From positions 1 to 64,000 of the forward strand of contig CAXVYR010000002.1 of assembly GCA_963666975.2 (NCBI GenBank): a stretch of 64,000 bases of DNA. The letters run 5' to 3'. Below, one piece after another: positions 1-64,000 of the stretch. Numbering within the stretch: the stretch's first letter is position 1; every line of letters begins with the position of its first letter. The position numbers and the translations under genes are program-made. The DNA comes from Terriglobia bacterium (lineage in GTDB: Bacteria > Acidobacteriota > Terriglobia > 2-12-FULL-54-10). The notes under the pieces are model-generated. The model worked only from the letters and a program-made list of their open reading frames with translations, did no database searches and had not been told where the DNA came from.

Positions 1-47
1 GTGACAATTAGATTCGCTGGGCGGCCTTCTATAGGGCTTTTGAAGCC

Positions 48-1496
48 GAAGGTGTCCCAAACTCAGTTGCAGGTTGGGACGGCGGGTTGAGTTCATATTA
101 CGCCACTTTCTCCTTGTGAGAGGAAGCAGCGTTTGGACTTCGGCCGAGAATCGATGCCAAAGCCCAGAGATCGTGATAACCCATGATCTTCCGGAAATTC
201 TTCTCGGTCAGCAGAAACGCTCCTGCCACCCAGCGCAACGTCATCTCGCCGTCGCGCCAGCGGCAAACATTGCCAGTCTTTTTCCGCACGCCCGACTGCG
301 GGCTCTCGATGAGGTTCGTGGTTGCCAGGCAGCGGTGGAGGCTGGGAGGAACGTCGGCTCGATTGATCGTAAAGGTCTCCTCCAACCCTTCGCGCAAGCT
401 GGCGGCTGCTGCCGGATGATCGCACTCGATCATCCCAGCGAGCTTTTTTATGCGCACGATGCCTTCCTCGGCTTGGGGCAATCGCCAGGCGGCGCGCATC
501 AGCGACCGCACCTGATTCGCCAGCATTTTGTCGCCCTTTGGTAACCGCTCAGCCACGTTGCGCAGCTTATGAGTACGGCAACGCTGCACCAGCTGATTGC
601 TGCCGAATACTTCCTCGATCCCCGCGCGGAGCGCTTTGGCGCCGTCGATCACAAACAGATAGCGCTGATCCGTGCGCAAACCTTGCTGGCGCAGGCGGGT
701 GAGAAGGTCTTTCACCGCAGCGGCGTTTTCGGTCGCGCCCAGTTGAATCCCCAGCACATGCTTGCGGCCCTCGATGTCCACGCCCACGGCGCTGATGACG
801 TGGTGGGAGCCGAACCGCATTCCGTCCAGGTAAATCACCAGAATCTCGACCTCCTCCCAGCGCCGCGCCAACAGTTCTTCCAGCCGCCGCGCTCCTTGCT
901 CGGCCGCTTCCCGGCTCACCTGAGACTTCGACACCCCAGCGCTGTTGGCCATCTCCGGGATCACCTCGCGGTAGTTCCGCGTCGAAACCCCTTTCAACAG
1001 TGCCTCGAACATCTCCTCGCCCGTCTTCTCGCTTTTCCGCAGTGCTTCGTAGGCCGGCACCGCTTCTTCCCCTCCGCCCTTCCGGCGCAGCCGGGGCCGC
1101 TCCACCCGCAGCTGGCGATCGGCCAGTTTCACCCTCCCCAATTGCCGGCCATGCCAGCGCACCTCTCCGCTCGCCTTCCCGGGACTCTTGGGCCCCGCGA
1201 TTTGCTCTGCGCTCATGCTCAGAATCGTTTCAATCAAACCTCGCCCGGCCCGATCAATCACCTCATCCACCGCCAGACGCGCCTCCGTGATCAGATCCAC
1301 CACCGGCAACAGCATCTGTCCGTTGGTTTGGCAAAACTTCTGGATGGTTTCTTCGGCTCCCTTGGAACCCAGTTCCAAAACGTGATATTTTCCCTTCATT
1401 CGGCGGTTCTCCTTCTATAGGATTTAGGCTTGGCCCGATTCTATTCGATTCGGGCCGAACCGCCGTTCAACCTTCAACTATGTATGGGACACCCTC
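48..1496 (-). mobile_element. Complete IS256-family insertion sequence
   Basis: Imperfect terminal IRs (GAAGGTGTCCCAAACTCAGTTGCAGG from 48; reverse complement of CCTTCAACTATGTATGGGACACCCTC ending at 1496). Direct repeat TGAAGCC at 41-47 and 1497-1503. Confidence 0.92.
98..1399 (-). CDS. IS256-family (mutator-type) DDE transposase, 433 aa
   Basis: Motifs GVSTR, IYLDG, VIDGAKAL, QRCRTHKLRN and TTNLIES are typical of IS256 transposases. Confidence 0.95.
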   Translation of the reverse strand: MKGKYHVLELGSKGAEETIQKFCQTNGQMLLPVVDLITEARLAVDEVIDRAGRGLIETILSMSAEQIAGPKSPGKASGEVRWHGRQLGRVKLADRQLRVERPRLRRKGGGEEAVPAYEALRKSEKTGEEMFEALLKGVSTRNYREVIPEMANSAGVSKSQVSREAAEQGARRLEELLARRWEEVEILVIYLDGMRFGSHHVISAVGVDIEGRKHVLGIQLGATENAAAVKDLLTRLRQQGLRTDQRYLFVIDGAKALRAGIEEVFGSNQLVQRCRTHKLRNVAERLPKGDKMLANQVRSLMRAAWRLPQAEEGIVRIKKLAGMIECDHPAAAASLREGLEETFTINRADVPPSLHRCLATTNLIESPQSGVRKKTGNVCRWRDGEMTLRWVAGAFLLTEKNFRKIMGYHDLWALASILGRSPNAASSHKEKVA

Positions 1497-1675
1497 TGAA
1501 GCCTGTGGAAATGTCACTATATTATGAAATGTTCAATAGTAAATTTTCTGCCCCGTCGGCGCCCCGCCTAACGTTTAAGCCGGAATTCCCATTTTGGGTT
1601 CCCGAGTGGCTGTCAGTATGCACCCGGAAAAACCACCACAAACTTCTAGGGGAATCAGCGTGTTCAGTGTCTCCA

Positions 1676-1750
1676 GAAAACAAAAAGCCGACTTACCACT
1701 GATGGCCGTTACCGATGCCACCTGCGACGAGTCGGCTCTTTTTGTTTTTG
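1676..1750 (-). terminator. Long hairpin followed by a U-rich tract (attenuator/terminator-like)
   Basis: Inverted repeat AAAAACAAAAAGCCGACT ... AGTCGGCTCTTTTTGTTTTT. On the minus strand the 3' arm is followed by TTTTTGTTTT. Confidence 0.5.
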
Positions 1751-1928
1751 TCGGGGCGTCATTTCGTGCCCCCTCCCGACTTTTACCCCTCTCTTACGCG
1801 GGGCTAGGTCGCGAACAAGATTTCGTTACCCGGTTTACGTTCCGAGCGAAACTTGGGCCTTGCCTCTGGTGAATTTGCGGTTGGACAACTGAGAGCGAAA
1901 TCGCGACTCAGAGAGGCTAACTGCGGAG

Positions 1929-1957
1929 ATTCTGCTCCCTCCGGAGGAGGCTGTCAA
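1929..1957 (-). promoter_or_regulatory. Putative sigma70 promoter
   Basis: Minus-strand TTGACA (1957-1952), 17-bp spacer, CAGAAT (1934-1929). Confidence 0.5.
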
Positions 1958-2367
1958 GGACTTTTTAGGAAGGTGTCAAAGCTCTTTAGAAATGTCCCCA
2001 TGCTTAACTCTTTAGAAATGGCCCTTTTGGTGATGGTTCCCATCCTGCGCTGTGGGAGCGGATTGAGTTAATACGAGATTTCCGGGCTGGAGGCGGCATA
2101 ACCAGAAATTTTGCAACCAACATTAATCCCGAGTAACGGCGAAGTGTGGAGTAATCCTGCCCGCCGGATAGGTAAACACTTGGCGACTACACAGGACCTA
2201 TCCGGGGAAAAGCGGCCAAACTCCATTCAAACCAAGGGTATTGTCAAGTTAAGGGGTGATTCCCCCTTTGTCGAGGCAAAAACGGTCTGCTCTGGAACAA
2301 AGAATCAACAACTTAGAGACTGTTATGAAGCGCTCATAAGGGGCTCAAACCGTTAACTTGACAGTAC

Positions 2368-2473
2368 CGTTTTGACGTTGTCCGACACACATCGAGGGAA
2401 GCGGTCCTAAATTCGGGGCCTGCTGAAAATGGCGTGGCATCTGCAGCCAGACCTCGTAGCCGGAACGAAAACG
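2368..2473. ncRNA. Candidate structured RNA (multi-stem junction), family not recognised
   Basis: Nested pairings CGTTTT..TCCG/CGGA..AAAACG, CGAGG/CCTCG, GCGGTCC/GGGCCTGC and TGGC/GCCA in an intergenic region. Confidence 0.35.
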
Positions 2474-2535
2474 ATTTCGCGTAAATACAATTGCTCTTTG
2501 ATCATCCCAGCGAGCTTTTTTATGCGAACTCTTGA

Positions 2536-2822
2536 TCATGACGGTTTGCGACCTCTTATGAGCGGCGGCGTGCGGTCATCGCCAAAATACTTCTCGCTCC
2601 GGTAGCGCAACCACACACGCAACACCTGGGGGACCTTCTCGCGCTCGGCCCCGCTCAACGTCTCATACAGCGTCATGGCTTTCTCTCGCTCGCCCCGGCA
2701 AGCGCGGTTGTTGTGCGCATCCCAGAAGCTGCGAGCAACGCGGATGCGGCGGCAGATCTCCTTGATCAAAGCCGCGTTTCTTCGGTGAGCGGCTTGTCGT
2801 GGTCTCTTTTCTTCGTGGGCAT
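2536..2822 (-). CDS. Small conserved hypothetical protein (family often mislabelled 'precorrin-3B methylase'); apparent 5' frameshift
   Basis: Segment ICRRIRVARSFWDAHNN...WLRYRSEKYFG resembles a small conserved family (recalled, not searched). The ATG at 2822 is out of frame with the body. Confidence 0.55.
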
Positions 2823-2951
2823 GGTCGTCCTTCGGAGCGGGACTCTAACGTTCTCCGCGCATTTTACCAAACGCGGTTAATTTGTGGGTAAAAAGGGAGT
2901 CATTTGGTCCGGGGTCATGGTCGTCCTTCGGAGCGGGACTCTAACGTTCTC
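2820..2951. repeat. Two perfect 36-bp direct repeats, 60-bp spacer
   Basis: CATGGTCGTCCTTCGGAGCGGGACTCTAACGTTCTC at 2820-2855 and 2916-2951. Confidence 0.9.
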
Positions 2952-3313
2952 GGCATGATGTTTTGAACCAGACGACGCGAGCTTCTTCGTTGGACTCAAC
3001 TGTGCGCAAGTAGAATAATGACCTGACCGGATGTTTACGTACCACCTGAAGTGAGAGAAAATCTCACGGCCGATTCGCCCCCGCTTCCGAAGCAGCTCCC
3101 CGTCAGAACAGCCTTCAGCGGGTATATTCGCAACGATTACCCCTGACTAACGGCGTAGTGTTTACCTATTCGGCGCCAGTGGCCGGCCTTGCGGAATCTG
3201 GCTCTCCAAAAAAAGGTAGATTGTCGCCTTACCCCTACCCCCTGTATCAAAGGGTCCCAAACCAAGCCCTTCTAACCCATTGAGGAATCAATAGAGGCGT
3301 CTGCCATTTCTGA

Positions 3314-3341
3314 CCGTACCAAACCATGTGTTTTGGTACGG
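3314..3341. promoter_or_regulatory. 10-bp inverted repeat, res-site/operator-like
   Basis: CCGTACCAAA-N8-TTTGGTACGG. Confidence 0.35.
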
Positions 3342-3766
3342 ATGTACGATCACGAACGTGCGATCCGGTGTAAAGGACCTCTCTCCAGGGCGAGACTATT
3401 CAAAGCACCAGATGTCCCACGCTTAAACTTCGTCGCATAGAGCTCTTCCTGCGCCAGCTTTTTCAGAGCCGAGAGGACCGTTTATCGCGGGCAATCGCCG
3501 AAGATAGTGATCTGACCAAGGATTTTTGTACCATGAAAGGCGGAGAAAAGGACTGGGGAAATCCAGGCGAGAATGGAGAAGCAGCAACCGGGTGAATATA
3601 AAAGCAAACGCTTCCACGATGCAAGCCTTTCCCTAAAGCTCTCAGACCTTGGAATATTCCATGTCCAATCCCACCGCTGGCAGGATGCGACTGCAACAAA
3701 AGCAGATGGGTGTATAATTTCCACAAACAGTTGTTCAAAAAGGATATTCCCATCGGGGTCTCCGAT

Positions 3767-6700
3767 ATGGCAAAAAAGTTAGCCATCAATCCGCGGGCCA
3801 TTGACACCCTCCGTTCCGTTTCCTTGCCGCGTCTTGCCACGGTGTTGCTCTTCTCACTGTTTCTTCAGGCAGTTCCAGGTAATGTAGCCCGGTCGCACGC
3901 TCAAGAACCTGACTCGGCACCAACCGACCAATGGGAAGAATTTATCGCCGCTGCCGCTGAGGCAGGCAGTAACTACGAGGAGAAGGAAAAGCTGCTGAAA
4001 CTTTCTGTTCATGAGGCGGAAAAATTAGGATCGGAAGACCTTCGCTTGGCCCTCAGCCTCGGCAAACTAGCGAACCTTTACAGCGACCAGGGCAAGTACG
4101 CCGAGTCTGAGTCGCTTTTAAAGCGCTCCCTAGCAATCTGGGAGACAGCCTTGGGGCCGGAACACCCGGCCGTGGCCGAGAGCATCAACGACCTGGCGAA
4201 CCTTTACCTCGCCCAGGGCAAATATGCCGATGCCGAACCGCTTTACAAACGCTCTCTGGCGTTCCGGGAGAAGGTCCTGGGGCCGGAGCACCCGGACGTG
4301 GCCGCGAGCCTCAACGACCTAGCGAACCTTTACGAAGCCCAGGGCAAATATGCCGAGGCTGAGCAGCTTTACAAACGCTCTCTGGCAATCAGCGAGAAGG
4401 TCCTGGGGCCGGAGCACCCGGACGTGGCCGCGAGCCTCAACAACCTGGCGGTAGCTTACGAGGAGCAGGGCAAGTACGCGGAGGCTGAGCAGCTTCACAA
4501 ACGCTCTCTGGCAATCAGCGAGAAGGTCCTGGGGCCGGAGCACCCGGACGTGGCCGGGAGCCTCAATAACCTGGCCATACTGTATGAGTCCCAGGGCAAA
4601 TACGCGGAGGCTGAGCAGCTTCACAAACGCTCTCTGGCAATCAGCGAGAAGGTCCTGGGGCCGGAGCACCCGGACGTGGCCGCAACCCTTAACGGCCTGG
4701 CGAACCTGTACAACTCGCAGGGCAAATATGCCGAGGCTGAGCAGCTTTACAAACGCTCTCTGGCAATCAGCGAGAAGGTCCTGGGGCCGGAGCACCCGGA
4801 CGTGGCCGCAACCCTTAACGGCCTGGCGAACCTGTACATAACCCAGAGCAAGTACGCCGAGGCCGAACTCCTTTTCAAGCGGTCGCTGGCGATCAAAGAG
4901 AAGGCCTTGGGGTCAGAGCACCAGGACATGGCCGTAAGCCTCAACAACCTGGCGATACTGTACAACTCGCAGGGCAAGTACGCGGAGGCCACGCCGCTCT
5001 CCAGCGCTCGCTTACAATCTTTGAGAAAGTTTTTGGGCTGGAGCATCTTACCGTGGCCGCGAGCCTCCACAATCTAGCCATACTATATGAGTCCCAGGGC
5101 AAATACGCGGAGGCTGAGCCGCTTTACAAACGCTCCCTGGCAATTCGGGAGAAGATCTTGGGGGAGGAGCACCGGGAAGTGGCTGCAACCCTTAACGGCC
5201 TAGCGAGTCTTTACGACTCCCAGGGCAAGCACGCAGAGGCTGAGCCGCTTTTCAAGCGGTCGCTAGCAATCGGGCAGAAGGCCCTGGGGGCAGAGCACCC
5301 GGAAGTCGCCGTGAGCCTCAATAACCTGGCCATACCGTATGAGTCCCAGGGCAAATACGCGGAGGCTGAGCCGCTTTTCAAGCGGTCGCTGGCAATCAAG
5401 GAGAAAGCCCTGGGGACGGAGCACCCGGAAGTGGCCGCGAGTCTCAACAACCTGGCGGTACTGTACGAGTTCCAGGGCAAGTATGCCGAGGCTGAGATGC
5501 TTCACCAGCGTCGTTGGTGATCAAAGAGAAGGCTTTCGGGCCGGAGCATCCGGAAGTGGGAAGGAGCATCAATAACCTAGCGAGACTGTACCGCACCCAG
5601 GGCAAGAATGTGGAGGCGGAGCCATTTTTCGAGCGCAGTCTGGCGAATCTGGCCAAACAGTTTCAGCACCATTTTTCTTATATGAGCGAGAAAGACCGAC
5701 TTTCCTTTCTCGATTCGGTGTCGTCTAGATTCCCGCTCTATTACAGCTTCTGCTTGGCAAACAGGGACCGGAATCCCGCCCTGATCGGCAAGATGTACGA
5801 CGTCCTGCTCTGGCAGAAGGGGTTGGTTGTGCAGAGCATAGCGGCGCTGCGCAGCCAGGTGGCAGCCGCCGGTGATCCGGAAACGCTACGGTTGCTGGAC
5901 GAACTCACGGTCAAGAGGACGCAGTTAGCTAACCTGCTCGCCGTTAGCTTTGGTGACTCTGCGCGCTGGCGTCAGCCGATGGAGCCCAGGGGACTTAGTC
6001 ATGAAATATCCGACAACCCCTCTGGCGACCCTGCACAGTGGCGTCAGCGGGTGGAGCAGTTAGAGGAAGAGGCCAACCAACTGGAGGCAGAGTTAGTGGT
6101 CCGCTCGACGCGGTGGGTCGAACAGAAGCGGCTGGCCAGCGTCACATGGAGCGATGTCAAGAAGGCCCTCGGGGAAGGGGAGGCCGCGATCGAGTTTGCC
6201 CACTTTCCCTTCTTCGACGGTAAGGTCTGGACGGGAAAAACCTACTACGTAGCTCTTGTCGTGACCAGCGAGGTCAAGACCCCACCCAATCTAGTATTCC
6301 TCGGCGAAGCTGAGGAGCTGGAAAAGGCACCGATGCTCGAATACCGCGAGCTAGTGGAGCTGCGAGGACCAGCACACTCGCCCCAGCAGCGAAGTCCGCA
6401 AGATGCGACACCTGACCGAATCGCCGAGGGCAGCTTCTATCGGGCCTTCTGGAAACCGCTGGAGCCCGCCTTGCGCGGCATCGACCGAGTCTACCTTTCA
6501 CCGGACGGCATCTTGAATTTAGTTTCCTGGGCTGTTGTGCCTACAGGCGAAGGGCACCTGTTGGCAGACATCTACGATCTACGGCTCGTATCCAGCACCA
6601 AGGACCTACTGCGGGAGAAGGCGAGTGTTGCAGCCAATGTTGGCGTGCTAATTGGTAACCCGGATTTTGACATAGACGAATCCGAATACCGTTCTGCCTC

Positions 6701-7448
6701 GCAGGAGCTGGCAAGTCAGGAAAACGCGGGGGGTCGGTCAGAACCTGTACGAGGCGGATTTCTCTCCCGCGATCAGGAGCGAGCTACGCTTAGTCCTCTG
6801 CCAGGGACCGAGAAGGAATTGCAGTCCATCTACGCGCAGTTAGAAAAGCAAGATTGGCAGGTGGAAGTGTACAGCGGACAGAACGCATTGGAGGAAGCTG
6901 TCAAGCGCGTCCAGGGCCCGCGAGTGCTGCATCTGGCCACCCACGGCTTCTTTTTGGAGAACCAAGAGGACTTGCGGCGCGACAGGGGTGCCGATATCCC
7001 TTCGAGTCAGGAAAACCCCATGCTGCGCTCCGGCCTCTTCTTTGCTGGGGCCAATCGTGGTTTGAGGGGCGCTGCCCCCTCTGCCGATCTGGACGATGGC
7101 GTTCTAACGGCATACGAAGCTATGGGACTGAACCTGCAAGGCACCGAGTTGGTGGTTTTGAGTGCCTGTCAGACAGGCTTAGGCCAGGTGCGTAATGGCG
7201 AGGGGGTGTTTGGCCTGCGCCGCGCTTTGCAGGTGGCTGGCGCGGAAGCGGTGTTGATGTCGCTGTGGCCTGTCCCTGATAACGCGACCCAGGAGCTGAT
7301 GAGTCTGTTCTATGCCAAGTGGCTGAACGGTCGAGACAAGCACCAAGCCCTGCGGGAAGCGCAACTGGATATGCGGGAGAAGATCAAGGAACGCTACGGA
7401 CGCGACCTGCCCTTCTACTGGGGAGCGTTCGTGCTGGTTGGCCGCTAG
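3767..7448 (+). pseudogene. TPR-repeat + CHAT (caspase-like) protein, split by two frameshifts (about 5.0 and 5.5 kb)
   Basis: ORFs 3710-5077, 5053-5520 and 5514-7448 join into one protein: hydrophobic N-terminus, 42-aa TPR units (HPDVAASLNNLA..Y..QGKYAEAE), and a CHAT domain with HLATHG, LSACQTG and C-terminal WGAFVLVG. Confidence 0.88.
4045..5640 (+). repeat. Tandem 126-bp coding repeats (about 12-13 TPR units)
   Basis: Near-identical units, e.g. CAGGGCAAATATGCCGAGGCTGAGCAGCTT, recur every 126 bp. Confidence 0.9.
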
Positions 7449-8073
7449 ATACCGCCTGAGAAAACCGAAACTCCATTATGCAACTTTATCCTCACTTAAA
7501 CTAAATCCTGCGTGAAAAAATAACACTCAATCTTTCTTCTTCATGGTCACAATCAAAAATCATACTAAGACTGAAACTCCGGCTTAGGCTGCTTGACCAT
7601 GGACAGTGTCCGGTACTATTTGGCTCTTACTTTGATAATGGCAATCCGGCGGGAAAAGTTCCGGTAAGTTACTGGGAGCTTCCAAGGTGACACCCGCGAC
7701 AATGTGGCAGCACACACAGGAACGGGTGGAAGGGCGTTGGAAAAGCTAAAACTCCCGGCAGGACCAGCCCTACTGTATCCGTGTGAAACTTCACACGGGG
7801 CCTAGAATCATTTGGCGAACGGTGGGAGGCATCTGAGAGCCTTGGAAGGGTCCAGGCGGTGCTCCAGGCCAAGACAGCACCCAACACAACCTCGCCGGCT
7901 CAATCTAAAATTCCTCAGATGCCTAATTGTCGAATGATGCCCATTGGCGCTTCACCGGTGGCTCTTTTTCTCCGATAAAAAGAACGTCAATCGGCGGTTC
8001 TATTCCGGATGATGGTGGATAGCGGCTGCTGGCGGCGGTCTTCGCGGCCAGTTCGATGATTGCGACGCGGTAG

Positions 8074-8150
8074 GAAGGCAGAAGCCGTTGGTGGAGTACA
8101 AGGGGTTTCTGTACCAAGCCGAGAGTTGGAAGACGGCCCGACGGGTGGTA
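8074..8150 (+). mobile_element. Short IS1380 transposase fragment
   Basis: AAGCCGTTGGTGGAGTACAAGGGGTTTCTGTACCAAGCCGAGA nearly matches about 27995-28040 inside the IS1380 copy. Confidence 0.8.
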
Positions 8151-8423
8151 CCTTCTCTGAGGTTTCGAGGGTTGTATCGGCAACACTACTCGATCCCACT
8201 CCACATTTGCAGGCTATTTCCATGAATTCAGGTTGAGGTACGACTTCCTCTTTTACCCATTTTGACTCGCCGATGAAGAGGGTGTCGAAAACACTTGACG
8301 GCTCAAACTCGATCCACTTAGGTTCTAAGGTCCGAAGTACTCCATTCTCGACGCATGCACGACAGGTGCCGATGGTCGATTTACCTGTGCTGGGCTGGAA
8401 GCTGGTGACCATCAAATGGAAGA

Positions 8424-8872
8424 AGTCGGGGTGTTTGAGCTTCGTCAGCACCTCAGGATGATTCCGAATCAATTCATTTGCGGCTTCTGTGCAGGCTGCC
8501 GCTGTATTGCGAATAATTTCTTCTGTGAGTTCATCCGGTCCGGCCTCTAAGCAATCATGGGCCACCTCTTCAAGGTCCAACAATGGTTTAGTTTTATGTA
8601 TGAAGTCAATAATGTCAGTAGTCCCCTCAGGCGGATCGGGATGAATGAGTCGGGGTGTTTGAGCTTCGTCAGCACCTCAGGATGATTCCGAATCAATTCA
8701 TTTGCGGCTTCTGTGCAGGCTGCCGCTGTATTGCGAATAATTTCTTCTGTGAGTTCATCCGGTCCGGCCTCTAAGCAATCATGGGCCACCTCTTCAAGGT
8801 CCAACAATGGTTTAGTTTTATGTATGAAGTCAATAATGTCAGTAGTCCCCTCAGGCGGATCGGGATGAATGA
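8424..8872. repeat. Tandem duplication, 224-bp period
   Basis: Unit AGTCGGGGTGTTTGAGC...CGGGATGAATG starts at 8424 and again at 8648. Confidence 0.92.
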
Positions 8873-9531
8873 CGACAGTGCCGGCGACGGCTAGGACGGT
8901 ACGGCGCGGCCGGGTCAGGATAATCAGCTTGTGTTTGGAGTATTTTTGGCCATCAGGGAGTGTGGCACACGTATCGGCGGCAATGATCAAACCATCGCGA
9001 CTCGGTCCGGCAACGATCAACGTGCCTGTGCTGCGCAAGCAATCCATGTTCCCCTCCTGATTCTGCAAGCTCATTTCCTTAAGCATACTTCCGGCTGTTC
9101 ATCTTATCCCCTCCCACGACCGAGAAGTCTGCCAAATCGGTCCGGTTATACACACCTAGGTTTTCCGGTTGCAGTGGCAGCTTTGCTATAAGATTTACCT
9201 CCAGCAGGCTGATCGAATACCTGGAGGAAGCCGCACCAAACCAAATCATTTGATACAGCTGAAACTTATCAATGACGCAATTGGTTTTTCAATATCTTAG
9301 CGGCTCTGATTACCCGACCTTTATACAGCCGGCAAGGCTAAAAGTTCTTAATGCACCGTTTGTTCGGAAGTAATGAATCCGGCACCGCGACCAAGTCGGC
9401 AAGAATGTGTAAAATAACACCGAACGGATAGCGACTGGTAGGCCACCAGCCTGCGACACGGCGGGATGCCTTCCCGCTCCCGCCTTCCGGCTCTCCAAAA
9501 TGCGGGAAATTGTTACACGGGAAGGTGACCA

Positions 9532-9765
9532 GTGCCCAAGCGCGAATCTGCTACTCCTCAGGCGAACCCCGAAAAAACGTCAGGCGATGTTTCGGGTCGG
9601 TTTGATCATGAGATTGTTGACATCCACGAGGTTGACCTGTGCGCACTCTCGAAGCTGCTAGATCACAAGAATATTTCCCCCACGGAAGATTTCGCCAAGG
9701 TCGATGACGATAAGAAGCGCCAGGCCGTTGAGATGCTGCCACGCCTCAATGGGGGTGCAAAGTGA
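9532..9765 (+). CDS. Hypothetical protein, 77 aa
   Basis: GAAGG upstream of GTG; stop overlaps the next start (GTGA). Confidence 0.5.
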   Translation: MPKRESATPQANPEKTSGDVSGRFDHEIVDIHEVDLCALSKLLDHKNISPTEDFAKVDDDKKRQAVEMLPRLNGGAK

Positions 9766-10520
9766 GCGGGCAGGTGTGGCGGGACTTGCTTGAACTTGAG
9801 GAGCGAAAGAAACGGGAGTTGCTGGTACTGCAACAGAGACTCAGAGATGAGCAAGATGCGGAAGACATGCTGTGGCCACCTCCAATGACCGAGGCCCGGA
9901 TTAAGCAAATGGGGGAGGAGGACTGGGCTAAGAAGCAGGGGGGAGAGGCATTCGTCCGGCAAAAAATCCAGGACTTCAAAGAGGTATTGGAACGTCCAGA
10001 ATTCAAGGAACGGGTTGAGAAACTGGAGAAGAGGAAGGCCCATCACAAGACGGCAGAAGAGATGCAAATTATAGTACAAAGCTTGAAGGAAATTGCCGAG
10101 CGGAGAGCCGAACTCGAACAAGCCAGAAAGCAGGAGAGTCCCCCAGGTTCCAATCAGGGACGCGAGCCGTTCCAACCAGACAGCAAGCGTGATGCGTCGG
10201 CACCCGCAGAGGAACAAAACTCGGGAGCATCTGGAACCCTTTCAGCTTCGACCCAGGCAGGAAAAACCGTTCCCAAGCCTAGCGAAGCGGAACCGACAGG
10301 TGCGGCGGATAACAGCGGGACAGGTAACCGCAAGGGATACCGAACGGAAGTTCGACAATGGATGAAACGTAAGAAGCTGAAAAAAATAGACCAGGCAGCC
10401 AGTAAACTAGGGGTTTCCCCAGACGTGCTGAAATCCATCATGTCCGACAGGGGTAAGCCTCGCTTCGGTAAAGTAAGCTTGCAAAGCGTCCTTAAGCAGA
10501 TTGGCTATAAGGACGAGTAG
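9762..10520 (+). CDS. Hypothetical protein with coiled-coil N-terminus and probable C-terminal HTH
   Basis: C-terminal IDQAASKLGVSPDVLKSIMS is HTH-like; translationally coupled to the upstream ORF. Confidence 0.65.
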   Translation: MSGQVWRDLLELEERKKRELLVLQQRLRDEQDAEDMLWPPPMTEARIKQMGEEDWAKKQGGEAFVRQKIQDFKEVLERPEFKERVEKLEKRKAHHKTAEEMQIIVQSLKEIAERRAELEQARKQESPPGSNQGREPFQPDSKRDASAPAEEQNSGASGTLSASTQAGKTVPKPSEAEPTGAADNSGTGNRKGYRTEVRQWMKRKKLKKIDQAASKLGVSPDVLKSIMSDRGKPRFGKVSLQSVLKQIGYKDE

Positions 10521-10527
10521 CGGCACT

Positions 10528-10662
10528 ACTCACGATCAACTCACCTTTACTCACCTTTTGGTCACCTTTACTCACCTTTTGTCTAAGTTACAGATTTCCC
10601 ATAACTAAATAACTCAATAGGTGAGTAATTTATTCTCACTTGCTGAGCAAGCCAGCTCACCT
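10528..10662. repeat. Helically phased TCACCTTT array plus inverted copy (protein-binding sites or iterons)
   Basis: TCAC cores at 10530, 10541, 10551, 10562 and 10572. The 20-mer TCACCTTTACTCACCTTTTG occurs twice. Inverted AGGTGAGTA at 10619 after an AT-rich stretch. Confidence 0.75.
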
Positions 10663-10678
10663 GTAATTTGAATCTATT

Positions 10679-11131
10679 ATGCATAAGCAGTTATCCAGGG
10701 CGGCGATTGCCGAGTCAAATGAGCAAGGGGCCAAGGGCAGAGACGTTCAAGACATCCTCTGCGAGTTTGGTGATTGCCCGGCGTTGTTGCCGTGCAGGGA
10801 AGTCGAGGCGGTTTGCACCGGAGTAGAGCGAGTTTTGTTCCGGGGGTTCGGTGAGCGGCTGGTCTTTACCTTTGGTGTTGCAATCCCCCAAGAATTTGCA
10901 GGCACGAAACTTCAAATGTACGTTCGCGCACCCCCTAGCTGGAAGCGACCCCCAGTTTCGTCAAAGCTGTTCAAAGTCGTCGCAGCCGCTTGCGGTGAGT
11001 TGCCTCGCCGTCGGCGAATAACCGGGAACCTGTTCGTAGGGAAACTTTTCCTATGTCGTCTGAAGCAAGTCGGTGAGAGAAGTGCAACCTATTCGGTTGT
11101 AGAGACAATCTTGGAGAGACTAACAGGGTGA
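10679..11131 (+). CDS. Hypothetical protein, 150 aa
   Basis: First ORF after the repeat array; stop overlaps the next GTG at 11128. Confidence 0.6.
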   Translation: MHKQLSRAAIAESNEQGAKGRDVQDILCEFGDCPALLPCREVEAVCTGVERVLFRGFGERLVFTFGVAIPQEFAGTKLQMYVRAPPSWKRPPVSSKLFKVVAAACGELPRRRRITGNLFVGKLFLCRLKQVGERSATYSVVETILERLTG

Positions 11132-11184
11132 ATCGCATGACAGACACAGCACCTTTACTCATACGCTTGCCTATACCTATACCC

Positions 11185-12514
11185 CACTGCTGTCCGGCTA
11201 AAATTTCAGAACAGCCAACAAGTCTCATGAGAGCAAAAGGTTACGGGCATTGGAGCATTTTTCGATTTGAAATCCGCGAGGGCGAAAAATGGCTTTGAAC
11301 GTAAAGACTGGGGTAGGCGACAGAATAGTGCATGAACATCGGTCGCACCGTTTTCGCTCAGCTTATGGATCACGTGCCCTCGTACGAGTTTCACAAATGC
11401 GTCACGCGCTACCGTGGCGACGATCACCTGCGAAGCTTTTCTTGCTGGGACCAGTTTCTGGCGATGGCGTTCGCTCAGTTGACTTACCGCGAGAGTCTCC
11501 GCGACATCGAGGCGTGTCTGCGTTCCATGACCAGCAAACTCTACCACATCGGATTGCGCGGCAACGTGGCGCGCTCGACACTGGCCGATGCCAACGAGTC
11601 GCACGACTGGCGCATCTACGCGGACTTCGCCCAGGTGTTGATCGGCATCGCACGGCCTTTGTATGCGCGCGATCCGATCGGCGTCGATCTGGATCAGAGC
11701 CTGTACGCGCTGGACTCCACCACCATCGACCTCTGCCTCTCGCTGTTTCCGTGGGCACGATTCCGCCAACACAAGGCTGCCGTCAAACTGCATACGCTGC
11801 TGGACCTGCAGGGCAACATCCCCACGTTTCTCCGCGTCACGGCCGGTGCCGTGCACGATGTCAACATCCTCGACGAGATCGTTCCGGAAGCGGGCGCGTT
11901 CTACGTGATGGATCGCGGCTACATCGACTTCGAGCGACTCTTTGTCTTCACACTCTGCTCCGCATTTTTCGTCGTGCGGACGAAAGAGAACGTCTTGCTC
12001 CAACGCCGCTATTCTCATCCAGCAGACAGAACCAGCGGCTTGCGATCCGATCATACCGTGATCCTGACCGGGAACGCCTCGGCCAGGGCATACCCCGATC
12101 CGCTACGGCGCGTTACGTACTTCGATGCAGAAACAAACAAGCGCCTGAAGTTTCTTACCAACAATTTCGTGCTACCCGCACTCACTATCGCTCAAATCTA
12201 CAAGTGCCGCTGGCAGGTGGAACTGTTCTTCAAATGGATCAAGCAGCACCTGCGAATCAAGGCATTCTATGGCACCAGCCAAAACGCAGTGAAGACTCAA
12301 ATCTGGATCGCCGTTTCGATCTATGTACTCGTGGCCATTGTCCGGAAGCGTCTCGCTTTGGAAGCCAGCCTTTACCAAATTTTACAGATTCTCAGTGTTA
12401 CTCTTTTCGAGAAAGTGCCCATTTTACAGGCCCTGGAAGCATCGGGCTCCCAAGACGATTTAGTCAGAAATCCCAACCAGTTGATTCTGTTCGAGTTTTA
12501 ACCGGACAGCAATG
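11185..12514 (+). mobile_element. Complete IS4-family insertion sequence
   Basis: IRs CACTGCTGTCCGG / CCGGACAGCAATG. 9-bp target duplication CCTATACCC at 11176-11184 and 12515-12523. Confidence 0.93.
11332..12501 (+). CDS. IS4-family DDE transposase, 389 aa
   Basis: ALDSTTIDL, VMDRGY and YKCRWQVELFFKWIKQ (YREK motif). Confidence 0.95.
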   Translation: MNIGRTVFAQLMDHVPSYEFHKCVTRYRGDDHLRSFSCWDQFLAMAFAQLTYRESLRDIEACLRSMTSKLYHIGLRGNVARSTLADANESHDWRIYADFAQVLIGIARPLYARDPIGVDLDQSLYALDSTTIDLCLSLFPWARFRQHKAAVKLHTLLDLQGNIPTFLRVTAGAVHDVNILDEIVPEAGAFYVMDRGYIDFERLFVFTLCSAFFVVRTKENVLLQRRYSHPADRTSGLRSDHTVILTGNASARAYPDPLRRVTYFDAETNKRLKFLTNNFVLPALTIAQIYKCRWQVELFFKWIKQHLRIKAFYGTSQNAVKTQIWIAVSIYVLVAIVRKRLALEASLYQILQILSVTLFEKVPILQALEASGSQDDLVRNPNQLILFEF

Positions 12515-12811
12515 CCTATACCCATATCCGTACTCATACCAGCACCTATACCAACATCTGCCTGGAGAAGTGCCAGTGAAAAGAACATCTTGGCAGTTTT
12601 CGATGCAATAAGTTTCGGTGCAACATCACCGAAAAAACAGCAGATCAACAGGGCGGAGACGAAAGTCCCCGCCCATCTGCCTGAGTTAGGAGAAAAGAAC
12701 AAAGATGTCAAAGGGACAAGAAACGAATATCGCTCGATTGTCATTCTGGAAGCAGCAGGCGCGATCGGGCCTGTCGATGCTGTCCCAGCCCATGCAGAGT
12801 GAGGCAACAAC

Positions 12812-14170
12812 ATGAACACGAACAAAGCGGAATTCGCACGGCAGACTTTCACGGTCTCGCGTGAGCTGGAGTACTTCTCCGAAGCCGAGCTCACGACGCA
12901 GACCGGGTACGACAAGGAAGACTGGTGGCCCGGCGTGGTAGCTAAGGAACTCATCGACAATAGCTTGGACGCCTGCGAGCAAGCCGGAACGCCGCCACGC
13001 ATCGCGGTAGAGTTCCGAGGCAGCTCGCTCACCGTAGCCGACAACGGCCCCGGCCTTAGGGCCGAAGTGCTCGAGCGCATCCTGGACTTCAGCAGCCGGA
13101 CGAGCAACAAGGCCGCCTACGTCTCGCCGACGCGTGGCGCTCAGGGGAACGCGCTGAAGGTCGTCCTGGCCATTCCCTACGTGCTCGGCGGTGGGAAGGC
13201 TGGCAGGGTTGAGCTTGAGTCCGCCGGCGTCCGGCATAAGGTGGTGGTCTCGACCGACCAGGTTCTCCAGCGGCCGCAGATCAACCACCGCCAACAGCAA
13301 ATTGTAAAAAACAAGGGAACGCTCATCAGGGTGCAGGTGGATTCAGCTAGCTTAAAAAAACTCGAACCGGACCCCGGATTTTTACAAAACCTCGTCCGTG
13401 ACTACTCTTTATTCAACCCGCACGTTACCTTTAATTTACTAGTCCACGGGAAGCGCACGGCGGTGGAGGCCACCACACCGAAGTGGCAGAAGTGGCTTCC
13501 TACCGACCCGACATCCGCCCACTGGTATGACCAGGATCGGCTGGAGACCCTTATCGGCTGCTACATCGCAGCCGAGCGCGACGGTGGCAGAGTCCGTACC
13601 GTGAGGGAGTTCGTCTCCGAATTCCGTGGTCTGTCCGGCACGGGGAAGCAGAAGCAGGTGAGCGGGCGCGCCGGTCTGGAGCGGGCCTTCCTGCATGACC
13701 TCGGTCGGAACGGCAGGTTTGACCGGGAGCGCGTCACCGGACTGCTGGCTGCCATGCAGGAATTGTCCCGGCCGGTGAAGCCGGAGGCGCTAGGGTTGCT
13801 CGGCAAAGATCACTTCGCAAAACGTCTCCAGCCTGATGGTGAGACTTTCCGATACACGTTGAAGAAAGGAACTGACGGGCGCGGTCTGCCGTACCTGATC
13901 GAGTGCGCCTTCGCCATGACAAAGGATGGCGGCCCTCGCGGTCTTCATGCCGGGATCAATTGGAGCGTGCCGCTGGGTAACCCGATCAAAGACGACGCCT
14001 TCCGCATCGACGACCGGAACGAAGTTGCCGGCCTGACGGCGCTGCTGGCGAACCGGCGGATTAACCTTAACCGCGATCCGGTTTGCCTGGCGATCCACCT
14101 AGCCTGCCCGCGCTTCCGTTACTTGGATCGGGGGAAAGGCAGCATCACACTCGGGAGCGACCATGAGTGA
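12812..14170 (+). CDS. Type IIB topoisomerase B-like subunit (GHKL ATPase, Topo VI-B/Topo VIII-like)
   Basis: Bergerat motifs KELIDNSLDA, VADNGPG, RGAQGNALK and KGTLI; H2TH-like REFVSEFRGLSG; C-terminal FRYLDRGKGSI. Confidence 0.8.
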   Translation: MNTNKAEFARQTFTVSRELEYFSEAELTTQTGYDKEDWWPGVVAKELIDNSLDACEQAGTPPRIAVEFRGSSLTVADNGPGLRAEVLERILDFSSRTSNKAAYVSPTRGAQGNALKVVLAIPYVLGGGKAGRVELESAGVRHKVVVSTDQVLQRPQINHRQQQIVKNKGTLIRVQVDSASLKKLEPDPGFLQNLVRDYSLFNPHVTFNLLVHGKRTAVEATTPKWQKWLPTDPTSAHWYDQDRLETLIGCYIAAERDGGRVRTVREFVSEFRGLSGTGKQKQVSGRAGLERAFLHDLGRNGRFDRERVTGLLAAMQELSRPVKPEALGLLGKDHFAKRLQPDGETFRYTLKKGTDGRGLPYLIECAFAMTKDGGPRGLHAGINWSVPLGNPIKDDAFRIDDRNEVAGLTALLANRRINLNRDPVCLAIHLACPRFRYLDRGKGSITLGSDHE

Positions 14171-15431
14171 AGGCATCAGTGATCTTCTGGCGCAGGGCCT
14201 GCTGTCGGTCACTAAGGACTGGGCCAAGGTCAAGAAGCAAGAAGAGCGTGACAGCCGCCAGGCCGAGCGCAGCCGGGAAAGGTATTTCCGGGGATATAGC
14301 TATCGGGTGACTGCGAAAGAAGCGGCTTACGCCGTCATGCGAGAGGCTTATGAGAAAGCCAGCGGCGGCGGGTGCTACCCGGCCAATGCGCGACAGATCA
14401 TGTACGCGGCACGGCCCGCCATCCAAGAGCGGACGGGGCAAACCTTGAGCGACATTTACTTCACCCAAGTACTGCTTCCCGACTACATTCGCGAAAACCC
14501 GGAGGAAACCGCAGGCTGGGACGTGGTCTATGACGCACGCGGGCACCTATCGGAACCGCACACCGGCAAACAGATCGGCCTGGGCACCCTGGAAGTTCGA
14601 GAGTACCTCCAGGACACGGAAGAGCCGCTCGATCTCGACATCAAGTTGCCGAGCCTGGATGGAAAGTTTCCGACCCGCGGCCCCCGCAACCGCTACAGCT
14701 CCGTGCTCTACATCGAGAAGGAGGGCTTCATGACTTTGCTCGATCGGGCGAAGTTCGCCGAACGCTACGACCTGGCAATCATGTCATCGAAAGGGATGGG
14801 CACGACGGCTGCCAGGACGCTGATTGAGAGCTTCTCTGAAACGGCCACCATCTTCGTGCTGCATGACTTCGACAAGGCAGGATTCAGCATCGTAGGGACA
14901 CTGAGCCGCGACACGCGCCGTTATCAGTACACATCGGATGTCAGGGTGGTGGACCTCGGCCTGCGGCTAGCGGATGTCAAGAAGTGGAAGCTTCAAAGCG
15001 AGGCAGTTAGTTATAGCTCCGACCCGACCTGGAATCTGCGAGAGAACGGCGCCACAGCGAAAGAAATAGCATTCCTGTGCGAGAAGCGCGGCTGGCGGCC
15101 ATACCGCGGCAAACGTGTGGAACTGAACGCCTTCACCAGCGACCAGTTCGTCGATTGGTTGGACTTCAAGCTCACCAAGCATGGCGTCGAGAAAGTGATC
15201 CCAAACAAAAAAACCCTGGAACAAGCCTACCGTCGTGCCGCCGCCGTCCGACGCTACCAGGAAAGCTTGGACAGCGCCGAAGAAGAGATCAGCACATACG
15301 CGGAGGGGTTGAAACTTCCAGGGGACTTGCGCAAACAACTCGCGAAAATGCTGAGCGAAGATCCAGCGTTGCCCTGGGATAAGGCGCTGGCGCAGTTGGT
15401 AGAGGATGAAGATGAGGCAGAGGATCAATAA
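14163..15431 (+). CDS. Type IIB topoisomerase A-like subunit (WHD with putative catalytic Tyr + Toprim)
   Basis: ARQIMYAAR (R-x3-Y), YDARGHL, LYIEKEG, SSKG, VLHDFDKAG (DxD) and RVELNA. Overlaps the B gene by 8 bp. Confidence 0.82.
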   Translation: MSEGISDLLAQGLLSVTKDWAKVKKQEERDSRQAERSRERYFRGYSYRVTAKEAAYAVMREAYEKASGGGCYPANARQIMYAARPAIQERTGQTLSDIYFTQVLLPDYIRENPEETAGWDVVYDARGHLSEPHTGKQIGLGTLEVREYLQDTEEPLDLDIKLPSLDGKFPTRGPRNRYSSVLYIEKEGFMTLLDRAKFAERYDLAIMSSKGMGTTAARTLIESFSETATIFVLHDFDKAGFSIVGTLSRDTRRYQYTSDVRVVDLGLRLADVKKWKLQSEAVSYSSDPTWNLRENGATAKEIAFLCEKRGWRPYRGKRVELNAFTSDQFVDWLDFKLTKHGVEKVIPNKKTLEQAYRRAAAVRRYQESLDSAEEEISTYAEGLKLPGDLRKQLAKMLSEDPALPWDKALAQLVEDEDEAEDQ

Positions 15432-15543
15432 ATGAAAATTTCTTCATTACTATTCTGGAACGAGCTATGAGACTTGTGCCTTTTTCAAAATCAGCGGACC
15501 CAATAGCCATTCCGAGTTATGAAGCCACCCAGACTATTCCGGC

Positions 15544-15822
15544 TTGGCTGTGGGGGGAAATGTGACCCACTTCTGTCGAGGCTGTGGAAGAGATCTCCCC
15601 GCCGACTCGAAGCGACTTTTTCACGAGGAATGCCTTGCTGCCGACAAGCGGGCTCGCACGGCAGTCCGCCGGGAGAGGGAACGAAAACAGCGGCAGGAAT
15701 ACCTTGCCCGTCAGACTTGTCCACACTGCCATCGAAAAATCGGGTCAGGGCGTCTCATAAAACCATTGTGTGAAACTTCACAGGGCAGCTTCCTGCCACC
15801 GGAGGCGGCTGGGGCGATATGA
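15544..15822 (+). CDS. Small Cys-rich putative Zn-binding protein
   Basis: CRGC, HEEC and CPHC motifs; stop overlaps the excisionase ATG. Start codon uncertain. Confidence 0.5.
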   Translation: MAVGGNVTHFCRGCGRDLPADSKRLFHEECLAADKRARTAVRRERERKQRQEYLARQTCPHCHRKIGSGRLIKPLCETSQGSFLPPEAAGAI

Positions 15823-16022
15823 ACCACCAATCTCAAAATGGGAACGGCCAGGAAAGGCTGCTCAGGGCGAAGCAGGTCGCGGAAATCTTGAACTGTTCGC
15901 CGGGGTGGGTACGCGAACACGCAATCAGAAGACAACCGCGACTGCCCGCCGTGAAAATGGGCGGTTTGCTCCGATTCCGTCGCCAGGATATTGAGGACTT
16001 CATAAAATCATGGTGTCAGTAG
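15819..16022 (+). CDS. Excisionase/AlpA-like HTH protein
   Basis: LLRAKQVAEILNCSPGWV...LPAVKMGGLLRFRRQDIEDFI; lies directly upstream of the integrase. Confidence 0.88.
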   Translation: MNHQSQNGNGQERLLRAKQVAEILNCSPGWVREHAIRRQPRLPAVKMGGLLRFRRQDIEDFIKSWCQ

Positions 16023-17753
16023 TAAAATCCCCCATCGGAATGGGGGTGCATATGTCGAGAGACAGGCATCAGACCGGCTGGGTCCATGAGACCGGCAAGA
16101 GGATCAAAAAGTGGAAGGGTCATTTCTACATTTACCGCACTGGCACTGACGGAAAAGAGCGGCGCCATCATAGGGCGGTGATCATCGGGCTCAAGGCCCA
16201 GATGAGAAAGTGGGAAGCGGAAAAGCGGCTTCAGGAAATCATCTACAAGGAGAACGGCCCCACAGCGCCGAAGGCTGATAGCGATGTCACGTTCGGCTGG
16301 TTCTGGCAGTGCCGATATATTCCCATGCGGTCGGCTTCCCTGCGAGATTCCAGCAAGGCGTCATTGAAAAAAGCCGGAGATCAACTTTTGCTAGAGTTCC
16401 GAGAGGTTGCCCTCAGTAAATTCGATAAGTTTGTTTGCCAAGATTATCTCAACGGTTTGGCTGTGAAGGGGTATTCCCACTCAGTCGTCTGCAAGGCAAA
16501 AACATATCTCAAGGCTGTTCTGGCGGAAGCGGTCGAGCAAGATTACATCGACAAGAATCCGGCAAAAAAACTCGGAATGCCCGTGACTAGGGAAGTCTCG
16601 AAGCGGAGCCTCAACCCGGATGAGATCGGCAAAAGCTCTTGAACGGCATGGAAGGGAGAGATCGTCTCATCCTGCGGATTTTCCTGATTTGCGGGCTCCG
16701 GCCGGGAGTAGCTTTTTGCGCTTCAATGGAAAGACTGGACATCGGGCGAGCTGATGGTCGATGAATCTGTTTGGAAGGGCAAGGTCGGGAAGACAAAGAC
16801 TGAGGGAAGCATGGGCCAAGTGACGCTGAGCGGTTCCCTTGAATGTGAACTGAGAGAATGGCGATATGAGCGCGGGAATCCACGGAGCTTGGCCGCTAGA
16901 CGATCGCCGCCTCCATTGAACAGAAGCACCGGATGATAACAGGTGGACTCGAAGTGCCCGTTGTAGGCGCTTTTTGCTCCCCGGACCGGGATCTCAGTCG
17001 AGTCCATGTCGGCACTACCCTACGGCGAATCTATGCCCTGCCGATCAGTTCCCGGTTCAAACGTGCCAGCCCTGCGAAGTTTTCCTCCTCAGCCAGCAAC
17101 TCCGTCTCGAAGGTTTGCAACCGGGATGGCAGTGCTGCGCATTCTTCTCGGAACCGACCAGCCGGAAGGTCGGAAAGTTGCGGCAGCGTATCCAGCCGGA
17201 CTGTACACCGTTCTGCCGTAGCAGGTCCGCGAGGGGCAACCGTGTGTTCTTCCCCCGAATCGGCTAGGTGCTCTTGATGAGTTCACCGAATCCCAATCGT
17301 TCGTCCAACTCCCGCACCAGAATCAACCCTCCGTTGGAGGGGATCCGTGGAAAGCGACCTTCAACGAGGCATTAAAAGTGAGTTGAAATGGCTGATTTTG
17401 TCTCTCACCCATTCGGTGTATACCTCCGCACGCCAAATCCTCCAGGCCCTGACATTTTCCCATCGGATCGAGGCTTGCCTATTGACGGGGATATATGGCT
17501 ACGGCGCAGCCTAAAGCCAGCGGCGGAACAAGCCGAAATCAAGGGGATCACGCTCCAGGCACTTCGCCGGACATTCGCAACGCAGATGCAGAAATGTGGG
17601 ACGGTGAAGGACGCCCAGACTCAGCTCCGGCACGCCTCACCGAATCTCACCGTGAGGACGTACATGCAGGCGATACCGGACAGCGTAAAGGCTGCGGTAG
17701 AGGCTCTCGACCGGCGGATTTGCCCACCTGAGCCGAAAGGGAGGGTGCAGTGA
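16010..17753 (+). pseudogene. Tyrosine integrase, frameshifted and interrupted by IS1380 debris
   Basis: N-terminal/core-binding part 16010-16642 (..YIDKNPA), CGLRPG near 16690, KTKTEGS, and C-terminal QALRRTFAT..LRHASPNLTVRTY. Confidence 0.88.
16883..17440 (-). mobile_element. Collapsed IS1380-family fragment inside the integrase
   Basis: Reverse complement matches 26940-27680 (e.g. ATGGGTGAGAGACAAAATCAGCCATTTCAACTC; AYNGHFESTCYHPVLLFN). Confidence 0.85.
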
Positions 17754-18712
17754 AACAAATCCATATTGAATCTCTGGAAGAATCTATTAATCGAATCGAG
17801 CAGCTGATTGGGTTGATGGAAGTGAGAGCACAAATTCTTGAAGGCACAAAACCGGGAATCAAGGACGCAATAGCAATCAGATTCCCCCACATCGCAAAAC
17901 AATGGGCAAGGACCATCAGGAATCAAATTCTTCCTGGCAGACTGCCGGCAGGCCCGGATCAATCGCGCAACCTTCGTGCGCCGTTCGTCCAGGCTGGCGA
18001 TGAGCGCACGGAGTTCCTCCGTCTTGCCCTCATACCACTCCGGCGGCACCGAGGCGGCCGCCTCCTCTAAAAAGTCTTCCGTCAGATGCTCCAAGCGGCT
18101 CAAGAACGGCTCGAAGGAATCCAATCCAACGACCTTTTCATATACAGAAAGCCGCGAGTACAGGCCTCGCAACGGCGAGTCGGGAAAGTTCCACTCATTG
18201 GCATTGAAGCAAAATCCCTGATCGATCATGCTGGCCACATACCCGTAGGAATTGATTTCCGACGCCCGGTGGAAAACCGATTGCCGCGAATCGCAGTTGC
18301 AGGTCCATTTGTCGAAGACCAGGATTCCGAGGAAACTGTCCCGGTTGGCCACCGCCGGGAGCAACGCATCGGGCAGGAAGTCGTATACAGGAGTCCGCAA
18401 GGGATCGCAGGGAAAGCGCGACCCGAACTGAAATCCGCTGGCACAACGGATGCGCTCGGCGCCCAGTTGAAAATACATTTCAGGGGTGTGCTCCACGAGC
18501 CATTCGCTGACTTCCACCACCTCCGGCTCCGGCACCGGCAATCCCAGTGTCCTGGCCAGCTTCCCGGCGAGCATCTCGTTGGCCAGGATGCGGACTCCCT
18601 GTGGATTGTTTTTAAACTTCACCACATAGTAGTAGCCGTCGTCACAGCGCAACAGATGGGATTGCGCTCCCCCTCGCAGTCTCCGCACATGTTCTACCGC
18701 TTGCTTGGCCAT
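17621..18712 (-). CDS. HipA-like (HipA_2-type) kinase; native C-terminus appears replaced after about 17925
   Basis: GGAQSHL, YVVKF, LANE, FDKWTCNCDSR and IDQGFCF. After RQSARK the frame runs antisense through element ORFs. Confidence 0.85.
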   Translation of the reverse strand: MAKQAVEHVRRLRGGAQSHLLRCDDGYYYVVKFKNNPQGVRILANEMLAGKLARTLGLPVPEPEVVEVSEWLVEHTPEMYFQLGAERIRCASGFQFGSRFPCDPLRTPVYDFLPDALLPAVANRDSFLGILVFDKWTCNCDSRQSVFHRASEINSYGYVASMIDQGFCFNANEWNFPDSPLRGLYSRLSVYEKVVGLDSFEPFLSRLEHLTEDFLEEAAASVPPEWYEGKTEELRALIASLDERRTKVARLIRACRQSARKNLIPDGPCPLFCDVGESDCYCVLDSRFCAFKNLCSHFHQPNQLLDSINRFFQRFNMDLFHCTLPFGSGGQIRRSRASTAAFTLSGIACMYVLTVRFGEACRS

Positions 18713-19142
18713 CGCCTATCCGGGTATCTAAAAAGTTGTCGAAGGAAATGTAGCGAGGATGCAGGCACAGAACAAGAGGAAAAGAGGATTGGACCTGCCT
18801 GCCGCGCGGTGCCTGCAAAACAGAAACAACAACAAACGCAAACCGGAGGGACCCGCTTCATCAGCCGTAAAAGCGCTGCCCATAACTTGTTATCCTTTTG
18901 AATCAGATGCTTGCCGTTGTGCTGACTTACCTGCCCTGGCACTTTGTCCAGGAAGCGGCGCAATTCAACTTGACACCTTTTATGGGATGCGATACACCAT
19001 GCTTGACAGCCATTTTAACGGTCGTCCAGACCGTCACAATGGACTTAAGCTAAGGCCCACGCGGGGCCAGTTTAGAATCCCAGAGCTTATATATATTCCT
19101 TGGAAGAAAAAAATCGCCTCGGACTGAAGAGGAGGAGAGCAG

Positions 19143-19841
19143 ATGAGCTTTGATGAAACAAGATATTTGGCGGCAAACGACGACGATCCCTACGAAGAAG
19201 ATGAGGTGAGCAAATACCGCGAGGAACCCGAAGAGCAGTCCGAGATGGAATTGGCAGAAGAGGATGAGGAAGAGGAATTGGAAGTGTTTCCTAGCTCTTC
19301 CGCTGAGCCTTTGGAGGCCATAGAAACATTGGGGAAGCCAAAGATACCAGAGCCTGAACCTGTTCCCGTACCGCCTGCTCGGGAACCGGCCAAAGTAGCT
19401 TCGATCAGCCGTTCGAAACCGAAAGCAGCAAAAGCTACGACTAAATCCAAGACGAAACCCAAAGCCAAACGCAAAGCCAAGCCCAGGACAAAGGTTAAAG
19501 TTGTTTCCCGCCGAGGGAAAACTGCGGCGGCCAAGACAAGAAAGAAAACTGCTCGCAGCCCCGAAACCGCAGGCAAGGCGAAGAGAGCAAGCGCCCGCAA
19601 GGCCGAACGCAAAACTAAAGCAGCAGTGCGCAAAACTAAGGCCCGCAAAGGCAAACTAAAAAGGGCGGGCAGCCGTAAAGGCAAAGCTGTGGCTCGCAAA
19701 GTTGCGGCGCGCAGGGCCAAACCGAGAAGAGCGGCAAAACGCAAAACGGCTTCAGTCCGGAAGACGAAAGCCCGTAAGCGCCTCAAAAAGCCCTCGAAAC
19801 CGAAGGGCTCCCCGAGACGCACCCGATCGCGCAGAAGATAA
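19143..19841 (+). CDS. Histone H1-like/HC2-like protein with acidic N-terminus and Lys/Arg/Ala-rich tail
   Basis: Strong RBS GAGGAG; E/D-rich first ~55 aa, Pro linker, ~140 aa K/R/A-rich tail. Confidence 0.75.
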   Translation: MSFDETRYLAANDDDPYEEDEVSKYREEPEEQSEMELAEEDEEEELEVFPSSSAEPLEAIETLGKPKIPEPEPVPVPPAREPAKVASISRSKPKAAKATTKSKTKPKAKRKAKPRTKVKVVSRRGKTAAAKTRKKTARSPETAGKAKRASARKAERKTKAAVRKTKARKGKLKRAGSRKGKAVARKVAARRAKPRRAAKRKTASVRKTKARKRLKKPSKPKGSPRRTRSRRR

Positions 19842-20100
19842 CTGCCCCCCCTTAATCATTGATAATTCTGGGATAATTCTGGCCCCGTCCCCGGGGCCAG
19901 AGCTTTTATCTTCTTATCCTCATTATTCTCTATCCTCCCCGTGAATAGGCTCTCGCGAACAGCCGGATTTGCTTCCGACTGGAGAGGCTGATATTCCGTT
20001 CCACGGGTAGAAGTAAGTTTGCCCGGCTCCCCCCTGAAGGTTTATTCTAAAAAGTATCTGTCGTCAGGGGAGGCCTTTCGGCGGGCAGGAGTGGCCGCGT

Positions 20101-20562
20101 ATGGTTGATTATCAGTTTGTTACGGAGCGCCTGGCCGTCGGTGGCGCCATCGAAACACCAGAAAATATGCGGGAACTGGTCCGGGACGGGATTACACACG
20201 TCGTCAACATGCAGTTGGAATTCGATGACGGCCTGATCTCCGATGGAACCGGAGTTCAGGTCCTGTGGAACGCTTGCGATGACGACTTTTTGCCGAAGCC
20301 CGCGGAGCTTTTCTGGAAGGGCGTCCGCTTCACGCTGGAAACGCTCCGCCATCCGGACACGCGGGTGTTGTTTCACTGCGCCATGGGAATCCACAGGAGC
20401 CCGCTCATGTTGCTGGCTGTCCTTCGCGTGCAGGGTCATGACCTGTGGCCGGCCATCCGCATGATTCAGGCTGCCCGCCCCCAGGCACAGTTCCCATCCA
20501 TTTACATAGATAGCGTGGAAGACTTTGTGCTGGAATATCAGGCCAGCGCAGAGGCGGAGTGA
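20101..20562 (+). CDS. Dual-specificity protein phosphatase family
   Basis: P-loop HCAMGIHRS (HCx5R). Confidence 0.88.
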   Translation: MVDYQFVTERLAVGGAIETPENMRELVRDGITHVVNMQLEFDDGLISDGTGVQVLWNACDDDFLPKPAELFWKGVRFTLETLRHPDTRVLFHCAMGIHRSPLMLLAVLRVQGHDLWPAIRMIQAARPQAQFPSIYIDSVEDFVLEYQASAEAE

Positions 20563-20589
20563 GAGCCCGCTTTCGTCAGCAATCCCTCG

Positions 20590-21483
20590 TTAAAAATCCA
20601 GGAAGAACTTCATCTCCAGACCATTGATCTGATACGCCGTGCGTTTCAGCGAGTAGTTGTAGGCGGCGGCGATCCCGTAGGAGGGGTTGAGCCACTTCCG
20701 AACGAAGACCGAGGTGCTGTAACTGCTGAACTCCACGTCCTGTGGAGTAAGCGCCAGGGTCTGCCAGGCCTCCCTCCCCCCTCCGGCTGCGAGGCCGACC
20801 CAATAGCTGCCTTCCCGCCCGTACTGGACCGCGCCGCTTAAGGATTTCGACTTCTGATTTCCCGGCCGGACGTTGTTGAAATTCAGACTCCCCTGAAAAA
20901 CAAAGTTCCTCCAATAGTAGATCGCCCCGGCCCTGCTGACTCGTCCATTGACGGGATTGCCGAAATACAGCCGCGTGAGTCCGCCCGTCAAAATCAAACC
21001 CGGCAACGGAGGAACCTTGAGGTTGGCATTCGCGTCATAGCGAAATCGCGGGAAAAAAGCAGCCGGGTTGTCCGGGCCGCCCCCGCTGAGGTTCAGGTTT
21101 GTATAAAACCACTTTGACCAGTTTACGAGCGCGCCGAAAACAAAAAGCCGCTCCGTCTCCCCAGGCCGCCGCTGCAAAATCACGTCGCCTGAAACGGTCA
21201 GCCGGTCCGATCGCTGATAAGACAACCCGAGGCCCGTACCCGCCCAATGGCCGAAATTGTTGCTGACGACATTGTCGAAACCGGTGGCCTCCATGCGAAA
21301 CCGCCGAATTATGGCCCCGGACAGCTCCTGCTTCGGGGAAGATTCGGCGGCTGGGCTGCTCTCAACGGCTGAACCCGATTGCGCAAAAGCTCCCGGAACA
21401 CTCAGGGCGAAAACGAAGATTGCCAGCAACCTTCTCCGACAGTAAATACGTTTATAGTGGCACCGTTTCATTACAACCATCAC
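20590..21483 (-). CDS. YaiO-family outer-membrane beta-barrel protein
   Basis: Signal peptide, amphipathic beta strands, FFPRFRYD motif and C-terminal Phe. Confidence 0.7.
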   Translation of the reverse strand: MMVVMKRCHYKRIYCRRRLLAIFVFALSVPGAFAQSGSAVESSPAAESSPKQELSGAIIRRFRMEATGFDNVVSNNFGHWAGTGLGLSYQRSDRLTVSGDVILQRRPGETERLFVFGALVNWSKWFYTNLNLSGGGPDNPAAFFPRFRYDANANLKVPPLPGLILTGGLTRLYFGNPVNGRVSRAGAIYYWRNFVFQGSLNFNNVRPGNQKSKSLSGAVQYGREGSYWVGLAAGGGREAWQTLALTPQDVEFSSYSTSVFVRKWLNPSYGIAAAYNYSLKRTAYQINGLEMKFFLDF

Positions 21484-21495
21484 GCCGACAGACCA

Positions 21496-22599
21496 TCAAA
21501 CAGCAATCACCGCCCGCCCGGCAGCCATCTTGCCGCAAACCGCCACATTGCGTTCCATCCTCGTCTCCCCGCCCGCGCTGACGACTGCCAGCGCGCTGGA
21601 TGCGCCCACGCGCACCCCGGCACAAAGCAGGATGTTGGCATCAGCCGATAAAATTTCTCCTACGAAACCTGATTCGCCGACCTCGATGGCCCCTCCGGAG
21701 ACCATGCTTCGGCGCACCCTGTTGCGAGGGCCGAGCTTTACGCGGGCCGCCTTCACGGCCTCGCTGAATCGGCAGCCGGGGCCGGTGCGCAGATATCCCT
21801 TCACAACCAAGCTGCTTTCCACACGGCTGCCAGCCGGCAATTCCAGATCGCCACGCACCAGCCAAGTATTGGCCGCCAACCGGGAACACCGGGCCGGGTC
21901 CAAGTACGCAGGAATCTTTTCCGACGCTGCAGGCGGGTCAGCGTCTTCCTCGCCGTTGCCTGCAAAATCGGACGCGACATGATATCCGGATGTGAAGATC
22001 AGCGGAGCGTAGAGCAACTGCGCCGAGGCCTCCGGCTGCAGTTCGATTGACTCTGCGGAGCACACGCGGCTGTGCACTACTGTTCCACGCGAGAGCAAAA
22101 CTTTCTTCTGCGCATCCACCCAGCGGGCGACCTCATTGGCCGCGCCCAGCACAATTCCCCCGTCCGCCGCCACCGCCTGCAATTGCGCATGGCCGCCGGT
22201 TTGCAAATTCCCCAGGCAATAAATCTCCCGGTGGAAAATTGCGCGGGCAGAAAGATAAAGGTCGCCATCCGAGTAAAGTAACTCATCGTGCTCCTCCTGC
22301 CCCCCGAAGCGGCCGCCGGACAGCAACAAAATACGCTCCCCATCGGGCTTTTCGAGAATTGCGCGAACCGGCGACTCCTCCGTCCCTGAATCAGGATGCG
22401 GGATGGGCCGCGCTGTTTGCAGCCATTCCTTCATCTTGGCGCGAAAAGAAATTCCAAAGTAATTTTCCGCGCGGACATATTCCACATCCACCGGAAGTGG
22501 GGCGTCATCCCTGGGCCGGAGCCACTCCCGGAACCCGAAATAAAAGTTCAGCGAGAGCAGCAGAAAAAACAGTAGCAGTAGTGAAAAATATCCCGCCAC
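21496..22599 (-). CDS. Membrane-anchored protein with bactofilin/beta-helix-like repeats
   Basis: N-terminal TM helix; repeated V/L-x-G-x-L/V patterns (LVRGDL, VVKGYL, VSGGAI). Confidence 0.6.
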   Translation of the reverse strand: MAGYFSLLLLFFLLLSLNFYFGFREWLRPRDDAPLPVDVEYVRAENYFGISFRAKMKEWLQTARPIPHPDSGTEESPVRAILEKPDGERILLLSGGRFGGQEEHDELLYSDGDLYLSARAIFHREIYCLGNLQTGGHAQLQAVAADGGIVLGAANEVARWVDAQKKVLLSRGTVVHSRVCSAESIELQPEASAQLLYAPLIFTSGYHVASDFAGNGEEDADPPAASEKIPAYLDPARCSRLAANTWLVRGDLELPAGSRVESSLVVKGYLRTGPGCRFSEAVKAARVKLGPRNRVRRSMVSGGAIEVGESGFVGEILSADANILLCAGVRVGASSALAVVSAGGETRMERNVAVCGKMAAGRAVIAV

Positions 22600-22644
22600 A
22601 AAGAGTGTCTCCCGTAGAGTGCCGGCGCGCAGAGTCCTGGCGCA

Positions 22645-24021
22645 TTAGGAAGCCGGAGAGCCCGGAATGATTGATCGCGCGCGAATGAAGTTCAGGCCCC
22701 GCCCGTTTGGATAACCGTTCCCGGAAGAGCCTCCATTGCCATTTCCGCTCGCATGACCATTTCCATTTCCGTTGCGATACCGCTCCGTCTTATGCCAGGG
22801 AGGCCGGAGGCCCAGAATTCGCCCGCCGTAATATTTTGCCAATGCCAGGCTGACGGTCACCGTGCTGAAGAGAAAATTGGCGATGTTGAGGGGAAGCAGG
22901 CGGACCCGGTGATGGGCTCCGTCCAGGATCACGCTGTTGCCGATCTCAAAAAAAGAGGCGAAATTTCCGACCGCATTGTAACAAGTGCTGGCCAGGAAAA
23001 AAGCGGCGAGCGCCGGGAGAAAACTCTGGCCGCTGAAGAAAAGCAGCAGGCAGGCGGCCCAGCCGAGAAGAACCAGCGGCGCCGTCAGGTACACGCCCAG
23101 CAAAAGAACCCCGTCCAATTTGGCCTTCCGGCTCAGATGAGGTGAGCGCAACAGCGGCCACAGATACCGGCGCAAACACTCCGTGTGACCGATGGCCCAG
23201 CGCTCAATCTGCCGCCGCCGGACCTCCCAGGTCACCGGAACCTCTTCGTAACACTCGGCGCGGTTCACATAGGCCACTTTCCATCCCCGAATCGCCAGCT
23301 GCAGCGTCAGGTCGGTGTCTTCGGTCAGGGAAAGCACATTCCAGCCCCCGACGGCTTCCAGAGCCTCGCGGCGCACGCCGCCCACCGTGCCTCCGTATTG
23401 GGCGATCAAGCCCAGATTGTTGCGTGCTTGCTGATTGATCTGGTAACCGCCGGCGCGCTCCAAATCCAGCAAGCGGGAGAGCAGCGAGGAAGCCGTGTTT
23501 TCCGGCACCACGCGTCCCATCACCGCCCCCACTTCCGGGTCGGCAAAAGGTGCAGCCAGAAACTTGAGCAGGGATTTTCCGGGGATATAGTCGGCGTCGA
23601 AGACGATCAGAATCTCTCCGGTTGCCAGGCGAGTGGCCGCTTGCAAGGCGGCCGACTTGCCCCGGCGGCCTTCCCGCTGGTGCAAGGGTTTAATCCAAGA
23701 ATAACGAGCGGCGTACTCATCCAAAATTTCTCCGGTGCCGTCGGTGGAGTGGTCGTCGATAGGAATAATCTCCAGACGGCCCGGGGCGTGCGGATAATCG
23801 GCCTCAAGCAGCGCTTCCAGCACGTCGTGCGCCACGGCCTCCTCATTATGCATGGGAATCAAGACGGTAACAGAGGGCAGGTGGAAGCCGGCCAGGTCGG
23901 TGTAGTTCATCCGCTGCGGGCGGAACAGACGATGGAAGGCGAAAAAAAAGTGCCGCAGCGAATAAACCGACAACACGAACACCACCGCCACCGCCGTTAC
24001 TTTTGCCACCAGCAGAATCAT
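22645..24021 (-). CDS. Processive GT2 glycosyltransferase (cellulose-synthase-like)
   Basis: IDDHSTD, FDADY, LTEDTD and QIERW (D,D,D,QxxRW) with flanking TM helices. ATG 24021 overlaps the upstream stop. Confidence 0.92.
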   Translation of the reverse strand: MILLVAKVTAVAVVFVLSVYSLRHFFFAFHRLFRPQRMNYTDLAGFHLPSVTVLIPMHNEEAVAHDVLEALLEADYPHAPGRLEIIPIDDHSTDGTGEILDEYAARYSWIKPLHQREGRRGKSAALQAATRLATGEILIVFDADYIPGKSLLKFLAAPFADPEVGAVMGRVVPENTASSLLSRLLDLERAGGYQINQQARNNLGLIAQYGGTVGGVRREALEAVGGWNVLSLTEDTDLTLQLAIRGWKVAYVNRAECYEEVPVTWEVRRRQIERWAIGHTECLRRYLWPLLRSPHLSRKAKLDGVLLLGVYLTAPLVLLGWAACLLLFFSGQSFLPALAAFFLASTCYNAVGNFASFFEIGNSVILDGAHHRVRLLPLNIANFLFSTVTVSLALAKYYGGRILGLRPPWHKTERYRNGNGNGHASGNGNGGSSGNGYPNGRGLNFIRARSIIPGSPAS

Positions 24022-24776
24022 TGCCAGACCTCCCTTTGCTTCCCTAAAAATGCCGCTGCCCGGTCCATCGCCAGCGAGTAGAAAGCAACGATGTAGAGAA
24101 AATCCGCCAGAAAGCCGAACATAAAATAAAATAGAGGCATCCAGAGAGAGCCGAAGTGATGAAACGTCGCCAGGGCCAGCGCCAAACGAACCACCGACCA
24201 CAGGAAGGAGTAAGAAACCAGCAGGCACAGCCAGGAAAGTTTCATCCAGAACGGTACGCTCAATATGAAATAGCCCATGACAAAAAGCAAAGGCAGCAAC
24301 AACCATAGATAGGTTTCGCCGCGATACCAGATGGCGCAGAAGTCTTCCGGACTATAGGGAACATTCGGGGAAACAAGCTGCAGATAGAGAAAGGTGATCG
24401 TCAGGCTCGCCTGCATGAACAAAAGGACCGGCTTCAGCGGAGCGGGCCACCAGCGGTACCCGGCCAAAAGGAGAACCGCTACGCCCAGGAAGTACCAGGG
24501 GTAGAACGGGTATTCCTGATAATCGAGGTAGCTTGTGCGCAACAACTCTGCGGTGACTCCCGGCAGTAGTGTAATGTGCCTCCCCGCTTCCCAGGGAACC
24601 TCCGCCACCTCCAGCAGAAATCCTACGACCCGTGTATGCCACTGGAGGATTTGCGGCAACTGCCAGTACAACAAAAGATCGGCACAGACAGCGACCGCTA
24701 CACCTTCGTACAGCGAACCCATCCGAAACGGCATGTGCCGCAGACTCTTATGCTGATAGATGACTCTTCGGCGCAA
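24018..24776 (-). CDS. Integral membrane hypothetical protein
   Basis: About six hydrophobic segments; coupled to the GT2 gene by an ATGA overlap. Confidence 0.8.
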   Translation of the reverse strand: MRRRVIYQHKSLRHMPFRMGSLYEGVAVAVCADLLLYWQLPQILQWHTRVVGFLLEVAEVPWEAGRHITLLPGVTAELLRTSYLDYQEYPFYPWYFLGVAVLLLAGYRWWPAPLKPVLLFMQASLTITFLYLQLVSPNVPYSPEDFCAIWYRGETYLWLLLPLLFVMGYFILSVPFWMKLSWLCLLVSYSFLWSVVRLALALATFHHFGSLWMPLFYFMFGFLADFLYIVAFYSLAMDRAAAFLGKQREVWQ

Positions 24777-25174
24777 TGCCCACCGGCCTTTCGCAAGGCT
24801 AGCGCTCTTCCGCTATTTGCAGCTATTGTCTACGCGCCCCAGCGGGGAGCCCTGAACGTTATAGATATCTCTAGCTGATAAAACTTTCCGGCAGCGCACA
24901 AGGATAAAGCAGTTGCCTCAAATAGCAAATAGCCTATTGGTCCGCTTTATGTTGGAGAGTTAGGATTCCATTGTTTTCCTATTAATTACCTATTTATTTA
25001 CTAGGACAGTCGTAGGCGCACACCTGGCGGCGCTACATACCGCCTATACACTATCGGGAGAAATGCACTAACGCACACCGGAAGCAGTGCCCCGCCCATC
25101 CGTGCCGAGTCGTACCGAACAAAAATTGAGCTGCTGCCAAATAGGGGGCGCCCGGTTGGGCGTATAATCGTCCC

Positions 25175-26281
25175 ATGCACGGTTTTGATACGGTGATCAT
25201 TGGAGGAGGAATCATCGGCTGCTCGCTGGCGCGGCTGCTCGCCGGCGCGGGCGCGAAGGTGGAGGTGATCGAGCGAGGCGCTCCGGGAGAAGAAGCCTCA
25301 TGGGCTGCGGCGGGCATGCTGAGCCCTTCGGCGGAGGCGGAAAAGGGCAGCCCCATCTTCAATCTTTGCCGCGCCAGCCTGAAACTCTACGGCCAGCTCG
25401 CCGCCGAGCTGCAGGCGGAAACGGACATGGACCTCGGCTACCGCAGCGAAGGCACTCTGCTGCTGTTTGAGAACGAGCAGGAGAGGGAGACGATGCTGCC
25501 CTCGATGGAGTGGCAGCGCGGCGCAGGCATTCCGATCCAGGAACTTTCCGCCCAACAGACGCGAGAAAGGGAACCTCATCTGGCCGGCGGGTTGGGCGCG
25601 TTTTTCCTACCCGAGGACCATCAAATCGACAACCGCATGCTGATGCAAGCCCTGGTCGCAAGCTGCCGCCGACGCGGGGTGGAATTTTTGCTGGGGAAAA
25701 CCGTTACCGAGGTCGAGCGCAACGGCCAAGGCGTGACCGGAGTTGTTCTCGAAAAGGAGAAAATCTCTGCCCGCCGCGTGGTCAACACCGCCGGAGCTTG
25801 GGCTGGTGCGATCCGTGCCAAAGGCTTGGCTCCCACTCCCATCCGCCCCGTCAAAGGCCACATGCTGGCGCTGGAGAGCCCCCAGACGCCCTTCCGGCAT
25901 GTGATTCGCAGCCACCGCTGTTATATGGTTCCCCGGCTGGGAGGGCGGGTGATTGTCGGCAGCACGATGGAAGAGGCAGGGTTTGACAAATCGCCGCGCG
26001 CCGGGCCGCTGACGGGCCTGCTTCGCGCCGCCCAAAAGACCTGCCCGGTTCTCGCCGAAAGCATTGTGGCCGAATTCTGGACCGGCCTGCGCCCGGCGGC
26101 TCCCGACGGCCTGCCGGTGATCGGCCCCACGGCGCTCGAAGGCTACTCGGTCGCCCTGGGACATTTCCGCAACGGCATCTTGCTCGCCCCGATCACCGCC
26201 CAAATCCTCTCCGCATGGATGCTCACCGGAAAGTCTCCCTTCGCGGTGGACGCCCTGCTCCCGCAGCGCTTCGGCGGGTAG
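25175..26281 (+). CDS. thiO: Glycine oxidase
   Basis: GGGIIG FAD motif, ASWAAAGML, PVKG, GLRP and GHFRNGILLAP. Confidence 0.88.
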   Translation: MHGFDTVIIGGGIIGCSLARLLAGAGAKVEVIERGAPGEEASWAAAGMLSPSAEAEKGSPIFNLCRASLKLYGQLAAELQAETDMDLGYRSEGTLLLFENEQERETMLPSMEWQRGAGIPIQELSAQQTREREPHLAGGLGAFFLPEDHQIDNRMLMQALVASCRRRGVEFLLGKTVTEVERNGQGVTGVVLEKEKISARRVVNTAGAWAGAIRAKGLAPTPIRPVKGHMLALESPQTPFRHVIRSHRCYMVPRLGGRVIVGSTMEEAGFDKSPRAGPLTGLLRAAQKTCPVLAESIVAEFWTGLRPAAPDGLPVIGPTALEGYSVALGHFRNGILLAPITAQILSAWMLTGKSPFAVDALLPQRFGG

Positions 26282-26323
26282 CCGAGACTGCATTGAGTCG
26301 AATCCGCAGGTTGTTACCAATCC

Positions 26324-29300
26324 TTAATCTCTGGCTTTTTCGTAAGCCATCTGTAGCAATTCGTGTAGAAGGCCTTGGTGCTTTTTGATGTCGCCCGCAT
26401 TGAGCTTTATCCGGTAGCGCCCCGATCTGGAGTGATAGTCCATTATATCCAGTCCTGCCTCTTCAAGCTTTGCGTCAACCTCATCAGATCGCTCCAACCG
26501 AGGTTCCAATCGGAGCCATTGTTTCTTAGGCCGGAAAACAACAAAGTTATTTGGCTGCCCATTCTTCGTCAACCCGATTTTGAACTTGTAATATCTCAAG
26601 GCAAGTTCGCTGTCCCAGGATTTGAGCGTTTGGAACAACTCATCGGTCATTGCGAGTGTTGTTTTACCTGCCCGCTTCTCCCAGTAGTCTCGGTCTGTGA
26701 CTTCTCTTTCTCCCTCTTTCTCTTCCTCAACTAGCCCGAGCCGCATCTCGTTGAGCACTGTTGTAAACACTAAGGAGACTTGCTCTCCAAACTTCAAAGC
26801 CTGCATTTGAATTGCCACTAATGGTATATACCCGCATTTCCAGTTTGCAGCGTGCTGTAGGCGCCGGAAGCAACCTTCGACTAGCCTCCAAGTCTGGCAT
26901 CAATATTGATGCTGGTTTCAGCATCAACATTGGCGAATCATGCGGAGGTATACACCGAATGGGTGAGAGACAAAATCAGCCATTTCAACTCACTTTTACC
27001 GTTGCCTCGTTAGGAAGGCTGCGCTTTCCACGGTTTCATCGATGGGTCACGCGCTACCCTCCAACGGAGCTTTTGATTGCTCGAGGTACGGGAGTTTCTT
27101 GGACGGAACGATTGGTTGATTCGGTGAACTCATCAAGGCAGTGTCCTAGCCGATCCTCGGGTCTGGAAGAACACATTGCGGTACCTGCCCGCTTCTCCCC
27201 TCGCGATGACCTGCTACGTCCGCATCTACGTCGGTGTACCCAGGAGTTGTCGCTTGGCTGGATACGAGGATGTGAACGATGCCGATCAGACTCTCACGAG
27301 ACTCCGACCTTCCATCGACCTCTGATCGCTGTTCCGTGGGAGAAGAATTGGGATCGAGGGGCAGCACTGCCATCCCGGTTGCAAACCTTCGAGACGGAGG
27401 TGCTGGCTGAGGAGGAGAACTTCGTGATGGGGCGGCACTTCGAGCTGAACCGGGAACTGATCGGCGTGGGACAGAGAACGCAATCGATTCGCCGTATCCA
27501 GGGTAGCGGCTTGCTCGACATGGACTGACCGACTGAGGATCGCTACGGCCGTTTCTCGGGGACAAGCAGGAGCCAAAGCGCCTCGTCAACGGGCACTTCG
27601 CTCAAATCCACCTGTTATCATCCGGTGCTTCTGTTCAATGGAGGCGGCGATTGCATTCTAGCGGCCAAGCTCCGTGCCGGCAACGTCCATAGAGCCGAAG
27701 CACTGTTTGGAACTTCACGCCTGTAGACCAAACTTCTGTTGCACGTTGCGTTGAGATCGAACGCCATCGTGTTCAGTTGATGGGGAAGAAGTCGTGTTTC
27801 GGGCTGACGATTCGATGTTAGCCTTTGTCTCCAAGCCGTGAGGTTTACGAAGCGTTGAACGGAGCAGTGACCGGGGTGGAAGTATGCCGTCCTGAGCATG
27901 CCCTTCCAACGAGAACCTGCCACGGGACATCGTGTGAGTTGCTGAGGAACGTCCGGTTTGAATTCCCGCCTTTCAAAAAAGGCCGGGCCATTCAAGCCGT
28001 TGGTGGAGTCACAAGGGGTTTCTGTACCAAGCCGAGAACGAGTTGGAAGAGGCGGCCCGACAGGGTGGTAGCCAAGGTAGAACATCATCCGGGGGAGTTG
28101 TTCCCGCAAGTGGGGTTCATTGTGCTCCGAATCTGACGCTTCCGGAGTCGGGCGGTGGTGCGTTTCTATAATAAGCGATTCCTCGACAGCAGAGCAGTGC
28201 GATTAAGGAAGGCAAGCAGGCGGTGCCAGCAGATGCCAACGCGGCTCAGTTAATCAGGCCATCGGTTCCCTCCAACGCTGCTGCAAGGTGAACGGCTGTC
28301 CCGGCTGGACCATCATTGCCTAAATCTATAGGGAAATCTCGCCGAATGGCGGCGGAACCGTGCAACTGTCATCCACAGAGAATCCGGGAACTCCCGGTCC
28401 CTGACGAGCTTGCAGCAGCGTGTTGAACAATCCTGAAGGCCGTCGGGCGGAGGACGCTTGGTGATTAAGCACGGCCCGCTACTATTGGCTTTGCTGGCAG
28501 CAGAGCTCATCGCGGATGGACGAGACCCCGTTTATTTCCGGCTAGGCATCGGAGAGCTGGCTGGCGAATTCCCAGTCATCGGCGCTGTGGACGTTGGGCT
28601 GTCGCTTCCGTCGGGATAGCCCATTATAGGCTAGCCTGAACCGGGCGCACCCAAGAAAAGCGGATTCCGATGCCGGAAAACCGACGGACAGTGCTGTTGC
28701 CCCTCGGTGGATGGATCCCCCAGGCATGGAGAGGTGTCTGCAAACCGCGAAGGTTCTGGAAGCCGATCGCCAGGCGATGGGTTCAGGTGGGGACTCGGCC
28801 AAGGACTGCGAGCGGCTGGAAGCAACCGCTGGCAGTGCGCTCGGAGATCGTTCGTCCAACTCGAAATATTTGTACCCTGGAAGGAATGCGGTTGAAGGCC
28901 AACGGATGTATGCTCACGAGTCAGGATGGGCCGAACAAGCTCAAATTCTGGGGATTAACTGGAAATGCGTATAACCGTTAAACAGGCTAATGACGTTGAG
29001 AAACCTGCTCGTTACATCTTCTGCCACTATTACAGCCGTGTGGTCATACTGAGGATACCGTTTGCGTTCAATATCCCAGTATTCAATCGTGCGAATGATA
29101 TGGGATTCATCGGTCTTGCCTAACTGTATTTCCACCTCATAACGACGGTCTGATTCAGCGTCCTGAAATAGCAGGTCGAGTCGCCCTGCGTGGGGCTGAT
29201 TTTTTCCTTATCTCTCAGAATGAGGTCCCCCAGGCCAAGCAGGGAGGGATCATCTGCTATGCGCTCCTGAACCCACTTTTCGTGTTCCGGCTGATTTTTC

Positions 29301-29338
29301 AATGGGACTCTTTCTGGCTTGACATATTTTATAGTCAT
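26324..29338 (-). pseudogene. NucS-like PD-(D/E)xK nuclease with DUF5655-like C-terminus, split by IS1380 and a frameshift
   Basis: Pieces 29120-29338, 28970-29135 and 26324-26830 rejoin as ..GRLDLL..YEVEIQLG..DESHIIRTIEYW..ISLFNGY-IPLVAIQM.. Confidence 0.75.
26831..28969 (+). mobile_element. IS1380-family element, transposase heavily corrupted
   Basis: IRs CCCGCATTTCCAG / CTGGAAATGCG; TATA duplication at 26827-26830 and 28970-28973. Transposase fragments LLDMD, CYHPVLLFN and RVVAKVEHHPGELFPQVGFIV. Confidence 0.85.
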
Positions 29339-29388
29339 CCTGAATTCCTCGTCCAGGTGAGCCCCGATACGCGGGGCAATTTAGGCAT
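29335..29388 (-). pseudogene. Truncated HicA-like toxin N-terminus
   Basis: MPKLPRVSG.. starts within the hicB stop region and ends after 17 aa at the next gene's ATG. Confidence 0.55.
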
Positions 29389-29590
29389 ATATCGCCTCGA
29401 AGGTAGTCAGCAAGGGCCGGGAAACGTCCGACAGGGGGAACTCTTGGAGGTACAGTTCGGTTGCCTCTTTTAGATTTGCTACAGCTTCCTCCACAGTGTC
29501 TCCCTGGCTGACTGTACCTACTTCCGGGCATTCCGCCACATACAAGTCATCCTCTTTGTGCAGAATCGCGCTAAAAGTACATACTGCCAT
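29381..29590 (-). CDS. hicB: HicB-family antitoxin
   Basis: YVAECPEVGTVSQGDTVEEAVANLKEATELYL. Confidence 0.88.
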   Translation of the reverse strand: MAVCTFSAILHKEDDLYVAECPEVGTVSQGDTVEEAVANLKEATELYLQEFPLSDVSRPLLTTFEAIYA

Positions 29591-29681
29591 TAGAACACCT
29601 CCGGCTCCCGACCATTCCTGCTCATTAGTTTTGCCCAGCAGCTTACCGCAAGCTCAGAGCAGAATGCCATTGTTTTAGAGC

Positions 29682-31123
29682 TTATTCGGAAGCCAGCGCC
29701 CGGACCAGCCTGTAGAGAAATTCCCGGCCTTCGTAGAACTGCTTTATGCCGATGCGCTCATCCTTGCCGTGGAGGCGCATGTCATCTATGTCTTCGAACA
29801 GGCCGGAGACACCGTAGGTCGGGATACCGGCATTGCGAAGGTACCGCCCATCGGTGGCGCCTGTAACCATGGTCGGGATCACAGGAATTCCCGGCCACAT
29901 CTGCCCCCACATCTGCCCGGTGATGCGCTCGACCGGCTCCAGAACTTCCGATGGTCGAGAGGCGACGCGGGACCGGCCATCGGCTCCGTTGTCGTCGACA
30001 CCGAGATCGCCTCGTCGGCCAGCACCCGGATTACGGTCTGCCGCACCTCATCGGCTGAGTCGCCCGGAAGCACCCGGCAGTTCACCGTCGCCCGGGCGGT
30101 CTGAGGCAGGGCGTTCTCCGCGTGTCCGGCCTCAAGCTGGGTTGCCACGCAGGTGGAGCGCAGCAGCGCGTTGTAGTAAGGCACCTCGGAGAGCCGGGCG
30201 GCCGCCTCCGGATCGGGGGGATTGGCGGCGACGCCTTTCATGGCTGCGCCGACCGAACCGCCCTCGATCTCCGCCATGCGCTCAAAATACGTGCGGGTGA
30301 TCTCGTCGAGGCGCACGGGGAACTCGAACTGCGCCAAGCGAGAGAGCCCCTCGGCCAGATGGTAGATGGCATTGTCTCTCTCCGGGATCGAGCTGTGCCC
30401 TCCGGGGTTGATCACCTCAAGCCGCAGGGTCATATAGACCTTCTCGCTAAGCTGGATGTCGTTGCTCATATACTTCCCGTTGCGGATGGTCCCGAAACCG
30501 CCTTCGTTGAGAGCGTATGCAGCATCGATCAGACCACGATGGTTCTGGAGCAACCAATCGACGCCGTTGAAATCGCCGCCCTCCTCGTCGGCGGTCAGAG
30601 CGACGATGATGTCCCGGTCGGGCTGAAGGCCTTCCTGTTTGTAGCGGATCAGGCTGGCGATCCAGATGGCCGACATGGCCTTGTCGTCGGTGGTGCCACG
30701 GCCGTAAAAATAACCGTCCTGCTCGGTGAACCGGAACGGGTCCAGCGACCAATCCTCGCGATTTGCCCCGACGACGTCCAAATGGGCAAGCAGCAGAAGA
30801 GGTCTCCGGTCGCCGCTGCCCCGGAACCGTGCGACCAGGTTCCCCTTTTTCGGGTGCGGCCCGATGACCTGCACATCGGCTGCCGGGAATCCTGCGGCAC
30901 GGAGCCGCGACGCCATGGCTTCTGCGGCGTCGGTCGTGCTGCCGGTGGCGTGGGTGGTGTCAATCTCGATCAGTTCTTGGAAGATCTCCCGGGCAAGTTG
31001 ATTATGGGCCGAAGCTGGACCGGAAGGATTCTGTGCCACCGCCGCAATCGGAACAACCAAACCAGCGGCAAGCAACAGCGCAGTCAAAGGTCTGAATACC
31101 ATCGCTCTAAATAGTGGTCGCAT
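29682..31123 (-). CDS. M20/M25/M40-family metallopeptidase, frameshifted near the 3' end
   Basis: Signal peptide, AHLDVV, GRGTTDDK and ADEEGG. C-terminal GATDGRY..HGKDERI lies in another frame; short duplication near 29895-29918. Confidence 0.88.
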
Positions 31124-31357
31124 GATGGAACGCTCCTCACGAAGCCGAATAGCATAATTTCAGAATCGATATTTTTGAATCAATGTTTCAGGATGGAACC
31201 GAATGCGCCGCTCGCAGAGAACAAAAGAACATATTTCAGGGAAGAAAAAACACAGCGCCATGCCGGGAGGCGGCTGGCAGACAAATCCTCGCAGCACGCC
31301 GACGCCAGCGGGCGGGCGCGGAAAACCTGCCCGCTCCCGCCTCCCTGCCCAGTTCGT

Positions 31358-32209
31358 CTACAGGTGGAGCGGAGACTCCAAAGTGAACGCCAGACGGGAC
31401 TCTGCCGGAATTCTCACCTCCTCGCCGTGGGTGAGAACTTGGATGGCGGTGCCCGCGCCGGCTCCGGCGGCAGCTCCCTGAGCGGCCCCCTTCCCACCGC
31501 CGAAAATCGCTCCCAGAGCGGCGCCTATCGCAGCGGCCCCGCCGATCCGTTTGGCGCTCTGCGCGCCGCGCGAAGAGCCGGCTTGCGACACCTCGCTGGT
31601 CCGAATCTCGTGCTTCTTGCTCCCAACGGTGATATCCAACAAATCCAGCGTCAGCTCCGAACGCCCTCGCATGCGGCCGGCTTGCTCCACCTCCACGAGT
31701 ATCACGGTCAGATCGGCGCCGCGCGGGACGACGATCCTTCCATCCACAGTCAGCGGTTCATCCAGGCTGGCGCGGAAGGTCTGCCCCATCGCATTCACCT
31801 CGGAATCCACCGGATCGATCATGCGAACCGTGAGCAAGACACCGGCGGGAATCGTTACTCCCGCTGGCGCTGGCTCCGGTGCGGCTCTACGGCTGAAAGT
31901 GCCGCTGCTCGAAGTTCTTCCACTCGACGTCCCGCTGCTGGAGGACGCCGTACGGCCCGCAGCATATGACGGCGCGCGCGAGGACCTGGCAGCCGCCCTG
32001 CTGTCCGGCGTGAAGCTGATACTGTTCACCTCCGATAGCCGGTAATTTTGCAGCCTGCCCTGCACCAGAATGGTTATGTTGGTCTGGTCGGCTGATTGAA
32101 ACTCTCCCGTAACAGACCGCCCGTCTTTCAGCACCATGATGTCGGCAAAGACGCTGCCGGGCAAGCTGCCCGTTAGAACCATTGCCAGAATCCATTTGGA
32201 TATTTTCAT
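31358..32209 (-). CDS. Exported hypothetical protein (TrbI-like beta domain, Gly zipper)
   Basis: Signal peptide, TIPAGVLLTVRMIDPVDS and GAAAIGAALGAIFGGGKGAA. Confidence 0.75.
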   Translation of the reverse strand: MKISKWILAMVLTGSLPGSVFADIMVLKDGRSVTGEFQSADQTNITILVQGRLQNYRLSEVNSISFTPDSRAAARSSRAPSYAAGRTASSSSGTSSGRTSSSGTFSRRAAPEPAPAGVTIPAGVLLTVRMIDPVDSEVNAMGQTFRASLDEPLTVDGRIVVPRGADLTVILVEVEQAGRMRGRSELTLDLLDITVGSKKHEIRTSEVSQAGSSRGAQSAKRIGGAAAIGAALGAIFGGGKGAAQGAAAGAGAGTAIQVLTHGEEVRIPAESRLAFTLESPLHL

Positions 32210-32611
32210 GTCATGCTCCCTTTCTTCTTCAATTCGGTTCGGGTCCCTTTCCGTACTAAGAGTGCGGTTCGCATTTATATTCCCACCCGTTACTTATGAT
32301 GCGCCTGGCGGCATTCACGGTCAACTGATGGGAAAGAAAGTTCCTGACTCGGTACCTACAGGCCGCATTCTTATAGTGCGTCCCCTTTTTTCAAACCCGC
32401 CGCTGGTCCGGAAGTTGCTGTTTTGTACGGAAGCCGAGCTTTCAGCCGACATCTCGCCCTGCTCCTGAGGAAAAAGATTTTTCCTTGGCTTGAAACGGCC
32501 CTGTAGCTGGCATATGATCTTGCCGAAGCGAAGGCCGCAATCCAGTATTCGGCCTCGACCCATTCTATGCGCCAGGGAAAGGCGCAAGGGAAAGGTAAAG
32601 GTAAAGATACG

Positions 32612-33529
32612 ATGAGGATTGGTTTCATCCTGCCCCAGATCGGGCCCGTCGGCTCACCCGAAGCACTGAAGAAGGTAGCCCAACGAGCTGAGAAACTTGG
32701 CTATGACAGCCTGTGGACCACCGAGCGGCTCCTCTATCCGCTGGCGCCCCGCACTCCGTATCCGGCAACTCCCGACGGGGCGCTTCCCGAAGAGTACAAG
32801 CAGTCGCTCGACCCGCTGGAGAGCCTGACCTTCGTCGCGGCGCACACGAAACGCATCGCCCTGGGAACGAGCGTCCTCGATATGCCGTACTACAACCCGG
32901 TGATGCTGGCCCGCCGCCTGACCACGCTGGATGTGCTCTCCGGCGGAAGGCTGCGCGTGGGCTTGGGCCTGGGATGGTCGGTGGACGAGTACGAGGCGAC
33001 CGGAGCGGCTTTCCAAGACCGCGGCGCGCGGGCGGATGAATTCCTCCATGTGCTCAAAACCATCTGGACGACGGACCCGGTCGAGTTCCACGGGAAGTTT
33101 TTTCATATCGCCAAATCAATCGTCCAGCCGAAACCGGTCCAAAAACCGCATCCCCCGATCTACATAGCGGCCTTTGCGCCCAAGGCCCTGGAGCGCGTGG
33201 CGAAAATGTCGGATGGCTGGAACCCGGTCATGATTCCGGTGGAAGGAATGGCGCAGATGTTCGCGGGACTCAAGGAGACGGCGCAAGCCGCGGGGCGGGA
33301 CCCCGCCTCCCTGCAACTGATCGTGCGCGCCAACGTCGTGCTCACTCGAAAGCCGGTCAATAAAATCCGGGGCTTTTTCTGCGGCTCTCTGGAGCAAATC
33401 GGAGAGGACATTGCAGACTGCCGGAAACTCGGCGCTCACGAGCTGTTTTTCGACCCCAGCTTTTCCAAAGACGGCCACTCCCTGGGGCGGCTGCTCAAAC
33501 GCATGAAACAACTCCGCGAGTTGGTCTGA
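32612..33529 (+). CDS. LLM-class (F420-type) oxidoreductase
   Basis: MRIGF, AEKLGYDSLW, DPLESL, TLDVLSGGRL and PKPVQKPHPPI. Confidence 0.9.
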   Translation: MRIGFILPQIGPVGSPEALKKVAQRAEKLGYDSLWTTERLLYPLAPRTPYPATPDGALPEEYKQSLDPLESLTFVAAHTKRIALGTSVLDMPYYNPVMLARRLTTLDVLSGGRLRVGLGLGWSVDEYEATGAAFQDRGARADEFLHVLKTIWTTDPVEFHGKFFHIAKSIVQPKPVQKPHPPIYIAAFAPKALERVAKMSDGWNPVMIPVEGMAQMFAGLKETAQAAGRDPASLQLIVRANVVLTRKPVNKIRGFFCGSLEQIGEDIADCRKLGAHELFFDPSFSKDGHSLGRLLKRMKQLRELV

Positions 33530-33796
33530 TGGAAGCGGCGAACCGACTGACAGTATTGCTCCATCATTGGGCTGATACGCCGTGTCCTGCCGGCATTCAA
33601 CACGTGCACTGGCTGTTCAGCAGGCCAGCCCGCAAACCAACCCAAGGAGCCGCGAGCTGCCACAGGTTTGCTCCCTTTCTGCGGCTCTTAAAAAGAAATC
33701 TTACCAAGCACCAAAAAGTAATACATCATACATATTGGCTTACTAAATTATTTATGGCATACTTACAGCGAAAAAGGTCTGCCAGCAGGAGGAACC

Positions 33797-34033
33797 ATGA
33801 AAGCTGAAGTCTCGACGGTGACAACCAAAGGGCAACTCGTCATTCCGTCCAAACTGCGTCGCAAGTTCGGGATTCGCAAAGGCACGCAGGTAGCTTTCCT
33901 GGCGGAGGACCACAAGCTTGTCTTACAACCGCTGACCCCGCAGTTTATTCGCAGCCTGCGTGGCTCACTGAAAGGCGGGCCGTCGGCCGTCAAGCTGCTC
34001 ATCGAGGATCACAAGCGGGAGCGCGAGCTGTGA
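33797..34033 (+). CDS. vapB: AbrB/MazE-type antitoxin
   Basis: TVTTKGQLVIPSKLRRKFGI; overlaps the PIN gene. Confidence 0.85.
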   Translation: MKAEVSTVTTKGQLVIPSKLRRKFGIRKGTQVAFLAEDHKLVLQPLTPQFIRSLRGSLKGGPSAVKLLIEDHKREREL

Positions 34034-34437
34034 AGCGGGTGGTGCTGGATGCAAGCGCGATTATGACGTTTTTCGAGGATCGGCCCGGCGCTCAAAAAAT
34101 TCAGGATTTACTGGGCCAGGCAGTCGAAGGCAAGGCCGAACTCCTGATGAGCGTCGTGAACTGGGGCGAGGTCTACTACTCCATTTGGCGCACAAAGGGC
34201 AAAGAAGCGGCGGGACGAACTTTGGCGGAAATTGCCCAGTTGCCTATAGAAATCGTGGACGCCGATTCCGAATTGACAAAACTCGCTGCCGCGTTCCGCG
34301 CGCAACACAAGCTGCCTTACGCCGACTGCTTCGTAGCCGCGCTGGCCCGGCAGCGCAAAGCGATGCTGGCAACAGTCGACAAAGACTTTGCGCAGGTGGA
34401 GCAGATTGTAAAAGTCTTGTGGACCACCGCGGGTTAA
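34030..34437 (+). CDS. vapC: PIN-domain toxin
   Basis: VVLDASA, NWGEV, YADCF and TVDKDF. Confidence 0.88.
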   Translation: MKRVVLDASAIMTFFEDRPGAQKIQDLLGQAVEGKAELLMSVVNWGEVYYSIWRTKGKEAAGRTLAEIAQLPIEIVDADSELTKLAAAFRAQHKLPYADCFVAALARQRKAMLATVDKDFAQVEQIVKVLWTTAG

Positions 34438-34441
34438 TTCG

Positions 34442-35242
34442 ATGAACACAAAGGAACTCAATAATAATATTGATATCTCCCTTTTCGCGCTTTGCCTGTT
34501 GGCGGGCCTGCTGCTGGCTGCGCCCGCGAGTAGCTTTGCCCAGTCCTTGGCCCAGTCCTCGGCCCAGTCTCAGCCATCAAATTTTACCGACGAGTTGTGG
34601 AGCGAGATTCAGCCGCTCTACGCCAAGACGCTGGAGCATCCCTTCCTCACCGAAATGGCTGACGGTATGCTGCCGCAGGAAAAATTTCAATACTACCTGA
34701 TCCAGGACGCGCACTACCTGCGCCGCTTTTCGCACGCCTTGAGCGTGCTGGCGGCCAAGGCCCCGCGCCCTGAGTGGAGCGTGACCTTGAACGAGCACGC
34801 CGCCGAAACGCTGCAGGGCGAGCAACAACTGCATCTTTCCATTGGAAAAAGCTTCGGTGTATCGCCCGAGGAGTTTATCTCGGCCACGGTAGCGCCGTTG
34901 AACACGGCCTACACGAACCATTTGATTGCCGCCGCCTATTCCCGCCCCTTTGCAGAAGGTCTGGCCGCGTTGCTGCCCTGCTACTGGATTTACTGGGAAG
35001 TCGGAAAACAGATGGTGCAGAAGGGATCGAAGGTCCCTTACTATCAACGATGGATCGACCAGTATGCGGGAGAAGAGTACGGCCAGCAGGTACAAACCGT
35101 CCTGGATATGATGAATGCGCTGGCTGCGGAGCAGGATGCTCCATCCCGGCAGCGGATGCGGCAGTTGTTTGTCACCTCTGCCCGTTACGAATGGATGTTT
35201 TGGGACATGGCCTACCGGCTGGAGAGATGGCCTCCACCCTAG
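34442..35242 (+). CDS. tenA: Thiaminase II/TenA with an N-terminal signal-peptide-like extension
   Basis: HPF, YLIQDAHYL, LLPCYWIY, WIDQY and YEWMFWDMAY. Confidence 0.9.
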   Translation: MNTKELNNNIDISLFALCLLAGLLLAAPASSFAQSLAQSSAQSQPSNFTDELWSEIQPLYAKTLEHPFLTEMADGMLPQEKFQYYLIQDAHYLRRFSHALSVLAAKAPRPEWSVTLNEHAAETLQGEQQLHLSIGKSFGVSPEEFISATVAPLNTAYTNHLIAAAYSRPFAEGLAALLPCYWIYWEVGKQMVQKGSKVPYYQRWIDQYAGEEYGQQVQTVLDMMNALAAEQDAPSRQRMRQLFVTSARYEWMFWDMAYRLERWPPP

Positions 35243-35384
35243 CTTATCGTTCATCCGCGCTACATCCCAGATCCCAGACCCCATTCCCAGCCGCCTTGAA
35301 CCAACCCCCTACGCTAGTTCCTTAGAAGATACATTTTCCGTAGAGCGCCTTTCGGTTTGACAGTGTTTTGGGCGCTTTGTTAGT

Positions 35385-36368
35385 GTGGATTGGGTCGTTG
35401 TTTGCAAACAGCTATATGCAAATAGCGGGAGACAGCTACATTTCGGGGGTGGAGAAATGGGTCCGATATTTTCAGTTCTGTTTGTTCTTAGCCTGGGGCT
35501 GATCTCGGTGTTCGCCGAAGGAGTGGCGGTTCAGGAAGCGAGCGCGCAAGCCTCGATGACCGCCCCGGTGGGCCAGGCTCCCACTACATCAGACATGTAT
35601 TGCGCCGGTTTTTTCACCAACATCCCGGTGGACGCATCGCTTGAAATATTGAGCGGCGAGGCCGCCGGCTACCAGAACGAATTTATGGAGCGCGACATCG
35701 TTTACCTGAACAAGGGGAGAGAACGGATCACCACCCCCGGCGTCGAATATATGGTGGTTCGTCCCACCCGCGACATCAACCCCCGCGAATCCTTCGAAGG
35801 ACAGCAAGAAATTCTAAAGACGATGGGAACTCTCTATACGGAGGTCGCGCGCATCCAGGTCCAAATCGTTCATGAGGCAAGCGCCACCGCAGAGGTAGTC
35901 TTTGCCTGCGAACCCATCCTCAAGGGAGACATCGCGATCCCTCTCAGCGCCCGCCAAGCACCGCCTTTTAAGTCGCCGTAACCGTTCGACCGGTTCGCGC
36001 CTCCTTCCGGGAAGCCCACCGGGGTGATCGTTGTCGGCAAGGAGTTTCAACAGGCTGCGGGGGAAGGCCATGTGGTATATCTCAACGTGGGAAGCGGCCA
36101 GGGCGCGCGGGTGGGAAGTTATTTCCGCATTTTCCGGTCCTACGTCAGCAATGACAAAGACCCTTATCAGCAGAACACGCGCCAGTACGCCACTGACGTG
36201 CAGGGGATGCGCTTGGGCCGCAAGCTCACCCCGCAAGAGAGCGCCACTTTGCCGCGCACGGTGATCGGGGAGTTGCTCGTTCTTTCCGTGCAAGAGAACA
36301 GTTCTACCGGGATTATCACCTATAGCCGGGAGGAAGTTTACCCCGGTCATGAGGTTGAGCTCGAATAG
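35385..36368 (+). pseudogene. Exported hypothetical protein with an in-frame TAA at 35979-35981
   Basis: ORFs 35385-35981 and 36024-36368 share a frame. DMYCAGF, VYLNKG/VYLNVG and IGELLVL repeat an internal domain pattern. Confidence 0.65.
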
Positions 36369-36381
36369 ACGCTCTTGCAGC

Positions 36382-36945
36382 TCACATATCTTCCGCAGGC
36401 AAGGAATTCTCGCTAAAGACCTCGGCCATAAACGCCTCGATTGTGGCGCCGTGTTGCCAGGCGTCCCGTGACAAGCCGGCCTTGTGGCAGGTTTCTTCCA
36501 GAAACTGCTGCGGACTCCAGTTGGCGCTGACGGCTACCTGCGGCAACAGCAAACCGTGGGCGCGTTCCAGACTGACCACCAACCCGTGAACTCCCACCTG
36601 AATTTCTTCCAGGCTGACCTTTTGGGAGGAAGAGAGGACAGAGATCTCCACTTCCATACCGGAGATCTCCTCAGGGCGCACAGGGTCAAAGCGAGTATCC
36701 TTCAGGGCGGCGGCCGCCGCTGCCTCTATTACGGTTTTATATAAAGCTTTCACCGGCCGGGCAAATCCCACGCAACCCCGCAAGCGACTCTCCCGGTGCA
36801 GGCTCACAAAAGCGCCTCTCCGCTCGCGCAAGGGACCGACAGCAACGTCGGGTTCTTCCATCCTGTCCCCAGAGACGGCGGTTTCCAGGCTCTGCCGCGC
36901 CAGCCGCAACAGAAAACCTTTTTCCTTATTGGTGAGTGGGGAGAT
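36382..36945 (-). CDS. AMMECR1-family (AmmeMemoRadiSam protein A)
   Basis: GAFVSL, LRGCVG, DTRF, EISVLS, GLLLPQV and KAGL. Start uncertain (ATC at 36945). Confidence 0.88.
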   Translation of the reverse strand: MSPLTNKEKGFLLRLARQSLETAVSGDRMEEPDVAVGPLRERRGAFVSLHRESRLRGCVGFARPVKALYKTVIEAAAAAALKDTRFDPVRPEEISGMEVEISVLSSSQKVSLEEIQVGVHGLVVSLERAHGLLLPQVAVSANWSPQQFLEETCHKAGLSRDAWQHGATIEAFMAEVFSENSLPAEDM

Positions 36946-37534
36946 CCCCTTTTCGAGGTTTGCCAAAGCCGAATAAAGAAGGCCCGATCTGCCGCCAGTT
37001 GATCGGGCTATCCACCTTGTTCCAGAATTGACGAAAGTATTGGGCTCCGGAGAGCAGCGCAAAAAAGACCACCACCCAAAGCAGCCAGTGTCCGACCGTC
37101 TGTAACATCTCAAATCGGATGCTCAAAATGATGGCGGTAATGGCGAATACCTGCATCACCATCTTCAGTTTTCCCAGATCCGAGACCGCGATCACAAAAC
37201 CCTGCGCCAAAGCGACGTTCCGGAGGCCGGTGACCGCAAATTCCCGTCCCAGGATAATCACCACCATCCAGGCCGGCACCAACTGCATCTCGACCAGCGC
37301 GATGAATGCCGAAGCAACCAGCAGTTTATCGGCCACCGGGTCCAGCCAGGTTCCCAGCGCGGTGATTTCACGTCTTTTCCGGGCAAAGTACCCGTCCAGC
37401 CAGTCCGTCACCGCAGCCGCCAGAAAAATGGCTGCGCCGATAAACTCCTTGTTGGGAACACGCGTCAGCAGGACCACAACCAGCAGAGGGATCAGGAAAA
37501 TTCGGACGAGGGTGAGAAAATTCGAGAGATTCAT
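36926..37534 (-). CDS. pgsA: CDP-diacylglycerol--glycerol-3-phosphate 3-phosphatidyltransferase
   Basis: TDWLDGYFAR..G..LDPVADKLL CDP-alcohol phosphotransferase motif. Confidence 0.93.
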   Translation of the reverse strand: MNLSNFLTLVRIFLIPLLVVVLLTRVPNKEFIGAAIFLAAAVTDWLDGYFARKRREITALGTWLDPVADKLLVASAFIALVEMQLVPAWMVVIILGREFAVTGLRNVALAQGFVIAVSDLGKLKMVMQVFAITAIILSIRFEMLQTVGHWLLWVVVFFALLSGAQYFRQFWNKVDSPINWRQIGPSLFGFGKPRKGDLPTHQ

Positions 37535-37730
37535 GGGCCTGGCTCAAAGGGTCCGCTTCGTTTCACCAGCGGCAAGGCCACCAACGGCAAGGCCTCCCTA
37601 GCGGCCCGAGCAATTGCTTGCAAGGTCTTTTGTAAAGTCCGCGCCGCGCATTTCACTACAAAAGGCCGCTACAGAAGGTTTCGCCGACTTCGGCGCGGCT
37701 GCCCGCAACTGCCACTATAGCCAAGCTCCC

Positions 37731-38234
37731 CTACCCTGTCAAAGAGATTTCACCGTTGGGAAAGCGGGCAGGGCCTGTCCCTCTGTCTTTGTTATTCCGA
37801 ACTCGCTTGCAGTTCGTTGAGGTTGTCTTTGTTATTCCGAACTCGCTTGCAGTTCGTTGATGTCTGTTCTGCAGCAACGTGCTCAGGCAGGCGACCATCC
37901 TGTCCCAGCGCTCCCGGCGGGCCGGGTCCGTCTCTTGGTCCAACTTTTCGTAATATACTTCGAGGCTATCCCGAAAGGTTCCCTGCAGCTCTAGGGCTTT
38001 CTTGAGCTCCGCCTGAGGCCCGGTCAGTTGTTCGGTGGCGGCTGGAGCTGCCTGGGCAGCTTCGGCGGCAGCCGGTTGTTGCTGCTCCGCAGCAGCTTCG
38101 CGGGCAGCAGGCCTGCTCGGCCGGCTACGCGACATATCCTCGTTGGTGAAGACTTTCCCTCGCTGGGCGTAGGCGGCAACTGCCAGAAATAACAGCGCCG
38201 TCGCAAGGACGGCATATCGGACGGAAATCATCAA
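37731..38234 (-). CDS. Exported hypothetical protein; 3' end disturbed by a tandem duplication
   Basis: Signal peptide and KVFTNED motif; 37-bp unit repeated at 37784-37820 and 37824-37860. Confidence 0.6.
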   Translation of the reverse strand: MMISVRYAVLATALLFLAVAAYAQRGKVFTNEDMSRSRPSRPAAREAAAEQQQPAAAEAAQAAPAATEQLTGPQAELKKALELQGTFRDSLEVYYEKLDQETDPARRERWDRMVACLSTLLQNRHQRTASEFGITKTTSTNCKRVRNNKDRGTGPARFPNGEISLTG

Positions 38235-38253
38235 ATTACCTCCAGATACTTTT

Positions 38254-38412
38254 AGAAGTCATGAGTCAGAAGCCAGAAGGCTTTGGCGAAAAGTTTTGAA
38301 AAGGACGGCGGCCAGGGAGGTGGAGACTGACATTAGCATCTAACCACCTTTTTGGAGGCTCAGTTACTTCCGACTTCTGGCTCCTGACTTCTATCTTCTG
38401 TCTCCTGACTCC
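38254..38412. repeat. Inverted arrays of degenerate heptamers (AGAAGTC / GACTTCT), REP-like
   Basis: AGAAGTCATGAGTCAGAAGCCAGAAG ... CCGACTTCTGGCTCCTGACTTCT..CTCCTGACT. Confidence 0.5.
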
Positions 38413-38420
38413 TTGTTCGA

Positions 38421-39845
38421 CTAATAATTCAGCGACAACAACTGCAACTGCATGTAGCCGCCCGGCGGCTCCGTCATATCGGTGTTGTATTGAATCTGCA
38501 GGTTCCCACCGCCTTCAGTAACAAAAGACGGGCTCCCCAAGTTGCCTGTGGCTCCGCACGTGGTGGTATTGGCGATGAAGATACCGCCGGTGATGACGCC
38601 GGTGCCGCCGCCGGTTACCCGCAGCCGACCGTTTCCGATCACAAATATAATCCCATCCCAAGTGGGGAATCCGTTGAAGGTCAAATCGCCGGTAACCAGC
38701 AAGATGCCCGCGCCAGGCAAGTCACTGGCCGAAAGGCTCGCGTCTCCATCGACCACATTGATTATAGGATTGCCCACCGAACCCGGGTCAGGAAGAGAGG
38801 AGACAGGCCCGTCCTGGAAGTAGTCAGCGCTTGCCGTGAGGGTGTTGACAATCGAGTTGAGACCGGCACAGTCCGAGAACACATCGGCCAAATCCCCGCT
38901 CACGTTCTGGACGTCCGCCGGAGGTCCGGCTCCGCCTTCGCCGGGATAGTCATCCTGCTTCTGCTTTGGGATGCTATTTCGTAATGAGTTGGCATCCCCA
39001 TTATCAATTGTGCCGACAGCCGGACCATCGTCTCCCTGGGCGCCGTCATCGACCCCCGAAATGAAGGAGGGGGTCGAGTTGGGCCCGTTAAACGTAGGGT
39101 TGGGCCCGTTCAGCGTCAGCGGCCCCGGAAGAGGCGGTAGCATTCCGTAGGAGGATACTTGGCGGATAAACCTGCGCGCTCCACCCCGATCGATGGACAA
39201 TGCCGTCAGGACATACACGGGAGCAAAGTCAGGGACACATTGAGGGAAACCTACGGGGGCCAGCATAAGGTTCTCCCCGTCATAGCAGACCCAGATGGCG
39301 TCGTCCAGACCGGCCAGCACGCCCGGAGTCACTAGGTTCCGGTTCAGCTTTCTTTGCGTGGCCACCACGGCCTTTGCCCACACATAGGGCACCTGCCCCG
39401 CATCCTGCGCAGTGGGCCTGAAGTTTACCGTGGGCGTCAGCGCGCGCGTTGGATCCACGCAATCTATAGGACCAACCGGAGTGTTGAACAAGCAGGGGAC
39501 TACCGTGGGGTCAATGCCAGGGTTCAACCGAATATAGGTGGCTGTAGTTGTGTTGGGAGGAGCAGGAATTTGAATGGCTGGCACAGCGTTCGGCCCCATC
39601 CGTCCCCGGATTTCCTCCAACCCGCCCCGCGAGGCATAAAAGGCCATCTCCGAGCTTCGGAAGTTGGCGTGGATGAGAGTTTCCGTCGAGGAGGAGACCA
39701 TCAAAGCAAAGCCGACTGCGGTGAGAACCCCCATCGCCAGCAAGGCAATAATTAATGCGATGCCCCGCTCCTGGTTCCGCTGGATTGGCTGCTGATTAAA
39801 AATTTTCTTGTTCGTCAGGCCCTCCTGGTTGACCCTGACAGGCAA
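38421..39845 (-). CDS. PilX-like type IV pilus minor pilin
   Basis: ERG|IALIIALL prepilin-like site lacking Glu5, and AFYASRGGLE. Confidence 0.8.
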   Translation of the reverse strand: MPVRVNQEGLTNKKIFNQQPIQRNQERGIALIIALLAMGVLTAVGFALMVSSSTETLIHANFRSSEMAFYASRGGLEEIRGRMGPNAVPAIQIPAPPNTTTATYIRLNPGIDPTVVPCLFNTPVGPIDCVDPTRALTPTVNFRPTAQDAGQVPYVWAKAVVATQRKLNRNLVTPGVLAGLDDAIWVCYDGENLMLAPVGFPQCVPDFAPVYVLTALSIDRGGARRFIRQVSSYGMLPPLPGPLTLNGPNPTFNGPNSTPSFISGVDDGAQGDDGPAVGTIDNGDANSLRNSIPKQKQDDYPGEGGAGPPADVQNVSGDLADVFSDCAGLNSIVNTLTASADYFQDGPVSSLPDPGSVGNPIINVVDGDASLSASDLPGAGILLVTGDLTFNGFPTWDGIIFVIGNGRLRVTGGGTGVITGGIFIANTTTCGATGNLGSPSFVTEGGGNLQIQYNTDMTEPPGGYMQLQLLSLNY

Positions 39846-39860
39846 GAATGCCTGTCCTGG

Positions 39861-40472
39861 TTATCTCATCTGCACGGCCCGCACATTGGCGGGAAGAAAG
39901 TTGGCTCCGGCCGGGAGGGGGGTCATCTGGGCCGCGACTATAACGGTCTTGATGCCGTTGGCGTTCTGGTAGATGTTCCACCGAACATCGAAGGTGCCTG
40001 TATTGACCCGGACATTGTTGCCGCCGATCGGGTCAACAATGGTGTATGTCCGGTAGTATACGGGCGTGCCAAGAGGAGGCGGGGGCGGGGGCGGAATTGT
40101 AAAATCAATGTTGCCAGTGGCGGGATCGAGCGGCGCTCCCGAGCGCACCAAGTCGGTTGTATCGAGGTCCGTCACGTTGACCAGCACGGGAGCATTCAGC
40201 CCCGGATTGTCGCTGCCGTCGGTGAAGCTTACGACCCCTGGAGGCTGGGCGAGTATCTGCTCCAACTGCCGCAAGGCTACAAAGGTTGCTGTCGTGTCGA
40301 CGCGCGAGCGGTAGTCATTTTCGGTCGCGAAGGGAACCATCACAGCCAAGCCCATGACCCCGACACTCAATATCCCGATGGCAAACAGGACCTCCATCAA
40401 GGTAAAGCCGCGCGATCCCTTTTGCCGTGACCATTTTTGCCGTTCAACAGATTGTGCGCTGTGTTCAAACAT
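39861..40472 (-). CDS. PilV-like prepilin
   Basis: RG|FTLMEVLFAIGIL N-methylation motif. Confidence 0.85.
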   Translation of the reverse strand: MFEHSAQSVERQKWSRQKGSRGFTLMEVLFAIGILSVGVMGLAVMVPFATENDYRSRVDTTATFVALRQLEQILAQPPGVVSFTDGSDNPGLNAPVLVNVTDLDTTDLVRSGAPLDPATGNIDFTIPPPPPPPLGTPVYYRTYTIVDPIGGNNVRVNTGTFDVRWNIYQNANGIKTVIVAAQMTPLPAGANFLPANVRAVQMR

Positions 40473-40484
40473 ATGCGTCCTCGC

Positions 40485-40796
40485 TTACCGATCCGGATTC
40501 ACCCGATGAGCCAGCCCGAACATCTCGACATTCTGAAATATACCTGTAGCCGGGTCCCTCACCGCTGTCTGCGCCTGCAAGTTGATCATCACCACCCGTG
40601 TGTTCCGGGGCGCGGCGAGAGTGCTGTTGACCTGCGGCATGGTGGGACATCCGGCAGGAGCTACCGCCGGAGGCGCCGGACAAAAAGTGAAGATCGGAAC
40701 GGCCAGAGTGCAGTTCATCACATTTCCCAGATACAGCTCGAAAACGGGCGCCGCCGCCCCGCCCCCGGCAGGCTTCGGCAGCTCGCTGCGCATCAA
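40485..40796 (-). pseudogene. 3' fragment of a PilW-like pilin truncated by IS3
   Basis: Frame ends NTRVVMINLQAQT..RDPATG..VNPDR* just before the PilV-like gene; its 5' part is replaced by IS sequence. Confidence 0.55.
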
Positions 40797-41360
40797 TGCG
40801 TCAGGGCTTGTTGGACAGGTAGAGGGTAATAGTTAAGGTGATGTTTTTGGCTCATCGTAGAGACTGAAAGGAACGAAGATGGAGACAAAAACAAGACGAC
40901 AGGGGGGCGGTCGAGAAGGCCGTCCGGGAGATCAAACGCAGGACGCGGCGCAGGTTCAGCCCGGAAGACAAAATCCGCATTGTATTGCAGGGACTTCGCG
41001 GCGAGGACAGCATCGCGGAGCTGTGCCGCCGCGAGGGGCTGCACCAGAACCAGTATTACCGCTGGAGCAAGGAGTTTCTGGAGGCTGGCCGCAAGCGGCT
41101 GGCGGGCGACATAGACCGTGAGGCAACCAGTGGCGAAGTCAAGACTCTGCGGGAGCAGGCCGTAAGCTGGAGGCCCTGGCCGAGGCTATGCAATCGCCTG
41201 CTAAAAAAAAGCGTGATCGGGGATGGGGAGGAACATACATGAGATACCCTGCCTCGGAGAAGCTGGAGATATCTGCACTGGAGCAATCTGCCCTGGGCGC
41301 GCCGGGATAGCCCGCCAGGCGAAGCTGGGCTGGAAGACCAAACCCGATCCTGGTTCACCG
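40797..41360 (+). mobile_element. Partial IS3-family element (orfA and start of orfB)
   Basis: TRRRFSPEDKIRIVL.GLRGEDSIAELCRREG..YYRWSKEFLEAG, an A-run near 41203, then MRYPASEKLEI. A core fragment LLSDNGPCY recurs near 42490. Confidence 0.8.
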
Positions 41361-41365
41361 ATTCC

Positions 41366-42272
41366 CGGGTGCCATACATAGTTGAGGAATCGTCTCCTCA
41401 ATGGTGGCGGTCGCGAAGAGCGAATGAAGGGAAAATATCACGTTTGGCTCCAAGCAGTTGGAAAACGCTGGCTGTAGTTTTGCCAAACCATCACAGCCGG
41501 TGGCTACCATCACTCTCCATCAGGGATTGATCGGGCCGGGCGAGGTTTGGAACGATTCTGAGCATGCAGTTCTCGCGGGGCCAAAGAGTCCCATGTGCGC
41601 TGGCATGGCCGGCAATTGGGGAGGGTGAAAATGCGGGTGGAGCGCCCCAAGTCGGTGTCCTACGTCACTGCGGAAAAGCGAGAAGACGGGCAAGATGCGG
41701 GCACGCGGCCTGATCTGGACACCGTACCGCGAGGGCGTAGATGTCATGTCAAATCCGGTCAGATAGCAAGGAGCGCGGCGGCTGGATACTGTTGGCGCCG
41801 CGGGAGGGACTGGTGATTTACCTGGTTTTGCGGTTCCCCGTCATCGAAGTAAATGTAATCGCGTAAGGCGCATCAACTGCCGACCGGCGCGGCGGGAAAA
41901 GGCCGCCTTCCAGCAAGGTTTGCGCACGGATCAGCGCTATCTGTTTGTGATCGACGGCGCCAAACGCTCCGCGCGGGGATCGAGGAAGTTACATCCGGCC
42001 GGAAATACGACAAAAGTGGTTTCTGGCCTGGGTCGACCGTGGCATTGCAATTGGCATCGCAGCTCCGAGTGCTAAGCGTAGTTGCTCCCAACGAAATGTG
42101 ATGTCTGCCTCCAGCAAGTGCAAGCGTTGGTGCCCTGGCCGGATGGCCGCGTACCGTGCCATCTGGATCATGCGGGCTTTGGCGGTGCGCAAGGAGTTTT
42201 GGCCGAAGTCCAAACGCTGCGCCTCTCCAAGGAGAAAGTGCCGGTACCCGGTGCTGCAAGGAGTTTGGGACC
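41366..42272 (+). mobile_element. Collapsed copy of the IS256 element
   Basis: Colinear matches to the 48-1496 element (CCATACATAGTTGA, ATGAAGGGAAAATATCACGTTT, GATCAGCGCTATCTGTTTGTGATCGACGGCGCCAAA, GAGTTTGGGAC) compressed into about 900 bp. Confidence 0.85.
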
Positions 42273-42370
42273 GCAGGAAAAGCAAAGGCGATGGTAACCA
42301 TCATGATGGCGACCACAATGGTAATCTCCATAAGGCTGAAGCCCTTTTCTTCTTCGCGCCGGGAAGCCAT
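42273..42370 (-). pseudogene. 5' fragment of a FimT/GspH-like prepilin
   Basis: MASRREEEKG|FSLMEITIVVAIMMVTIAFAFP, cut by the IS256 copy. Confidence 0.7.
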
Positions 42371-43106
42371 TTGCCGATGCTCTGGGGAGGAAATTAGATG
42401 CCATCACGATGCCCCTCCTGATGCCTGCGGGATGCTGCACCACGCCTTACAGCTGGGCGCCCGGCTGTGGCTGACCATCCACTGCCCTCGCCTCCTGAGC
42501 GACAACGGGCCGTGCTATCCGAACTGCAATCATGGCTGGCAGAAAAGCCCGTCAATGAATAAATGGAACGCTCCCGAAACTTCCCGTACCAGAGCTAGAT
42601 CGACCGCTTCTTCACAACCCCCTATGACGTTTTTGCTCTCAAAAACGGGTCGCATCAAAGAGAAAAGGCTAAGATTTTTCGGAAGGGCATACCAAACCGC
42701 GCGATGCATCGAACGTGCAGCCGGTTTCCTCCTCTACTCCTAACTTGGAAGGAGGCACGCCTCCTTGTATCCTACACGAGTGCCCATCATCCAGCCAGAC
42801 ATGTGTCATTTTGAAAACCGGAACAAAGTGCTACTTCAGTGACCCCAAATATTTCTTCTTCACGTATCGCGCATTTATATCTATACCGTTTTCGCAAATG
42901 GTGTAGACCGCTCTGCCATCGGGACCAGGCATCCTCTTTGGCTGTCATCCTGAGCCCTTCGGCGTATTCGTGCGCGTGAGCGACGACACGCGTTACCCTA
43001 TTATTCCTTCTTGAACTTGCATCGGCCAAGTGAACGACCTGGACGGCGATGGAATCCATTATGATATAAGCTTCTGGGAACGCCACAATCGCAAAGGAAT
43101 CATTTA

Positions 43107-45935
43107 ATGAGGGCTTTACTGTTTTGCATGCTGGTTCTGTCATTGCCGACAACGGCCGCTGCCGGAGAAATTCAAGGGCATATTCGGAGCGCGCAAGGCG
43201 CGGCGATCTCCGGGGCAAAGATCACGGTTACCAACCAGCAGGAGGACGCACACTGGGAAGCTGTCACGGGGGAGGACGGCGACTTTACGGTCACGGGCCT
43301 CGACCCTGGTTTCTATCGCGGGAGCGCCCGGCTCGGCCCGCCCGGCTCGGCCCGGGCTGACTTCCAATTCCCGCAGGCCCAGGCGCAGGCCGCCTCCGCG
43401 GCGGAGGAGCGGAGCCGAAACCTCCTGCTTGTGGCGGAAGAACGGAATCCGAACATCTTTGTTTCTCGCATCGACTTGAACGCCCTGCGGACCCGCTTGA
43501 CATTGATTCGGGGCGCAGAGGCCCAATATATCCCCGAATTCCGGCCGGAGCAGAATTACTTCGGCGCGGAATTCGGGTTCCCGCTGCAAGAGTTTGAAGT
43601 CATCCGCTCCCGCCCGCTGGCGACGGGCTGGCGCGGTTCCGTTTTTGGCCTGCACCAGAACAGCGCCCTGAACGCCCGAAAGTTTTTCCAGGTGGGCCCG
43701 GTGGCCCCTTCCCGTTCTAGCCGATACGATCTGACCGCCGGGGGACCGATGCTTTCCCCGAATGCATCGTTGCTGTTCCAATTCGGTCAGGGCTTCACCT
43801 CGGATTTGCTTAACGATACCATCCAGGTACCCTTGGCCTCAGAGCGAACGCCGCGCTCTTCCGACCCCGAAGTAAATGCGGTGATCGCCAACCTCTTGAG
43901 GGCTTACCCGGCCGAGTTGCCCAACCTGCCTCATATCAGCCCGCGGGTACTCAATGCGAATGCCCCGCGCGATATAAACTCCACGAATAGCCTGGCGCGG
44001 CTGGATCTCAAAGCGGCCGAGGACATCTCCTTCGCCCTGCGGTATTCCATCAGTGATTTCAGCGAAGATCCCGCCGAGCTCGTGGTTGGGCAGAAACCTC
44101 AGACGGAGCTGCGCACGCAGGCTGCGCATGCCAGCGTAACCCGGACCTTCTCTGCCGAAACCATTGGCCGCTTCGGCTTCCATTTTGACCGGACCAAAGC
44201 ATTGTTGCAGCCGACCAGCCGGTTTACGGAACTTCTGGCTCCCCTGGGCATTGCCTCAGTCCCCAACGTTGATTTGGCCTTCGAGGTGGCCAACATCGGC
44301 CCTGGCGTGATCTTCCCGCGCCGCAGGATTCAGAACCGTTTTCAACTGTACGCCGATCTCAGCCGGACTCTCGGGCGGCACACTCTGAAGGCCGGCTGGA
44401 GCACCTCTCGCATTCAGGTGAACGACCTGCAAAGCGACAACAGCCGCGGGACCCTGCGATTTGCCGCGGACTCCGGACGTTCGGCGGTTGAAAATTTTCT
44501 GCTGGGGAGGCCGGAGAGTTTCACGGTTGCTCTGGGAAACCTCCTCCGCGGGTTTCGGAATTGGGAACACTTCTTCTTCGTGGAGGACCAGATTCGCCTG
44601 TTTCCCTCCTTCAGCCTGAGCCTCGGGTTGCGGTATGAATTGATGACCGCACCCACAGAGGTGAACGGCCTCACCGACACCGGCTTTTCGGCTGACAAGA
44701 ATAATTTTGCCCCGCGTTTTGGTTTTGCCTGGAATCCTCGCAGCGGAAGTACGACCGTTCGGGGCGCTTACGGGATCTCCTACGGAACCCTATTCCCGGT
44801 CTCCTACGGAATGACGCGCTTTAACCCGCCCGCCACCCAGGTGATTGAGGTGTTCGAGCCGGACTTTGCAAACCTGCTTTCCGGCATCCCGCAGGAACCC
44901 GAGGAGGGCGGCCGGTCGGCGCTGAATATTTTGAACCCCGATTTGGCGCATCCTTACTCGCACCAATACACCCTCGGCATCGAGCGAACCCTGCCGTGGG
45001 CCAGCACGTTCCGCATCGCCTATCTTGGGATGCGGTCCTTCAAGCTTTTCTCCCGGGGAGTATATAATCGTGCCCATCCTGTTCCCGGCATTCCCACCAC
45101 CACAGCCACCATCAACCAGCGGCGGCCCGACCCTCGTTACTTCGCCATCAATATGATAGAAGGCAATAGCATCGCCTACTACGACGCGATGCAGCTTTCC
45201 TTCCAGAAGAGGCTGACCCACGGGCTGACGTTCCAGGCGTCTTATACCTTTAGCAAGAACATCGACATAGGCGGCGATTTCACCAACACCGCTTCCGTGG
45301 AAGTCCCACCCGAAGTGGGGACGTCCAGTTGTGAACTCTGCGACCGGGTCAGCGATCAGAAGGCAGTCAGCCTGTTTGACACCCCGCACGCTTTGTCCAT
45401 CCGGTACAGTTACAGCCTTCCTTTTGCCTCCAGGGCCGACGGATGGAAAACGGCTTTGTTCGGGGGATGGCAGATTTCAGGCGCCACCATCTTCCAATCC
45501 GGAACTACGTTCCATCCGCATACCGGTTCGGACGCGCCCGGTTTCGGCAACGTGGACGGGCAAACCTCGGACCGCCCCAACATTTTGAATCCGGACATCC
45601 TGGGAACGAGCCCGGACGATCCCGACACCTCCCAGTTGATCTTCGACCGGGCATTTTTCGACACCAACATTCCTCCCGGCGGCCGCGGCAACATCGGCTA
45701 CAACACCTTCCGTAAGGACGGCACCAACAATTGGAGCTTTGCGGTGGGTAAAATGTTTCGCTTTGCCGGCGGGCGGGAGAGGACGCTGCGGTTCCGCGCG
45801 GAATTCCTCAATCTGTTGAATCACGCTCAATTTATCAAGCCGGGGGTTCAGGTATCCATTCCTACGTTTGGTCAAATCACCAATACGGTGAACAAGGGGA
45901 GGCAGGTGCAGTTCTCCTTGCGTCTGAATTTCTAA
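43107..45935 (+). CDS. TonB-dependent receptor-like outer-membrane protein (Oar type)
   Basis: Signal peptide, carboxypeptidase-regulatory-like domain, SLGLRYE, NNFAPRFGFAW and C-terminal RQVQFSLRLNF. Confidence 0.9.
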   Translation: MRALLFCMLVLSLPTTAAAGEIQGHIRSAQGAAISGAKITVTNQQEDAHWEAVTGEDGDFTVTGLDPGFYRGSARLGPPGSARADFQFPQAQAQAASAAEERSRNLLLVAEERNPNIFVSRIDLNALRTRLTLIRGAEAQYIPEFRPEQNYFGAEFGFPLQEFEVIRSRPLATGWRGSVFGLHQNSALNARKFFQVGPVAPSRSSRYDLTAGGPMLSPNASLLFQFGQGFTSDLLNDTIQVPLASERTPRSSDPEVNAVIANLLRAYPAELPNLPHISPRVLNANAPRDINSTNSLARLDLKAAEDISFALRYSISDFSEDPAELVVGQKPQTELRTQAAHASVTRTFSAETIGRFGFHFDRTKALLQPTSRFTELLAPLGIASVPNVDLAFEVANIGPGVIFPRRRIQNRFQLYADLSRTLGRHTLKAGWSTSRIQVNDLQSDNSRGTLRFAADSGRSAVENFLLGRPESFTVALGNLLRGFRNWEHFFFVEDQIRLFPSFSLSLGLRYELMTAPTEVNGLTDTGFSADKNNFAPRFGFAWNPRSGSTTVRGAYGISYGTLFPVSYGMTRFNPPATQVIEVFEPDFANLLSGIPQEPEEGGRSALNILNPDLAHPYSHQYTLGIERTLPWASTFRIAYLGMRSFKLFSRGVYNRAHPVPGIPTTTATINQRRPDPRYFAINMIEGNSIAYYDAMQLSFQKRLTHGLTFQASYTFSKNIDIGGDFTNTASVEVPPEVGTSSCELCDRVSDQKAVSLFDTPHALSIRYSYSLPFASRADGWKTALFGGWQISGATIFQSGTTFHPHTGSDAPGFGNVDGQTSDRPNILNPDILGTSPDDPDTSQLIFDRAFFDTNIPPGGRGNIGYNTFRKDGTNNWSFAVGKMFRFAGGRERTLRFRAEFLNLLNHAQFIKPGVQVSIPTFGQITNTVNKGRQVQFSLRLNF

Positions 45936-46033
45936 CCGGCGCGGCTGGCTCCCGGCGCACCCGCACTGCGTTCGAGCAGCTTTTGGGAAATTAAAAGGAG
46001 GAAATTAAAGGTCAGGCGTGCGGGCTTGCCGCG

Positions 46034-46243
46034 TCAAAAAATTATTCCTGGACCGCCCGTGTTGCCGGGGCCGTTCTGCAACGGCTCATTTTTCTTGCCC
46101 ACCGAAGTTCCGCAGCGGGCACAAAGGTATTCGGAAAGCTCCCGGTCCATTAAGACCAAAAGCAGCTTCTTGCGCACCGGCATGGCCTGCCGGCACTTGG
46201 GACAAAAGATCGAAACCGCTTCCAGACTCTCAAACTGATCCAT
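46034..46243 (-). CDS. Small Zn-ribbon protein
   Basis: CPKC..MPVRKKLLLVL..YLCARCG. Confidence 0.75.
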   Translation of the reverse strand: MDQFESLEAVSIFCPKCRQAMPVRKKLLLVLMDRELSEYLCARCGTSVGKKNEPLQNGPGNTGGPGIIF

Positions 46244-46401
46244 AGAAAATCGGCATTCCACGTTGCTGACGGTCATTCAATTTCTCAGCGGTTTCTGATA
46301 GTCGGTGGTTGTGAATCGACTGGTAGGTATAAAGCTTTCCTAAAACATCTATTAGAGCTTCCATTCTCTCATCAAGTCTGAGAGCTATCCTCCTGGCTAG
46401 A

Positions 46402-46623
46402 TTAAACAATGACCACAGACCATTTGTGACCTGGCTCTTCTCTCCCCTCCCAATCAGGTTGTAGCAGATGGACTTTGAGGGTGGTAGTGCCTCCTACGCT
46501 TGCTATAAAAACATCATCCAAAGCTGTTGCTTCCCAGGTCAATTTCCCAGCCTTCGTTTTCTCCACAAGTGTGTTCACTAATGGGGCAGGGTCTAACTCT
46601 TTGTCCAGCGGTTGATTACTCAT
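46402..46623 (-). CDS. Hypothetical protein (possibly truncated)
   Basis: RBS AAGGA before ATG; lower-GC region. Confidence 0.45.
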   Translation of the reverse strand: MSNQPLDKELDPAPLVNTLVEKTKAGKLTWEATALDDVFIASVGGTTTLKVHLLQPDWEGREEPGHKWSVVIV

Positions 46624-46727
46624 TTCCTTGCTCCAGAATCAATTTCTCCTTTAATTCTACCCAGGTTCTCCCTCAAAGTCACGATACTACGCCTACAAAT
46701 CCGAATCAGTCTTTGCTTTTGATCTGC

Positions 46728-47174
46728 CTAAAGAGGTTGGTCTCGATTAGTCATGATATTTTCGGCGATAATCCGCAATTGCGTCCTTACATTGAGTATT
46801 CGTTCTTGCAGTAGTTCGTTCTTGCAATTATCGCTTAGATAAGGACTTCGTCTGTAAGGAATTTCGCTTAGTGCTGAAGTCAACTCGTGAACCCTGATTC
46901 CGGCCTCAGCGAAGCGATCATGTTCAATGAAGTCCCCGAGTTGCTCCATTTTTGCACATGCAAGTTCAAACTCGTCCGCCAGAGCACGGATCGTAATACG
47001 GTCCCGTGCCTCTCTGGCAGCGGTCGAAGCCCTCCCAGCCCGAATCCAGGCAAGCAGGCTGAATAAAAGCCCGAAATACTTGCGATGCCGAAGATGATTT
47101 CCAATGATGTCACTTTTTCTCGTTGCCATTATGCCCTTTCTCATGGCTTTGGGGAACGCTGCCTTTTCATTCAA
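46728..47174 (-). CDS. Hypothetical membrane-anchored protein (start uncertain)
   Basis: One TM segment then a helical region; lower-GC region. Confidence 0.4.
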   Translation of the reverse strand: MNEKAAFPKAMRKGIMATRKSDIIGNHLRHRKYFGLLFSLLAWIRAGRASTAAREARDRITIRALADEFELACAKMEQLGDFIEHDRFAEAGIRVHELTSALSEIPYRRSPYLSDNCKNELLQERILNVRTQLRIIAENIMTNRDQPL

Positions 47175-47322
47175 AGGATCGGATTATTAGAGCTTATATC
47201 CGATCTGGCGAAACCACCTCTTCTTTGCAGAAACGTCAGCGGGCATCCCTGGAAAATGCATCTGGCCCCTTACCGCCCCCATCCGTTACCGCGTCCGGAA
47301 TTCCAACCATGGAACTCATAAA

Positions 47323-49023
47323 TCAATGCACGCGCTTTTCGTAGCCTGCCCATTCCTTTTCGCGGATTTCAAATTTTTTGATCTTGCCGGTTGAGGTCTT
47401 CGGCAACGGCCCAAAGGCGACGTCCTGGGGACACTTGAAGTGGGCCAGCCGCTGCCGGCAGAAATCAATAATGTCCTTTGCGCTCGTCTGGCGCTTGGGC
47501 TTGAGCGTGACAAAAGCCTTGGGAACCTCTCCCCACTTTTCATCGGGAACGGCTACTACGGCCACCTCCATCACATCGGGATGCTCGCAAACGGCCTTCT
47601 CCACCTCCTGGGTGGAGATGTTCTCGCCGCCGCTGATGATGATGTCCTTGGAACGATCGCGAATCTCAATGTAGCCGGAGGGATGCATCACGGCCAGGTC
47701 GCCGCTGTGGAACCATCCTCCGCGAAAGGCGGTCTCGGTCGCCTTCGTGTCCTTGAAATAGCCCTTCATGACGATGTTCCCGCGCATGACCACCTCGCCC
47801 AGCACCTGCCCGTTGGCGGGGACATCCTGCATCTTGTCGTCCACCACCCGCATGCTGGTTCCACTAAGGACATTGGGCACGCCCTGCAGGGCCTGGATTT
47901 GCGCGCGGTCCGCCAATTCTTTTGTATTCCATTCTTCCCGCCATTCACAGAACGTGAAGGGACCGTAGGTCTCAGTGAGACCATAGAGATGCAGGACGTC
48001 GATTCCAAACTTCCCTGCTTCGCGAATCAAAGCCGGCGAGGGGGGAGCCCCGCCCACCGCCACGCGCAGAGGATTCTCCAGCCGGAAATTCTCCGCCGCC
48101 GGATGGTGCAGCAGCGAGGTCAGCACGGTGGGAGCGCAGCAGAAGTTCGTGACTCGATGCTTGCGAATGGCCTGGAGCATCTTCTCCGGCTCCGGCTTGC
48201 GCAGGCAAACGTTGGCGCCGCCCATGGCGGTTACACCCCACGTAAAGCACCACCCGTTACAGTGGAACATGGGAACAATCCATAGGTAGTTGCTGTAGTT
48301 CTGGAGCTCCAGCATCTCGGTGACTCCCAGGGCGTTCAGGTACGCTCCCCGGTGAGTGAACATCACTCCCTTGGGGCGGCCGGTGGTGCCGCTGGTGTAG
48401 TTCACCGAAATAATATCGTTCTCATCATCCAGCCGAAAGTCCGCAAACTCGTCTTCGCCCCGGCCGAGGAACTCCTCGTAGTCTTCTCCCTGCAGAGGGC
48501 ATTCCACGCCGGCGCCGGTATCCCGGACAATCACAAATTTCTTGGTCGAGCGAAGCTGCGCCGCGCGGGAAGCAATCACTGGAGCCAGTTCTGAATCCAC
48601 GATCAGGATTTCGGCTTCGGAATGGTCCAGAATATATGCGATTTCATCCCCGCTGAGCCGCGTGTTGATGGCCACCAATACGGCCCCCGCGAGCGGCACG
48701 CCGAAGTGGGCTTCAAGCAACGGCGGCAAGTTGGGCGCTAGATACCCGACACGGTCTCCCGGCTGGACGCCCGCGCTGCGGAGCGCCCCGGCCAGCCGGT
48801 GAACCCGGCGGCGCAACTCGGCGTAGCTCCACTGCTGGTCTTCATAAACAACAGCCGTCTTGTCCGCGTAAACAACTGCGCTCCGTTCCAGAAAAGTGAT
48901 CGGGGTCAGCTTGCTGATGGAGACGTCCATCTGCTGGTTGAGTTGTTCGTCGATGGATGCTCCCCGGGAAAAGGCCTGGGAGGAAGTTTCTCCAGGACCA
49001 GCAGGGACAGGAGTGGAAGCCAT
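47323..49023 (-). CDS. Acyl-CoA synthetase (AMP-binding; fatty-acid--CoA ligase-like)
   Basis: YTSGTTGRPKG, YGLTETYG, FHSGDL, DRSKDIIISGGENI and PKTSTGK. Confidence 0.94.
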   Translation of the reverse strand: MASTPVPAGPGETSSQAFSRGASIDEQLNQQMDVSISKLTPITFLERSAVVYADKTAVVYEDQQWSYAELRRRVHRLAGALRSAGVQPGDRVGYLAPNLPPLLEAHFGVPLAGAVLVAINTRLSGDEIAYILDHSEAEILIVDSELAPVIASRAAQLRSTKKFVIVRDTGAGVECPLQGEDYEEFLGRGEDEFADFRLDDENDIISVNYTSGTTGRPKGVMFTHRGAYLNALGVTEMLELQNYSNYLWIVPMFHCNGWCFTWGVTAMGGANVCLRKPEPEKMLQAIRKHRVTNFCCAPTVLTSLLHHPAAENFRLENPLRVAVGGAPPSPALIREAGKFGIDVLHLYGLTETYGPFTFCEWREEWNTKELADRAQIQALQGVPNVLSGTSMRVVDDKMQDVPANGQVLGEVVMRGNIVMKGYFKDTKATETAFRGGWFHSGDLAVMHPSGYIEIRDRSKDIIISGGENISTQEVEKAVCEHPDVMEVAVVAVPDEKWGEVPKAFVTLKPKRQTSAKDIIDFCRQRLAHFKCPQDVAFGPLPKTSTGKIKKFEIREKEWAGYEKRVH

Positions 49024-49299
49024 GTAAATCCTCCGACAAATGTGGCATTGCTTCAGAGCCGCCAATGGATTTCAAGCGACGATCATTGTACCGCAAAGTT
49101 TCACCCGTCTCTCCCCGCGATTTCCCGAATCAACGCAGCAGCGTTCCATACCCGCTGCCACCATCATTTCCCGCTGCCTCGAGCAATCAACCGGTTGTTG
49201 CAAAAAGAGAGGAAGGAGTAGGATAGGAGCAGATAGGACAGGCACAGAATTGCGCGAGTTGCCGCTTTCTGCAACGCCTCCCGTTTGCAGCCCGCCGCC

Positions 49300-50274
49300 A
49301 TGGAAAGGCTCGCAGTGAACGCCGTCAACCAAATCCCACCCCGCGCTTCGATGATCCGCGAAACACGCTTTGCCATGGGGCTTTCTCTGGCTGTGGGTAT
49401 CCTCATGCTTGCAGGCAAATCCGCCTCCTACTGGCTCACCGGCTCAGCGGCCATCTTCTCCGACGCGGCTGAATCCGTGGTGCACGTGGCAGCCGTCGGT
49501 TTTGCCGCCTATAGTTTGTGGCTTAGCACCAAGCCGCCCAACCCGAAATTTCCATACGGCTACGAGAAAATCTCTTACTTCTCGGCTGGCTTTGAAGGAG
49601 CGCTGATTATCCTGGCGGCGGGATTGATTCTCTACCACTCCATCAGCCGGTGGCTGGCAGGCCCGGAGCTTGCCCGCCTGGGGCTGGGCACGGCGCTGAT
49701 CGGCGGCGCGGCATTGGTGAACGCCGCATTGGGAACGTATTTGATCTCGAAGGGAAAGAAAAACAACTCTCTGATCCTCGAAGCCAACGGCCGGCACGTG
49801 CTGACCGACAGTTGGACCAGCTTCGGCGTGGTGGGCGGCCTCTGCCTGGTCCTGCTGACCGGCTGGAAGCCTTTCGACTCCCTGCTGGCAATCGCGGTGG
49901 CAGTGAACATTCTGTGGTCGGGGAAAGGACTGGTCCGGAAGTCGTTTGCCGGGCTGATGGACGTCGCCGACCCGGAGCTTGGGAGCACGATTCGAGAACA
50001 GCTCGATCGGCTGACGGCGGAAATGAACGTCGGCTACCACGGCGTGCGCTTCCGCCACACCGGCATCAGTTTGTGGATTGAATTCGAGTTGCAGTTTCCC
50101 GGCGGGACGGCCATCCAGGATGCACACCGCGTGGCGACGAACCTGGAAAGAAAATTAAAGGAAAGCCTGCCCCTGCCCGCAGAAGTATTGACGCACCTGG
50201 AGTCCGCCGAGGACCACGCCTTCGTCCATGAAGAGCCGCACTACGAGGGCAAGCCGGGGCTTCGCGAGAGTTAG
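49300..50274 (+). CDS. Cation diffusion facilitator (FieF-like)
   Basis: SDAAES, FPYGYEK and HVLTD; six TM helices. Confidence 0.9.
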   Translation: MERLAVNAVNQIPPRASMIRETRFAMGLSLAVGILMLAGKSASYWLTGSAAIFSDAAESVVHVAAVGFAAYSLWLSTKPPNPKFPYGYEKISYFSAGFEGALIILAAGLILYHSISRWLAGPELARLGLGTALIGGAALVNAALGTYLISKGKKNNSLILEANGRHVLTDSWTSFGVVGGLCLVLLTGWKPFDSLLAIAVAVNILWSGKGLVRKSFAGLMDVADPELGSTIREQLDRLTAEMNVGYHGVRFRHTGISLWIEFELQFPGGTAIQDAHRVATNLERKLKESLPLPAEVLTHLESAEDHAFVHEEPHYEGKPGLRES

Positions 50275-50293
50275 GCTAAGAAGGGAGTGCCTC

Positions 50294-50590
50294 ATGGTTC
50301 ACCCAATCTATCGTGTCAAAGCTTTTGAAATCGTGAAGCCTTATACCTTGCGCGTTCGGTTTGATGACGACACGGAGCAGACGATTGATTTTCAACCAGT
50401 GCTCGCCGGAGAACTCTACGGTCCTTTGAAGGATTTAGCGCTGTTCAATCAAGTCCAAATTGACCCGGAAGTGCACACGCTGCTTTGGCCTAACGGGGCA
50501 GATTTCGATCCCGCCACGCTCCATGACTGGCCGGACCATGTGGATTTTTTGACGGCCCGCGCGCGGCAATGGGAACCCACAACTGCCTGA
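50294..50590 (+). CDS. DUF2442-family protein
   Basis: YTLRVRFDD..IDF..LWPNGADFDPATL. Confidence 0.8.
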   Translation: MVHPIYRVKAFEIVKPYTLRVRFDDDTEQTIDFQPVLAGELYGPLKDLALFNQVQIDPEVHTLLWPNGADFDPATLHDWPDHVDFLTARARQWEPTTA

Positions 50591-50603
50591 AGGACACCGC
50601 CTC

Positions 50604-50760
50604 TCACGGAATCACGTTGCGGATAATCTCGTAGATCAAGCCGGTCGTCTCGTTCATCAGGATGACGTTCCCTGCAATCACCACGCGACGGTAGCCTGTG
50701 GGCAGCCTCGTCAACTGGCGCTCCAGTTCCGCAGGCAGCGGCTGAATTTCCTTCTGAATT
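50604..50760 (-). pseudogene. 3' remnant of an RcnB-like exported protein
   Basis: Frame QKEIQPLPAELERQLTRLPTGYRRVVIAGNVILMNETTGLIYEII with no start codon. Confidence 0.4.
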
Positions 50761-50863
50761 CTGAAGCTACAGAGGCACAGAAATTATAGAGACAAAAAAG
50801 ATATGTGTTTTGAGACTGGATGGATATCTCCGTGTCTCTGTGTCTCTGTGGCCTAATTCCAGA

Positions 50864-51946
50864 TCACGGATGCTCCTTCTCCGTAAACCACTCGCCGGGC
50901 ATTTCCCTTCCCACGCCCTGCTGCCGCGCACGCTCATAGACGGCGATTCCGCAGGCGGCAAACTGCAAACTCAGTCCGATGTTGTTGACGAAGCATGTGA
51001 CCTGCTCCGGGTTGCTCCGTCCGGCCACTTTGCCGGTCAGCAGCTCTCCCAGATTCGGCAGTTCGCCCCACTCCACGACGCCGCCCTTCGCCTTGGCCCC
51101 GCCGCTGGCAAGCTCCGGCACTACACTGCGGTCCCCTCCGCTGACAAAGCTGAGCGGCTCGGACTCCCGGCTGTGAATCACCAGGATGTCGGCGCCCTGG
51201 AGCGTCCCCCGGTCCAGCTCGAACGCACGGATCGAGGTGAGAAACATCCCCGGCTTCATCCAAGCCTCTTCAAACACCGGCTGGGCGGAGTTGGTGGCGG
51301 CGATGGCTATCTCGGCTCCCTCCACCGCTTCGCGGCCTGAAGCAACCGGCTCCACCGGCAGCCGCAGCCGCTCGGACCATTCCTTGGCGAATTTCTTGCG
51401 ATGGTCCGCATTCGGGCTGAAGACTCGAATGCGCTTTATGGGTCGCGCGGCGCAGATGGCCATCAACTGCGCCCCGGCCTGCCATCCGGAGCCGAGCAAG
51501 CCGACCGTCGAGGCATCCTCCCGGGCCAGCCGCTTGGCGGCGATGCCGTTGGCCGCGCCTACGCGCAGACGTTGGATCACCCCATCGGGGAAGACCGAGA
51601 TCAACTCGCCTGTCTCCATGCTGAACAGCAGGACCAGCCCCACATGGCGATTCCCCGGGGCCTTGGGCACCTTCTCCCGCCGCACGGTTCCGGCCCGGTT
51701 GTGCCATGTCAGAAAATCGGAGTTGACCCGCCACACGGCCACTTTCTTCCTCGGGTAAACGGCAGGCATGGACTTGAACTCATACACGCTCTTCTCCGGC
51801 CCGGGCAACGGGATGAGCATGTCGCGCCGGGCGGGCGAGATCGCCTCGCCCTCGACCAAGTCGCGATAGGCCGGTTCTTGCACATCCATGGCCACCTCGA
51901 TGGGCAGCAGTCGTTCCACTTCCTCGTTGTTCAGCACCAATGTCAC
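50864..51946 (-). CDS. Ornithine cyclodeaminase/mu-crystallin family protein
   Basis: LFSMETG, LRVGAA, GSGWQA and GLSLQFAA. Confidence 0.88.
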   Translation of the reverse strand: MTLVLNNEEVERLLPIEVAMDVQEPAYRDLVEGEAISPARRDMLIPLPGPEKSVYEFKSMPAVYPRKKVAVWRVNSDFLTWHNRAGTVRREKVPKAPGNRHVGLVLLFSMETGELISVFPDGVIQRLRVGAANGIAAKRLAREDASTVGLLGSGWQAGAQLMAICAARPIKRIRVFSPNADHRKKFAKEWSERLRLPVEPVASGREAVEGAEIAIAATNSAQPVFEEAWMKPGMFLTSIRAFELDRGTLQGADILVIHSRESEPLSFVSGGDRSVVPELASGGAKAKGGVVEWGELPNLGELLTGKVAGRSNPEQVTCFVNNIGLSLQFAACGIAVYERARQQGVGREMPGEWFTEKEHP

Positions 51947-51973
51947 TGCTTCCGCTCCTTTTGCGATCCCGCC

Positions 51974-52444
51974 TCAGCAAACACGGCGTGTGTCCGCTGA
52001 CCGGAGGTTTGCGCTGCCTCGATAGTCTCCGCCCGCAATCAGTTTACTCTCATCCACCTGCCCGTTATAAACATAGACCCAGACTTTTGCTTCCCGGCCA
52101 TCGTCCATCACCACAGGCGTTACAGCGCGAATAAACAAACTTCTTTCCGGATGCGAAGGAGAGAACGCTTCATATTCATCCAGGATGCTTACTGCATTTG
52201 CCGGGTCCCTGAGTTCATACACCTCGCCTCCGACGAGATGTTCAGAACCAGCACGGATGACCGCCGGGTACTCGCCCAAATCGTACAGTCTCCCCTGGAT
52301 ATTGCCTCGCCCGACGAACTCCGCTTGGACTCTTCCCTGCCAACTCTCCAGCGATGGAAAACCCCTCATCAGCGTTCCGTAAACGAAAAGAAAGCGCGGC
52401 GTTGCAACCGGATCAATTTCCCCCATCCGCCGACACCTCACCAA
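51974..52444 (-). CDS. Gamma-glutamylcyclotransferase family protein
   Basis: FVYGTLM, YPAV, GEVY, LDEYE and WVYVY. Confidence 0.88.
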   Translation of the reverse strand: MVRCRRMGEIDPVATPRFLFVYGTLMRGFPSLESWQGRVQAEFVGRGNIQGRLYDLGEYPAVIRAGSEHLVGGEVYELRDPANAVSILDEYEAFSPSHPERSLFIRAVTPVVMDDGREAKVWVYVYNGQVDESKLIAGGDYRGSANLRSADTRRVC

Positions 52445-52570
52445 GCAGTTTATGATTCTTTATACCACTTTTTCGGATTACCGATAATGGAAGGGTCCAG
52501 CGATTTGCAGGCAGCTTCTGGTTTCTCCTCCAATGTCCGGGAGGCAACGGTCCAAATACTTCAATACTGC

Positions 52571-53488
52571 TCAGTCCGTGGCGGCTTGTTCCATGGCCAG
52601 TCCTCCGGGCGAGGGACGATCCTCGGCGGCATCCTCCTCCGAGGTGGTCAACTCCCACAGCGAGCGGTCTTTCACCAGTTTGAGGACCAGGGCGGTATGC
52701 ATGGCGTGCCCGGCGCGTTCCGCCACCACGTGGGCACGCAAAGGGTAGCCGATCAAGGCGAGGTCGCCGATCAAATCCAGAACCTTGTGGCGGCAACATT
52801 CGTCGGGAAAGCGCAGGCCCTCGTCGTTCATCAGGGAATCACGGGTGAACACCACGGCGTTGGCAAGCGACCCTCCGCGCACCAGGCCCATGTCTTTCAT
52901 CTGCGGAATCTCGTCCAGGAATCCGAACGTCCGGGCGGGAGCAATCTGTTGGGTAAAGCTCTCGGCGGAGAGATCGATCTCCATCGACTGGCGTCCGACC
53001 ATCGGGTGCCGGAAATCAATGCTGCTGCTGATGCGAAACCGGCGGTGCGGGAAAATCGCAATGCGCTTGGCCCCGTCGACCACCTCCACCGGCCGGAGAA
53101 CCTTCAAATAGCTGCGCGGCGCGCGCTGGCGGCGGCGTCCGGCTTGCCGCAACAAGTCGACAAAAGGCTTGCTGCTGCCGTCCAGGATGGGCAGTTCCAG
53201 AGAGTTGAGCTCAACCACAGCGTTGTCGATGCCAACCCCCGTCAAGGCAGAGAGTATGTGCTCCGTGGTCGATATCAAAACTCCCTTGCGCATGAGGCTG
53301 GTAGCGTAACTGACCCGGGCAATGTGCTTCCAAGAGGCGGGAATCTCAAAATTTTCCAGGTCCGTGCGCCGGAACACAATCCCCTTGTTAGCCGGCGCCG
53401 GGGCAAGGCGGACTCGGCAGGGAGCGGCACTGTGCAGTCCGATGCCGGAGAACTCGACGGGCTTGTTAATGGTGTGTTGATAGTCCAA
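52571..53488 (-). CDS. lpxC: UDP-3-O-acyl-N-acetylglucosamine deacetylase
   Basis: GIGLHS, TTEHILSAL, PILDGS, ARTFGF and RHKVLDLIGDL. Confidence 0.96.
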   Translation of the reverse strand: MDYQHTINKPVEFSGIGLHSAAPCRVRLAPAPANKGIVFRRTDLENFEIPASWKHIARVSYATSLMRKGVLISTTEHILSALTGVGIDNAVVELNSLELPILDGSSKPFVDLLRQAGRRRQRAPRSYLKVLRPVEVVDGAKRIAIFPHRRFRISSSIDFRHPMVGRQSMEIDLSAESFTQQIAPARTFGFLDEIPQMKDMGLVRGGSLANAVVFTRDSLMNDEGLRFPDECCRHKVLDLIGDLALIGYPLRAHVVAERAGHAMHTALVLKLVKDRSLWELTTSEEDAAEDRPSPGGLAMEQAATD

Positions 53489-53790
53489 GTTCGCTTGTTC
53501 ATCTCCTCGCCGCAAAGAATCACAATTACTTATAGCAATTGAGAATCCATTTCAATGAATAATTAACTTGTTCATTATAAGACAATTAAAATTGTAAGCA
53601 ATGAACAATAGTTGTATTTTTACAACAAAGTGTATCTTCAAATCAAACTTTTGGTCAGTCCACTATTTGATACATAGAATTAGGCAAGTTGTATGCTGGC
53701 AACAGGTTCACTCGCCGGATGAAGAAATGACCCTAACCAGCACCGCAACAGCCAACGAAAAAACCGCTAAGATTTAAGATGTGGCGGACC

Positions 53791-55242
53791 CTACAGAATC
53801 GGGGCAAACAAAATGTGGATGGCTGCCACCAGGCACGGGAAGATCAGCGTCGCGACCACGCCTACGCGAATCATATTTTTCATTTCGATCTGTCCAGAGG
53901 CGAAAGCAGTGCCTGCCGCCGCGCCCGCCCAGGGTAGCATGATCCCCACAGCCACGTTGGCGATCAGCATGGCCATCGAGGCCGGGTTGAAGCCGACCTG
54001 CTGGGCGCCGGGGATCAAGATGCTTCCGAAAAAGGAGGTGGCGGCAGATCCGGAGAAGAAGTTGGTTCCGAAGGCCACCAGGTAGGCGGAAAAAAACGGC
54101 ATTCCATACGGGCCCATGCCCAGCCCGGATATCCACCCCCCAATAAATTTGACGAGGCCAAAGTCAACCAGCGTGCCGGCTATCGCCACCGCCGCGGTTA
54201 CCAAAAGCAAGATATCCCAGGGCGAGTGCTGGACCGCCTCGCGCCAGTTCAACACGAACTCGTTCTTCCGCCAATTCACCGGGACCGAGAACAAAAGCAC
54301 TAAAACCACCACCGGCACCGCCCAGATGGAGAGGACCGAGTTGGTCCATTGCGTGACCGGGTGGACGGAGCCCAGTGTCAGACCGATGAGAGTGGGCAGC
54401 GTGAAGAGCAAGACCATCGTGAGGAAGATAAACAGTGTGCCACGTTCGCCGGGGGTCAGGGGACCCAGCTTCGCGCGCTCCTGGCGAAAAAGATCTCCCC
54501 CGCCGGGGATAACAGTAATTTCCGGCGGCAGAAAGAATCGCAGGATAAAAAAATACACGGTGAGGGTGACAAGAAAAATGGGCACCCCGGCCAGCATCCA
54601 GTTAAACCAGCCGAACGTCCTTCCGATAGTTTCTTCCAGCAGGGCCACGGCCAGGGCATTGTGAGGAAGCCCTGCAATAGTGGCTTTGCCGCCAGCCTGG
54701 GTGCCGTACAGGGTTCCCAGTGCCATTAAAGCGCCGAATTGGGACTTTCCGGAGCCGGAGGCTCCCACGAGGGTTCTGATAGAGGACACCAGCGCCATCC
54801 CCATGGGGATCATCATGGCCACGACGGCGTTGTCGGAAATGAAGGCTGAGATCAGCCCGGATGCCATCATGAACCCAAACACCAGCCGGTGGGTGTGCCC
54901 GCTCAGCCATCGGAAGGAGAGGAACCAAAGGGCGAAACGCCTGGCTAATCCATGACGCTGCATGGCGTAGCCCATCAGCGAGGTTCCCCAGATAAAGAAA
55001 AAGATATTTTGTCCGTAGAGTCCTGCCGTCCGGCCAACCGTCATGATTCCGATGACGGGAAACAAAATCAGGGGAAGCAATGAGGTAACCGCCCAGGGGA
55101 CTGGCTGCGTCATCCACCACAGGATCACCCAACCGAAGACTGCCATCACAAGCTGAGCCTTCGGCTCCAGCCCTTCCAGCGGTAGCACGTAGAGCAGCAA
55201 AAAGGCGGACGGGCCAGAGGCGAACTGAGCGAACAGCTTCAT
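53791..55242 (-). CDS. SLC13/DASS-family permease
   Basis: WWMTQPVP, SAFISDNA and many TM helices. Confidence 0.85.
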   Translation of the reverse strand: MKLFAQFASGPSAFLLLYVLPLEGLEPKAQLVMAVFGWVILWWMTQPVPWAVTSLLPLILFPVIGIMTVGRTAGLYGQNIFFFIWGTSLMGYAMQRHGLARRFALWFLSFRWLSGHTHRLVFGFMMASGLISAFISDNAVVAMMIPMGMALVSSIRTLVGASGSGKSQFGALMALGTLYGTQAGGKATIAGLPHNALAVALLEETIGRTFGWFNWMLAGVPIFLVTLTVYFFILRFFLPPEITVIPGGGDLFRQERAKLGPLTPGERGTLFIFLTMVLLFTLPTLIGLTLGSVHPVTQWTNSVLSIWAVPVVVLVLLFSVPVNWRKNEFVLNWREAVQHSPWDILLLVTAAVAIAGTLVDFGLVKFIGGWISGLGMGPYGMPFFSAYLVAFGTNFFSGSAATSFFGSILIPGAQQVGFNPASMAMLIANVAVGIMLPWAGAAAGTAFASGQIEMKNMIRVGVVATLIFPCLVAAIHILFAPIL

Positions 55243-55292
55243 GAAAAGCTCTCTTCAGATGGAACGCTCCCCGGTCATGGGCAGCAAGTCTA

Positions 55293-55599
55293 AGAGGTTG
55301 TTGGAAAACTGGTGTGTGGGTCCGCTTGCTAACCCCTCGGCTTCGCTCCCTTCGGCTATGCTCCCTTAGGGTTCGCTCAGGGCAGGCAGGACAGGCGCGC
55401 GCGGCTCGGCAAGTACAGCCCAATCAGCACGCCCATTCCAAGCCGCGACCGCCCTGCGGTCCAGAGGCCTTCGTCTTGCGGCCCAAAGCCTACAGGCGAC
55501 GGGTCGGGCGGTGGGCCGTGAGGATCCCCCATCGCGCCGAAAGCGGCGCGTTGGGGATCTCGTGAGGGAGCGGAGAAATGGCGTTTTTCAACAACCTGC
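55293..55599. mobile_element. MITE-like element with internal REP-like hairpins
   Basis: Terminal IRs AGAGGTTGTTGGAAAAC / GTTTTTCAACAACCTGC flanked by CTA on both sides; internal GATCCCC..CGCGCCGAAAGCGGCGCG..GGGGATC; no transposase. Confidence 0.65.
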
Positions 55600-55651
55600 C
55601 TAGGAATACGGCGCATGATCGCTCCGTTTCATGCGGCATTCTGCAGCTTCT

Positions 55652-56857
55652 CTAGGAACCGCCGCCGTTTTTTTGAGGCGGTTTGAGCGTAACAATAATC
55701 ACGAAGGAAACCACCAGCAGCACGGCAGCGATATCAAAGGCTCGCGTGTAACTCTGGAGTTGATCGTAGATCCGCCCTCCGAGTTTGGGTCCGAGGATTC
55801 CCGCCACTCCCCAGGCCAGAAAAACCAGCCCGTAGTTGGTGCCCACGTTCTTGGCTCCGAAAAAATCAGCCGTTGTGGAAGCATAGACGGAAAGCTGCGT
55901 GCCGTAGCAGTAATAGACGATAAAAAGAATGGGCCACAGCAGCAAGAGCGAATCTATGCGGCCCAGCAGCGGCAGCGTAACCGCAGAGATGAACACCATC
56001 AAAGACAGGGTTTTGATGCGGCCGATTGAATCGGAAAGCCAGCCCGAAAAAATGCGTCCTGCGGCATTCCCAAACGCGCCAATGGTCACCGCGGTGCCTG
56101 CAATCGCCACGCCCACTCCGGGAATCGCCTCCTGCGCGTAGGGAAGCAACTGGCTGATCACCATCAGTCCGGCGCTGGTCCCGAGCGCATAGGCCACGAG
56201 CAACCGCCAGAACTGGGAGGTCGCGAGCATCTCTCTGGGCGAAAAGCTCGCGCCCGACGCGCTGGGCGAGCCCGGCGCCGGGTTCCATCCTGGAGGAGAC
56301 CATCCGGAAGGTGGATTTTTCAATAGCTGCGCAGCAATCATCGTTGCCACGAAAAAGAAGATGCCCAGCCCAAACATCACCGGCCGCCAGCCATGCTCGG
56401 CAATCAGCCCTGGAACAATCGGACCCAGAATGGCGGAACCCCCTCCGAAGGCCCCGATACTGATCCCCAGCACCAGGCCGCGCCGGTCCGGGAACCATTT
56501 GGTAATCACGCCGATCGGCGTCACATAGCCAAACCCGGCGCCGATGCCGACGACGAGCCCGAAGGCAAGGTACATTCCCGTAAGGTCAGTCGCGCGGCTG
56601 GTCAGCAAGAATCCCGCCCCAAACAAAATGCTGCCGATCAGGGAAACAATGTAAGGGCCTTTTTTGTCCTGCAGGCGCCCCCCGATCAAGAAGCAGAGGG
56701 CAAAGACGGCAACGGCGATGGAAAAAATATTGGATGCCTGTTCCCTGCTCAGATTAAGGTCCTGCTGCAACGCCGGGACAAATAAGCTCCAGCCGTAAAG
56801 CGCGCCGAGTGAAAGATTCATCAATACTCCGCCGAGAACGCAATACCATCGATTCAT
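55652..56857 (-). CDS. OFA-family MFS transporter
   Basis: GRLQDKKGP, KWFPDRRG, GRIFSGWLSDSIGR and FFGAKNVGTNYG. Confidence 0.9.
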   Translation of the reverse strand: MNRWYCVLGGVLMNLSLGALYGWSLFVPALQQDLNLSREQASNIFSIAVAVFALCFLIGGRLQDKKGPYIVSLIGSILFGAGFLLTSRATDLTGMYLAFGLVVGIGAGFGYVTPIGVITKWFPDRRGLVLGISIGAFGGGSAILGPIVPGLIAEHGWRPVMFGLGIFFFVATMIAAQLLKNPPSGWSPPGWNPAPGSPSASGASFSPREMLATSQFWRLLVAYALGTSAGLMVISQLLPYAQEAIPGVGVAIAGTAVTIGAFGNAAGRIFSGWLSDSIGRIKTLSLMVFISAVTLPLLGRIDSLLLLWPILFIVYYCYGTQLSVYASTTADFFGAKNVGTNYGLVFLAWGVAGILGPKLGGRIYDQLQSYTRAFDIAAVLLVVSFVIIVTLKPPQKNGGGS

Positions 56858-57351
56858 GGACTCCCTCCCTTAATCTCTAAGCTGCGATATAAAAACTGTC
56901 CGGCTGAGCTACTCTTTCCAGGTCTTGCCTTTCAACATCTCGCCTTTTAAGGTCTTCCTGCCCTGCCGTTGGATTTTCACTCCGAGATCAACCCCGGCAG
57001 CTCCAACGGCACGGAGCCGGTTCCGGCACGACCCGCTTTGCTTTCTACCCGCCTGCCTCCGCCCACAAAAGCTGCTTGCACCCATAAATTGCGGCCCACG
57101 GAAATAGAAGTGTTTCGCGCCGGATTGCCGGAAATACTGGCGTGCGCAGGTTACTATACCTTAAGAAAACCATTTTGAAAGCGAAAATCAAAGCCCTGGG
57201 AGCCTGGCAGGATAAACTTTTTAGCATACGCCCGATGACGAACGGACGATCTGAGCTTGAGCCAACGCGCCGGCTGTCATAAAATCTAGGGCCGGACGAA
57301 AGCTAAAGCTGGGAATTTTCCACTGCAACTCCAGCCAGTGAAGAGGTCAAC

Positions 57352-58035
57352 ATGGAGGCGAATCAGATAGTCAGCATGATAAGCGAGCAATGCGCTCGCC
57401 TGAATACTGCCCGGGTCATTACGAGCGATTTAGGACTGATTTGCCAGGCGCGATTTTCCGCCCTCTCTGCGGAAAGCATCCTGTTCGAATTGCTGGACCC
57501 GCCGGAAACAGCCTACTTCCGCCCGCTGTCCCTGTGTGTCGTTTCCTTCAACAGCGGGAGCCGTCACTGCATCTTCCTCAGTTCCGTGATCCACTTCAAA
57601 CAAGATGAAGAATTTCGGATCGGGCAACTGCTTCTCAGAATCCCGTCCGACATCATGGCGGCGGAATCGCGCATCGCGTTCCGCGTGCCTTTGGGCAGTG
57701 ACACCGATTTACGCGTGCGAGTCGTGGATGAGAACGGCAGAACCTGGGCTCCGCAGCCCATAGACATCTCAATGACCGGAATCCAGATTGAGTTCCCTGC
57801 GAACGACGTTCCCGGTTTCCAAACCGATGACCGGCTGCAGGTGGAGTTGCGGATGAAAGACCACGTTGCGCGACTGAAAGGATTTGTGCGCCGTTGCGAA
57901 GGACAAGGCTACGGGTTGATCTTCCCAGAGGTCTTGCGCGGAGCAGAGTTCGACCCGCCAACGGCGCTGCGCGCGATTGTAAACACCCTCGAGAGAAGTT
58001 GGCTGCGCGGCCGGTTACCGCAAGCCTCTCGTTAA
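57352..58035 (+). CDS. PilZ-domain (YcgR-like) c-di-GMP-binding protein
   Basis: RIAFR (RxxxR) and DISMTG (DxSxxG). Confidence 0.8.
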   Translation: MEANQIVSMISEQCARLNTARVITSDLGLICQARFSALSAESILFELLDPPETAYFRPLSLCVVSFNSGSRHCIFLSSVIHFKQDEEFRIGQLLLRIPSDIMAAESRIAFRVPLGSDTDLRVRVVDENGRTWAPQPIDISMTGIQIEFPANDVPGFQTDDRLQVELRMKDHVARLKGFVRRCEGQGYGLIFPEVLRGAEFDPPTALRAIVNTLERSWLRGRLPQASR

Positions 58036-58275
58036 CTGGAAATTCCGGCTCCACGGGTTTGATGACATCCAATCCCTGCTGCCCGCGAGCCGGCATGACT
58101 GTGGAAGGCACGCTGAGAACAGTGGCATCCCGCCTTCTTCCCCGATTTTCTCTATTGAAATCTTCTCCAGAAGCTATAGAATGCCATGAGGCGGCTCCAT
58201 AGCCTGGTTCAGCAGCTTGGTTCAACACAAAAAGGCGCAGCCATTGCCGGCGTCCCGATGGGAGGGTAAAAGCTC

Positions 58276-58644
58276 ATGAAGCGAATCGCCATTGCCTCAA
58301 GCTCTTTGGGAATTGGCCTGATAATAATGGTTGCGCTGGCCGGTTCACATCCTGCTTCGGCCCAGCAATCCACTTCGCGCGCTTCCCTTTCACCAGCGCA
58401 GCTAGCGGGCAAAAAACTTTTTTTGCAGCGATGCTCGGTCTGCCATCTGCCGCCCTTGAACGCACCCCAAAACCCTGACCCGAAGCCCTATGGTCCTCTG
58501 CTGAGCGGCTTCGTACGGGGAGGGGACAGAGAAACTCGCGCCCGCAATATTATTCTTAAAGGAACGGCCCGCATGCCGGGCTTCCAGTATGGCTTGAAAC
58601 CGAAGCAAATCGACGCCTTGATCGAATATTTGAAGATCCTATGA
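58276..58644 (+). CDS. Monoheme cytochrome c
   Basis: Signal peptide, CSVCH and distal MPGF. Confidence 0.88.
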   Translation: MKRIAIASSSLGIGLIIMVALAGSHPASAQQSTSRASLSPAQLAGKKLFLQRCSVCHLPPLNAPQNPDPKPYGPLLSGFVRGGDRETRARNIILKGTARMPGFQYGLKPKQIDALIEYLKIL

Positions 58645-58677
58645 GTAAATGCCGAAAAAAAGAACGGAGGATGCCCC

Positions 58678-60495
58678 GTGTCGAAAATCCTTTTGTCAAA
58701 ATTTAAGGCCTTGTTTCTAGCTCCCGCGCTGCTTCTCACCCTGGGACTGTTTGCCGCACAGACCGGCTACTCCGCAGACGCCAGCCTGACGGGCATGGTG
58801 AAATCATCGGGCGGCAATGTACTCGATGGAGTTACCGTCTCGGCCCGGTCCAGCGATAAAACTTATACAACCACCGTGTTCACAGACGAAGCGGGAAAAT
58901 ACTTTTTTCCGCCGCTGGCGGAAGGCAATTACCGGATTTGGGCGCAGGCCGTGGGATTTGAAACCACCCGCGCGGAGCAAACCCTGGACGCCGCCGCAGG
59001 AGTACAGCAGGACTTCGAGCTGAAAACGCTCGCCGATTTCAGCATACAGCTTTCCGGCACCGAGTGGATGGCGGCTTTGCCCGAAGACACTCCGGAGCAC
59101 CGCCGCATGAAGGCGATCTTCCGCAACAATTGCTCCGGATGCCACACGCCCAACTTGGTGCTGCAAAACCGCTTTGATGAGGCCGGCTGGCGCAGCATCA
59201 TCACCTTGATGGAGAAAGTCGGCATCTACGGCAACCCGCCCCGGCCCGACAGAGCGCCGTTTCCTTTCCTGCGCGCCTTCAAGGACGAACTGGCCGCTTA
59301 TCTCGCCGAGATGCGAGGACCGGGGCCTTCCCCGATGAAGTTCAAACCGTTTCCCCGCCCGCGCGGCGAGGCCGCCCAGGTGGTGATCACCGAATATGAC
59401 ATTACGTCCAGCTCCAACACCGACGAATACGTGACCCACGATGGAAGCGACTGGATGGAGGGCACTCCATCCGCATATGAGGCACGCGGGCCGCACGATT
59501 CCGAGGTCGACCCCGACGGCTTCGTATGGATCGCAGACTCGCAGATTGACCGAGTCCGGACGGTCGCCCGGCTCGACCCCCAAACAGGGGAAGTGAAAAA
59601 CTTCAAGCTGGAAGCCCGGCACGGAGTGGCGATGCGGAGCCACGGCATCATTATTGATGAAGATGGAATCGCCTGGTTCAACGCCAACGGCGGCCTGGGA
59701 AAGATCAATACGCGAACGGAGAAAATCGAGTACTTTGAGCCTCCCCGGGGAATGGCGCGGGTGGGAGGAACTATCGACACGGGCACCGACGGCATCATCT
59801 GGGCCTCCTCATCCGCAGGGGCCCTGGCGTTCAATCCGGACACCAATGAATTCACCGAATTCAAATCCATACAGCGCGGCCGCCAGGGACGCACCTACGG
59901 GGTGGCCGTCGATGCGGAAAACAACGGCTGGTGGGCGCAGATGAATTACGACACTGTAGGCAAAGGAAACCTCCGCACCGGCGAAACGACCGAGGTGGTG
60001 TTTGCACCCTTTCCGCATAGCAACGACGCCGTTTCCGCAGCGGACCGCGCGGTATATGAATTGACCGGCGGGGACTGGAACTCCGCGCCTCCCTGGCAGC
60101 AAGCTCCACGCCGCCTCGGCGGAGACAAAACGGGCAACGTCTGGGTGGCGCTGTGGTGGGGCGACCGTCTGGCGAAGATCGACATCCGGACGCACAAGGT
60201 CACCTACTACCCCTACCCCAGTCCGGGGTTTGCCGGGGTTTACGACACCTCGGTGGACCGCAACGGCATGGTCTGGATGAACCTGCTGCACGCCGACCGG
60301 ATCGCCCGGTTCGATCCCGCGACCGAGCAGTGGACCGAATTTCAGCTTCCATCCCTGGGCGCCGAGACGCGCCACATCTCCGTCGATAACCGCAAAGACC
60401 CTGTGGAAGTCTGGACACCTTACTGGAGGACCAGCAAACTGACGCGCTTGCAGTTCCGAACCAAAGCACAGTTACAGGCGCTTGCTCGCCGTTAA
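58678..60495 (+). CDS. Exported carboxypeptidase-regulatory-like + heme c + Vgb-like beta-propeller protein
   Basis: Signal peptide, CSGCH and repeated D.DG.VW/IW blades. Confidence 0.82.
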   Translation: MSKILLSKFKALFLAPALLLTLGLFAAQTGYSADASLTGMVKSSGGNVLDGVTVSARSSDKTYTTTVFTDEAGKYFFPPLAEGNYRIWAQAVGFETTRAEQTLDAAAGVQQDFELKTLADFSIQLSGTEWMAALPEDTPEHRRMKAIFRNNCSGCHTPNLVLQNRFDEAGWRSIITLMEKVGIYGNPPRPDRAPFPFLRAFKDELAAYLAEMRGPGPSPMKFKPFPRPRGEAAQVVITEYDITSSSNTDEYVTHDGSDWMEGTPSAYEARGPHDSEVDPDGFVWIADSQIDRVRTVARLDPQTGEVKNFKLEARHGVAMRSHGIIIDEDGIAWFNANGGLGKINTRTEKIEYFEPPRGMARVGGTIDTGTDGIIWASSSAGALAFNPDTNEFTEFKSIQRGRQGRTYGVAVDAENNGWWAQMNYDTVGKGNLRTGETTEVVFAPFPHSNDAVSAADRAVYELTGGDWNSAPPWQQAPRRLGGDKTGNVWVALWWGDRLAKIDIRTHKVTYYPYPSPGFAGVYDTSVDRNGMVWMNLLHADRIARFDPATEQWTEFQLPSLGAETRHISVDNRKDPVEVWTPYWRTSKLTRLQFRTKAQLQALARR

Positions 60496-60504
60496 CAGAG
60501 GTGG

Positions 60505-61383
60505 ATGAAGAAAATGGAAAAAAAATCGGAAATTCAGAAATGTGTGGAGCTGTACCGAAGCGGCAGCATCACTCGAAGAGAACTCTTGGGTTCTCTCATC
60601 ACCCTCACAGGCAGCTACGCCGCAGCGCATCTGTTTTTGGAATCGAGCGGGGTGGCGGCCACGCTCATTTCCCAAACAGAGGCCGCAGCCGCCAATGTTT
60701 CCGCCGAGACCGTCCAGTTTCCCTCCGGGCAGGTTCAGATGGAAGGCTACCTGGTAAAACCCCTGGTAAAACCGAAGAATTCGGGCAGGCATCCTGCCAT
60801 CCTGGTGATCCATGAAAACCGCGGCTTGAACGAGCACATCCGCGACGTAGCCCGCCGTTTCGCGGCGGAAGGCTTTGTGGCGCTGGCGCCCGACCTGCTG
60901 TCGCGGGTGGGTGGCACGGGCAGCATGCAGGAACAGCGGGACGCCACCGAAGCGATCGGCCTGCTGCCGGTCTACGGCGTGCTGGATGACCTGCGGGCGG
61001 GCTTCCGATTCTTGGAAAACGATTCGGCCGCGGACCCCCAAAAGATCGCCTCAGTGGGATTTTGCTGGGGCGGGTGGCGCAGTTTCATGCTGGCCACCGT
61101 GGAGCCAAAGCTTTACCGGGCGGTGGTGTTCTACGGCTCCAGCCCCGATTCCGGTTTTGAAAAAATTCAAGCTCCCGTCCTGGCGCACTATGCCCAGTGG
61201 GACAACCGCATCACGGGAAATGCTCTCTGGACCGAGAAAGAGATGAAGCAGGCGGGCAAGCAATATCAGTATCACGTTTACCCGGAATCGGAGCACGCGT
61301 TTTTCAACGATACCAGTCCCCGGCACAACCCGGAGGCGTCCCAGTTGGCATGGAGGAGAACGCTTGAGTTTCTGCGCAGCTAA
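60505..61383 (+). CDS. Dienelactone hydrolase family protein with Tat-like leader
   Basis: TRRELL, HENRGLN, GFCWGG and HAFFND. Confidence 0.9.
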   Translation: MKKMEKKSEIQKCVELYRSGSITRRELLGSLITLTGSYAAAHLFLESSGVAATLISQTEAAAANVSAETVQFPSGQVQMEGYLVKPLVKPKNSGRHPAILVIHENRGLNEHIRDVARRFAAEGFVALAPDLLSRVGGTGSMQEQRDATEAIGLLPVYGVLDDLRAGFRFLENDSAADPQKIASVGFCWGGWRSFMLATVEPKLYRAVVFYGSSPDSGFEKIQAPVLAHYAQWDNRITGNALWTEKEMKQAGKQYQYHVYPESEHAFFNDTSPRHNPEASQLAWRRTLEFLRS

Positions 61384-61667
61384 TTTGCGCAACCAAAGCT
61401 TCGCAAACTGGGCTTTGCACCACCAAGTTTTACACGACCAGGCAAAACTTCACCTCTTCCTGGAAGCTGCCAACCTCTGCATCTCGCTTGTAGGACCCAC
61501 TGCCTCCGCGGCAAAGCTCGCCATCTCCACAGCCAGTATGTCCTCTACTTGCGCCATGGGAGGCTGCCCCGCCCCCGGCAAGTACTCGAAATGCGTCCGG
61601 CCCCGAAGGATTGCCGTCAGCCTTCCGGCAGCAGGCATCAGATGGAATGGAATCCTGCTAAAAAATA

Positions 61668-61757
61668 TGGCGGAGGAAGGGGGATTCGAACCCCCGAGCG
61701 CCTTTCGACGCTAACGGTTTTCAAGACCGCCGGTTTCAACCACTCACCCATTCCTCC
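61668..61757 (-). tRNA. tRNA-Ser (TGA)
   Basis: GGAGGAATGGGTGAGTGG...CT-TGA-AA, long variable arm, GGTTCGAATCC and encoded CCA; 90 nt. Confidence 0.97.
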
Positions 61758-61795
61758 ATCGCTCATTTTACAGCAAGTGGGAGCAGGTCCGCTCA

Positions 61796-62067
61796 GTACC
61801 TTGCTGTTTGCTGTGGGGACTTTTGTGGGGACCACTGCCCTCTTTCGCACACCTGAAAGGCCGCTCAATATAGAATCGCGCCAGCCTATCAACTGCTGAC
61901 CGCTTGTGCTCCGGTATGGGATGGACGTAACGCCTCGCGGTTGTGATCGTCGAGTATCCCATCAACTCTTTGAGAGTCGGCAGGTCCACCCCCGACATTG
62001 CCATCCGTGAGCCAAAGGTGTGCCGCAGATCGTAAAGCCGAAAAGGTGGCCGAATGTTCGCAGCCAA
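61796..62067 (-). pseudogene. C-terminal remnant of a tyrosine integrase
   Basis: FRLYDLRHTFGSRMAMSGVDLPTLKELMGYSTITTARRYVH. Confidence 0.85.
61812..61832. promoter_or_regulatory. Probable integrase arm-type binding sites
   Basis: TGTGGGGAC directly repeated at 12-bp spacing beside the att repeat. Confidence 0.55.
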
Positions 62068-62086
62068 TCATCGGCCTTGTTCCGCG

Positions 62087-62563
62087 TTACGATACAAATT
62101 CAACTAACTGTAAGGATTTTTTTAGGTATAACGGATGGCGTGGATGCCCGCCCTTGGTCAACGAAATACAAAATCCGCGTTTCCCCAATAGAGCAATAAC
62201 CTCTCGGTTTCGCGATCGAAAGCTGCCATGGCATCCCCAAACGAACACGACCTTCTCTGACATACTTCCGGCAGTGACAATCCATCCATCGTTGTCAGGG
62301 CCGACCGGGTCTTTAGCGCTTTTGAGTCGGGTGGGCTTCGTAGCTCGAAAAGCGAATAGGTTGGTCATGTAAAAACCACCAAATCCCCAATCCTGTGTAA
62401 ACTGACGACAACGGCGCATAGTCGGATCGTCGGTGTTCTCGTCTGCAGTTGAGGGATTGAGACCAATAAAATTAAGCCGTGGATTGCTCTTGTTCCATAT
62501 TCGCCAGAGCAGGTATCTATAGGTCCGACAAGGCGAAAATACAGCACCATTCCTGCTATTCAC
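62087..62563 (-). CDS. DUF1643-family protein
   Basis: AVFSPCRTYRYLLWRIW, IGLNPSTAD, DDPT, NLFAFRAT and GHPRHPLY. GTG 62563 overlaps the upstream stop. Confidence 0.85.
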   Translation of the reverse strand: MNSRNGAVFSPCRTYRYLLWRIWNKSNPRLNFIGLNPSTADENTDDPTMRRCRQFTQDWGFGGFYMTNLFAFRATKPTRLKSAKDPVGPDNDGWIVTAGSMSEKVVFVWGCHGSFRSRNREVIALLGKRGFCISLTKGGHPRHPLYLKKSLQLVEFVS

Positions 62564-63445
62564 AATTCGCCCTCGGTTTTCGCGTAACGCAGTTCCTTCT
62601 TCGTCATGTCGCACTTTAGATAGCCACCCTTGTTTTCATTAACGCTACGCCATGCTGCGTACCCCACGAGTATTGCTTGATTCCAAAGATCATAGGTTGC
62701 GCGGCTGACTTCCAGTGCTCCAGTGATCCTTTCAATCAACTTCAGCAATTCAAACGGAACGCATTGTTCATCTTTGAAGAACGCAACCTCCCTGGCATGC
62801 TCGTAGACTAAAGCAGTTAGGGCCTCCTCCAGGATGATGGCGCGAGCGCCATCCTCAACTTCATCCATCTTCTTATTGGATTTGCGCTTTCTGTTTAGCA
62901 AACTACGGAAGACAGGACTCCAGCCCAGGACCGCGACGTGTGCAAGATGCAGAACATCGTGAAACCGGTAGCCGTCGTCGGTATGAGCGTTGTCCGTTAC
63001 CCTTGCCCCAATTTGAATCCAGTCTGTCCCAAAACCCTTGAGAGCCAGCTTTGCTGTGCCCCCAACGATTTCTGAGACTTTGAAGATCATAACTCTTGGA
63101 AATTGCTCATCATCGGGGAATTTGGCATCAAAAAAGTCCGCCAGATGTGTCTTCTTTCCCCAACGATGCTCGCATTTCTCGCGATTGCTCACTGCAACTG
63201 CGTCGAGATCCAAGTTGCAACATGTAGCAATGTCGGAGATGTACCAGAGAATGTCCCCAAGCTCCTCTTGGAACCGCTGTTGCAATCCCACAGAATCACT
63301 TGGGATTCGATTGCGGTCATCATATATTCTAGAAAGCGTGGCAACGGCTTCGTTCAGATTCCAGAACGAACTAGCTAACGAACGCTCAGCATCTTGGAAT
63401 TGCCTGGTTCCTTTTCGATTCAGCTTGGTATTGTTTAAAGTCCAT
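62560..63445 (-). CDS. MazG-like NTP pyrophosphatase + MazG C-terminal domain; 1-bp frameshift near 63410
   Basis: MDFKQYQ start at 63445, EELGDILWY, TDNAHTDDGYRFHDVLH, LGWSPV, RKRKS and DEVEDGARA. Confidence 0.8.
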
Positions 63446-64000
63446 TGGATTGAACCTCGCGCAGTGCTATCGAATAGATTCTGCCGTCATTGTAGCAATA
63501 AACGTTGCGCCGCAAGGGAGCAAAACAAGTATCCACTGGTAATTGGATTAGTAAGGTGGGTAATATTGTCCAACGTCTCCTGAATGACAGGCGTGAGTGT
63601 TAGGCTGGTACGGGTGGTCCTCGGACGAATCAAGTCACGAGGACTAGCTATGGTGGCACTGTGGCGACTTTTGTGGATACCCCGCGTGCAGATTGTTACA
63701 TTTTGGTGCAACTCAAAACAACTCGACACATGACTAGAACTCTTTGAACTGGAAGGGGTTGCAGGGTTATCTGCCATCCGGTCAGTTAGTTAGAAAAACG
63801 GCCTGAAAAGATTTTCAAGACCGCCGGTTTCAACCACTCACCCATTCCTCCATCGCTCATTTTACAGCAAGTGGGAGCGGGTCCGCTCACAACAACTCCT
63901 CTTTGCTGTTTGTACCCCGGCAAAGCTTTGCATTATGGAAGCATGGCCGTGGCGACAACATGATCTTTCGTTGTCTCTCGCGCAAGCCGTTTCTGAAGGG

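Follow-up and report, generated by a model that had tools for sequence, protein, structure and literature searches.

Probable remnant of a compact mobile element, integrated in an Acidobacteriota-like chromosome, with a two-subunit topoisomerase VIII as conserved cargo

Topoisomerase VIII (Topo VIII) is described in the literature as a subfamily specific to mobile elements, and its carriers include small integrated elements without conjugation genes (PMC4117785; PMC7671362). The published elements are in varied stages of deterioration, and some lie beside truncated transposases (PMC4117785). Topo VIII plasmids have been named for the organisms P. polymyxa M1, Pseudomonas sp. Leaf58, P. amygdali and H. 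jeotgali (PMC7671362; PMC4117785), and a split Topo VIII has been named in Chisholmbacteria (PMC7671362). The only GxxGxA-type enzyme assayed, that of A. degensii, reportedly linearised plasmid DNA rather than relaxing it (PMC7671362; PMC4117785).

The window analysed here is a 64-kb stretch of DNA, in which the list of open reading frames (ORFs) shows a real co-oriented run of + strand genes with overlapping stops and starts at 9532–17925. This region is probably what is left of a compact mobile element integrated in an Acidobacteriota-like chromosome, with a two-subunit Topo VIII as its conserved cargo. The first-pass annotation had described the run, its overlaps, a repeat array, two topoisomerase subunits and an excisionase-like ORF, all of which were recovered, but it had misread the integrase and one hypothetical gene. 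The features, with the basis for each in brackets, are as follows.

9532..9765, +, 77-aa ORF, function unassigned, first gene of the run (ORF list)
9762..10520, +, 252-aa protein with a probable C-terminal helix-turn-helix (sub-threshold matches)
10527..10664, no strand, iteron-like array of ACTCACCTTT-type words (repeat search, word count)
10679..11131, +, 150-aa predicted OB-fold protein, DUF669/PrgE-like (predicted structure, family search)
11128..11184, +, 5' portion, 19 codons long, of a small ORF disrupted by an insertion sequence (IS) (coordinates)
11185..12514, +, IS4-family insertion sequence (Pfam, inverted repeats, target duplication)
12524..12802, +, 3' part of the interrupted small ORF (10 nt upstream of the B start)
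12812..14170, +, Topo VIII B subunit by sequence, 452 aa (NCBIfam, Pfam, PDB alignment)
14163..15431, +, Topo VIII A subunit by sequence, 422 aa (Pfam, motifs, tblastn)
15544..15822, +, 92-aa protein with two CxxC pairs, probable zinc ribbon (translation, sub-threshold Pfam)
15819..16022, +, 67-aa HTH_17 protein, excisionase/AlpA-type (Pfam)
16010..17753, +, tyrosine integrase pseudogene (PHROGs, Pfam, three-frame reading)
16879..17412, -, decayed DDE_Tnp_1_4 (IS4/IS1380-like) transposase fragment inside the integrase (tblastn, Pfam)
17750..17920, +, small ORF after the integrase (overlap with the integrase stop)

Stops and starts overlap by 4 nt at 9532–9765/9762–10520, at 10679–11131/the ORF from 11128, at 15544–15822/15819–16022 and where the C part of the integrase, ending at 17753, meets the small ORF from 17750. 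The overlap is 8 nt between B (12812–14170) and A (14163–15431), an arrangement shared with the closest genomic relative (locus L001), and 13 nt between 15819–16022 and the N part of the integrase from 16010.

Judged by sequence, the B/A pair is a two-subunit Topo VIII of the GxxGxA class, and family matches and motifs agree with the GHKL B subunit and Tyr/Toprim A subunit first annotated. The B subunit comprises a Bergerat/GHKL ATPase, a GxxGxA-type G2 box and a transducer. It matches the NCBIfam Topo VI B model NF003218 (1.2e-15; 57 bits, far under the cutoff of 274) and HATPase_c (1.2e-5), and in the alignment with PDB 2q2e_B (8.2e-6) ELIDN, DNGPG and GAQGNA correspond to the N, G1 and G2 boxes, motifs that are conserved in 75 relatives. 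In the A subunit, which matches TOP6A-Spo11_Toprim (2.9e-8), an N-terminal long helix is followed by a short 5Y-CAP with the catalytic Tyr81, a Toprim domain (EKEG and DFDKAG) and a T2BI box. Under the published motif criteria (PMC7671362), RQIMYAARP surrounds the catalytic Tyr, giving the pattern RxxMY with R-P three residues past Tyr, and E...DxDxxG is present. The T2BI box, which discriminates subfamilies, is RVELNAF in the window A subunit, whereas it is RVELNAM in published Topo VIII (PMC7671362). RQIMYAARP, EKEG, DFDKAG and RVELNAF are invariant or nearly so among the A relatives. Both genes are under purifying selection (dN/dS against L001 of 0.22 for B and 0.16 for A).

A tblastn search of 72,556 plasmid records with A matched seven, including P. 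polymyxa M1 (NC_017543.1; 6e-28), Pseudomonas sp. Leaf58 (904 kb), P. amygdali (972 kb) and H. jeotgali. The Chisholmbacteria contig of the published split Topo VIII was also recovered (L078; 44% identity), and that enzyme and the window B/A fall in one family.

Relatives were sought in species-representative genomes, where 204 of 303 candidate stretches encode them, and 80 loci were kept. B is adjacent to A in 77 of the 80. By reading frame, the pair is split in 44 loci, fused in 22, partial in nine and without a B match in five, though one-frame 'split' calls in loci from metagenome-assembled genomes (MAGs) may include assembly frameshifts. In 44/80 loci there is a tyrosine or serine recombinase within 5 kb; among the 35 loci that are well flanked (at least 5 kb of flank on each side), the figure is 26. 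The proposals of an integrated element built on a split type IIB topoisomerase, and of B/A linkage to site-specific recombinases in other genomes, thus hold. In seven loci, att-like exact direct repeats of 22–52 nt bound elements of 8.8–17.1 kb, and in five of these seven the repeats are at tRNA or tmRNA genes.

On the right-hand side, zinc-ribbon matches to the 92-aa protein are sub-threshold (E 0.003–0.008), so that the annotated Zn finger is supported by its two CxxC pairs but by no match above threshold. The 67-aa protein matches PF12728 HTH_17 (1.1e-10; 42 bits, cutoff 27), as expected of the excisionase originally called. The integrase, which had been read as one gene, is in pieces in differing frames, with an N part (16010–16642), a middle in two segments of other frames (~16630–16890), an IS remnant and, in a third frame, a C part (17388–17753). 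The N part matches the phrog_1 integrase at profile positions 122–277 (2.3e-16) and the C part at 359–451 (3.6e-12), and Pfam matches to Phage_int_SAM_5 and Phage_integrase were also obtained. Residues 1–27, 25–103 and 154–199 of an intact transposase from locus L002 match 17412–16879 by tblastn. This fragment also matches DDE_Tnp_1_4 (1.1e-7; 30.9 bits, under the cutoff of 34.7), and its frame contains stops. Sequencing errors could account for the two small frame changes in the integrase but not for the ~500-bp IS remnant.

The right junction of the element is probably at about 17920. The ORF from 17750 has protein-like character up to ~17920 only, and past ~17920–17960 the + strand ORF runs antisense to the conserved core of a HipA_2-like gene. 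That gene, on the - strand, extends ~100 codons beyond the end of its family models. GC3 is 0.46 for the ORF from 17750 versus 0.73 for the HipA-like core. Comparison of both flanks found no att sites, which the first-pass annotation had proposed to define: 7400–9600 and 17600–21000 have two common 11-mers, the chance level, and the best short match is 13/14 (E 0.72). As no tRNA-like fragment was found within 7000–21000 either, the borders of the element are only putative.

On the left-hand side, the 77-aa ORF belongs to no Pfam, NCBIfam, PHROGs or PADLOC family. The 252-aa protein has a charged, helical N part, a low-complexity linker and a probable C-terminal HTH. None of the same four libraries gave a family above threshold, and the HTH annotation is supported by sub-threshold matches of the C-terminal 63 aa (HTH_3, E 0.012; HTH_31 and HTH_17, 0.11) and an Atlas lead to HTH_3/HTH_26 clusters at only 0.83. 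The protein, which has two homologues other than itself, is a candidate regulator or binder of the adjoining repeats. The phased array reported there is real, with periods of 10 and 21. The ACTCACCTTT-type words start at 10539, 10549, 10560, 10570 and 10655 on the + strand, with a - copy at 10617–10626, giving four tandem copies at 10–11 bp spacing, one inverted and one further direct. Within 126 bp, the array holds six of the 31 ACTCACCTTT matches with at most two mismatches in the window and all three exact ones, and the window-wide count is itself not enriched (31 observed against 42 expected). The array is a candidate operator or origin.

The 150-aa protein belongs to a family of 122 representatives (E<=1e-3), of which DUF669 in Pfam is matched by 3 of 81 members. 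A model from an 81-sequence alignment (pLDDT 89.7) has the order strand1-strand2-strand3-helix-strand4-strand5, and its top PDB match is PrgE of pCF10 (8s4t_A; E 2.4e-4; TM 0.55/0.60), with ribosomal S12 and SSBs next. There are 56 BFVD matches (E<=1e-3), which include DUF669 proteins and a phage 'single stranded DNA binding protein', and the Atlas (0.95; 213 common features) leads to viral clusters, one of which has DUF669 in 27% of its members. [quoted passage not shown]

This was one of two hypotheticals annotated in this part of the run. The other, a 440-aa ORF at 11289–12611, is a wrong-frame reading, and the real gene there is the IS4-family transposase (11332–12501; 389 aa; DUF4372, 3.2e-33; DDE_Tnp_1, 8.2e-27). 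L002, which is a Bryobacterales MAG, has two copies with 81–82% protein identity to it. The IS has terminal inverted repeats (11185–11203/12496–12514) and is flanked by a 9-bp target-site duplication, CCTATACCC, at 11176–11184 and 12515–12523. By frame arithmetic, 11128–11184 and 12524–12802 are in frame after removal of the IS with one copy of the duplication. No family was found for the 3' part, and as related loci show no conservation of the interrupted ORF, this ORF may not be genuine.

Presumably the whole of 9532–17920 is a single element. It is unlikely, though worth weighing, that a left module (77-aa ORF, HTH protein, repeats, OB-fold protein) and a right module (B/A, zinc ribbon, Xis, Int) stem from separate elements, or that the left part is unrelated island DNA, the two having been joined via IS activity or tandem integration. 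All 80 Topo VIII loci lack the 77-aa, 252-aa and 150-aa genes, phage proteins are the look-alikes of the OB-fold protein, and the IS is located exactly between the modules. The 15-nt palindrome GTGTGAAACTTCACA, which is exact at 7781 and at 15768 inside the 3' end of the 92-aa ORF (0.07 expected), might mark an older boundary. GC3 is 0.57–0.59 for the left-hand genes versus 0.72–0.76 for B/A; B (0.755) and A (0.719) resemble flanking chromosomal genes and differ from their neighbours in the element (0.45–0.65), which would fit either a mosaic run or a long residence of B/A. However, the genes all share one orientation and are closely packed, with stops that overlap starts, accessory genes differ widely between such loci anyway, and the target duplication of the IS is intact, indicating a simple insertion and not a rearrangement junction.

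A single remnant is also preferred to the reading that this is a working member of a previously undescribed class of small integrative elements, with a Topo VIII-like enzyme as the core replication/maintenance module in place of a primase, helicase, Rep or relaxase; that reading appears distinctly improbable. In line with the first annotation, searches of 9532–17925 with Pfam, NCBIfam, PHROGs and PADLOC gave no primase, helicase, relaxase, capsid or T4SS family, and 14/35 well-flanked loci have a recombinase and no recognised replication gene. L043 is an intact analogue with the same bare layout as the window element, an att-delimited 8.8 kb in tRNA-Thr in the order six unknown ORFs, B, A, Int; none of the three unknown ORFs scanned has a Pfam family. 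L002 has 9.6 kb between 22-nt repeats and likewise no recognised replication gene. However, replication genes were sought by Pfam among neighbour ORFs of at least 230 aa, and as most of these have no Pfam family (47/71 and 46/78 in two batches), failure to recognise one is weak evidence of absence. A recognisable primase, helicase or Rep-type gene is present in 17/35 well-flanked loci, contrary to the suggestion that Topo VIII generally takes its place, and is often directly beside B (L001, L066, L038, L077); in L001, with A 73% identical, a PriCT_1+DUF3987 primase-helicase is directly upstream of B. Furthermore, the window copy is degraded, and with two IS events and a broken integrase, absent functions may be losses. 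The element is most likely now immobile, with the B and A genes still intact.

That B/A is instead a defence or nuclease module cleaving competing or invading DNA, as had also been suggested, is very improbable: the A. degensii enzyme reportedly linearised plasmid DNA and the neighbouring HipA_2-like kinase matches the PADLOC candidate PDC-M66A (5.3e-15), but neither B nor A matches any PADLOC model, the ATPase and cleavage motifs are kept as in working type IIB enzymes, and the genes that recur beside B/A encode recombinases and replication functions (prim-pol, D5-type, DnaB, VapE-like) and not defence.

The remnant is thus likely to derive from an element of the integrative-plasmid or phage-satellite kind with a Topo VIII of the GxxGxA class. 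In the intact element, Xis and the tyrosine integrase would have excised and integrated a circle of ~8–9 kb, the HTH protein would act on the phased array as operator and/or origin, and the DUF669/PrgE-like protein would coat single-stranded DNA. A B2A2 Topo VIII may relax or decatenate the small replicating circle; alternatively, the GxxGxA clade may cleave DNA, as its one assayed member reportedly does. The claim of an undescribed class was not upheld, as the enzyme has the published Topo VIII signatures and the subfamily is already tied to mobile elements (PMC4117785; PMC7671362). Since Topo VIII is already known on plasmids and integrated elements, the locus is a new example and not a new kind.

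The gene run at 9532–17925 and its right flank contain the following features.

9532–9765, + strand: 77-aa ORF
9762–10520, + strand: 252-aa protein, candidate helix-turn-helix (HTH) protein
10527–10664: intergenic array of ACTCACCTTT-type words
10679–11131, + strand: 150-aa protein
11185–12514: intact IS4-family insertion sequence (IS), with 19-nt terminal inverted repeats at 11185–11203 and 12496–12514
12812–14170, + strand: B subunit, GHKL-type, 452 aa
14163–15431, + strand: A subunit, Toprim/Tyr, 422 aa
15544–15822, + strand: 92-aa protein with two CxxC pairs
15819–16022, + strand: 67-aa HTH_17 protein (Xis; HTH_17, 1.1e-10)
to 17753, + strand: integrase-related sequence
17621–18712, − strand: HipA_2-like kinase gene (HipA_2, 2.5e-16; PADLOC candidate PDC-M66A, 5.3e-15; phrog_3162)

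Judged by its sequence, the B/A pair is a topoisomerase (Topo) VIII. Generic models gave only a distant likeness to Topo VI, with B scoring 57 bits on NF003218 (cutoff 274) and A scoring 40 bits on NF003335 (cutoff 424) and matching Pfam TOP6A-Spo11_Toprim at 2.9e-8, and no PADLOC model matched either subunit. The pair was compared with the subfamily criteria taken from the available text of Takahashi et al. 2019 (PMC7671362). In species-representative genomes (one per species), 204 of 303 candidate stretches were found to encode relatives of A, and the best 80 of these 204, from Acidobacteriota, Planctomycetota, Verrucomicrobiota, Pseudomonadota and other phyla, were studied as loci L001 to L080. 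Conservation of the signatures was judged on alignments of 15, 27 and 29 relatives and on 75–80 of the genomic relatives.

In A, the catalytic Tyr belongs to an RxxMY motif and is followed three residues on by Arg-Pro (R77-Q-I-M-Y81-A-A-R84-P85), where R77, Y81 and R84 were invariant in two alignments, and the N-terminus ahead of this Tyr is only ~80 residues long. The Toprim metal site consists of E185-K-E-G followed by D235-F-D237-K-A-G240, and EKEG was found in 78 of the 80 relatives. The T2BI box, which reads RVELNAM in Topo VIII, R/KxExxA/S in Topo VI and xWELDAL in Mini-A according to the available text of PMC7671362, is RVELNAF (318–324) in the window, matching the Topo VIII form at 6 of 7 positions and differing from the published enzymes in ending with F rather than M. 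R318, V319, E320 and N322 were invariant, and the relatives carry RVELNAF (38/80) or RVELNAM (24/80). In B, the Bergerat boxes N (ELIDN, 46–50), G1 (DNGPG, 77–81) and G2 (GAQGNA, 109–114) could be aligned to Topo VI B (2q2e_B), and E46, N50, D77, G81, G109, G112 and A114 were invariant in 27 B sequences. The G2 box was of the GxxGxA type in at least 68 of 75 relatives. The same 27 sequences share three invariant lysines in the C-terminal half (K227, K279 and K442). The Tyr, Toprim, T2BI and Bergerat-box signatures listed for Topo VIII in PMC7671362 are all present in the window B/A. The two subunits separate ahead of the long connecting helix, at the place that PMC7671362 describes for the enzymes of Chisholmbacteria, Woykebacteria, Actinobacteria, Ensifer and Proteobacteria.

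The 8-nt stop/start overlap between B and A also occurs in L001, the closest of the related loci (A 73% identical), and an overlap of 4 nt was found in L002, indicating that the split is not an accident of this genome. Comparison with L001 gave dN/dS values of 0.22 for B and 0.16 for A. L078, with 44% identity, is the Candidatus Chisholmbacteria contig from which a two-subunit Topo VIII has been published. A tblastn search of A against 72,556 plasmids matched 7 records, namely Paenibacillus polymyxa M1 NC_017543.1 (27.6% identity, 6e-28), Pseudomonas sp. Leaf58 (1e-27), P. amygdali (2e-27), H. jeotgali (7e-21), a second P. polymyxa plasmid, one from Synechococcus and one from Methylobacterium. 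Plasmids of P. polymyxa M1, Leaf58, P. amygdali and H. jeotgali are among the Topo VIII plasmids named in the available text of PMC4117785 and PMC7671362.

Two further members of the type IIB group were considered. Like archaeal and plant Top6A/Top6B, the window proteins belong to common fold families (Bergerat fold in B; 5Y-CAP and Toprim in A) and are encoded by adjacent genes in the order B then A. However, the T2BI box follows the Topo VIII pattern, the scores fall far under the Topo VI equivalog cutoffs, and the match of A to Topo VI A is limited to the Toprim region (PDB Top6A 2zbk_A, E 0.51). Mini-A, as described in the available text of PMC7671362, resembles A in combining 5Y-CAP with Toprim on mobile elements but is ~300 aa long, has xWELDAL and no B, whereas the window A has 422 aa, an RVELNAF box and a B gene overlapping its start.

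The portion of PMC7671362 available gives an integrase nearby and flanking att repeats as the marks of a mobile element. The window gene probably lies in a mobile element, as published Topo VIII genes do: an integrase, here a pseudogene, and a Xis-type gene lie 0.4–0.6 kb downstream of A. No att repeats were found around the window copy; both marks were found in seven related loci.

The run had been described by the first-pass annotation as co-oriented and packed, and most of its stops and starts do overlap, but two of its members, a 440-aa hypothetical protein and the integrase, had been misread. The 440-aa ORF (11289–12611) is in the wrong frame, and the true gene there encodes a 389-aa IS4-family transposase (11332–12501; DUF4372 3.2e-33, DDE_Tnp_1 8.2e-27). 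The IS is bracketed by a 9-bp target duplication, CCTATACCC, at 11176–11184 and 12515–12523, and is a simple insertion that was probably recent. It cuts a small ORF, whose two parts (11128–11184 and 12524–12802) share a frame once the IS and one copy of the duplication are removed; this ORF was not conserved in the related loci. Two copies with 81–82% protein identity are present in L002, a Bryobacterales MAG, which gives a hint of the taxon of the window.

The integrase is not one gene but a pseudogene, divided among several frames with an IS remnant inside. Its N part (16010–16642) corresponds to positions 122–277 of phrog_1 and its C part (17388–17753) to positions 359–451. Between them are two reading-frame changes within ~80 bp and a decayed DDE_Tnp_1_4 transposase gene fragment on the − strand (~16879–17412). 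Sequencing errors might account for the two small frame changes but not for the ~500-bp insertion. As the integrase has been lost and two IS events have occurred, the window copy is probably immobile today and fixed in place; its B and A genes are still whole.

Searches with Pfam, NCBIfam, PHROGs and PADLOC all bore out the reported absence of primase, helicase, relaxase, capsid and T4SS genes from 9532–17925, and also found no Rep gene. Apart from IS and integrase pieces, no remnants of the prim-pol or primase-helicase of L001 or of other ORFs of the related loci were found in the window. The phased repeat array was likewise upheld, with ACTCACCTTT-type copies at 10539, 10549, 10560 and 10570, an inverted copy at 10617–10626 and another at 10655. 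These words are not enriched over the whole window (31 matches with up to 2 mismatches observed, 42 expected), but 6 of the 31, including all three exact ones, fall inside 126 bp. The 252-aa protein encoded ahead of the array is a weak HTH candidate. It has just 2 homologues, which do not suffice for building a profile or fold, and a PDB sequence search gave no significant match. GC3 is 0.755 in B and 0.719 in A, as in flanking chromosomal genes (0.68–0.73), and 0.45–0.65 in the other element genes, a contrast that could reflect a mosaic origin or unequal residence times.

The 150-aa protein belongs to a family with 122 representatives. A single-sequence fold was unusable (pLDDT 39.7) and was replaced by one from an 81-sequence alignment (pLDDT 89.7), which has the order strand-strand-strand-helix-strand-strand. 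The best solved match to this model was PrgE of pCF10 (E 2.4e-4, TM 0.55/0.60), followed by ribosomal S12 and single-stranded DNA-binding proteins (SSBs), and 56 predicted viral structures matched at E≤1e-3, with DUF669 proteins and one phage SSB among them. An Atlas search led to viral clusters (0.95), one with DUF669 in 27% of its members. Pfam DUF669 itself matched 3 of the 81 family members (best 4.6e-5). PrgE binds both ssDNA and dsDNA (available text of PMC11137577), one DUF669 protein has been shown to bind ssDNA (available text of PMC13687109), and DUF669 proteins have been argued to be phage SSBs (available text of PMC4889955). Given the fold matches, the DUF669 matches in the family and this published role, the 150-aa protein is probably a DNA-binding OB-fold protein of phage or plasmid type, as predicted from a model with moderate TM scores (0.5–0.6). 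It shares the predicted OB fold with DUF669 SSBs and PrgE but has neither a Pfam DUF669 match nor an acidic C-terminal tail.

At the right end, a + strand ORF starting at the integrase stop (17750) is protein-like only to ~17920, beyond which it is antisense to the conserved core of the HipA_2-like gene. The HipA_2-like ORF extends ~100 codons past the end of its family models and there overlaps the integrase 3′ end in antisense. As the coding character of the one ORF stops here and the other overruns its models, the right junction is likely to be near 17920–17960. The element was possibly inserted in the 3′ end of the HipA_2-like gene, replacing its natural 3′ end, and a protein-gene 3′ end as target would recall PaePan-E1 and SinFre-E1 in the available text of PMC4117785. 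Searches for repeats, tRNA genes and Rfam families revealed no mark of the left border. Exact repeats of at least 11 nt between the flanks were at chance level, the best blastn-short match was 13/14 (E 0.72), Rfam gave no match in 1–24000, and no tRNA T-arm motif was found in 7000–21000. Low GC3 reaches leftward to ~7990, with values of 0.53–0.57 for the − strand ORFs at 7987–9086.

Several further observations were made in the surrounding DNA. A 15-nt palindrome, GTGTGAAACTTCACA, occurs exactly at 7781–7795, in the intergenic region after a CHAT gene, and at 15768–15782, ~35 nt ahead of the xis start (0.07 expected with up to 2 mismatches), and is a possible operator or old att core. There was no third copy and none in the 81 loci. 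It was not adopted as an att core, as it would place xis and int outside the element, has no copy near 17920 and has dissimilar flanks at its two sites. A 224-nt tandem duplication at 8419–8866 (99–100% identical, not a multiple of 3) splits an apparent ~292-aa − strand gene into the overlapping ORFs 7987–8583 and 8547–9086, neither of which had a family or significant PDB match; the duplication may have arisen recently by mutation or may be an artefact of assembly. At 3710–7448 (+), three end-overlapping ORFs encoding TPR (455 aa), TPR (155 aa) and TPR+CHAT (644 aa) proteins look like one large broken TPR-CHAT gene or a gene triplet. A Mutator-family transposase is encoded at 98–1399 (−; 3.9e-35) and further decayed DDE_Tnp_1_4 pieces lie at 26959–28475. 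An integrase C-terminal fragment at 61840–62055 (−) beside tRNA-Ser (61668–61757), the only tRNA gene of the window, suggests a second integrated element there.

When 8000 candidates were scored, at least 3430 protein clusters proved to be relatives of A at E≤1e-3. The best non-self matches among them, P0002 and P0003, are 85% identical and are carried on metagenomic contigs. The split GxxGxA/RxxMY clade is thus much larger than the 82 published sequences. Trees of the A subunit join the window to L001 with support 99, within an Acidobacteriota group; the host phylum, Acidobacteriota-like, is absent from Table 1 of PMC7671362. B adjoins A in 77 of the 80 loci, and the pair is split in 44, fused in 22, partial in 9 and without a B match in 5 (mostly at contig ends), where some of the splits in MAGs may be assembly frameshifts. 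The split form is commoner in this clade (44 split against 22 fused, n=80) than among the sequences of the available PMC7671362 data (7 split of 82). Mapped on the A trees, the split/fused state requires at least 11–12 changes, 8 of them forced by well-supported branches, which agrees with the multiple independent splits of PMC7671362. A tblastn search of A against a 50,697-record phage collection gave no match. The Synechococcus elongatus PCC 11801 plasmid p11801_3 (L081; CP143530.1, 15,453 bp), a free plasmid, encodes a relative of A at 14036–15211 (40% identity, 6e-74), where the PLSDB gene table lists nothing. Its B part probably crosses the record start, and the plasmid encodes a CyRepA1-family replication protein and no integrase.

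For the related loci, neighbouring ORFs were clustered, families were extended by HMMs, and two batches of Pfam scans covered ORFs of at least 230 aa lying within 5 kb; 161 ORFs qualified, of which 11 were dropped (6 already annotated or known to have no match, 5 the shortest). PHROGs was run in addition on three loci. The expected linkage of B and A to recombinases held in other genomes: in 44 of 80 loci a recombinase of the tyrosine or serine type is no more than 5 kb away. A recognised replication-type gene lies within 5 kb in 32 of 80, encoding prim-pol, D5-type, NrS-1-type, Toprim_3/VapE, DUF3631, DnaG zinc ribbon, DnaB, AAA_25, REP_ORF2-G2P or phage replication initiator proteins. Of the 35 loci flanked by 5 kb or more on each side, 26 have a recombinase, 17 a replication gene, 12 both, 14 a recombinase only and 4 neither; the replication-gene counts are lower bounds, as no family was found for 47 of 71 and 46 of 78 scanned neighbours. 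In L001 the order is HTH_3, 119 aa, PriCT_1+DUF3987 primase-helicase (760 aa), B, A, 108 aa and Int. None of the 80 loci encodes the 77-, 252-, 150- or 92-aa proteins of the window, the 150-aa family being absent also in a six-frame profile search, and Xis was found in 1 and the integrase C part in 2. What recurs around Topo VIII loci is function, not the neighbour genes of the window itself.

The related loci were screened for att sites as exact repeats of at least 16 nt with one copy on the integrase's outer side. Of the eight matches obtained, the following seven are credible.

L043 (166–8969): 36-nt repeat, 8.8-kb element, tRNA-Thr
L002: 22-nt repeat, 9.6-kb element, target not found
L068: 46-nt repeat, 10.4-kb element, target not found
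L015: 52-nt repeat, 13.1-kb element, tRNA-Leu
L073: 48-nt repeat, 13.5-kb element, tRNA-Arg
L053: 42-nt repeat, 13.6-kb element, tRNA-Asn
L038: 27-nt repeat, 17.1-kb element, tmRNA

The smallest, L043, carries six co-oriented ORFs (91–274 aa) and one 50-aa ORF in antisense, followed by B, A and Int, and a Pfam scan of three of the ORFs found no family. As L043 is intact and att-delimited with this gene order, the bare layout is a recurrent intact architecture and not solely a product of decay. A primase is encoded in L068 and L038. Terminase genes were found in 4 of the 80 loci, 0.1–2.5 kb downstream of Topo VIII, with TerS and TerL in L038 (12799–15307) and L077 (12106–14395), TerL in L053 (13759–15261) and TerS in L004 (11362–11676), and those of L038 and L053 sit within the att-delimited elements of 17.1 and 13.6 kb. 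The split GxxGxA clade is carried typically on elements of 9–17 kb integrating at tRNA or tmRNA genes.

The window element had been proposed to represent an undescribed class, a claim that does not stand beside the earlier literature. The available text of PMC4117785 already describes Topo VIII genes in integrated elements with att sites in tRNA genes, intergenic regions and gene 3′ ends, including two smaller integrated elements without conjugation genes (RosAzw-E1 and RhiGal-E1) and decaying copies (AmmDeg-E1, and Dehalobacter copies beside truncated transposases). Split forms are added, and exclusivity to mobile elements is stressed, in the available text of Takahashi et al. 2019 (PMC7671362). 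As integrated, small, decaying and split Topo VIII have all been published, the window element is a new degraded case of a known kind. It is like the elements in the available text of PMC4117785 in integrase linkage, lack of conjugation genes and transposase-driven decay. However, the same text credits those elements with a PolA-like polymerase, a DNA ligase, RepE, prim-pol or a DnaG-DnaB fusion, none of which occurs in the window element; it has the DUF669-like OB-fold protein in their place.

A phage satellite or P4-like element was also considered. Related loci such as L001 resemble these in size range and order, and terminase genes are present besides in L004, L038, L053 and L077. Profile searches of the window element found neither a primase-helicase or Rep gene nor helper-packaging genes, so this identity was rejected. 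Topo VIII is not known to belong to a described satellite family. A literature search on type IIB topoisomerase and prophages listed only a review and an Asgard-virus preprint, and full-text searches for Topo VIII after the 2019 survey listed reviews and passing mentions only. No viral signature genes are reported with Topo VIII elements in the available text of PMC4117785, and terminase in at least 4 of 80 loci conflicts with this published picture of plasmids only.

Identities and linkage are what the analysis shows, and the roles given next for the HTH protein, the repeats, the OB-fold protein and Topo VIII are inferred. In the intact state, Int and Xis would integrate and excise a small circle. 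Expression would be controlled, an origin marked, or both, by the putative HTH protein with the phased repeats, and the OB-fold protein would coat single strands. A B2A2 Topo VIII may solve the topology of the small replicating circle by relaxation and decatenation, or alternatively may cut DNA. Relaxation and decatenation have been demonstrated for the pPPM1a Topo VIII, and the sole assayed GxxGxA enzyme is reported to cut DNA (available text of PMC4117785 and PMC7671362). A more far-reaching proposal, which we consider improbable as a whole, is that the window element and those like L043 are widespread minimal integrating replicons in which split GxxGxA Topo VIII is the sole conserved DNA enzyme besides Int and, rather than a primase, helicase or Rep, performs the essential step for the excised circle. 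Such a step might be a double-strand cut at a specific site, from which recombination-dependent or rolling-circle-like copying would be primed, or an obligatory decatenation. If this were true, the terminase-acquiring L004, L038, L053 and L077 would be the first Topo VIII-bearing phage satellites or mini-prophages.

The window alone adds little, and the novelty, which lies in the size of the clade, the 9–17 kb tRNA/tmRNA elements and the terminase genes, stems from the related loci. Topo VIII is the smallest type II topoisomerase, and a PDB sequence search found no solved Topo VIII structure, the best matches being Topo VI B (8e-6) and Topo VI A (0.51). The compact elements would be convenient for studying the function of a topoisomerase in a small mobile replicon, and likewise the association of split B and A subunits that lack the Topo VI interface.
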